33,911 bases of DNA from Opitutales bacterium (GCA_040398005.1 JBBAUX010000006.1:19359-53269), one strand, 5' to 3'; shown: positions 1-33,911, numbered from the stretch's first letter. A program made the numbers and translations. Notes: generated from the sequence alone by a model not told the origin.

Positions 1-1680
1 TGGTGGAGACTCGGCACCCTCGGATTGATTGATCCCGATGAACCATTCTACGCACTAACTACGCGCGAGATGGTACAAAGTGGAGATTGGGTTACCCCAC
101 GTCTTTTTGGCGAACCTCAATTCGAAAAACCGATTTTCTTTTACTGGCAAACTTGTCTCTCTCAAACGGTCTTCGGTGATAATGAATTCGCCGCCCGACT
201 TCCGGGAACTCTCGCGGCGACATTTTTAGTGTTTCTCACTTGGGGAATTGGCCGAAAACTTCTTTCACCCACCGCTGGATTTCTCTCCGCCGTCGTTCTC
301 GCAACGGGATCCATGTTCGTGATCATGTCACGCCTCATGCTGACCGACATTTCTCATACTGTTTTTATTACAACGAGTATGTTCTGTCTCTGGCGGGCAT
401 TTCATGACGAGGACAATAGACTGAAATGGCTGGTCACCGTCACGGTCGCCTCTGCCCTCTCCATGCTCACCAAAGGGCCACAGGGCTTGTTTTTTGTGAT
501 GATGGCAGGTTTCTCCTACGGTTGGATTCAAAAGCTTAAACAACCTTGGTCAGCAAAGAGTTTAGCCATCTGCATTCCGCTGTGGCTACTCCTGGCGACC
601 CCTTGGTATCTGGCAATGTTCACGCTCCACCAATCCGGCCCCACCGCACCAGGAACCGGTTGGAGCTATTATTGGAATTCGTTCTTCGTTCATGAAAACT
701 GGGATCGTTTCTTCCATTCCGAGCACCAAGGAAACAATACTTGGTATTACTATTTAGAAATCCTTATCGGTGGCACGCTTCCTTGGATTCCTCTCACCCT
801 CGCTGCGATTTGGCAAAACATCCGCACGCCATTTAAATACTTACGCGAACACAAAGGAATTTGTCTGATTCTCTGTTGGCTCATCCCTTCGTATACTTTT
901 ATGAATATAACTCAGACTAAAATTCCGAGTTATGTTTTCTTCCTGCTCGTACCTATCGCTTTACTCGCGGGCCACACTCTAGAACGTTGGATAAAAGATG
1001 GTTTCACACGCCGTGAATTTTGGTTCGTATCCATTTTTACACTGATTGAAGGCGTTATACTCATCTGGTACACTCCAGTCTTTCACCCAAGATCGATGCC
1101 CTTCCTCGGCCAACTCATTGCACTGGGCTTGCCGTTAACCTTTGCGAGCATTTGTGCTTTTAGAAAAAATGCCTTTGGCTGGGTGGCCTTCTCTACTTCT
1201 TTCAGCTTAGTCTTAATCTTTATCGCCTTCTTCTGGATTGAAGACCGACTCGATGGCACCGTGGGTAGTCGCGACATCTGTAAAATCGCCGCCGAGGTCA
1301 GAAAGCCCAACGAGACGCTCATCACTTGTAGCTTCCTGGGCCGTGCAGCCAACTACTACCTTAAAGAAAAACCCGCTGCGATATTTGTAAGCTCACCCAA
1401 GACCCAAGAAGGAAAAGCCAAAGATAACTTCCGTCCGTTTTACCCCTTCTATTCCTACCACGCCTTACGTCAGATTAAGTTAGAAAACGAATTACTTAAT
1501 TTCGTCCAAGAAAAAGGTTCGGTTCTCTGTATAGGTGAACGACGCGACTTTGATATGCTCAATACCAGCGAAGTGTCTTCCGTCAAAGGACACTGCGAAC
1601 TTCTCGGTGCGACGGGCGAAAGGCCTGGTCGATCAGTCTTCCGTATCCACGCCCAAGAATTTAAATCAGCTAAGCCCTGA
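1..1680 (+). CDS. ArnT/PMT-family (GT39-like) integral membrane glycosyltransferase, 5'-truncated by the window edge
   Basis: Frame is open from base 1 (WWRLGTLGLIDPDE...). DPDEPFY, FEKP, FAARLP and LTKGP motifs and many TM helices are typical of the ArnT family. Confidence 0.88.
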   Translation, partial: WWRLGTLGLIDPDEPFYALTTREMVQSGDWVTPRLFGEPQFEKPIFFYWQTCLSQTVFGDNEFAARLPGTLAATFLVFLTWGIGRKLLSPTAGFLSAVVLATGSMFVIMSRLMLTDISHTVFITTSMFCLWRAFHDEDNRLKWLVTVTVASALSMLTKGPQGLFFVMMAGFSYGWIQKLKQPWSAKSLAICIPLWLLLATPWYLAMFTLHQSGPTAPGTGWSYYWNSFFVHENWDRFFHSEHQGNNTWYYYLEILIGGTLPWIPLTLAAIWQNIRTPFKYLREHKGICLILCWLIPSYTFMNITQTKIPSYVFFLLVPIALLAGHTLERWIKDGFTRREFWFVSIFTLIEGVILIWYTPVFHPRSMPFLGQLIALGLPLTFASICAFRKNAFGWVAFSTSFSLVLIFIAFFWIEDRLDGTVGSRDICKIAAEVRKPNETLITCSFLGRAANYYLKEKPAAIFVSSPKTQEGKAKDNFRPFYPFYSYHALRQIKLENELLNFVQEKGSVLCIGERRDFDMLNTSEVSSVKGHCELLGATGERPGRSVFRIHAQEFKSAKP

Positions 1681-2358
1681 TTAAATTCGCCAGAGCAGTT
1701 TAAAGAAACGAATCGTATCACGCATCGGGCGAATCTTACTTACTTCGCCTTGGTAAATGGTTTTCACCGGGACACTACGAATGACTCCTTTAGCACGAGC
1801 AATGAGAATAAGAACTTCGGACTCGTAGTCGAAGTGATCGCTCTTGGCTGCCGTCACACAGGGATTCGCGACCGCAATCGCACGGTAGCCACACTGCGTA
1901 TCCGGAATGGAACAGTGACAAATCCGACTGATGATCCAAGACATGGTACGGTTAACCAACCAGCGGACTTTGGGCATGCCCTGCGCGTTGGAGAATCGAT
2001 TCCCAATTACCATCGTAGCATGCGATTCTTTTATTTCTTTTATGAACAAGGGTAGATGGTTGGGATCGTGCTGACCATCCCCATCCATCGTTATGCCATA
2101 ATCATAACCCATTTCTGCTAATTTTCTAAAAGCGGTTTTTAAGGCCGCACCTTTGCCTTTGTTTACCTCGTGCCTAACCACAATGGCTCCAGCGACCTGG
2201 GCTTCATCGGATGTATTATCGGGCGAACAATCATCGACAACGACCACGGTGGGTACAAAAAACTTTATCGCTTTCACTACGCGCGCAATGCGTTCCCCTT
2301 CTCGATAAGCCGGAATGATAACTGCAATGCGTGCTTCTTCAGGACCAGGTGACGACAT
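1681..2358 (-). CDS. GT2 family glycosyltransferase (polyprenol-phosphate glycosyltransferase-like)
   Basis: IIPAYRE, VVDDCSPD, NKGKGAA, MDGDGQHDP and DTQCGYR motifs. Confidence 0.9.
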   Translation of the reverse strand: MSSPGPEEARIAVIIPAYREGERIARVVKAIKFFVPTVVVVDDCSPDNTSDEAQVAGAIVVRHEVNKGKGAALKTAFRKLAEMGYDYGITMDGDGQHDPNHLPLFIKEIKESHATMVIGNRFSNAQGMPKVRWLVNRTMSWIISRICHCSIPDTQCGYRAIAVANPCVTAAKSDHFDYESEVLILIARAKGVIRSVPVKTIYQGEVSKIRPMRDTIRFFKLLWRI

Positions 2359-2392
2359 AGATTAGTTCAGAAGAGGACGGTGAACCAAAAAA

Positions 2393-3694
2393 CTAGGCGC
2401 GTTTTTCAATCGGGACGTATTTTCGTTCAGTATTACCAACGTAAATTTGACGTGGACGATGAATCTTTTGCTTAGGTGTTTCCGCAATTTCCTTCCAGTG
2501 TGAAATCCATCCCGGCATCCGGCCAATCGCAAAAATCACCGTAAACATTTCCGTCGGAATACCAATGGCCTTCAAAATAATGCCACTGTAAAAATCTACA
2601 TTCGGATAGAGATTACGCTCCTTAAAATAAGGATCGTTTAACGCTGCATTCTCTAAGCGCATCGCAATAGCTAAAAGCGGATCGTTAATTCCGAGAACCT
2701 TGAGAACTTTATCACACTGGGCTTTGATGATCTTCGCGCGGGGATCGTAGTTCTTATAAACGCGGTGACCAAAACCCATTAAACGAATCTGTTTGGTCTT
2801 ATCTTTAGCGTCGGCGATAAATTTCGAACCGTCGTCTCCCGAGTTATGAATCTCTTGGAGCATTTCAATGACGGCTTGATTAGCACCGCCGTGTAAGGGA
2901 CCCCAGAGCGCACAGACACCGGCCGAAACGGAGGGGAAGAGATTAGCACCGCCCGACGCCACCATTCTGACCGTCGAGGTCGAACAGTTTTGTTCATGAT
3001 CCGCGTGTAAAATCAGGATTAAATCCAAGGCGCGAGCGACTTCAGGATGTATCGTGAAATCAGCATTAGGCTGGGAAAAGAGTAAGTGCAGGAAGTTCGA
3101 GCAATAATCTAAGCCCGGTTTAGGATAAACGGGAGGCTCACCTTCTTTGGAACGGTGAGCCAAGGCGGCGAGTGTGCGAACTTTCGTAATTAGAACGGCG
3201 GCCGTTTCGTCAAACTTAGCTAAGTCGTGCGTACGTTCATTGGTACCCAGCTCAGGATAATAACAGCCGAGCGTATTCAAGGTCGCCGATAATACGGCCA
3301 TCGGGTGGGCATTGCTTGGGAAACCGCTGAGTGCGATACGCAGGCCTTCGTGAATTTGCGAATTATCGAGAATACGTGCTTTGAACTTCTTGATTTGTTC
3401 AGCCGTCGGCAGCTCACCGTAAATTAATAAATAAGCGGTTTCGATGAAGGTTGATTTTTCCGCTAATTCTTCGATCGAGTAGCCACGATAACGAAGCAGA
3501 CCCTTATCGCCGTCAATGAAAGTGACTTTCGATTCACAAGCGCCCGTGTTCGCGTATCCGTCGTCAAAAGTCACATAACCAGTCTCGTCGCGTAATTTGC
3601 GGATATCGACAGCTCGTTCGGACTCGGTGCCTACGATTACGGGGAGGACAATTTCTTTGTCATCCAATTTGAGAATAGCGTTTTTAGAACTCAT
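2393..3694 (-). CDS. gltA: Citrate synthase (type II)
   Basis: [34 protein letters not shown] and YPNVDFYSG motifs. Confidence 0.98.
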
Positions 3695-3723
3695 GACGGT
3701 GATGGGCCGCCAAGGGAATGACC

Positions 3724-4368
3724 TTAGCGGTTCACTAAACTCAGAAAATTGCGGTAGATTTGCAAGCCTTTGACCTGACTTTTCTCAGGGTGGAACTGCG
3801 TCGCCAACACCCTCCCCCGCTTAATTCCACTTACAAATCGGCCCGCATATTCAGTCTCGCACCAAATGAGCGACTCCTCGGTCTTCACTAAGCGGTAACT
3901 ATGGACAAAGTAAAAGGGCTCGCCCTCGACCTTAATACCCTCGGTGAGCGGACCCGATTCTCTAAAAATCGCCTCATTCCAACCCATGTGGGGAATACGC
4001 AAGCGAGGCATGGACTCAAAGCGCGAAATGACTCCCGGAAAAATCCCTAGACCAGCGCGATTACCTTCTTCCGATCTTTCGAATAAGGCCTGCAGACCTA
4101 AGCAGACTCCGAGAAAGGGTTTATCTGATTTAATCCACTCTTTCAAAAAACTATCGAAGGATGTGCGACTCAAACAATCCATACAATCGGTGATGGCCCC
4201 CTGACCTGGAAAAACAACGGCATCAGCTTTTTCGGCATCGCGTGGATTCGCAGCGAGGTACGCATCCGCACCCGCGGCGATTAAAGCACGACTCACACTG
4301 CGTAAATTGCCCATGCCGTAGTCAATCACCGCTACACGAGGACGAGGCTGAGAATCCGCAGTACTCAC
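3724..4368 (-). CDS. hisH: Imidazole glycerol phosphate synthase glutamine amidotransferase subunit
   Basis: [30 protein letters not shown] and QFHPEKS motifs. Confidence 0.97.
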
Positions 4369-4371
4369 AAC

Positions 4372-4974
4372 TTAAGCAAGTGTACCTTTAGTACTAGGCA
4401 CGCGTCCATCTTGACGTGGATCAATTTCGACAGCGGCCCGCAAGGCTTTGGCAAATGCTTTAAATAAAGCCTCGGCGATGTGGTGAGGCTCTTCACCGTA
4501 CTCCACTTTTAAGTGCAGATTGCAGGCCAATGCATTCGCCAGGCCTTGGAAAAATTCGCGGACTAACGCGATGTTGAAATCCTTCACCATGAAATTGATG
4601 ATGTCTGCTTGGTAGACCAGCATCGAGCGATTGCTTAAATCAATCACGCAACGCGCCAAAGTTTCGTCCATCGGCAGAATAAAGAATCCGTAACGACGAA
4701 TTCCCGCTTTGTCGCCGAGGGCTTCTTTAATGGCAGAACCTAAAACGATACCCACATCCTCGACGGTGTGGTGATAATCGACATCGGTGTCGCCGGTAGC
4801 TTTAACTTTTAAGTCGATCATCGCGTGACGACTAAGCAACGTCAGCATGTGGTCAAAAAAGGCCACCCCGGTGCTGATTTCGGATACGCCCGTGCCGTCT
4901 AGATTTACCGATAAATCTATCTTGGTTTCGGCGGTATTACGTCGAATCGTCGCTTGGCGAGTTCGTGCAGTCAT
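4372..4974 (-). CDS. hisB: Imidazoleglycerol-phosphate dehydratase
   Basis: [34 protein letters not shown] and PSTKG motifs. Confidence 0.97.
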
Positions 4975-5011
4975 ACCAGAGAAATCATCGCTCTAGGGCT
5001 AAATGTCAACC

Positions 5012-6103
5012 TCACCCTTCCGACCAAGCCCTGGCGACCTTTAAAAAATCGTCCATTTCGGCATCCGTTCCCACGGTTATTCTTAACGACTTTTCGGTTA
5101 AAGGATGATGGGGAAAGCGACGTACTAAAATTTTACGCTCCTTCAAAAAGTTAAACGCCGACTCCGCAGTGGCACTCGAAAATTCCTGCGTCTTACTTCT
5201 CGGTTTAGCTAAAATAAAATTTCCTAACGAAGGATTAATCTTCCACCCCAATTGGGTGAGTTCGCTAATGAGTCGCGTACGCGTAGTTTTAATCTTGGTA
5301 ATATTTTCGCTCAACCAGTCACGATCCTCCAAGGCGGCTACGGCAGCAACTTGGGCCAATCGATCGACATTATAACTATCGCGAACACGATGCAGAATCT
5401 CCGCGACCTTCGGCGAGCAAAGCGCATAACCCACACGCATACCGGCCAAGGAATAAGATTTGGAAAGTGTGCGGGTGACCACGACGTGCGGATATTTTAA
5501 TGGCAATTGTGTACAATCTTCTTCGGCGAAATCTGCATACGCTTCATCGACGACTAAAATACCTGAGAAGGCCTGCGCCAACTCTTCGACTTGTTGAGCT
5601 GAAAAAGAAATTCCTAAAGGCGCGTTGGGATTAGTCAGGAAAAAAATCGGTGCCTTACAATTTACGACTGCGGTAATATCCAACGTAAAATCTGGAGTAA
5701 TCGGCACTTTGACTACGGAGGCACCTTGAATCGCGGCAATCACCGGATAAAGCGAGTAACTCGGATCCAACAGGCCAATCGGGCGATTTAAATCTGCGTA
5801 AGACCTGACCAATAAATTAAGAATATCGTCCGAGCCATTACCCACGACAATGTTATCAGCGTGGTAGCCGTGCAATGCAGCGATCGCTTTACGCAGTGGG
5901 GTAGAATCGGGCGATGGATAAAGTCTTAAGGCCGCACCGTCGGTTTCTAAATGCTTTTTAATCGCTTCAACTACACGCGGACTGGACGGATAAGGATTTT
6001 CGTTGGTATTCAATTTAATCCATCCACCACCCTGCGGTTGTTCACCAGGAACATAACCCTTAAGCGATACAATGTGCGGATTGGGCAACGGCTCCGATGA
6101 CAT
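5012..6103 (-). CDS. hisC: Histidinol-phosphate aminotransferase
   Basis: KLNTNENPY, GNGSDD, NPNAP, DEAY and RTLSKSYSLAGMRVGY (PLP lysine) motifs; adjacent to hisB/hisH. Confidence 0.96.
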   Translation of the reverse strand: MSSEPLPNPHIVSLKGYVPGEQPQGGGWIKLNTNENPYPSSPRVVEAIKKHLETDGAALRLYPSPDSTPLRKAIAALHGYHADNIVVGNGSDDILNLLVRSYADLNRPIGLLDPSYSLYPVIAAIQGASVVKVPITPDFTLDITAVVNCKAPIFFLTNPNAPLGISFSAQQVEELAQAFSGILVVDEAYADFAEEDCTQLPLKYPHVVVTRTLSKSYSLAGMRVGYALCSPKVAEILHRVRDSYNVDRLAQVAAVAALEDRDWLSENITKIKTTRTRLISELTQLGWKINPSLGNFILAKPRSKTQEFSSATAESAFNFLKERKILVRRFPHHPLTEKSLRITVGTDAEMDDFLKVARAWSEG

Positions 6104-7854
6104 TAGCGTGACTTTAATTTAGTTTGGGAAAACTCATTCATCCGATTCTTAATCTGCGCCGTCTCCGTCATCTTGAGTACACTTTCGGCCAAAGATTTCA
6201 ATTCGGCATGCGTTGAATGTCGTAAAATAAATCTCACTTCAGGAATCGACCCCGGTGACATACTTAATTCATCTACTCCCATACCAAGGAATAAAGGGGC
6301 CCAGAGTGAATCGCCGGCTAATTCTCCGCACACTGCGGAAACAACATTATTCTTTTTAGCCGAAGAAAATATCTTATCGATGGTGCGGATAAACCCAGGA
6401 TGCGCGGGCTCATAGAGCGTGGCGACTCTTTGGTTACCGCGATCCACGGCTAGTAAATATTGAACTAAATCGTTAGTGCCGACACTGAAAAAATCGACCT
6501 CTTGGGCTAGCTCTTCCGCAACGGCTACAGCAGCAGGAATTTCGATCATCGCACCCAGACGAATCACTTCCTTGGGCGTCACACCTTCACTGGCGAGTTC
6601 GGTGGCGACCCCGCGGAGAAATTCTTTCGCTTTACGTAATTCCTCGAGACTCGAAATCATCGGGAACATAATGGCGGCGGGACCTAATTGAGCCGCGCGT
6701 AATATCGCCCGTAATTGCGGTCTAAAAATATCGGGGCGATCCAAGCACAGTCGAATCGCGCGATAACCCATAAAGGGATTAGCCTCATCCGTTAAATCGC
6801 CTAAGCGCTTATCTCCACCCAAATCCAGTGTACGAAAAGTAACTAATTTGCCGTGCGCTTGTTTAACGACTGCGGCGTATTCTTCATACTGTTCTTCTTC
6901 GGTCGGCCAAGCATCGAGACGTAAAAATAAATTTTCAGTGCGATAAAGTCCGACGCCGTGCGCGTAATAACGGTCCATATCTTCCATATCTTCGGGACCA
7001 CCGATATTGGCTTGGAGACTAAAACTCACGCCATCGAGGGTGCAATCGGGCAGACCGATTTCTTTCATCACGCGATCGCGACGATTCTGGATGGTCACTT
7101 CTTTGGCCTGATAGCTCTCGATCGTCTGCGCCGTCGGATTAATAACCACGAGACCCAATTCGCCATCCACTAAAATAACATCGTCTTCATTCACGGCATC
7201 GAGCAATCCGCGCACGCCAACGACGGCGGGAATCTCGAGCGAACGGGCCATAATCGCGGAGTGGCCGGTGCGACCGCCCTCTTCAGTCACAAACGCGATT
7301 ACGCCGTCGGTCGGCAGGGTCGCTGTTTCCGACGGGGTTAAATCTTTGGCTGCCACGACGGGTTTACGCAGTGGAGCTCCGACGCGCTGCGGACTGATGC
7401 CCACTAATTGATTCATGACCCGACTCGTCACATCACGAATATCGGAGGCGCGCTCGCGGAGAAAAACATCCTCCATCTTTTCGAAAATATCGATGTAGTG
7501 TTGGGAGACTTCCTGAAAACAAAATTCAATATTAAATCCAGTTAAACGCACTTGTTTGATTACTTCATCAACCAAGGCCACATCTTCTAAGACCAATAAG
7601 TGTGCATCAAAAATCGCCGCTTCTGATTCCCCTAATTCGCCAACCACTTTGTCTCGGAGATGAGTGATTTCATGTCGCGTGGCGATGAGAGCCTCTTCGA
7701 ATCTGCGAATTTCCGCATCGGGATCTCCCACCTTCACACACGTCGCCAACGGCAGACCTTTCTGCAGTAGATAAACCGGGCCACGACCAACACCGGGAGC
7801 AGCGGCGATGCCCTTCAAACGAATTTCTGGCCTAGAATTTTCGGCCTGTTGCAT
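6103..7854 (-). CDS. ptsI: Phosphoenolpyruvate-protein phosphotransferase (PTS Enzyme I)
   Basis: GRTGHSAIMAR (phospho-His), GVGLYRTE, RTLDLGGDK, NPFMGYRAIR, FSVGTNDL and CGELA motifs; no GAF domain. Confidence 0.95.
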   Translation of the reverse strand: MQQAENSRPEIRLKGIAAAPGVGRGPVYLLQKGLPLATCVKVGDPDAEIRRFEEALIATRHEITHLRDKVVGELGESEAAIFDAHLLVLEDVALVDEVIKQVRLTGFNIEFCFQEVSQHYIDIFEKMEDVFLRERASDIRDVTSRVMNQLVGISPQRVGAPLRKPVVAAKDLTPSETATLPTDGVIAFVTEEGGRTGHSAIMARSLEIPAVVGVRGLLDAVNEDDVILVDGELGLVVINPTAQTIESYQAKEVTIQNRRDRVMKEIGLPDCTLDGVSFSLQANIGGPEDMEDMDRYYAHGVGLYRTENLFLRLDAWPTEEEQYEEYAAVVKQAHGKLVTFRTLDLGGDKRLGDLTDEANPFMGYRAIRLCLDRPDIFRPQLRAILRAAQLGPAAIMFPMISSLEELRKAKEFLRGVATELASEGVTPKEVIRLGAMIEIPAAVAVAEELAQEVDFFSVGTNDLVQYLLAVDRGNQRVATLYEPAHPGFIRTIDKIFSSAKKNNVVSAVCGELAGDSLWAPLFLGMGVDELSMSPGSIPEVRFILRHSTHAELKSLAESVLKMTETAQIKNRMNEFSQTKLKSR

Positions 7855-7901
7855 ACAGCGATAAGCACATTCGGCTCGATGCGATTAAGCAAGGAGGATT
7901 G

Positions 7902-8390
7902 TTATGCTTCGGATGACTCCAGCTCATCTATCGGTGAAAGAATATCATTATTTTCACTATCCGGCATACTCATGTCGGACAGATCATCTTGTTCGGAATT
8001 AGCGAACACTTCGTGCGTCGAAATCCCATCGACAAAATCGTCAGCCTCATCGGCCATCGCTGCACTCAGGTTGTAAAGCGCACCCGTGTACTCCGAGGGT
8101 AATGTCACCCTGAGTTGTACAAAAACTAAAGCGATTAAACAGGCGTAAGATGCCACTTGGCTCATGCGTTTAACGTAAACCCGCAACCAGGCAAATGAGT
8201 GATAGGCCTGCTTGGTTTGATGAGCAGCCAGACACTTATTCAGAGCCTGATGTAAGCGTACCTTGGCTTTAAAACGTTTTTGGAAATCTGGAGATTCCTT
8301 AATTAACTCGAGTAAACGCGACTCTTCTGCCCGAGAAATATTTCCGTCGAGATAGCGTTCAACTAAGTTTTCAAATTCCGTAAAACTCAC
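7902..8390 (-). CDS. Putative membrane-anchored anti-sigma factor
   Basis: Overlaps the ECF sigma stop by 4 bp. N-terminus resembles an anti-sigma domain (LVERYLDGNISRAEESRL), followed by one hydrophobic segment (YACLIALVFVQL) and an acidic C-terminus. Confidence 0.65.
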   Translation of the reverse strand: MSFTEFENLVERYLDGNISRAEESRLLELIKESPDFQKRFKAKVRLHQALNKCLAAHQTKQAYHSFAWLRVYVKRMSQVASYACLIALVFVQLRVTLPSEYTGALYNLSAAMADEADDFVDGISTHEVFANSEQDDLSDMSMPDSENNDILSPIDELESSEA

Positions 8391-8977
8391 TTTAAATACT
8401 CATCTCCTATGAGTTCGCGTAAAGCCTCACGTGCGCGATTGATTCGACTTTTAACCGTGCCGATTGAAAGTCCAAGTTCTTCCGCAATATCATCATAGGA
8501 CATATTTTGAATATTACGCATGGTCAGTATGAGAGCATGCTCGGGCTTTAATTGTTCCATGCAGTCGGCAACTTTTTTAACGAATTCATTCTGCTGTGCT
8601 TCGTGACCTGGACCCTGTGCACCGTCCGACAAAATATCATGCAAGGTTGCCCCAGCATCTTCTCCGAGATCTGCGTCTAGTGACATCGACTCATCACGCT
8701 TGCGGCGGCGCCAGTACCAGTAGCGATTCCTCGCTAAATTAGTTCCGATTTGATAGATCCAAGTCGAAAAACTGGCATTTCCACGAAAGGTCGCGAGTGC
8801 ACGGTGGGCCCGGATAAAAGTATCTTGGGTAATCTCTTCGGCGTCTTGCCTATTTCGTAACATCGAAAAAACCTTAGCAAAAATTCTCTCTTGGTATTTT
8901 AGTACCAATTGATTGTACGCATCTAAATCACCCTTGCGGGCACGATCTAGGTTAAGGTCATCTGATTCATTATCCAT
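8387..8977 (-). CDS. ECF-family RNA polymerase sigma-70 factor (RpoE/SigW-like)
   Basis: Region 2 DAEEITQDTFIRA...FRGNASFSTWIYQI; region 4 SYDDIAEELGLSIGTVKSRINRAR. Confidence 0.95.
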   Translation of the reverse strand: MDNESDDLNLDRARKGDLDAYNQLVLKYQERIFAKVFSMLRNRQDAEEITQDTFIRAHRALATFRGNASFSTWIYQIGTNLARNRYWYWRRRKRDESMSLDADLGEDAGATLHDILSDGAQGPGHEAQQNEFVKKVADCMEQLKPEHALILTMRNIQNMSYDDIAEELGLSIGTVKSRINRAREALRELIGDEYLK

Positions 8978-9025
8978 AATTAGGGCTAATTAATGGTGGG
9001 GTATCTGAGTATAGTACTGACATCC

Positions 9026-9054
9026 TTGCAGAATTCAACTGCTCTCTTTAGTCT
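9026..9054 (+). promoter_or_regulatory. Putative sigma-70 promoter for the GTPase operon
   Basis: TTGCAG (9026-9031), 17-bp spacer, TAGTCT (9049-9054); AAGGA SD-like element just before ATG 9076. Confidence 0.5.
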
Positions 9055-9075
9055 ATTTTAGGCCCCCAAGGAACT

Positions 9076-10794
9076 ATGTTCACCTCCAGTAAGAAGAAAG
9101 CGATCGTGCAGTGGTATAATTGCACCCTAGGCACTAAGGGCAGCTTTGAAACTCTGCCCGCCAAACTCCCCGCGGAGAGTCTTTTACCATCCATTATTCT
9201 CACGCAGACTCCGACGCATATTTCCATCGAATCGGTGGCGGGTAAAAAGATTTTCGTGAATGGAAATTTACTGATTAAGCCCACACCGATTTCTGAAACA
9301 ACCACTCTGCAATTTCCTGATTCACTGTGGGTGATTGCTCCAAATCCTGAAATCAATTTCGGCGAAGTAAATAATACGCTCTGGGTTTTGTTCGATGCTT
9401 CGACCGGCGAAAACATTGGCCAATATCCACCTAGTCAACTTTTGAATGCAGCCCAGCACCTGGGTCGCGCACCCGAAACCCTGGCTTGCACTCCTCACGG
9501 TTTAGAAGTGGGTTTTAATCTTTCGCAGATTGCCAGCCACCTCAGTCCCCACGAAGAAAATTTTGTGAAGACTAAATCTTCCGTCACTTTAGCCGAAGAA
9601 AAAAATAAAGGTAGTCACAGCTGCCCAGTCTGTTGGACCCGATTTAATCCAGGCGACGCTCTGAGCATCGCCGTACACGAAGATCTGCGCGGTGATCCGA
9701 TTCTTGGTAGCGATGCTCGACTACGCTTCCACCCCACCCGCTTCAACGATCATGGTCTCGCACTCGACCCCATGGGCCTCGCCTGCACCGACATCGCTTG
9801 CCCTCACTGCCGTCGCCAACTCCCGCCAGGCTATCTGGACATGCCGCACCAGATTTTATCGATCATCGGAGCCCCTAGTGCCGGTAAATCCTATTATTTA
9901 GCCGTACTTACTAGAATTCTCCAAGAGAAACTACCGACCGACTTAGGATTGGCCTTTAAGGACGCCGACCCGACGGGTAATCTGCTCCTCAATCAAATGC
10001 GGAACTCGCTCTTCTCCGCCACCACACCGGAAGAAGCTCTCCTGGGCAAAACCGCCCTCGAAGGTGCCACCTACGAAAAACTTCCGCGACTCGGACGCAT
10101 TGTCTCTCTGCCCCGTCCGTTTATTTACACGCTCTGCGTGCCCAGCCAAAAACAAAAAGAGACCTCGATTATTTTCTACGATAACGCCGGTGAACATTTT
10201 GAGCCGGGCATCGATATCCATGACTCGCCAGGCGCGATGCACGTCGCCACCGCAGCAGGACTCATCTTTCTTTTCGACCCCACCGCGAATGCGCGCTTCA
10301 AAGCAAAATTAGTCGGCGTCGACGATCCTCAGCTTTCCATCAAAGGTCGCATCGATCAGCAAGACACGATTCTGGCTGAAATGGAAATACGGATCAAACG
10401 CGTCATGGGAATTTCCCACAAAGAACGTATCGCTACTCCTCTAGCTTTTGTCGTCGGCAAGTGCGACACTTGGCAATTCCTCCTCACGTCACCACTCGAA
10501 CCTATTCTCCATAACGGTAAAATTGATCTGGAAGCCATTCACCGAAATTCCGACCGCGTTCGTGAAGTTCTGATCCAACTCTGCCCAGGACTCGTTGCCA
10601 CCGCCGAATCTCTCACCCAAGAAATTCGTTACTTCGCCGCGACGTCTTTCGGACACCAACCTGTCGTAATTGCCGAAGGCCCCAATAAAGGTCGTATCGC
10701 ACCCGACCCCCAAAAACTCGCGCCTGCCTTCGTCGAAGCCCCGGTTTATTGGCTCATGCATTTAGCTTCGCCAGAATTGATTCCTGGAAAGTAA
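9076..10794 (+). CDS. Zn-ribbon + TRAFAC-class P-loop GTPase (GAP1-system GTPase-like) with degenerate FHA-like/GYF-like N-terminus
   Basis: CPVC...CPHC Cys pairs; Walker A GAPSAGKS (~aa 265); G3 DNAGE (~aa 369); G4-like GKCD (~aa 461); G5-like ATSFG. Confidence 0.8.
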   Translation: MFTSSKKKAIVQWYNCTLGTKGSFETLPAKLPAESLLPSIILTQTPTHISIESVAGKKIFVNGNLLIKPTPISETTTLQFPDSLWVIAPNPEINFGEVNNTLWVLFDASTGENIGQYPPSQLLNAAQHLGRAPETLACTPHGLEVGFNLSQIASHLSPHEENFVKTKSSVTLAEEKNKGSHSCPVCWTRFNPGDALSIAVHEDLRGDPILGSDARLRFHPTRFNDHGLALDPMGLACTDIACPHCRRQLPPGYLDMPHQILSIIGAPSAGKSYYLAVLTRILQEKLPTDLGLAFKDADPTGNLLLNQMRNSLFSATTPEEALLGKTALEGATYEKLPRLGRIVSLPRPFIYTLCVPSQKQKETSIIFYDNAGEHFEPGIDIHDSPGAMHVATAAGLIFLFDPTANARFKAKLVGVDDPQLSIKGRIDQQDTILAEMEIRIKRVMGISHKERIATPLAFVVGKCDTWQFLLTSPLEPILHNGKIDLEAIHRNSDRVREVLIQLCPGLVATAESLTQEIRYFAATSFGHQPVVIAEGPNKGRIAPDPQKLAPAFVEAPVYWLMHLASPELIPGK

Positions 10795-10798
10795 TTTT

Positions 10799-12928
10799 AT
10801 GCCTCTGCAACTCATATTCACTTCCGCCCCACGTGGCCTCGTGGCTGGGCGTTCGGGGTATTGCACCGTGGCACGTCATCGTTCGATTCCCGATCGGCTC
10901 GCCCAAATTTTAGAATCACTCGGCACCCCACATCAAAATCCCAAAGGCGCCACTTTCACTTTTCGCATCATCGAAGCGAGTAATACCAATTGGTTTGTCT
11001 TATCACGATTCGTGGCTCGCGGACTCGACTACTCACAACGCGACAATCGTCTCGCCCATCATTTAATTTTCACTGCCGAAGAAGCCGCCGTCCTACCTCC
11101 ACCCTCCGCCATTGCCTTTCGCTGGAATGGTTGGTTAACGGAATGGACCAAAGAACCGACCTGGCTAGCCGAAGACACCCGCCCGCTGCTACTCGATAAC
11201 TCTCCAGGCCTTCGCCCCGCATCGGGATGGCGCGAATTCTCAGGCACCGGTGCGAAAGCCGCTTGGTTAGTGAATAAAGTTGGACCCGTAACACTTTGCC
11301 TCACGCAACCACCCGAAGATAAAATCCTTCTTCGTCTCTTAGCAGAATCCGCCGCCTTGCTCGGGCAATCGGCGTGGTACGCGACCTTCACCACGAATGT
11401 GATTGTTACAAAATCAGATGGATTTAATTGGGCCGTTGGCGCAGTCGCTGGTCGACCCGAAATCAATCTCAGTCAAACCCATCAACTTCCTGCCCCCACC
11501 GGTGAACTCGCCGTCCAAGCAGCCACGGGAAACAGTGCACCGATTCCGGCTCGCACAACTGGCGAAAAAAATAGCTCAGCGGTTAATCATGCTAAATCAA
11601 ATCAGTCTAAACTGCCTTGGAATATAATCATAATTTTCTTCAGCTTAGGAATTTTAGCCATCCTTGTCGCCCTCGTCATCGGCCAGATCGGTAACGGTTC
11701 TAAAAATACCGAAACACCCAGCAATCCAAGAGCTCCGGCAATTAATACGACGCAAAGTAGCGATATTTACCGCAGTAATATTGCGATACAAGGGGTCGCC
11801 AGTTTCCTCGACAGCGAAAGGTATGTCGACGCCGGTAAACTCTGGCTCGAAAGTGTAAATCATTCCCCCACTTTTGCTGAGCGTTATCGCGAGCAGTACT
11901 TAAGACGAATCACCAAAAATTACTCGGAAATAACTACGAACCAACTTTTACAGCGTCTCACCCTCCCCAATCTCGAAAGCAATACCATCACCGAGATCGC
12001 GGAAGACGCCGCCACCGCCGTACGGGTTGGCACTGAATTAAATATCCCCGTCGACGCTCCTTGGAAAAAATTAGTGAACATAAATGAGCAAATTCAAATC
12101 ATTTCTCAATTAGATATTCGTCCAGTTATTTTAGTCAGCGGTAGTTGGCAAACGACTGACCTCGGAAAATCCGCGCCCTCTTCCGCGGAGTTTAAATTGA
12201 GCAATGCGGGTGCGGAAAAGATTTTGAAATTTATAGAGTCAACCAAAGTCACCCCAGAACTTTCACACAGCGCCCGCGTCCGTTTACTTCCGTTAAATGC
12301 CTTTCATAAGCGGGATGACAAAACACCCTATTATAATGCCGAAATACGCCGTGGCGGTAAAATTTATTGGATTGAAACCACGGGTACCGCGGGCACGGCC
12401 CCAATCATTCTTGGCATTGGACCTAAGAAAAATTCCGTCGAACTTAATTTTCCTGACGGAGCTGCCGCCAGTTTACAGGAACAAAATCGCTTACTAGAAA
12501 TCGTTCTACCTAATGGCACTCGCCAGTGTATCGGCCTCATTGCTGATTGGAAAAAAATCAAGCCGCTGAATCTTGGCACTTGGGCTCTCGATGTCGAACG
12601 TGACACGGGGGTGGTCCATGCCGCCGCTTGGGCAGAAAACGCCTTACGCGCTTTTCAACCTGAAGCCGGAATGGTCGGACTCTACCCCACCGAACACGAA
12701 TTCCCCGATCGTGACCTCGCCTCTCTTCGCGCCACGCGTTCGCTTCTCGAAACTGACTTACTCCGTAACGAATACAAAGAAAGCACGCGCATCTCGAACA
12801 AAGAAGTCATCAAATCGCGCAAACAGTTCTTTGCCCAAGGCGATTATATCAACGCAGGACGTCCTTGGTCACTCATCATCGTCAGCCCTAAAGGCGATGC
12901 CGCTGCCACCCTCATTGAGTTTCAATAA
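10799..12928 (+). CDS. GAP1-N2-like domain protein with one TM helix and an uncharacterised C-terminal domain
   Basis: N-terminal QLIFTSAPRGLVAGRSGYCTVA and DYSQRDNRLAHHLIF match the GAP1-N2 pattern as I recall it. TM IIIIFFSLGILAILVALVIG at ~11624-11683. Confidence 0.7.
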   Translation: MPLQLIFTSAPRGLVAGRSGYCTVARHRSIPDRLAQILESLGTPHQNPKGATFTFRIIEASNTNWFVLSRFVARGLDYSQRDNRLAHHLIFTAEEAAVLPPPSAIAFRWNGWLTEWTKEPTWLAEDTRPLLLDNSPGLRPASGWREFSGTGAKAAWLVNKVGPVTLCLTQPPEDKILLRLLAESAALLGQSAWYATFTTNVIVTKSDGFNWAVGAVAGRPEINLSQTHQLPAPTGELAVQAATGNSAPIPARTTGEKNSSAVNHAKSNQSKLPWNIIIIFFSLGILAILVALVIGQIGNGSKNTETPSNPRAPAINTTQSSDIYRSNIAIQGVASFLDSERYVDAGKLWLESVNHSPTFAERYREQYLRRITKNYSEITTNQLLQRLTLPNLESNTITEIAEDAATAVRVGTELNIPVDAPWKKLVNINEQIQIISQLDIRPVILVSGSWQTTDLGKSAPSSAEFKLSNAGAEKILKFIESTKVTPELSHSARVRLLPLNAFHKRDDKTPYYNAEIRRGGKIYWIETTGTAGTAPIILGIGPKKNSVELNFPDGAAASLQEQNRLLEIVLPNGTRQCIGLIADWKKIKPLNLGTWALDVERDTGVVHAAAWAENALRAFQPEAGMVGLYPTEHEFPDRDLASLRATRSLLETDLLRNEYKESTRISNKEVIKSRKQFFAQGDYINAGRPWSLIIVSPKGDAAATLIEFQ

Positions 12929-12933
12929 GCTGA

Positions 12934-15894
12934 ATGCAAATTGATAAACTGATTGCACGGATTCGCGGACAACTCGAAATTGGCACGCCCGACCTCGAAG
13001 CGCGTACCTTGGCGAGTGAGTACTCCGCACTTTGCCAACGTGCCCGTGAGCGTCTCGAGCAATGCAATACTCTGATTCGCAATGGTAATGACTACGCAGC
13101 TTTTCAAATCGCCGAAACTGAACCCGATTTACTGACGCTCTGTAGCCAACTGAGTTTTGCCGATTCGGAACGGTGGCATACACTCTGTCGCGAACGCGGA
13201 CTCCCCTCTGGTTTCATTCTCGATGAACAACCTATTTTAGCGGTCGAAGGTTTATACGGGAAATCCATCGGTGAAAACCATCAGCTCTATCGCGAGTACC
13301 GTGATGCCATGCGCACCCACGATGAAGATCGAGCCCTCAATGTCCTCCGCTCCATCGTCAGAATTAATCCCGAAGACCCGACCGCTCGCTCCGAGTTGAT
13401 TCGCTTATCCGCCAAGTTTATTCGCGAGTCGCTGCATAACTTAGAAAAATTATTAGATGAAAATAAAGATGATGATGCGATTAACTTGATGGGGCAAATG
13501 GAGCGCTTTGGTGATGATGACTTAAATTCCAAACCCGAGTGGGTCAGTGCACTCAATCGCCGCATCACGATTTTACGTCAGAAAGCGTCTCAACAAATCC
13601 CCACACTCATCAAAGAAGCGGAGTCCGCGAAAAGTAATCAACTCTGGGAATCATGCATTCATTCATTAGCAAAAATTAGAACACTCGAGCGCGACCACCA
13701 ACTGAGTCTCTCCGAGAATATTCAGTCTTCCCTTAAAAGTCTCGAAAATTGGGCAGGCGAACTGGCGGCGGCTCACGAATCAGAAGCCGCGATAAAATCG
13801 AATACCCAACATCTCGTGACGCAGTGGGAAAATCTTTCGGAAAGTATTCAAAAAGGGAACTCGCCGGTCATTTTAATCTCTAGTCTAAATGACTGGCTCG
13901 AACGGGCGAAGAACTTTGCTGAATATCTTCCCAGCGGATTAATTGATAAGGTTAATTCTGCGCTGAAATTAACCCGGGCCCGCCTCACGCGTCGCTACGC
14001 CCTCTTAATTTCTACCTGGATTGCCGGTTTTCTCATTCTGGTGGGCGCACTCTTCTACGGCTATCGCACTCAAGAATTAAAATCGGAGGCACGACGTAAC
14101 TTCCAAGAAATTCGATCTCTGCTCGAAGTCTGGGACACCGAAACCGCTGCTCAAAAACTAACCAGCGATAATAAAAATACTATTTTAAACGATAAAAGTT
14201 CAGAATTCTTAGACGAATATACGGAAATTAAAAAAGAGATTCAAACACAGCGCGAAACCCTCACCACCCTGCGCACCGAAGCGAGTTACCTCCAACAGGC
14301 CTTCCAATCGGGCATCACTCTTTCCAACTACGCGGAAGTTAATACGCACGCCAAGGCCTACCTCCAAGCCATCGCCCAAGTGGGACCCAAGGCGGCCGAA
14401 GATTTAAAGAAATTATGTCCCGACCCTGCTCTTATTCTTTCGAGCTGCCAAAAAACCACGGAAGAGAGTCGCGCACAATTATTCAATCTCCGCATCCAGC
14501 TTAAAAAATCTATCGGTAGTAACGATAAGATTTCGGATTTACCGAGTGCGCTTAACACCATTGAGAAAATTCGTCCACTCATTCTCAGTCTCTCGATTGC
14601 AGGGGTGAAAGACCTCGATGAAGCGAATGCCGAAATTGATCGGGCGAACATCCGGATTGAAAGTGAAAACCACGCCCTCTCCCAACTGCAGAGCCTCACC
14701 CAAGCCACCGATCTCAAAGTGTATCTCAATGCCCTAGGCTCAATCATCAAAAATAATACAACAAGCTCCCCATTAAATAAGAGTGCGCAAAACATTATTA
14801 ATCATTCACCTAAGATTCTCACTCTGCCCCGCTCTGTTTTAGCGCCCCACATCGGAGCCATGTGGGATAATATCCCGAATACTGATTCCTCCGGACTGTT
14901 TCAGCCGTCGCAACTCACGCCGTATGAATCGAATATTGTTCAAGCTTTAGCTGATAGTCGTACTGCCCTATCGATGCGCCGATATTATGTACGACAAACG
15001 TCCTCCGAAGGGATTAAAAAAATACGCTCTGTGGTGATCTCTGGCGAACTCGACATACAACGCAAAGGCTTCAATGGCGGCATGGAATATGTAGTCACTG
15101 GCAAAGAACTAAATCGTGATGGAGAATTAACCGACACTTCATGGAGTCGCCGAGAATTCCGAACCGAAAAAGGTGAAATCATCTCGAAGGGCGAAGACCT
15201 GGTTGAAGAAACCCCTGTGGGTGAGCTCGATTACCTCCGACAGTTCAATCGCTTCTTCGAAGTTAAAAATGGTCAACTCTCTGAACCCATTATTCGTAAA
15301 CTCGATTTAGTCCGTCGGAGCCCCGCGCCATTCTTCGAATTGCGCGCCTATCAACTGCAAGAACTTTTCAAAGTCGCCAATCAGCGTCCGGAAATTTGGG
15401 GTATCTTGTATTCACCTTCGGCCCAACGTGACGCTGAGCAACTCCGCCGCATTACCCAAAACTCCATCAATTCGTACGACTTCCTCTTTAAAGAAAAATG
15501 GACCGATGCGCTCGGTGAGCTAAAATCCATTCTGCTACGTCAGGGCGGTTGCACCTACGCTGAAGAAGCGCGTTTTTGGCGAAGTCTCTTCGCCAATCTG
15601 CGCACAAAGAAAATGATTTACGTCGGCTTCCAATCCGATGACGGCGAAGCGATTCTGCGCGAAAAACTTTCCGATACTCTTATTTTCGGTATAGATAATG
15701 AAGGTAAAGCGAGTGTGCTTTATCGTGTCGATGCCGATGGCAACCGCACCCGTATCAATGAACCCGCGCCTCTCTCGCCTCTGCTCCGTCTTTCGACAAC
15801 CATCACGGAGGCCGCTAAAGCTTCCAAAATTCCGACTAACCTCAACGTACCCGAAGGAGGCTGGGAAGTCATTCTCCTTGGCCGTGATTTATAA
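12934..15894 (+). CDS. Large alpha-helical/coiled-coil single-pass membrane protein (986 aa)
   Basis: Long ORF with helical L/E/A/R-rich composition, a TPR-like stretch (ALNVLRSIVRINPEDPTARSEL) and TM YALLISTWIAGFLILVGALFYGY at ~13996-14064; 5-bp gap to the upstream gene. Confidence 0.75.
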   Translation: MQIDKLIARIRGQLEIGTPDLEARTLASEYSALCQRARERLEQCNTLIRNGNDYAAFQIAETEPDLLTLCSQLSFADSERWHTLCRERGLPSGFILDEQPILAVEGLYGKSIGENHQLYREYRDAMRTHDEDRALNVLRSIVRINPEDPTARSELIRLSAKFIRESLHNLEKLLDENKDDDAINLMGQMERFGDDDLNSKPEWVSALNRRITILRQKASQQIPTLIKEAESAKSNQLWESCIHSLAKIRTLERDHQLSLSENIQSSLKSLENWAGELAAAHESEAAIKSNTQHLVTQWENLSESIQKGNSPVILISSLNDWLERAKNFAEYLPSGLIDKVNSALKLTRARLTRRYALLISTWIAGFLILVGALFYGYRTQELKSEARRNFQEIRSLLEVWDTETAAQKLTSDNKNTILNDKSSEFLDEYTEIKKEIQTQRETLTTLRTEASYLQQAFQSGITLSNYAEVNTHAKAYLQAIAQVGPKAAEDLKKLCPDPALILSSCQKTTEESRAQLFNLRIQLKKSIGSNDKISDLPSALNTIEKIRPLILSLSIAGVKDLDEANAEIDRANIRIESENHALSQLQSLTQATDLKVYLNALGSIIKNNTTSSPLNKSAQNIINHSPKILTLPRSVLAPHIGAMWDNIPNTDSSGLFQPSQLTPYESNIVQALADSRTALSMRRYYVRQTSSEGIKKIRSVVISGELDIQRKGFNGGMEYVVTGKELNRDGELTDTSWSRREFRTEKGEIISKGEDLVEETPVGELDYLRQFNRFFEVKNGQLSEPIIRKLDLVRRSPAPFFELRAYQLQELFKVANQRPEIWGILYSPSAQRDAEQLRRITQNSINSYDFLFKEKWTDALGELKSILLRQGGCTYAEEARFWRSLFANLRTKKMIYVGFQSDDGEAILREKLSDTLIFGIDNEGKASVLYRVDADGNRTRINEPAPLSPLLRLSTTITEAAKASKIPTNLNVPEGGWEVILLGRDL

Positions 15895-15897
15895 ACG

Positions 15898-16500
15898 ATG
15901 AGTAAACAAACTTCATTTCGTCTACGCTGGAAGGGTGCCATTTCCGAACCGCTTTCGCTTGCCCAGATTAGTGATAAATTACGCTCCGGTGAAATTAGTT
16001 TAATCCATAACATCGAAGTCGAAGGCTCTTGGATAACTATTCGCGAGTACTTCCGGACCATTGGCTTAAGTCGCTCGCCCCTCACCACAGCCACGCAAAT
16101 TAAAAATCAGGAATCAGACAGCAACCTTCCCGAAATTAAAGCGTCCGAGACGAGTCATAAAAATAATCAGCCGAACCTCGAACACACTGTACGCATGGGC
16201 TACCTCTGGTGTGGCTCCACTTTTATTTTCCCACTTTTATTTTCCCTCATCGTACCCATCTTAGAATTTTTAACTAAGGAGACTTTTCCGTTCTCCTCCC
16301 GGTTTGTCCTTCTGGCCTTTGGCACCCTTATGGGATGTGGACTTCCCTACTTATCGATCCGACATATTAACGGTTACATTCAAGACCACGGACTGGGCGA
16401 TATCGTCAAAGATCAGCAAAAACTTTACGTTACCCTCGCCACGGCTAGTGCCCTCGTTTGGCTCATAGTTTTCTGGATTTTAGCAGGGTCTAAGGCCTAA
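15898..16500 (+). CDS. GYF_2-like N-terminal domain + multi-TM membrane protein
   Basis: WKGAISEPLSLAQISDKLRSGEISLIHNIEVEGSWITI fits the GYF_2/DUF4339 pattern; about three hydrophobic helices in the C-terminal half. Confidence 0.65.
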   Translation: MSKQTSFRLRWKGAISEPLSLAQISDKLRSGEISLIHNIEVEGSWITIREYFRTIGLSRSPLTTATQIKNQESDSNLPEIKASETSHKNNQPNLEHTVRMGYLWCGSTFIFPLLFSLIVPILEFLTKETFPFSSRFVLLAFGTLMGCGLPYLSIRHINGYIQDHGLGDIVKDQQKLYVTLATASALVWLIVFWILAGSKA

Positions 16501-16559
16501 TTCTTCAATCCGCTTGACGCATTGAGACGACCTGATTGAAATACTTTCTTCCGGTTTTC

Positions 16560-16636
16560 GGTAGCGTAGCTCAGATGGTTAGAGCGCGGGACTCATAAGC
16601 CTGAGGTCGGCAGTTCAATTCTGCCCGCTACCACCA
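16560..16636 (+). tRNA. tRNA-Met (CAT), probably elongator; CCA encoded
   Basis: Cloverleaf: acceptor GGTAGCG/CGCTACC, D arm GCTC/GAGC, anticodon loop CTCATAA, T arm GGCAG-TTCAATT-CTGCC, ACCA end. TTGACG -35-like element at 16514. Confidence 0.95.
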
Positions 16637-16647
16637 CCGGAAATTTA

Positions 16648-17151
16648 TTATTTAATAATCGAACCTACGGGGATGTCTAAACCATCGCGCCAGAGGGATT
16701 CCATGCTGTAACTCTCACGGACATCGGGGCGGAAAATATGCACGAGAACGTCAAAGCCATCGACCACGGTCCAACCGCTTTCCCGTTGCGACTCCGTTCC
16801 GCGAGCAGGTGAGCCGACTTCATCCAAAGCTTTTTCAACTTCGATACGCAAGGCACGCAAATGCGGATCGGATGTACCCGTCGCAATGACCATGTAATCA
16901 GCGACGGACGAAAGTTGGCCTAACTCTAAAACGCGAATCGACTCTGCTTTTTTGTCATCGAGTGCTCTGATAATCGCAATGACGTGTGCTGGAATTTTCG
17001 AAGCTACTTTTTGGGCCACAGGCTTGACCGATTCCGAACGGGTCTTCGCCTTACTCGCCGCAGGCTTTTTAATAATTTTACGGCGTAAAGGTTTGGGACC
17101 CGCTTTTGATTTTAAAGCAGGTTTAGATTTTTTCTTTTTAGGTACGGCCAT
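16648..17151 (-). CDS. rsfS: Ribosome silencing factor RsfS (Iojap) with Lys-rich N-terminal extension
   Basis: ALDDKKAESI, VADYMVIATGTS, WTVVDGFDVLVHIF and RESYSMESLW motifs. Start chosen at ATG 17151, just after the nadD stop; nadD-rsfS adjacency is common. Confidence 0.92.
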   Translation of the reverse strand: MAVPKKKKSKPALKSKAGPKPLRRKIIKKPAASKAKTRSESVKPVAQKVASKIPAHVIAIIRALDDKKAESIRVLELGQLSSVADYMVIATGTSDPHLRALRIEVEKALDEVGSPARGTESQRESGWTVVDGFDVLVHIFRPDVRESYSMESLWRDGLDIPVGSIIK

Positions 17152-17152
17152 G

Positions 17153-17743
17153 TTAGGATTGATAAAGTGAATGCTCATCGATGTAGGCACGTACCGACTT
17201 GGGCAAGCCGTTTCCAAAAGGCTTTCGTTCCTTTAACGACAAACGCAATGCCGTGGATGAAACCTTCACGGGGGGCGCCTTCAAAATGGTGACTTTTACT
17301 TTGTTTGCAATCGACCGAGGTGGCTCCGTCGAAATGTCATCCCGACTCAGCACCGCAAATTCGACGTAACGACCCAGTTCCTCCACGTCTTTCCATCGAT
17401 CCAGTCGAGCGAGCTGATCGGCCCCAATAATCCAAACACGTCGAGCATTCGGAAATTCCTTAGCTAATTCGCGTGCGGTATCGACTGACCAACACACACC
17501 CTCACGTCGAACTTCGCGGTCATCAATCACCGCCCATGGACAAGGTTCAAAAGCGAGTCGCGACATCGCCAAGCGATCCGCCGACGTCGCCAAGGGCAAT
17601 GCCGCACGTAATGGTGCCAGGCCTGCAGGAATAATTCTGATCTGATCAAGAGAAAGTTGACGCCATGCCGCCGTCGCCGCCGCCACATGCCCAGCATGCG
17701 GAGGGTCGAAAGTACCTCCCAATATGCCAAATGAGGCTGACAT
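17153..17743 (-). CDS. nadD: Nicotinate-nucleotide adenylyltransferase
   Basis: GILGGTFDPPHAGH, IIGAD and VSSTALR motifs; likely start ATG 17743. Confidence 0.93.
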   Translation of the reverse strand: MSASFGILGGTFDPPHAGHVAAATAAWRQLSLDQIRIIPAGLAPLRAALPLATSADRLAMSRLAFEPCPWAVIDDREVRREGVCWSVDTARELAKEFPNARRVWIIGADQLARLDRWKDVEELGRYVEFAVLSRDDISTEPPRSIANKVKVTILKAPPVKVSSTALRLSLKERKPFGNGLPKSVRAYIDEHSLYQS

Positions 17744-17824
17744 ATCGCTACACTTGCAGACTTGAGCCCTCTGGCAATCCAAAGCAGGCTTGAGCCCAGC
17801 CAAATACCGAGAAACACTGCACCC

Positions 17825-18679
17825 ATGGCCGTAGCCACAAAATTTTTACCTGCTGGGTTCGATCTCAAAAAGCCCATTGCCGTCATCGCCGGTCAAGGGC
17901 GCTACCCCGCTCTCCTCATCGAATCCGCCCGTGCCCAAGGTGCCAACATCAAGCTTCTCTCATTTGAACAAGAAACAGATTCGAAATTAATTGAGACATT
18001 TTCTGCACAGGATCATCGCTCTATCACCGTCGGAAAATTAGGACAACTCCTCGACGCCCTAAAAGAAGTCGGCGCGGCAGGTGCAGTGATGGCCGGACAA
18101 ATCACCCCGCGAAAACTTTTTTCAGGAATGATTCCTGATTTAAAATTGGTCGCACTCTTTGCTAAGTTAAAAGAGAGAAATGCCGAAACCATTTTTGGCG
18201 GGGTCAGTGAAGAGATCGAAAGCCTTGGTATCAAGATGCTCGATGCCCGTGTCTTCTTGGACGACCACCTCGTTTCAGCGGGCTGCCTCACAGGCTGGTC
18301 CTGCGGTGTTTCCGATACGGAATTAGAATTTGGCACACGCATGGCCCGTGAAATGGCCCGTTTAGATATTGGTCAATCCGTCGTTACCGCCAAGGGAACC
18401 GTCATCGCCGTCGAAGCTTTTGAAGGTACTGATCAAATGCTTCAGCGCTGTACACAGACTGGCGGAAAAGAAATGCTTTTAATTAAGACATCGAAACACG
18501 CACAAGATTTTCGCTTCGATGTCCCCTGCTTTGGAATGCAAACTTTAGAAAGTATGGCCAAGGGTGGCGTCCAAAAAGCTGCGCTCGAAGTCGATAGCGT
18601 CATTCTCATCGATCGCCCCGCCGTGATGGCGCACGCTAAAAAATTAGGCATCGATATTATCGGCTTTCCGAAAAAATAA
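17825..18679 (+). CDS. lpxI: UDP-2,3-diacylglucosamine diphosphatase LpxI family
   Basis: IAGQGRYP, LDIGQSVV, AVEAFEGTD and QDFRFDVPCFG motifs; likely start ATG 17825. Confidence 0.9.
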   Translation: MAVATKFLPAGFDLKKPIAVIAGQGRYPALLIESARAQGANIKLLSFEQETDSKLIETFSAQDHRSITVGKLGQLLDALKEVGAAGAVMAGQITPRKLFSGMIPDLKLVALFAKLKERNAETIFGGVSEEIESLGIKMLDARVFLDDHLVSAGCLTGWSCGVSDTELEFGTRMAREMARLDIGQSVVTAKGTVIAVEAFEGTDQMLQRCTQTGGKEMLLIKTSKHAQDFRFDVPCFGMQTLESMAKGGVQKAALEVDSVILIDRPAVMAHAKKLGIDIIGFPKK

Positions 18680-18681
18680 TT

Positions 18682-18945
18682 TTAGCCGTCGAAAAAATTC
18701 CAAGCGAGAATTGACTCGGCCAGAATCCAGCCAGCAATCAGCGCGAAAACTAAAATAAAAAATCGGCGATAGCGGACCCAGTAGCGCGAAGGTTCTTCAG
18801 GCGTTTGCACATAGCCTTCGGAGTCGAAAAATCTTTTAATCATATCCCAAATTGAGAAATTTTTCCCAGTATCGATTGTTTGATGACGATACCCCATGGG
18901 CCGATAATCTTTGGGTTTAAACCTCTTAAAAAGGTTGAATAGCAT
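18682..18945 (-). CDS. Small hypothetical membrane protein (one C-terminal TM)
   Basis: 87-aa ORF filling the gap between lpxI and panB; TM FFILVFALIAGWILA; promoter-like TTGTAA-17-TAGGGT immediately upstream. Confidence 0.7.
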   Translation of the reverse strand: MLFNLFKRFKPKDYRPMGYRHQTIDTGKNFSIWDMIKRFFDSEGYVQTPEEPSRYWVRYRRFFILVFALIAGWILAESILAWNFFDG

Positions 18946-19009
18946 ATTCTGACCCTAAAGACATCTCTGACGCTTTACAAGCGACACCTCTAAGCCTTAT
19001 GACATCTCT

Positions 19010-19780
19010 GTGAAGTCCACCACCCGGTCCATTCGCGCACTCAAGGGCACCCGTCCCATCGTATGCCTCACCGCCTATGATGCGATCACCGCACGAATCG
19101 CCGACCAAGGCGGGGCCGATCTGATTCTCGTCGGCGATTCCTTAGGAAACACCGTTCTCGGCATGGAAGACACGGTCGGCGTCACCCTCGAAATGATGAT
19201 CCACCACACGGCCGCCGTGGTTCGCGCTAAAACATCCGCCCTCGTCATCGCCGATCTTCCCTTCGCCCTCGCGCACGAGCCTTTTCCAAAACTTCTTAAA
19301 TCCTGCCGCGCGCTCATGCAGAATGGTGGAGCTCATGGAGTAAAAATTGAAGGCGGCGCCACACTCGCCGTTTCTATTCTTAAATTAGTCGATGCCGGCA
19401 TTCCGGTGATGGGTCACGTCGGCCTCATGCCGCAACGCGTTCACTCCACCGGTTACAAGCGCCGTGGATTAAATCCTGCCGACCAACAAAAAATATTGAT
19501 CGATGCCCAATCCGTCGCCGCCGCTGGAGCGTTTAGTATCGTGATTGAATGTGTGGACGAAAAATTTTCGCAGCAACTGACCGAGTCTCTCGAAATTCCC
19601 ACTATCGGTATCGGTTCAGGTAGTGGGTGCGATGGACAAATTCTCGTCATCCATGATTTACTCGGACTCACCTCCAACCCTCCTCCCTTTGTTAAACCCG
19701 AAGCTCAGTTACACCGCGACGCTGTTGCCGCCGTTCAACGCTGGGCTAAAAAAGTACGTAAACCAGGACTAAAAAAATGA
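19010..19780 (+). CDS. panB: 3-methyl-2-oxobutanoate hydroxymethyltransferase
   Basis: LTAYD, ILVGDSLG, ADLPF, VKIEGG, GHVGLMPQ and TIGIGSG...DGQILV motifs. Confidence 0.97.
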   Translation: MKSTTRSIRALKGTRPIVCLTAYDAITARIADQGGADLILVGDSLGNTVLGMEDTVGVTLEMMIHHTAAVVRAKTSALVIADLPFALAHEPFPKLLKSCRALMQNGGAHGVKIEGGATLAVSILKLVDAGIPVMGHVGLMPQRVHSTGYKRRGLNPADQQKILIDAQSVAAAGAFSIVIECVDEKFSQQLTESLEIPTIGIGSGSGCDGQILVIHDLLGLTSNPPPFVKPEAQLHRDAVAAVQRWAKKVRKPGLKK

Positions 19781-20781
19781 ACTGCGTCGTCTTTGGTGCC
19801 GGTGCGTGGGGCACCGCCTTTAGTTTACACTTAAGTCGTCAAGGCCACACCGTGACGCTCGTGCCTCGTCGCATCGAGCAAGCCCTCGAACTCGCGACCA
19901 CGCGTGAAAATAAAGATTACTTGGCCGGACATAAATTACCTCTCTCCATTCAAATCGGACTCGAAGCTCTGCCCGCGTTAATGGATGCGGACATCGTATT
20001 CCTCGCCTATCCTTCCAAAGGTCTCGCGGATTTACTCAAACAAATCGGCCCATCTATTAAATCATCGGAAACCGTGAAGATGGTAGTTTCACTCACTAAG
20101 GGACTTGATCAAAAAACTTTACAGCGTCCGTGCGAACAGATGTCACAAGCCTTCGGAAAAATTCCTGTCGGCACATTTAACGGCCCCAGCAACGCCCAAG
20201 AAGTCGCGCGCGCCCAACCGACTGCGATGGTTCTTGCCTCCAATGCTGACGAAAAAACTTTAAGCGAAGTCCAAGCCGCCATCAGCGGACCCTCTCTGCG
20301 TGCTTATACTTCAACGGATATCGCTGGCGTCGAAATCGGTGGTACTTTGAAAAATGTCTACGCCCTCGGTGCCGGTCTTTGCGATGGATTAAAACTGGGC
20401 GATAATGCTAAAGCCGCCTTTCTCACTCGTGCCCTCCAAGAAATGATGCGCGTGGGCCAAGCGCTCGGCGGTAAAAGCGAAACTTTCCTCGGACTGAGTG
20501 GAGTCGGTGACCTCATGGCCACCGCCCACGGTTCCTGGAGTCGTAATCGCGCCCTCGGTGAAGCCATCGCTCGCAATGCCACACAGGCTTTAGCCGGACT
20601 CGCCTCACGTCGTGATGCCGTTGAAGGCCATCGCGCTACCGAAACGGTCAGTCGCTTAGCGAAGTCACGTAACGTCGACGCTCCGATTTTATTTTGTTTA
20701 AATAAAATTCTTTTTGAAGGTCTCGACGCTCGTGCCGGAGTCACCGCGCTCATGACTCGCGATCTCAAATCTGAAATATGA
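19777..20781 (+). CDS. gpsA: NAD(P)H-dependent glycerol-3-phosphate dehydrogenase
   Basis: GAGAWGTA, TKG, GPSNAQEV, LKNVYA, GDNAKAA and GDLMAT...SRN motifs. Confidence 0.96.
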   Translation: MNCVVFGAGAWGTAFSLHLSRQGHTVTLVPRRIEQALELATTRENKDYLAGHKLPLSIQIGLEALPALMDADIVFLAYPSKGLADLLKQIGPSIKSSETVKMVVSLTKGLDQKTLQRPCEQMSQAFGKIPVGTFNGPSNAQEVARAQPTAMVLASNADEKTLSEVQAAISGPSLRAYTSTDIAGVEIGGTLKNVYALGAGLCDGLKLGDNAKAAFLTRALQEMMRVGQALGGKSETFLGLSGVGDLMATAHGSWSRNRALGEAIARNATQALAGLASRRDAVEGHRATETVSRLAKSRNVDAPILFCLNKILFEGLDARAGVTALMTRDLKSEI

Positions 20782-21242
20782 GTACCTGGGACGTCACCAC
20801 ACGCCCCTCAGCTATTTCGGGTCAAGGTCTCTTCGCCACCCGTACCTTTTCTCAAGGCGAAATCATCGCACCCTACTTGGGAAAAGTTCTGACCTCTCGA
20901 CCGGTAAAATCTTCGGAGTCATCCGCTACTTACATTTTAGAAATTAAACCCGGGCTCTGGATTGATGGATCCGACACCGAAAATCCCGCTCGTTCAGCGA
21001 ACCACTCGTGTGAACCCACCGCCGAACTGGTGATGAATGAAACCGAAAGCTTCGCCAACCTCCGTGCGTCCTCTCATATTCTGCCGGGTGACGAAATAAC
21101 CCTTGATTACGGCTTTTCGTTGTCGGAAAGCCTTTTTAACCCCTGTACCTGCGGGAAAATGAGCTGCGCCGGTAAAATCATCGCCGAACCACTCCGCCCC
21201 GCCCTCCGTCGCCACCTGCGTTTTTTACGTCGAAGGGATTGA
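20778..21242 (+). CDS. SET-domain protein (putative lysine methyltransferase) with post-SET Cys cluster
   Basis: GQGLFA, NHSCEP, GDEITLDY and CTCGKMSC motifs. Confidence 0.9.
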   Translation: MSTWDVTTRPSAISGQGLFATRTFSQGEIIAPYLGKVLTSRPVKSSESSATYILEIKPGLWIDGSDTENPARSANHSCEPTAELVMNETESFANLRASSHILPGDEITLDYGFSLSESLFNPCTCGKMSCAGKIIAEPLRPALRRHLRFLRRRD

Positions 21243-21295
21243 CCACCCTCCCTCCGAGCCTCACTTTTCAAACTTCTATTTATCTATACCCTTAA

Positions 21296-22687
21296 ATGAA
21301 AAAAGTAGCCATTACTGAACTTGATCCTCGCCTGCAGAAGCAAATCACTGCCGCCGATCAACAGCTCAAGACCAATCCTCAATACGCCATGGAAGTTCTT
21401 TCCGGTATATTGTCGCGTAATCCTGGTTGCTTAGAAGTCCGTCGCTCACTCCGTCGTTCACAAAAAGCAATTCTCGGAGTTAAAAAAGGAATGTTCGATG
21501 GATTACTCGGAGGCAATGCCGACAAGGCAGCCGAAAAAGATCCCCTCGCCGCCATTCAAGCCGCTGAAGATATTTTCGCTAAAAAACCTGGTGATATCGG
21601 TGCCAATAAATTACTCGCCGCGGCTGCGCTCAAACTCGACTTCCCCGAGCTCGCTGCTTTCGCCTACGAAGAACTCACTCAGGTCGACGCCAAAAACGTT
21701 CAACACTTTATCGACTTAGCTAACACCTGGATCACCGCACACGAATACGATTCCGCGCTTAATGCTGCAGACGCTGGTTTAAAACTTTTCCCTGGAAACG
21801 GCGACCTCCAAGAATCCGTGCGTAAAGCTTCAGTGAGCAAGACGATGCGCAAAGGAAACTGGGAAGACAAAGGCGACTTCCAATCCAAACTTAAAGATAA
21901 GGACGAAGCTCTCCGTCTCGAACAATCCACCCGCACGGTTACCGATTCTGGTACCGCACTCGAACAAGCCGCCACACTCGCAGTTAAAATCCAAGCACAA
22001 CCTGATAACCTCGATCTTTACCGTGAAATCGTTCGTCAATTCATCGGTGCGGGCGACCTCGATAGTGCCGTCGCTTGGTTACAACGCGGACGTCTGACAA
22101 CACTGGGCAAACAAGACTCTTCTCTCGAAAGTCAGGAAATCAGCCTCATCACTCAACGCTTTGAAAAGGTTTCCAAACTTCTTGCGGAAAAAGTTCAGGC
22201 AAATCCGGCCGACGCTGCTGCCGTCGCCGAACTCGCCACGAACGATGCAGAACTGACCGCCTACAGACTGCAAACTACCGCAAGCCTCGTGGAACGTTAC
22301 CCGAACGATTACTCATTCCGCTTTGAATACGGCAACTTACTCCTCAATGCCGGTCGCCTCGACGAATCGATTCAACAATTACAATACGCCCAACGTAATC
22401 CTAAATTCCGCCAGGCCTCGATTCTCGCCATCGGCAAAGCTTTCACGGCCAGCTCTAAATTCGATTTAGCCGTCGACCAATTCAACTTAGCTAAATCCGA
22501 ATTACAGGTGATGAATGATCTTAAGAAAGAAGTGATTTACGAGCTAGCGAGTGCCTTTGAGAAAATGGGTCGCACCAAAGAAGCGATGGAAGAATTTAAA
22601 GCTATTTACATGGCCGACTCCGGATATCGTGATGTTTCGAAGAAAATTAATACCTTCTACGAAAACCAAAAAGGACCTGCATCGTAA
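21296..22687 (+). CDS. Tetratricopeptide-repeat protein
   Basis: Repeated TPR-like units (e.g. FRFEYGNLLLNAGRLDESIQQLQ, YELASAFEKMGRTKEAMEEF) and a C-terminal YRDV motif. Confidence 0.85.
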   Translation: MKKVAITELDPRLQKQITAADQQLKTNPQYAMEVLSGILSRNPGCLEVRRSLRRSQKAILGVKKGMFDGLLGGNADKAAEKDPLAAIQAAEDIFAKKPGDIGANKLLAAAALKLDFPELAAFAYEELTQVDAKNVQHFIDLANTWITAHEYDSALNAADAGLKLFPGNGDLQESVRKASVSKTMRKGNWEDKGDFQSKLKDKDEALRLEQSTRTVTDSGTALEQAATLAVKIQAQPDNLDLYREIVRQFIGAGDLDSAVAWLQRGRLTTLGKQDSSLESQEISLITQRFEKVSKLLAEKVQANPADAAAVAELATNDAELTAYRLQTTASLVERYPNDYSFRFEYGNLLLNAGRLDESIQQLQYAQRNPKFRQASILAIGKAFTASSKFDLAVDQFNLAKSELQVMNDLKKEVIYELASAFEKMGRTKEAMEEFKAIYMADSGYRDVSKKINTFYENQKGPAS

Positions 22688-22746
22688 TTTTGTTTTGTAT
22701 TTTTTGCTAAGCAGGAGAATACTCTCTTTTTCTCCTTCCTGCTGCC

Positions 22747-24291
22747 ATGTCTCTGACTCCCTTTAAAAGCCTCCTCATTGCCGACGTCGGCATTAGCATG
22801 GGCGATGAAGGTAAAGGTCGAGTCATCCCCGAAATTGTTCGCGAACTGCAACACCTCACGGGTCGTCGCGATGTTGTCGGCACCGTGCTCAAAGTTAACG
22901 GAGGCGCCAACTCCGGCCACACGGTCGCTGGCCTTAAATTAAATCTTTTACCAGGTGGCGTTGCTGAACACGACGTCGGTTGCCTCGCATTGGGCTCAGG
23001 CGTCGTCGCTGACCCACGTAAAGCCCTCTGGGAAGCTATTCCAGTTGAAAAGCTAGGCTACCCAGTTCTCTCGCGTCTCCTCATCGACGAGCGTTGTATG
23101 GTGAGCGACATCTCGCACCGCATTCTCGATCTCGCTTGGGAAGATTATCGCGTTACTGTTCTCGGACAAGACGCACGCGGTTCCACAGGTCGCGGCATCA
23201 CTCCCGCCTACGCTGATGAAGTTGGCCAGATGCAAATTTATTATTCAGAGTTTCTTGGAATTAAATCCGACTATGCCAAGCGTCTCTCGGCTCGACTCAA
23301 CCGCGCCGCCGACATCGTCCAAAACGTTTGCAAACTCAGCCCCGAAAAATGGTCCACCCTTTTCACCAAATTAACTGAAGCCGAAATCCGTGCCAATAAA
23401 GGTGCCATCGATGCCGGAGTTTTCACGGCCGCTGAATTCGACTTCACCCGCTTCGCTGGACCCACGCCTTTCACCTTTAATCACGAATCCGTCTTAGCCG
23501 CTTATTGGGAAGCTGGTTCAAAACTCGCCCACACCATTGGCGATGTTCGTGAACGTATTTTATCAGACCTTGCAGCCGATCGCCGCATCATCGGAGAATT
23601 CGGGCAAGCCTACTGGCTCGATAAACGCGCTGGCTTCGCTCCTAACGTTACCGCGTCACACACATACACTCCCGAGTTCTTTCAATCCGCTGGCATTCCC
23701 GTTCAAGCAATTCACACAGTGGGTTGCTGCAAGGCTTACGACACCAAAGTGGGCACGCACGTGTTCAGCACCAAAATGGAAGAGTCTCACCCTCTCCAAC
23801 GCGCCCTCGCTAAATTAGAATTTGGGACCAGCACCGGCCGTCAACGCATGGTGGGCTGGTCTGACCTCGTAGAAAAAGCCGACACCCTTCGTTACGGTGG
23901 CTTTGATGATTTAGTCCTCAATAAACTCGACGCTCTTTCACCACACGGGGAATGGACCGGCGGCGATTTACAACTTTGCACAGGTTACCGCGATAGCTCC
24001 GGAAAAATCTATCTGGGCGTGCCCCGTAATGACGCCGTCCGTCGCACCCTCACGCCTATCTACGCGACCATGCCAGGTTGGAAGTCGGACATCTCCAAAG
24101 TCCGCTCCTGGGCACAACTCCCCACCGAGGCTCGTCGCTATGTTTCTTTTACGATGTCCGAAATGGTCCGCCTCGCCTCACGCGGGCATACCCTAAAGTC
24201 TTTGCCTAATTTAAGATATATCGGAGTGGGACCTGATCCTGATCAAATTATTTCCGACGTGCCTGCGACATCGGAATTAATTAAACAGTAA
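22747..24291 (+). CDS. purA: Adenylosuccinate synthetase (long, divergent form)
   Basis: [43 protein letters not shown] and GVGP motifs. Confidence 0.9.
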
Positions 24292-24292
24292 T

Positions 24293-25696
24293 TTATCCCT
24301 TGATATACGGGAGGAAAATAAGTCCCGCGATCAGGAAGTAGATAACCAATCCGGTGACGTCGACAATCGTCGCCACGAAGGGTGCGGCCGCTTTGGCAGG
24401 ATCAAATCCGAGTCGTCGTAAAATAAACGGCAACATCGCACCCGATAAACTTCCCCATAATACTACCCCAATCAACGAGAAGAAAATAACGAGTCCTAAT
24501 AAAAACCAATGTTCACCGTAGCCGGGTGTGCTACCACAAAGATTAGGGAAGAAAAAGTGCCAAATCGCAATGCGGGCAAAACCGATGGTGCCTAAAATAA
24601 CTCCGAGCCCCAGACCGCTCGTGATTTCCCGACGGAAGACCTTGAACCAATCCTTTAAATTAATTTCAGCCAGAGCCATCGCACGAATGACTAAAGCCGA
24701 GGCCTGTGATCCCGAATTACCACCCGATGAAATAATCAGGGGTAAGAATAAAGATAGAACGACCGCCTTCTCAATCGCACCTTCAAAGAAACCCATCGCC
24801 GTGGCGGTAAACATTTCCCCAACAAATAAAATGACGAGCCAGCCCGCACGTTGACGAATGAGCTGAGTTAAGGGTGTATCTAAGAGAGGTTCTTCGGGCA
24901 CTTCCACTGCACCCAAGAACGCGATATCTTTTGCGGCTTCTTCAGTGGCGGTCTCTAAAACGTCGTCCACCGTCACAATACCCAACACAATCATATCCGC
25001 ATTAACTACCGGAATAATGGTGCGAGAGTGCTTACGGAATAATTTTACGGCATCCGTCTGTGAGTCGGTAACCTTCAGGTAAATGGGAGGGGCCGCAGGT
25101 AAGTCTGACACCTTAGAGGTAGCATCGGCCGTAAAGATATCACGAATCCGGTGTACGCCTAAGAGTTTGCCTGCCTCATCCACCGAGCAAACCACGTGAA
25201 CGTAATAAACATCCTTCGCCCGTTCTTTAACGTAATCTAAGGACTGTTGAATGGTCCAATTCTGACGGATCGAAACAAACTTCGTCGTCATCATTCGACC
25301 CACACTATTCTCGGGATAGCCGAGAAGTTGTAGCGCGACTCGTTGCTGCGCGGGGTCGAGCAAACTCAATAAACTTACCGCATGCTCCGGACATTCTTCA
25401 AGGAAGGCTGTGCGGTCGTCATCCGACATCGCATTTAAAATCGACGCCGCATCTTTCTCTCCCAACGCTCGAATTAAATCTTCCTGGTGATTGGGATCAA
25501 TGTATTCAAAAATTTCTGCAGCGACCGTCTTCGGTAATAAACGAAAACTCACTGCCATCTCGACGGGCTCTAAATGCTCGAGTAAATCAGAAGCATCCGC
25601 ATGCGGTAAACCAACTAATAATTGACGGATTCCTTGGAAGTCGCGCTTCTCAATAAGGAGATGAACAATCTCAATATGCTCTGGAGTTGCCGTCAT
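24293..25696 (-). CDS. mgtE: Magnesium transporter MgtE
   Basis: MgtE N-domain, CBS pair (YPENSVGRMMT, GIVTVDD), SGGNSGSQ and PFVATIVDVTG motifs; likely start ATG 25696. Confidence 0.96.
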   Translation of the reverse strand: MTATPEHIEIVHLLIEKRDFQGIRQLLVGLPHADASDLLEHLEPVEMAVSFRLLPKTVAAEIFEYIDPNHQEDLIRALGEKDAASILNAMSDDDRTAFLEECPEHAVSLLSLLDPAQQRVALQLLGYPENSVGRMMTTKFVSIRQNWTIQQSLDYVKERAKDVYYVHVVCSVDEAGKLLGVHRIRDIFTADATSKVSDLPAAPPIYLKVTDSQTDAVKLFRKHSRTIIPVVNADMIVLGIVTVDDVLETATEEAAKDIAFLGAVEVPEEPLLDTPLTQLIRQRAGWLVILFVGEMFTATAMGFFEGAIEKAVVLSLFLPLIISSGGNSGSQASALVIRAMALAEINLKDWFKVFRREITSGLGLGVILGTIGFARIAIWHFFFPNLCGSTPGYGEHWFLLGLVIFFSLIGVVLWGSLSGAMLPFILRRLGFDPAKAAAPFVATIVDVTGLVIYFLIAGLIFLPYIKG

Positions 25697-25772
25697 GCTT
25701 ATAATGTGCCACTTATGCCGAGACTTGGGCAAACCCTAAAATTGATTTTCACCACTTCGTAACCTTGCCATC

Positions 25773-26099
25773 ATGCAACATAATTTTGCACTCCCCCTCT
25801 GGTCACTCGTCGACCAACGTAAAATTGAATCAGGTAAATCAGACATGCGTGGCTTAGCCAATCAACTGGGTCGCTGGCTTAATCATAATTTTGATATAGA
25901 TCACAAAGGGACGGCCATCGAAGAACCTACGGATGTTACGGGTTTTGCTGAACCCATACTCGTCATCGCAGGCGTTGAACAAGCCAAGTGGCCCACGATG
26001 ATTGCCCTCGCCCAAAGCAAGAAGACCCAACTTTTCGTCGTGCTAATTAATGAGGCCGGACAGTTCACCCTGAAGGAATTGAACTTACCCGAAGGTTAA
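25773..26099 (+). CDS. Hypothetical protein (108 aa)
   Basis: ATG-started ORF that fills the gap between mgtE and the next gene; globular-looking composition; no motif recognised. Confidence 0.7.
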   Translation: MQHNFALPLWSLVDQRKIESGKSDMRGLANQLGRWLNHNFDIDHKGTAIEEPTDVTGFAEPILVIAGVEQAKWPTMIALAQSKKTQLFVVLINEAGQFTLKELNLPEG

Positions 26100-26119
26100 G
26101 CGGTAAGCCACCCAACGGC

Positions 26120-27394
26120 TTAGTTCTTCGCTTCCCGCACCAACCGCTTTAATAAAACGGTCGCGTCCCCCGCCCCCTGGTCGAAATTAAAGAAGACGTC
26201 CCCGCCCGAGTCTTTACCGATTTCAATGCCGTTATTATACTCCTTAATATCCAGAATCTTGTTCAGCTTGAAATTTATGTTTTTGTATTCGCCGTTAAAA
26301 ATTACTCGTTGGTCCGTAAAAATCGCCGTCCCGCTATCTATTTTAGTCAACTGATCTTGCGTTTCGCGCTGCACATCGAAACTGCCGACGCGATAACGCA
26401 AACTGCCGAAGATTTTTATACTCGAAGAAAATCCGCCATAGTTTCGGCGTACCACGGTGCGCTTAACCATTAATAAGCCTACGGGCTGCATCCAATAACA
26501 GATTTCACTGCCTAATTCCAAGTTACACTCAACCGGCGTGAGCTGACCTTTCAAGAGCGTATAATATTTCTGTGCCCGATTAAACGCAGCTTGGACCGCA
26601 GGATAATTCGCTAAGTGCAAATCGAGATCTACAGCTACTTGATTGTACTGTTTAACATTATCGGGTGAGATAATGAGCTCTCCATCCAAAGTTTCACCGA
26701 GGAATTTAATCTCCTGCATTAAGACTTCACCCCAAATGATAGTGTTCAAACTATCCATAACAGTATCAGGCAGTGGAATACTCCCAGCTAAGGTGCGTAT
26801 TTGCTCCCGTTTCTCAGCAAACTCTCCCGGTCCATTTAAAATACTCTGAAAAGCTTTTTTGTAATATTCTAAAAAAACTTCTTTTTGTATTTCATAGGCC
26901 CTCTCTTGTATCATGCCCAAACTGTACATGAGATTATTTAAATTAGTCTTTTCCTGTGAGGTGAAAAGATGATCCTCTAAATGAGCTTGGACCATCAAAA
27001 GATACCACGCCTCTAACTCTTTTTTGCAGCGACGATGTAAATTAGATCGGGTCGCTTGATTGATTTGCTCAATATCAGCTGCGGTTAACTGACACTCCTG
27101 CTGCGCCGCCGTTAACTTATCCCATAACATCGCCAGCATCATCGGCTTGCTCTCTCGGGAGAGTAGCTGATCCCATAGATTAGCTGATTTTTCTTCCGGA
27201 CGTGGAAAAGGTAATTTCCAAACCTTCTGTGTATTTACTAAATCATAAAGTGGCTTCCAGGCGGTCATCCCAGAACGCCAGAAAAAATCCGTTTCCATCA
27301 GCTGACCACTGGTAATGAGACTCGGAATTTCCTGAACGGCAAACAGTCCAATCTCCTCCCCACTACGAGCAATATGTACGCGGTCAGCTACCAT
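26120..27394 (-). CDS. GYF_2 (DUF4339) domain protein with helical middle and beta-rich (PH-like) C-terminus
   Basis: IARSGEEIGLF...SGQLMETDFFWRSGMTAWKPL is a clear GYF_2 pattern; C-terminal IDSGTAIFTDQRVIFNG. Confidence 0.75.
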   Translation of the reverse strand: MVADRVHIARSGEEIGLFAVQEIPSLITSGQLMETDFFWRSGMTAWKPLYDLVNTQKVWKLPFPRPEEKSANLWDQLLSRESKPMMLAMLWDKLTAAQQECQLTAADIEQINQATRSNLHRRCKKELEAWYLLMVQAHLEDHLFTSQEKTNLNNLMYSLGMIQERAYEIQKEVFLEYYKKAFQSILNGPGEFAEKREQIRTLAGSIPLPDTVMDSLNTIIWGEVLMQEIKFLGETLDGELIISPDNVKQYNQVAVDLDLHLANYPAVQAAFNRAQKYYTLLKGQLTPVECNLELGSEICYWMQPVGLLMVKRTVVRRNYGGFSSSIKIFGSLRYRVGSFDVQRETQDQLTKIDSGTAIFTDQRVIFNGEYKNINFKLNKILDIKEYNNGIEIGKDSGGDVFFNFDQGAGDATVLLKRLVREAKN

Positions 27395-27443
27395 ACTAAA
27401 CTAATAAAATTCTAAAAGATTTAATCAAGTTTTGGTTTAGTAC

Positions 27444-28898
27444 TCACTCACCCTTCTTCACTCCCCCATCCTTTTTAGTCGCCTTGCCTGGCGTTACGAT
27501 GACGGGGTGTATTTTTTTACTCAGGGCCTTTAATTCGCTCATTATCGAAGCAAACGCCTGGTCCTTCGCCAAATTCTTTAGTTCCTGTGGATCATTCTCG
27601 TGATCATAGAGTTCCACACCCTTCTCTCCATTTTGCCACTCGGTAAATCTCCAACGTTCAGTTCTCACACTGTAACCCTGTACCTTATCTTTACCCTTCG
27701 TCACTGTTTGCGTATAGGCCGCTCGACTCCAGGGCGCATCAGCGTTCGCTAATAACGGACGCAAACTGACACCCTCTAGTCCATCAGGTGCCTTCACACC
27801 TGCCAAATCAGTCAAGGTGGGATAAATATCCACCAACTCAATGGTGCGCTTAGAGGCCTTGCCATTGGCTGCCGCTTTGGGTGCCACAATAATCATTGGC
27901 ACCCTCGCCGCTTCCTCAAAACAGGTCTGCTTCATCCACAATCCGTGCTCACCTAAATGATAACCATGATCACTAATAAAAACGATAATCGTATTGTCCG
28001 CTAAACCTAATCGATCTAACGCATCAACCACTCGACCAATCTGCGAATCTACATAAGAAATAGTCGCATGATAAGCGCGGCGACATTCCCGTGCCTGCTC
28101 TGCCGTTACTCCGTGATATGGCCAATTTACACCCGTATCATAAACGGCCGCTGGCACTGTCGATTTCCAATCATCGGCAATCGGCGGCAGAACCTCATCT
28201 TCCACTTTATACATATCAAACCATTTCTTGGGAGCTACCCAGGGACAATGGGGTTTATAAAATCCGACCGCTAAAAAGAACGGTTTATCTTTATTCGCGT
28301 CCAGCAACTTAATCGCCTCAGTCGCTACCTTACCATCGGTGTGCTCTTCATCTTTGCCTGTGCGATCTGCCAGAAGTGACATCGATGAACCCAGCGCAGT
28401 TGTGGGCGGATAAATCAGAATATCGTTTTCTAAAGCCGTCTTATCGCGACCCGCTGGATTCACGACCTGATTCCATGACGCTGGATCGTCCGCACCACTA
28501 GTGCCAATATCTCCAGGATTTCCATAGTGATAAATTTTTCCAACCCGTGCCGCAAAATAACCCGCCTTCATAAATGCCTGTGGCATCGTCACCACGTCCG
28601 GCATGCCTTGACGAAAATGATAAGCTAGATCCATGACCTTCGTGGTATCCGGACGTAACCCTGTCATAAACGAGGCCCGACTCGGGGCACACCAAGGAAA
28701 CTGACAATAAGCCCGATCAAATTTCACCCCGCGCGACGCTAGCTTATCTAAATTCGGTGACTTCACAAACGGATGACCATACGCACCCAAATCATTATTC
28801 ATATCATCCGATACAATAAATAAGACATTCATCTTTTTGTCCGACTCCACTGCCCACCCCAAAGTCGCCATTAAAAATAAAGCTAACAGAGTTCGCAT
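27444..28898 (-). CDS. Secreted formylglycine-dependent (S1) sulfatase, iduronate/choline-sulfatase-like
   Basis: Signal peptide; NVLFIVSDD, CAPSRAS (CxPxR), GKIYH, KPH and SDHGYHLGEH motifs. Confidence 0.93.
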   Translation of the reverse strand: MRTLLALFLMATLGWAVESDKKMNVLFIVSDDMNNDLGAYGHPFVKSPNLDKLASRGVKFDRAYCQFPWCAPSRASFMTGLRPDTTKVMDLAYHFRQGMPDVVTMPQAFMKAGYFAARVGKIYHYGNPGDIGTSGADDPASWNQVVNPAGRDKTALENDILIYPPTTALGSSMSLLADRTGKDEEHTDGKVATEAIKLLDANKDKPFFLAVGFYKPHCPWVAPKKWFDMYKVEDEVLPPIADDWKSTVPAAVYDTGVNWPYHGVTAEQARECRRAYHATISYVDSQIGRVVDALDRLGLADNTIIVFISDHGYHLGEHGLWMKQTCFEEAARVPMIIVAPKAAANGKASKRTIELVDIYPTLTDLAGVKAPDGLEGVSLRPLLANADAPWSRAAYTQTVTKGKDKVQGYSVRTERWRFTEWQNGEKGVELYDHENDPQELKNLAKDQAFASIMSELKALSKKIHPVIVTPGKATKKDGGVKKGE

Positions 28899-28940
28899 AC
28901 ATTTTATCTACCACATTCTTTTCTTTTCAACCAGCCTCTA

Positions 28941-30176
28941 TTAAAACCCTCCGATCAAATACTCCACTTTGTATATAGTAGATAAATCATCATATTTTGC
29001 AGCCACCGAAACATACTCAGGCTTCTTAAATAGTATCGAAGCCATACGCATCTCTGGTAAGATTTCAGGGACTTCAGCCTTCTTCGGTACAATCTGTTTA
29101 AACGGCCAAGGCTTACGAGGCACATCAAGATAAGGTAGTAAGTAATCGAGAGCGATTGCGATGCATCGTCCATCCTTGGTTTTATAATTCCATAAGTCGA
29201 CTCCGACGTACTCACCCATAATCGCCAAACTCGTGAGCGCCTTCAAATTAAACTGCGAGTAACTCAGACTATTCGTACGCGCTAACTCCAATGGTTGCTT
29301 TCCGTCGGGCTCAATCTGCAAAGCGATACGTTTCTCTTTCGCCCGTTCTAAAAATTCTTTAGCCACGTCCGTCTGACCCACATGCAGTGCCCATCTCACG
29401 ATTTGTGCATCGTAGTGTGATCCGTGGTTATTCTTAGACTCCCCTTCTGCTTTTCCTAATTCACCTTTCAGCATCCACTCAAAAAAATCTTTAAACCAAA
29501 CCTCTGCAGCTTCGCGTTCGCCAGCCTTCCAGGCTTTGGAATTCACGAACAGAGCCGTTGCATCCGCCGCCATAGAAATATGTCGCCCGTCCATCATTCC
29601 CGTGAACCGACCGGTCGATTCCCCTCTTACGCCCTGCGAAAATTTCATGTGCGGATTCATTTTAGTTTTTTCGTCCACAAACCACACCCGAATCTGTTCC
29701 ACCGCTTTAGCCCCATATTTTTCATCACCGGTGAAATAGTAAGCTAGTCCAAGAGTCTTCATGCGACGTGCCAGAGCCAATACCCGCGTGTCATCCGCAA
29801 AATCTGTATTCTTACTATCAGGATTCACTTCGCCATCTTTGCGAATATAAGGCAGTCCATCAGTGGTTTTCGGATTCGGCCAATAGTACGGTGCTAAGCT
29901 GACGTAATCATGAAGATCGCCACTCGGTCCAGCAATTTTCTTATCCGTAACCGTCAGCACCTTATCATCTAAAGTTTTATCCGCTTCCTTCACTAAGCTT
30001 TTTAAGACCGCCAGAGCTTCCTTGTCACCTTGGGCAATCAACGCCTTCGTCTTCTCTAAGGCGCCTGGACGATAACCATAATAAGTCGATGTCATTGCTA
30101 CAGGCGATGCCGCGGGTGACGCAACCTCAGCAGCCACAAGCCCCACCGATAGCCATAAGATTGATAAAAATTTCAT
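28941..30176 (-). CDS. Secreted alginate-lyase-fold polysaccharide lyase (PL38-like)
   Basis: Signal peptide; SGDLHDYVSLAPYYWPNP...DGLPYIRKDG, MNPH, NNHG and QIEPDGKQPLELART motifs. Confidence 0.85.
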   Translation of the reverse strand: MKFLSILWLSVGLVAAEVASPAASPVAMTSTYYGYRPGALEKTKALIAQGDKEALAVLKSLVKEADKTLDDKVLTVTDKKIAGPSGDLHDYVSLAPYYWPNPKTTDGLPYIRKDGEVNPDSKNTDFADDTRVLALARRMKTLGLAYYFTGDEKYGAKAVEQIRVWFVDEKTKMNPHMKFSQGVRGESTGRFTGMMDGRHISMAADATALFVNSKAWKAGEREAAEVWFKDFFEWMLKGELGKAEGESKNNHGSHYDAQIVRWALHVGQTDVAKEFLERAKEKRIALQIEPDGKQPLELARTNSLSYSQFNLKALTSLAIMGEYVGVDLWNYKTKDGRCIAIALDYLLPYLDVPRKPWPFKQIVPKKAEVPEILPEMRMASILFKKPEYVSVAAKYDDLSTIYKVEYLIGGF

Positions 30177-30226
30177 AAGAATAGTTATACACTATAACAA
30201 CCGACCTAAGTAAATGTTCCTCTTTA

Positions 30227-31558
30227 CTAATTTTTCTTCCTTGGACCACCACCTTGCCCGCCTGATCCAGTTCCCGTGCCCGACCCCGGACCGGCCTTGG
30301 GCTTTTCAACCTCAGGTAGCCCCGCAGTTAATTCATCTATCTTAACCGAAAGCTTCGTAACAATATCCAACTGCTTCGCTACCAAATTATTTTTTTCAGA
30401 AAGATCATCCTTCAAATTATAGAGTGACTTCTTTCCATCCGAAAACTTAATGAGCTTCCAATCTCCATCAATCACAGCCGTATCACTCACTGAAATCACA
30501 AACGGATCTCGAACCTGAGCCTTACCCGACAACCATGACGGGAGTTGATTAACTCCATCTATTTTAACTTTCGCTGGCATCGCCGCACCTGCTGCTGCTA
30601 CTAAAGTCGGATATAAATCCTGCACACAAATGGGCTGCACTAATCCAGATCCAGCACCCATCCTTCCAGACCAACGCACCAAAGCAGGTGTATGAATTCC
30701 TCCTTCGTACACACTCCCTTTACCTGAATTTAAAGGCGTATTATCGCCGCCTTCTCGCCCAGCCGCTCCATTGTCAGAGAAAAATACGACCAGCGTATTA
30801 TCTTTAATTTTTTCCGACTCCAAAACATTCAGCACGCGCCCAATCCCCTCATCCATCGCTTCAACCACAGCCGCATAAAGTCCCAGCTTCTCGCCTTTTG
30901 CTTTATGCTTCTGGACTAATTCAGCTGGCGCACTCAACGGATCATGCGGCGCATTCATGCAGAGTTGAATATAAAAGGGCTTGTTCTTATCGCGGGACTT
31001 TACCTGACGGACCACATCATCTGCTAATAAATAAGTCGAATAGCCATCCTCCTCCACCGGCTTACCATCTCGCTGCCAATCAGGCTGTCCATTCTTCGCA
31101 GTGTGTTTATAATAATCTACCGACGCCGAAACGAATCCGTAAAAATGCTCAAAGCCATTCCCCTGTGGCACCGTCGCTTTTCCCAAGTGCCATTTGCCAA
31201 CGAGTGATGTGCGATAGCCGGCTGATTTTAAAGTCCCCGCAATCGTCGATAGTCCCGCCGGAATCCCCGGATCATTTCCATTAAGCGCCGTGACAATCCC
31301 AAATCGGCGTGGCATCTGACCCGTCAAAAGCGCCGCACGGGTCGGACTACACACAGGATAAACATAAAATCTTTGTAGCTCGGTAGACTCCTTCGCTAGC
31401 TTGTCCAAATTCGGCGTCGGCATGGCCTTGTTGTGATAGCCCACGCCCGCCCAACCTAAATCATCCACTACAATAACTAAAATATTCGGACGACTCTCGG
31501 CTCCCTGCACTGTAACGCCCACCATCAACGCAAGAAAAAGTAGAGCAACGAATCGCAT
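30227..31558 (-). CDS. Secreted S1 arylsulfatase (arylsulfatase B-like)
   Basis: Signal peptide; PNILVIVVDDLG, CSPTRAALLTG, GKWHLG and SDNG motifs. Confidence 0.93.
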   Translation of the reverse strand: MRFVALLFLALMVGVTVQGAESRPNILVIVVDDLGWAGVGYHNKAMPTPNLDKLAKESTELQRFYVYPVCSPTRAALLTGQMPRRFGIVTALNGNDPGIPAGLSTIAGTLKSAGYRTSLVGKWHLGKATVPQGNGFEHFYGFVSASVDYYKHTAKNGQPDWQRDGKPVEEDGYSTYLLADDVVRQVKSRDKNKPFYIQLCMNAPHDPLSAPAELVQKHKAKGEKLGLYAAVVEAMDEGIGRVLNVLESEKIKDNTLVVFFSDNGAAGREGGDNTPLNSGKGSVYEGGIHTPALVRWSGRMGAGSGLVQPICVQDLYPTLVAAAGAAMPAKVKIDGVNQLPSWLSGKAQVRDPFVISVSDTAVIDGDWKLIKFSDGKKSLYNLKDDLSEKNNLVAKQLDIVTKLSVKIDELTAGLPEVEKPKAGPGSGTGTGSGGQGGGPRKKN

Positions 31559-31608
31559 TAATTAATCAACCCCACCAAAGCCCAGAAGTTCCAGACCAGT
31601 ATCTCAGT

Positions 31609-31877
31609 TAGGGGCGCGACTGAATTGCCTCTCGTGTTTTAGTTTCTCCCCTTGTCACCGTGTCCCCTTCTCGCCGTACTTCTGTTTGCAACTTGTATGG
31701 GTAGGGGCGCGACTGCGTCGCGTCCACGCATCGTTGTCTCTCCCCATGTCACCGTGTCCCCTCGCGTGCAACGCACGCGGCCCTTGTCCCCTCAGTGAGC
31801 TTCCATGGGTAGGGGCGCGACTGCGTCGCGTCCTTCACAACCCCTTGTCACCGTGTCACCTTGCCCACTTGTCCCCT
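31609..31877 (+). repeat. Composite intergenic repeat: GTAG-type REP-like palindromes alternating with TGTC(A/C)CC(G/T) octamers
   Basis: Identical 29-mers ATGGGTAGGGGCGCGACTGCGTCGCGTCC at 31697-31725 and 31805-31833, partial copy TAGGGGCGCGACTG at 31609-31622; octamers at 31653, 31661, 31747, 31755, 31785 and 31846-31877. Confidence 0.88.
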
Positions 31878-33070
31878 CAATTAGTCCACAACACCGGCTG
31901 GGTAATCGCGATATTACGGCGCACTTCTAAATCTGTCGGATCAGTCGGTAATTTCTTCCAAAGCTCAATGTACTTGGACTCATTGTAAGCCAGACCCGCA
32001 AAGAGTAATGCAGGCTGACGCGATGGCCAACCATCCCACGCCATAACATCGGGCTTCTTCGGCCAAGTAGATTTGTCCGCCAAATAAGGATACAACCAAG
32101 CGACGGCTTTCTTAATGCTGCGACCTTCTGGTCCTTCGTAATTCCAAAGATTTTCTTCAGGCGTCGATAATACCTTACACAAAGCCACCATATTATCTAA
32201 TTGGAAAATAGAATACGCATAAGGCTTAGTCCGCGCGGTTTCACGAGGGAAACTTCCATCAGCAGCCATCTGCACATTAATAAATACATCCTTAAAACGC
32301 GTGCGACACTTCGCCAACGTTTCTTTTTCATTATTGAAATCCGCAAACACCGCTACCTGTAAAAAGTAAGCTACCGCGTGATTGTTTACCGACTCGCCTT
32401 CATCGATTCCATTCTTGTGCGTCAACATCCAGTGATTCAACTCTGCAAACCAAACATGGAGTGATTTCGCTAACTCAGGATTAAAGGCTTTCGACTTCTC
32501 TAAGGTCTTAATAGCCACGGGAATCTCCACTAAATGGAGTCCGTCAATCACACCGGTCTTTGAACCTGTGGTGCGACCAGGAATCGCCTGAGTAAACGCT
32601 AAGTGCGGATTCATCCGCGTCTTCGCATCAATGAAAAACACCTTCAATAATTCCGCCGCCTTCACGACATACTTATCGTCACTCGTCACCTTGTACGCCG
32701 CAGCTAATGCTGCTACTGCATCCTTAGTGGTACGCATCGCCATCCGGTGCGCCACGAAATTATCAGGATTAGTTTGTCCATCACGCTGCATGTAAGGAAC
32801 ACCATCGGGCTTAGCAGGATCTGGCCACCAGTAGTCACCATTCGAATAAAAATCATTCGGTCCACCAGTCGTGTACTTCGCCACATCCGAGGTAATCGTT
32901 AATGGTTTCTGACTTAACGCCGCATCAGCTAATTTTAAAATACGTGCACGGTCATGCTCACCGACATTAATCTCTACCTTGCTCGCAACTGTCGTGCTCT
33001 GTGCACTACAGGCCACTAAGCCTGATAGTGTAATTAAAAAGACTGAACTAATTTCATGCAGAAACTTCAT
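31877..33070 (-). CDS. Alginate-lyase-fold polysaccharide lyase, possible lipoprotein
   Basis: Likely start ATG 33070 (MKFLHE...LVAC lipobox); DFYSNGDYWWPDP...PYMQRDG, MNPHL, NNHA and QMAADGSFPRETARTKPY motifs. Confidence 0.85.
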   Translation of the reverse strand: MKFLHEISSVFLITLSGLVACSAQSTTVASKVEINVGEHDRARILKLADAALSQKPLTITSDVAKYTTGGPNDFYSNGDYWWPDPAKPDGVPYMQRDGQTNPDNFVAHRMAMRTTKDAVAALAAAYKVTSDDKYVVKAAELLKVFFIDAKTRMNPHLAFTQAIPGRTTGSKTGVIDGLHLVEIPVAIKTLEKSKAFNPELAKSLHVWFAELNHWMLTHKNGIDEGESVNNHAVAYFLQVAVFADFNNEKETLAKCRTRFKDVFINVQMAADGSFPRETARTKPYAYSIFQLDNMVALCKVLSTPEENLWNYEGPEGRSIKKAVAWLYPYLADKSTWPKKPDVMAWDGWPSRQPALLFAGLAYNESKYIELWKKLPTDPTDLEVRRNIAITQPVLWTN

Positions 33071-33074
33071 AGAA

Positions 33075-33911
33075 TTATTTCTTGAGAGTGAGGTATTGGG
33101 TTTCGAGATCAGCACCCGACAAACTAAAGATCGCTTGGGTTCCCAATAATCGTGCCTTAATGATGGCTCGTCCGTTGTAGAGTTGAACCGCACGTGACCC
33201 CGTCGATGTACCTAAATTATCAATGAGTTGAGCGTCGCCCAACTTATCAAAGCGCACGAGTACTGGAGAATCTAGACAAGGCACACCGTTCACATCGAAA
33301 ATCTTCGCCTGCAACGTCACCACGCCATCCTTCCGCTCCAACTCAGTGAGAGCTAACTTCGCCGGCTTGCCCCACGCCGCACTTTGATAGCCGACTTTAA
33401 TTTCATCTGAAATTTTTTCCTTCACAGCCACCGCTTTAAGCTGATTGGGTCCTTCGTTTAATACCACGTCCCAACGTAAGCCAGCCGCCGGAAAATCTTG
33501 GCTGTTACGTTTCTTAACTCCCATGGATTTTCCATTCACCATCAATTCAACCTCGGAACAGTTGGAATAAACCCGAATCTGTTTAGCCTCTCCTGGTTTA
33601 CCTGAACGTGTCTGCCATTCGTGACCAAATAAACGAATCATCGGTTTATCCGACCAGAAACTCTGGAAAATATAATAGGACTCCTTGGGCGTTCCATCGC
33701 GCTCGATTAAACCTTTTTGATTCATACGGGGAACCGGATTCTCTGGACGTAATGGCGTAGCAAAATCCTTGAAGATCCACTGCGCACTTCCCGTTAACCA
33801 AGGCATGTTCTCTTGTTCTTTTAAATGCCAATCAAAGAGATTAGCCATGTAGCTCTCCGACCAATCGCCGTCTTTCGACATTCGAACTTTGCCGCCTGAG
33901 CTGCTCTTATA
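33075..33911 (-). CDS. Glycoside hydrolase family 2 (C-terminal part; N-terminus lies beyond the window)
   Basis: Frame is open to the window end; WLTGSAQWIFKDF, NQKGLIERDGTPKESYY and VYSNCSEVELMVNG (end of the TIM barrel plus Ig-like domains). Confidence 0.85.
   Translation of the reverse strand, partial: YKSSSGGKVRMSKDGDWSESYMANLFDWHLKEQENMPWLTGSAQWIFKDFATPLRPENPVPRMNQKGLIERDGTPKESYYIFQSFWSDKPMIRLFGHEWQTRSGKPGEAKQIRVYSNCSEVELMVNGKSMGVKKRNSQDFPAAGLRWDVVLNEGPNQLKAVAVKEKISDEIKVGYQSAAWGKPAKLALTELERKDGVVTLQAKIFDVNGVPCLDSPVLVRFDKLGDAQLIDNLGTSTGSRAVQLYNGRAIIKARLLGTQAIFSLSGADLETQYLTLKK

What the first reader, a model, noticed from the sequence alone, without database searches (positions are those of the whole stretch)
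9076..16500. Four-gene membrane-spanning GTPase / GAP1-like system (candidate uncharacterised conflict or envelope-signalling machine)
Seen: four co-oriented ORFs (572, 709, 986, 200 aa) separated by only 4, 5 and 3 bp, with a promoter-like element and SD upstream, set between housekeeping genes. Gene 1 has a full GTPase motif set (GAPSAGKS, DNAG, GKCD). Gene 2 begins with a GAP1-N2-like motif. Genes 2-4 all carry TM helices. Established: GTPase + GAP1 (GTPase-associated protein 1) operons were predicted computationally as NTP-regulated 'ternary' conflict systems (Aravind group), and I know of no experimental characterisation. Inference: this is a single-GTPase variant in which two components cross the membrane and carry large unrecognisable distal domains. 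No nuclease, TIR or protease effector is visible. It may be a trans-envelope sensor/switch (anti-phage, contact sensing or membrane remodelling) rather than a soluble toxin system.
Basis: partly seen in the sequence, partly recalled or inferred. Interest (0 to 1): 0.88.

Follow-up and report, generated by a model that had tools for sequence, protein, structure and literature searches.

The report
Membrane GTPase switch lacking its motor
Four tightly packed genes encode a GTP-driven switch and three membrane partners from a family predicted, but never tested, as a defence system; here they are inherited like housekeeping genes, and many relatives attach an ion-driven motor to them, so they more likely control a cell-envelope machine.

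Summary
The operon is real: a DO-GTPase2-like GTPase with a zinc module, a membrane-anchored GAP1-N2 protein, an unnamed ~1,000-residue TPR-like single-pass protein (G3), and a GYF-like membrane protein. It is a GYF-type variant of the GAP1-N2 systems predicted by Kaur et al. 2020. This scan found it before on other DNA (five notes).

It behaves like core machinery: 79 of 101 family genomes, one site, purifying selection like its neighbours, GTPase not found in the viral contigs or plasmids searched, no effector. It is dispensable: two congeners show a clean empty site.

Added here: (1) a complex model places G3 residues 113-161 on the GTPase zinc module (0.67 against best control 0.15), and that G3 unit and the patch are kept or lost together in relatives; (2) a MotA/ExbB-type gene of this subfamily occurs almost only with the GTPase (25 of 27; 9 of 9), while this lineage lacks it and another links a PilM paralogue; (3) the neighbouring ECF sigma does not depend on the operon.

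Best reading (0.5): a GTPase-gated trans-envelope scaffold, analogous to Myxococcus MglA-Agl-Glt, here without its motor. Defence 0.22. Nothing is shown experimentally.

The parts
7902..8390 (-). Anti-sigma-like single-TM protein (162 aa); neighbour, not part of the module
   Evidence: No Pfam hit over a cut-off; TM at 79-97; overlaps the sigma gene; the anti-sigma label is my inference from position and a recalled N-terminal pattern; kept at the empty site
8387..8977 (-). ECF-type sigma factor, divergent from the operon; neighbour
   Evidence: Sigma70_r2 and r4_2; found in 135 of 221 order genomes, including families where the GTPase was not found; kept at the empty site
9018..9039 (.). Conserved TGACA-N12-TCAAC element, probably two overlapping divergent -35 boxes (TGACA for the operon, TCAAC read on the minus strand for the sigma gene)
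   Evidence: 30 of 30 family-type loci; 2 copies in G000, 1 intergenic; at both empty sites TCAAC stays and TGACA reads TCACT; promoter function is inferred
9068..9072 (+). SD-like AAGGA before gene 1
   Evidence: Sequence
9076..10794 (+). G1: degenerate FHA-like domain (~10-95), small domain with invariant W103 (GYF by position only), split zinc module (183-245), DO-GTPase2-like TRAFAC GTPase (255-565); soluble
   Evidence: Pfam PF19993 E 8.5e-6; alignments; FHA and GYF_2 over the cut-offs in distant orthologues L091, L093, L100; own FHA profile hits 25 of 54 rows but not the window's, own GYF profile 0 of 54
9622..9810 (+). Zinc module CPVC...CPHC; its insert (191-195, 218-229) is the predicted docking patch for G3
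   Evidence: Four Cys invariant in 54 of 54 rows; interface in the complex model; zinc binding not tested
10799..12928 (+). G2: GAP1-N2 (4-128), GAP1-M-like domain (140-245), disordered linker, TM (276-294), outer helical bundle (317-436), beta-sandwich (443-581), alpha/beta domain (590-708)
   Evidence: PF20013 E 6.9e-17; GAP1-M over the cut-off in orthologues L091, L093, L100; AlphaFold2 mean pLDDT 84.9, pTM 0.53; no specific fold match
12934..15894 (+). G3: cytoplasmic TPR-like helical region (1-357), TM (356-374), ~600-residue outer part (helical rod, beta hairpins, helical and beta domains); large unnamed family
   Evidence: AlphaFold2 mean pLDDT 84.2, pTM 0.48; only generic TPR or three-helix matches, Z 8.5 or less; more K/R before the TM than after in 43 of 47 rows; 793 representatives at E <= 1e-30
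13270..13416 (+). G3 residues 113-161: predicted GTPase-binding helical unit
   Evidence: Complex score 0.67, best control 0.15; conservation 0.70 against 0.48 for the rest of 1-285; shortened orthologues begin at this unit and two duplicate it
15898..16500 (+). G4: GYF_2-like domain (7-52), linker, three TM helices
   Evidence: Pfam GYF_2 weak in 9 of 21 aligned members, not in the window's own; own GYF profile E 1.2e-7, best hit among 1,304 ORFs of G000, but 6 of its 13 seeds are fourth-gene proteins of related operons; TMs
16560..16636 (+). tRNA-Met(CAT); downstream neighbour
   Evidence: present downstream in 14 of 15 family-type loci scanned; no att-like duplication; kept at the empty site

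Best explanation
The four proteins form one inner-membrane complex in which a GTPase switch controls the assembly or placement of a scaffold that reaches across the envelope. Steps: (1) G1 binds and hydrolyses GTP (all motifs intact: shown in sequence; activity inferred). (2) G1 docks through its zinc module on the cytoplasmic helical unit of G3 (modelled, with evolutionary support). (3) G2 supplies the cognate GAP1 domains (family prediction; contact with G1 not scored here). (4) G4 and the N-terminal FHA/GYF-like domains of G1 are peptide-binding adaptors (inferred from domain families). (5) The long outer parts of G3 and G2 contact the wall, the outer membrane or a surface (inferred). In the fuller form found in Prosthecobacter, Chthoniobacter, one Opitutales family and more distant Verrucomicrobiota, the same module is followed by a MotA/ExbB-type channel gene and two single-TM Asp-bearing partners, so the switch would gate an ion-driven machine, in the way MglA, GltJ/GltG/GltI and AglRQS work in Myxococcus (analogy, not homology). 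In this lineage the dedicated motor is missing, and the module persists as a constitutive envelope organiser or sensor, possibly using another ExbB/TolQ set or the PilM-type cluster elsewhere in the genome (untested).
For: Inheritance like core genes: GTPase in 60 of 63, 7 of 7, 1 of 1 and 10 of 10 genomes of four genera, 0 of 19 of a fifth; one copy of each gene in the 1.44-Mb G000; order-level presence mostly all-or-none by family, e.g. 16/16, 5/5, 4/4 against 0/16, 0/15, 0/13. dN/dS 0.04-0.07 (G1), 0.08-0.15 (G2), 0.05-0.10 (G3), 0.10-0.19 (G4) against 0.04-0.07 (ptsI) and 0.05-0.09 (nadD) in four pairwise comparisons, with outer parts no faster than cytoplasmic parts. A quick tree of 54 GTPases groups 38 rows, mostly titled Opitutales or Opitutae, on one side of a branch (SH-aLRT 99). 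Where the operon is broken up, G3 is kept elsewhere in 5 of 5 genomes and G2 in 4 of 5. Motor: Pfam MotA_ExbB directly downstream in L065, L074, L079, L089, L093, L095, L098, L100; the top-band motor orthologue is in 27 of 401 phylum genomes, 25 of which have the GTPase, 20 on the same contig within about 9 kb, and in 9 of 221 order genomes, the same 9 that have the GTPase in that family. PilM paralogue 4-6 kb downstream in 4 of 7 genomes examined of family f43. Complex model: score 0.67, best of 3 controls 0.15; the mark was reached by 116 of 157 solved complexes and 2 of 215 mismatched pairs (counts hold only roughly here); runs agree in 100% of contacts, partner pLDDT at least 84. In family f11 the zinc patch is intact in the 3 loci whose G3 starts at the predicted unit and substituted in the 5 where G3 is eroded or not found. 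Agl-Glt parts list from PMC11135422 (abstract, discussion) and PMC11761067 (passages).
Against: No experiment exists. The window's own genome lacks the motor (tblastn; profile), as do 39 of 48 GTPase-bearing order genomes, so the output here is not identified. The TM helices of G2 and G3 carry no conserved Ser/His pattern of the TonB/TolA kind (pattern recalled). The two Asp-bearing partners do not match four ExbD proteins by profile (probability 0.7%). PilM does not vanish with the operon: 19 of 19 genomes of the genus without the GTPase keep it. The module is dispensable: two congeners show a clean empty site. Only 57 of 401 phylum genomes have the GTPase. The G1 side of the interface is no more conserved than the rest of the zinc module (0.78 against 0.74), distant orthologues with G3 also differ at G193/D194, and the f11 pattern may be one or two events. 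The named motor-bearing genera are non-motile by my recall, so gliding itself is unlikely.
Confidence: 0.5

Rival explanations
1. Anti-phage or anti-predator system, as Kaur et al. proposed for the family and loosely like Zorya: the outer domains sense an attack at the envelope, the GTPase sets a threshold, and the variable GYF-membrane protein or the channel acts as effector.
For: Family-level prediction (PMC7159879, sections 27, 29, 35 part 1). Patchy across the phylum (57 of 401) and lost as a block. The fourth gene swaps its C-terminal part between lineages: PrsW, RDD, CD225, DUF4190, trypsin. Outer parts of G2 are 6-11% identical in the last 20 alignment rows, with an extra paralogous outer module in L066, L068 and L077. 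The motor gene scores weakly on ZorA models, E about 1e-6.
Against: No PADLOC hit better than E 0.02 for the four proteins; no enzymatic fold found. Of 121 flanking proteins from 31 loci, 12 hit PADLOC at E <= 1e-5: 5 are the motor gene, 2 are GlgB, and 5 others (mad3/mad8 twice, E1-E2, RT-protease, PD-T4-6) are scattered. No relative in viral contigs or plasmids. Same site and purifying selection across genera; native codon use and GC3; parts kept after break-up.
Confidence: 0.22
2. Envelope-stress signalling to the neighbouring ECF sigma: the complex senses damage and triggers release of the sigma from its membrane anti-sigma.
For: The divergent sigma is adjacent in 46 of the 80 loci (72 had 1.5 kb or more upstream) and in 16 of 16 f9 genomes; it was not found in the genus that lacks the GTPase (0 of 11). 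GYF-PrsW fusions sit in or beside the operon in L082, L083 and L093; that PrsW cleaves an anti-sigma is recalled. A preprint passage calls DO-GTPases predicted players in membrane stress (10.1101/2020.09.24.301986).
Against: The sigma is in 135 of 221 order genomes, including 16/16, 15/15 and 13/13 in families without the GTPase, and is mostly not found in GTPase-bearing f86 (1/16) and f73 (1/5). Sigma and anti-sigma-like gene stay at both empty sites. In 16 sigma-adjacent distant loci an ECF-type motif faces the sigma gene in 9 and the GTPase in 2.
Confidence: 0.13
3. A relic on its way out: the module lost its motor and is being eroded, with little function left in this lineage.
For: Motor not found; FHA and GYF-like domains of G1 degenerate; two empty sites within the genus and none of 19 in a sister genus; stepwise loss of G4 and G3 in f11 loci.
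Against: All four frames intact; dN/dS under 0.2 throughout; 7.4 kb kept in genomes of 1.2-1.5 Mb; motor-less form present across several families.
Confidence: 0.1

Closest known systems
GAP1-N2-type GTPase-centric (DO-GTPase/GAP1) systems, Kaur, Burroughs, Iyer and Aravind 2020 (PMC7159879; computational prediction)
   Same: DO-GTPase2-like GTPase with Walker B glutamate and zinc-binding cysteines, followed by a GAP1-N2 protein; single-GTPase form; TM-fused GAP1; GYF partner fused to trypsin or a TM region; Verrucomicrobia among hosts.
   Different: No GAP1-C or FNIII-repeat component detected; the third constant part is an unnamed ~1,000-aa TPR-like single-pass protein; FHA/GYF-like domains on the GTPase; fixed, vertically kept site; relatives add a MotA/ExbB-type set or a PilM paralogue, which the main text does not mention (0 occurrences of MotA, ExbB, TolQ; the source-data file could not be read).
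Myxococcus MglA / GltJ-GltG-GltI / AglRQS focal adhesion machinery (PMC11135422, PMC11761067)
   Same: Parts list: GTPase switch, zinc module, GYF, FHA and TPR domains, single-pass proteins with long outer parts, and in relatives one channel subunit with two different plug-like subunits.
   Different: No sequence homology shown; different GTPase family; domains are arranged differently (zinc module and FHA on the GTPase itself); no MglB/AglZ or outer-membrane partners identified; motor missing in this genome.
Zorya (ZorA/ZorB) anti-phage systems
   Same: Relatives carry a MotA/ExbB-type channel that scores weakly on ZorA models (E about 1e-6).
   Different: The window has no such gene; no long ZorA tail (about 300 aa against profiles of 505-698 positions); no OmpA-type hit on the partners; no nuclease or helicase effector beside it.
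ExbB-ExbD-TonB and TolQ-TolR-TolA motors
   Same: Relatives: PF01618 channel plus two single-TM proteins with an invariant Asp; G3 or G2 could take the place of the transducer.
   Different: No ExbD profile match; long coiled coils in the partners; no TonB/TolA-type TM pattern; no solved-structure match for the channel profile at E <= 0.01.

Membership tests
GAP1-N2-type DO-GTPase systems | TRAFAC GTPase of the DO-GTPase family with a conserved Walker B glutamate | tested here: met
   PF19993 E 8.5e-6, 26 bits against cut-off 27; orthologues L081, L085, L093 pass the cut-off; E373 invariant in 54 of 54
GAP1-N2-type DO-GTPase systems | GAP1 gene directly downstream with a GAP1-N2 domain | tested here: met
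   PF20013 E 6.9e-17, 4 bp downstream
GAP1-N2-type DO-GTPase systems | GAP1-M domain | tested here: met
   Not hit in the window's protein; over the cut-off in orthologues L091, L093, L100 at the matching position; folded domain 140-245 in the model
GAP1-N2-type DO-GTPase systems | GAP1-C domain | tested here: not met
   No GAP1-C hit in the window's G2 or in the G2 orthologues scanned; linker and TM follow GAP1-M
GAP1-N2-type DO-GTPase systems | One or two N-terminal zinc ribbons on the GTPase | tested here: met
   Two invariant CxxC pairs 54 residues apart; whether they form one site or two was not resolved
GAP1-N2-type DO-GTPase systems | Component with FNIII repeats | tested here: inconclusive
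   No Pfam FNIII hit in the four proteins; G2 holds one beta-sandwich with weak Ig-type matches (target TM about 0.4); domains were not folded alone
GAP1-N2-type DO-GTPase systems | Mobile neighbourhood | tested here: not met
   Same site across the family; not in viral contigs or plasmids; native composition. Phylum-level patchiness and transposases beside L081 and L091 are the exceptions
GAP1-N2-type DO-GTPase systems | Effectors highly variable between close relatives | tested here: not met
   G4 83-91% identical in the nearest relatives, dN/dS 0.10-0.19; it varies only between distant lineages
GAP1-N2-type DO-GTPase systems | Activity against invading elements | not testable with these tools
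   No experimental paper found
Zorya | ZorA/ZorB motor genes plus soluble effectors in the operon | tested here: not met
   No such genes in the window's operon; in relatives only weak ZorA scores over the TM part and no effector among the flanking proteins scanned
Agl-Glt / Ton / Tol motors | MotA/TolQ/ExbB channel and ExbD/TolR plug genes belonging to the system | tested here: not met
   Orthologues of the linked motor not found in G000; its four ExbB/TolQ genes lie in other operons
Agl-Glt / Ton / Tol motors | Energy transfer from the channel to a single-pass transducer | not testable with these tools
   No motor-G3 or motor-G2 complex was modelled; TM sequences show no TonB/TolA pattern

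The most novel reading that the evidence does not exclude
A Verrucomicrobiota-wide GTPase hub (GTPase, GAP1, unnamed TPR-like single-pass protein, GYF adaptor) that plugs into interchangeable envelope machines: an ion-driven one-channel/two-plug motor in most lineages, an actin-fold PilM alignment complex in another, and in small-genome Opitutales none of its own. It would be an independently assembled counterpart of the Myxococcus MglA-Agl-Glt switch, and would show that a family filed under conflict systems includes spatial regulators of envelope machines.
Probability: 0.3. Interest if true: 0.8.

Novelty: new variant of a known kind. Interest (0 to 1): 0.55.

Why it matters
DO-GTPase/GAP1 systems have only been predicted, and are cited as immune systems. 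This variant offers a direct test of that label: it is kept like a housekeeping module even in 1.2-1.5 Mb genomes, has natural deletions, and has a motor-bearing form in a cultured genus (Prosthecobacter, L056). It also gives a first concrete, testable contact (GTPase zinc module with G3 residues 113-161) for a family of about 800 distinct ~1,000-residue proteins without a Pfam model. If the switch gates envelope motors, bacteria have a second GTPase-controlled trans-envelope machine besides the myxobacterial one, in a phylum whose envelope biology is poorly understood.

Tried and rejected
NCBIfam and PADLOC gave nothing for the four proteins. The GTPase profile found no solved structure better than E 0.26; the motor profile none at E <= 0.01; the partner profile only coiled-coil matches. 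Fold searches on whole models gave STAT-like or mTOR-like hits with TM-scores of 0.11 or less on the query and helical hits at Z 8.6 or less; I treat these as common arrangements. The beta domains of G2 and G3 were not folded alone, so their folds are barely tested. ESM Atlas: only unnamed Verrucomicrobiota clusters and TPR at 0.79 or less for G3, nothing for the outer part of G2. Co-loss with type IV pilus genes: rejected. Integration at tRNA-Met: the operon lies 5' of the tRNA and no att-like repeat was found. Transcription: nine RNA runs were listed with word shares of 0.06 or less; in 3 of 4 runs laid, contigs about 90-95% alike cover pieces of all four genes, and one bridges G1-G2, but another runs on into opposite-strand genes, so DNA may be present and no transcript is shown. 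Profile comparison of G4 with G1 found no shared GYF. An apparent counter-example to the patch/G3 link (intact patch without adjacent G3 in L034, L037, L040) fell away when G3 was found elsewhere in those genomes. Proline-rich linkers as GYF ligands: only 15 of 46 G2, 8 of 21 G4 and 13 of 54 G1 rows, not persuasive. For the motor counts I kept only the top score band, chosen after seeing the gap: 23 of 50 phylum genomes and 4 of 13 order genomes with lower scores were dropped as probable paralogues. The careful tree did not finish; the quick tree is quoted. Literature: searches for DO-GTPase, GAP1-N2, 'GTPase-associated protein 1', double-GTPase and a Verrucomicrobia/GYF/FHA/ExbD/GTPase combination found no experimental study in the held library; one search gave nothing used.

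Full report
Observation. The four ORFs, lengths and gaps are as described. Gene 1 carries all GTPase motifs and scores on Pfam DO-GTPase2 just under the cut-off; gene 2 has a clear GAP1-N2 domain; genes 3 and 4 have no Pfam, NCBIfam or PADLOC assignment. TM helices are at G2 276-294, G3 356-374 and three in G4, at matching positions in most relatives. GC content, GC3 and codon use are native, and each gene is single-copy in the 1.44-Mb genome. The nearest relatives (91-96% identity) are titled Opitutales or Opitutae MAGs. Upstream and divergent lie an ECF sigma and a TM anti-sigma-like gene; downstream lie tRNA-Met, rsfS and nadD.

Anatomy. G1 has an N-terminal region that aligns with FHA and GYF_2 domains of distant orthologues. 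It is degenerate here: my FHA profile hits 25 of 54 rows but not the window's, my GYF profile none. A split zinc module with four invariant cysteines precedes the GTPase domain. The AlphaFold2 model of G2 (pLDDT 84.9) shows GAP1-N2, a GAP1-M-like domain, a disordered linker, the TM, then a helical bundle, a beta-sandwich and an alpha/beta domain. The model of G3 (pLDDT 84.2) shows a TPR-like cytoplasmic part, the TM and a long helical and beta outer part; charge bias supports N-in topology in 43 of 47 rows. Neither model matches an enzyme or any specific fold, though their beta domains were barely tested. G3 belongs to a large family: 793 representatives at E <= 1e-30, the best 150 mostly 900-1,050 residues. 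G4 starts with a GYF_2-like domain; in distant lineages the gene at this position joins GYF to DUF4190, CD225, RDD, PrsW or trypsin.

Distribution. Of 80 related loci, 55 show all four genes in order, 22 end too early and 3 are split. The GTPase was found in 57 of 401 phylum genomes, 48 of 221 order genomes and 79 of 101 family genomes: 60/63, 7/7, 1/1, 10/10 and 0/19 by genus. Kin are not independent, so these counts describe a few gains or losses. Of the three negative genomes of the window's genus, two show a clean empty site with sigma, anti-sigma-like gene and tRNA-Met retained; the third also lacks ptsI and is probably a gap. dN/dS against four close relatives is at or slightly above that of ptsI and nadD, and the outer domains are not faster. 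A quick tree keeps the Opitutales-type rows together and Prosthecobacter with Chthoniobacter; three rows titled Enterobacteriaceae or Klebsiella and one titled Akkermansia share Opitutales synteny and are probably mislabelled bins. No relative was found in viral contigs or plasmids. In five genomes of a Puniceicoccales-rich clade where the operon is broken up, G3 is kept elsewhere in 5 and G2 in 4. This is how parts of a working complex behave, not how a mobile cassette behaves.

Larger forms. In Prosthecobacter, Chthoniobacter and more distant Verrucomicrobiota the operon continues with a MotA/TolQ/ExbB gene and two single-TM coiled-coil proteins with an invariant Asp at the start of the TM. 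I saw this before consulting earlier notes (precedes). With a profile of that channel gene, 27 of 401 phylum genomes score in the top band; 25 have the GTPase, 20 on the same contig within about 9 kb (tallied by hand; 23 lower-band genomes dropped). In the order sample the 9 top-band genomes are the 9 GTPase-positive genomes of family f86, 5 on the same contig (4 lower-band genomes dropped). The reverse does not hold: 31 of 56 strongly GTPase-positive phylum genomes and 39 of 48 order genomes lack it, G000 among them. So the switch is the core and the motor an accessory. In family f43, G2 is soluble (L091, L092), and a divergent PilM paralogue follows in 4 of 7 genomes examined; in L091 and L092 it comes with two further single-TM genes. 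The ExbD label for the two partners rests on gene order and the TM Asp only; a profile comparison does not support it.

A predicted contact. I folded G1(178-572), G2(1-246), G3(1-285) and GTP with G3 as scored partner. The model supports binding but does not show it: score 0.67, best of 3 controls 0.15; the mark was reached by 116 of 157 solved complexes and 2 of 215 mismatched pairs, counts that hold only roughly for this job; runs agree in 100% of contacts; partner pLDDT at least 84. No solved relative of the GTPase was found by sequence, so recall of a like complex is unlikely but not excluded. The interface joins G1 191-195 and 218-229 with G3 113-129 and 150-161; no confident G2-G3 contact was listed, and G1-G2 was not scored. 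The G3 side is more conserved than the rest of its region (0.70 against 0.48; 2.2% of slid patterns reach it), the G1 side is not (0.78 against 0.74). Independent support: shortened G3 orthologues in L081, L082, L083 and L099 begin at profile position 113-117, and L082 and L083 carry the unit twice. In family f11, whose GTPases have relatives named Akkermansia sp., the zinc patch is intact in those three loci and substituted in five where G3 is eroded (L087, L088) or not found in the genome (G324, G240, G357). These may be one or two events.

The sigma factor. It is adjacent in 46 of 80 loci and was not found in the genus that lacks the GTPase. It is, however, a core gene of the order (135 of 221), present in whole families without the GTPase, and mostly not found in two GTPase-bearing families. 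It stays at both empty sites. In 16 distant sigma-adjacent loci an ECF-type motif faces the sigma in 9 and the GTPase in 2. In the window's family the spacer holds TGACA-N12-TCAA(C/T) in 30 of 30 loci; at both empty sites the TCAAC half survives and TGACA is lost. I read this as two overlapping divergent promoters (inference, probably one deletion event). Old linkage is shown; a signalling link is not.

Mechanism. Best reading (0.5): a GTPase-gated scaffold across the inner membrane. G1 cycles GTP, docks on G3 through the zinc module and on G2 through GAP1; G4 and the FHA/GYF-like domains act as adaptors; the outer parts of G2 and G3 contact the wall, outer membrane or a surface. In the full form this gates an ion-driven motor; here the dedicated motor is gone and the output is unidentified. 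The parts list parallels Myxococcus, where MglA-GTP acts through the zinc ribbon and GYF of GltJ on AglRQS (PMC11135422: abstract and discussion read, supplement searched with no hit; PMC11761067: passages). This is analogy only. Rivals: defence (0.22), ECF stress signalling (0.13), relic (0.10). Of 121 flanking proteins from 31 loci, 12 hit PADLOC, 5 of them the motor gene on ZorA models at about 1e-6.

Comparison and novelty. Kaur et al. 2020 (abstract, passages, sections 27, 29 and part 1 of 35 read) define the family and mention single-GTPase forms, TM-fused GAP1, Verrucomicrobia and GYF partners. The GTPase, zinc, GAP1-N2 and GAP1-M features are met; GAP1-C, mobility and close-range effector variability are not; FNIII is inconclusive. 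I therefore file it as a variant with the family's core rather than a typical member. The main text has no mention of MotA, ExbB or TolQ, but its source-data file could not be read and may list these neighbourhoods. Two preprints mention DO-GTPases in passing (passages). Six searches found no experimental study in the held library. Five earlier notes of this scan cover the four-gene and seven-gene forms on other DNA; in the few lines shown I saw no mention of the G3 contact, the empty sites or the PilM form. Verdict: real, new variant of a known but untested kind; interest 0.55.

Noticed in passing
window 26120-27394 (-): A separate 424-aa protein with an N-terminal GYF_2 domain (Pfam E 5.9e-7), one of four Pfam GYF_2 genes in G000; no link to the operon tested.
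   Followed up: no
window 27444-33881 (-): Cluster of two sulfatases, two alginate-lyase-family genes and a DUF4982 gene: a likely sulfated-polysaccharide degradation locus.
   Followed up: no
window 20778-22687 (+): SET-domain protein followed by a TPR protein, between gpsA and purA.
   Followed up: no
G000:C2:123738-129836 (-): Large TPR-like protein, a 338-aa protein, ExbB and two ExbD genes in one run; resembles by my recall the Akkermansia MUL1 locus, in a 1.44-Mb genome.
   Followed up: no
G000:C3:63534-70213 (-): PilM-PilN-like fusion with PilO-, PilP- and secretin-like genes (only PilM tested by profile); PilM found in 100 of 101 family genomes.
   Followed up: partly
L066:14414-16399, L068:14480-16465, L077:13946-15931: An extra 661-aa gene between G2 and G3 that resembles the TM and outer part of G2 without the GAP1 domains.
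   Followed up: no
L019:7678-9972, L020, L021: A ~765-aa gene with autotransporter-like repeats and a PEP-CTERM-like tail (read by eye in L019) lies between G4 and tRNA-Met.
   Followed up: no
L105:5239-5406 and L106:5547-5692: Clean empty sites for the operon in two congeners: natural deletions for gene-content comparison.
   Followed up: partly
L019, L021, L023, L028 (record titles): Titled Enterobacteriaceae, Klebsiella or Akkermansia muciniphila but with Opitutales-type genes and order; probably mislabelled bins.
   Followed up: partly
L039-L078 (CAG-312-type clade), upstream of the sigma gene: GAAAC-N16/17-GTCT facing the ECF sigma in 9 of 16 loci: a likely autoregulatory promoter for a core Opitutales sigma.
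   Followed up: partly
L082-L083 (G384): Two paralogous operons in one genome, each with a GYF-PrsW gene upstream of the GTPase.
   Followed up: no
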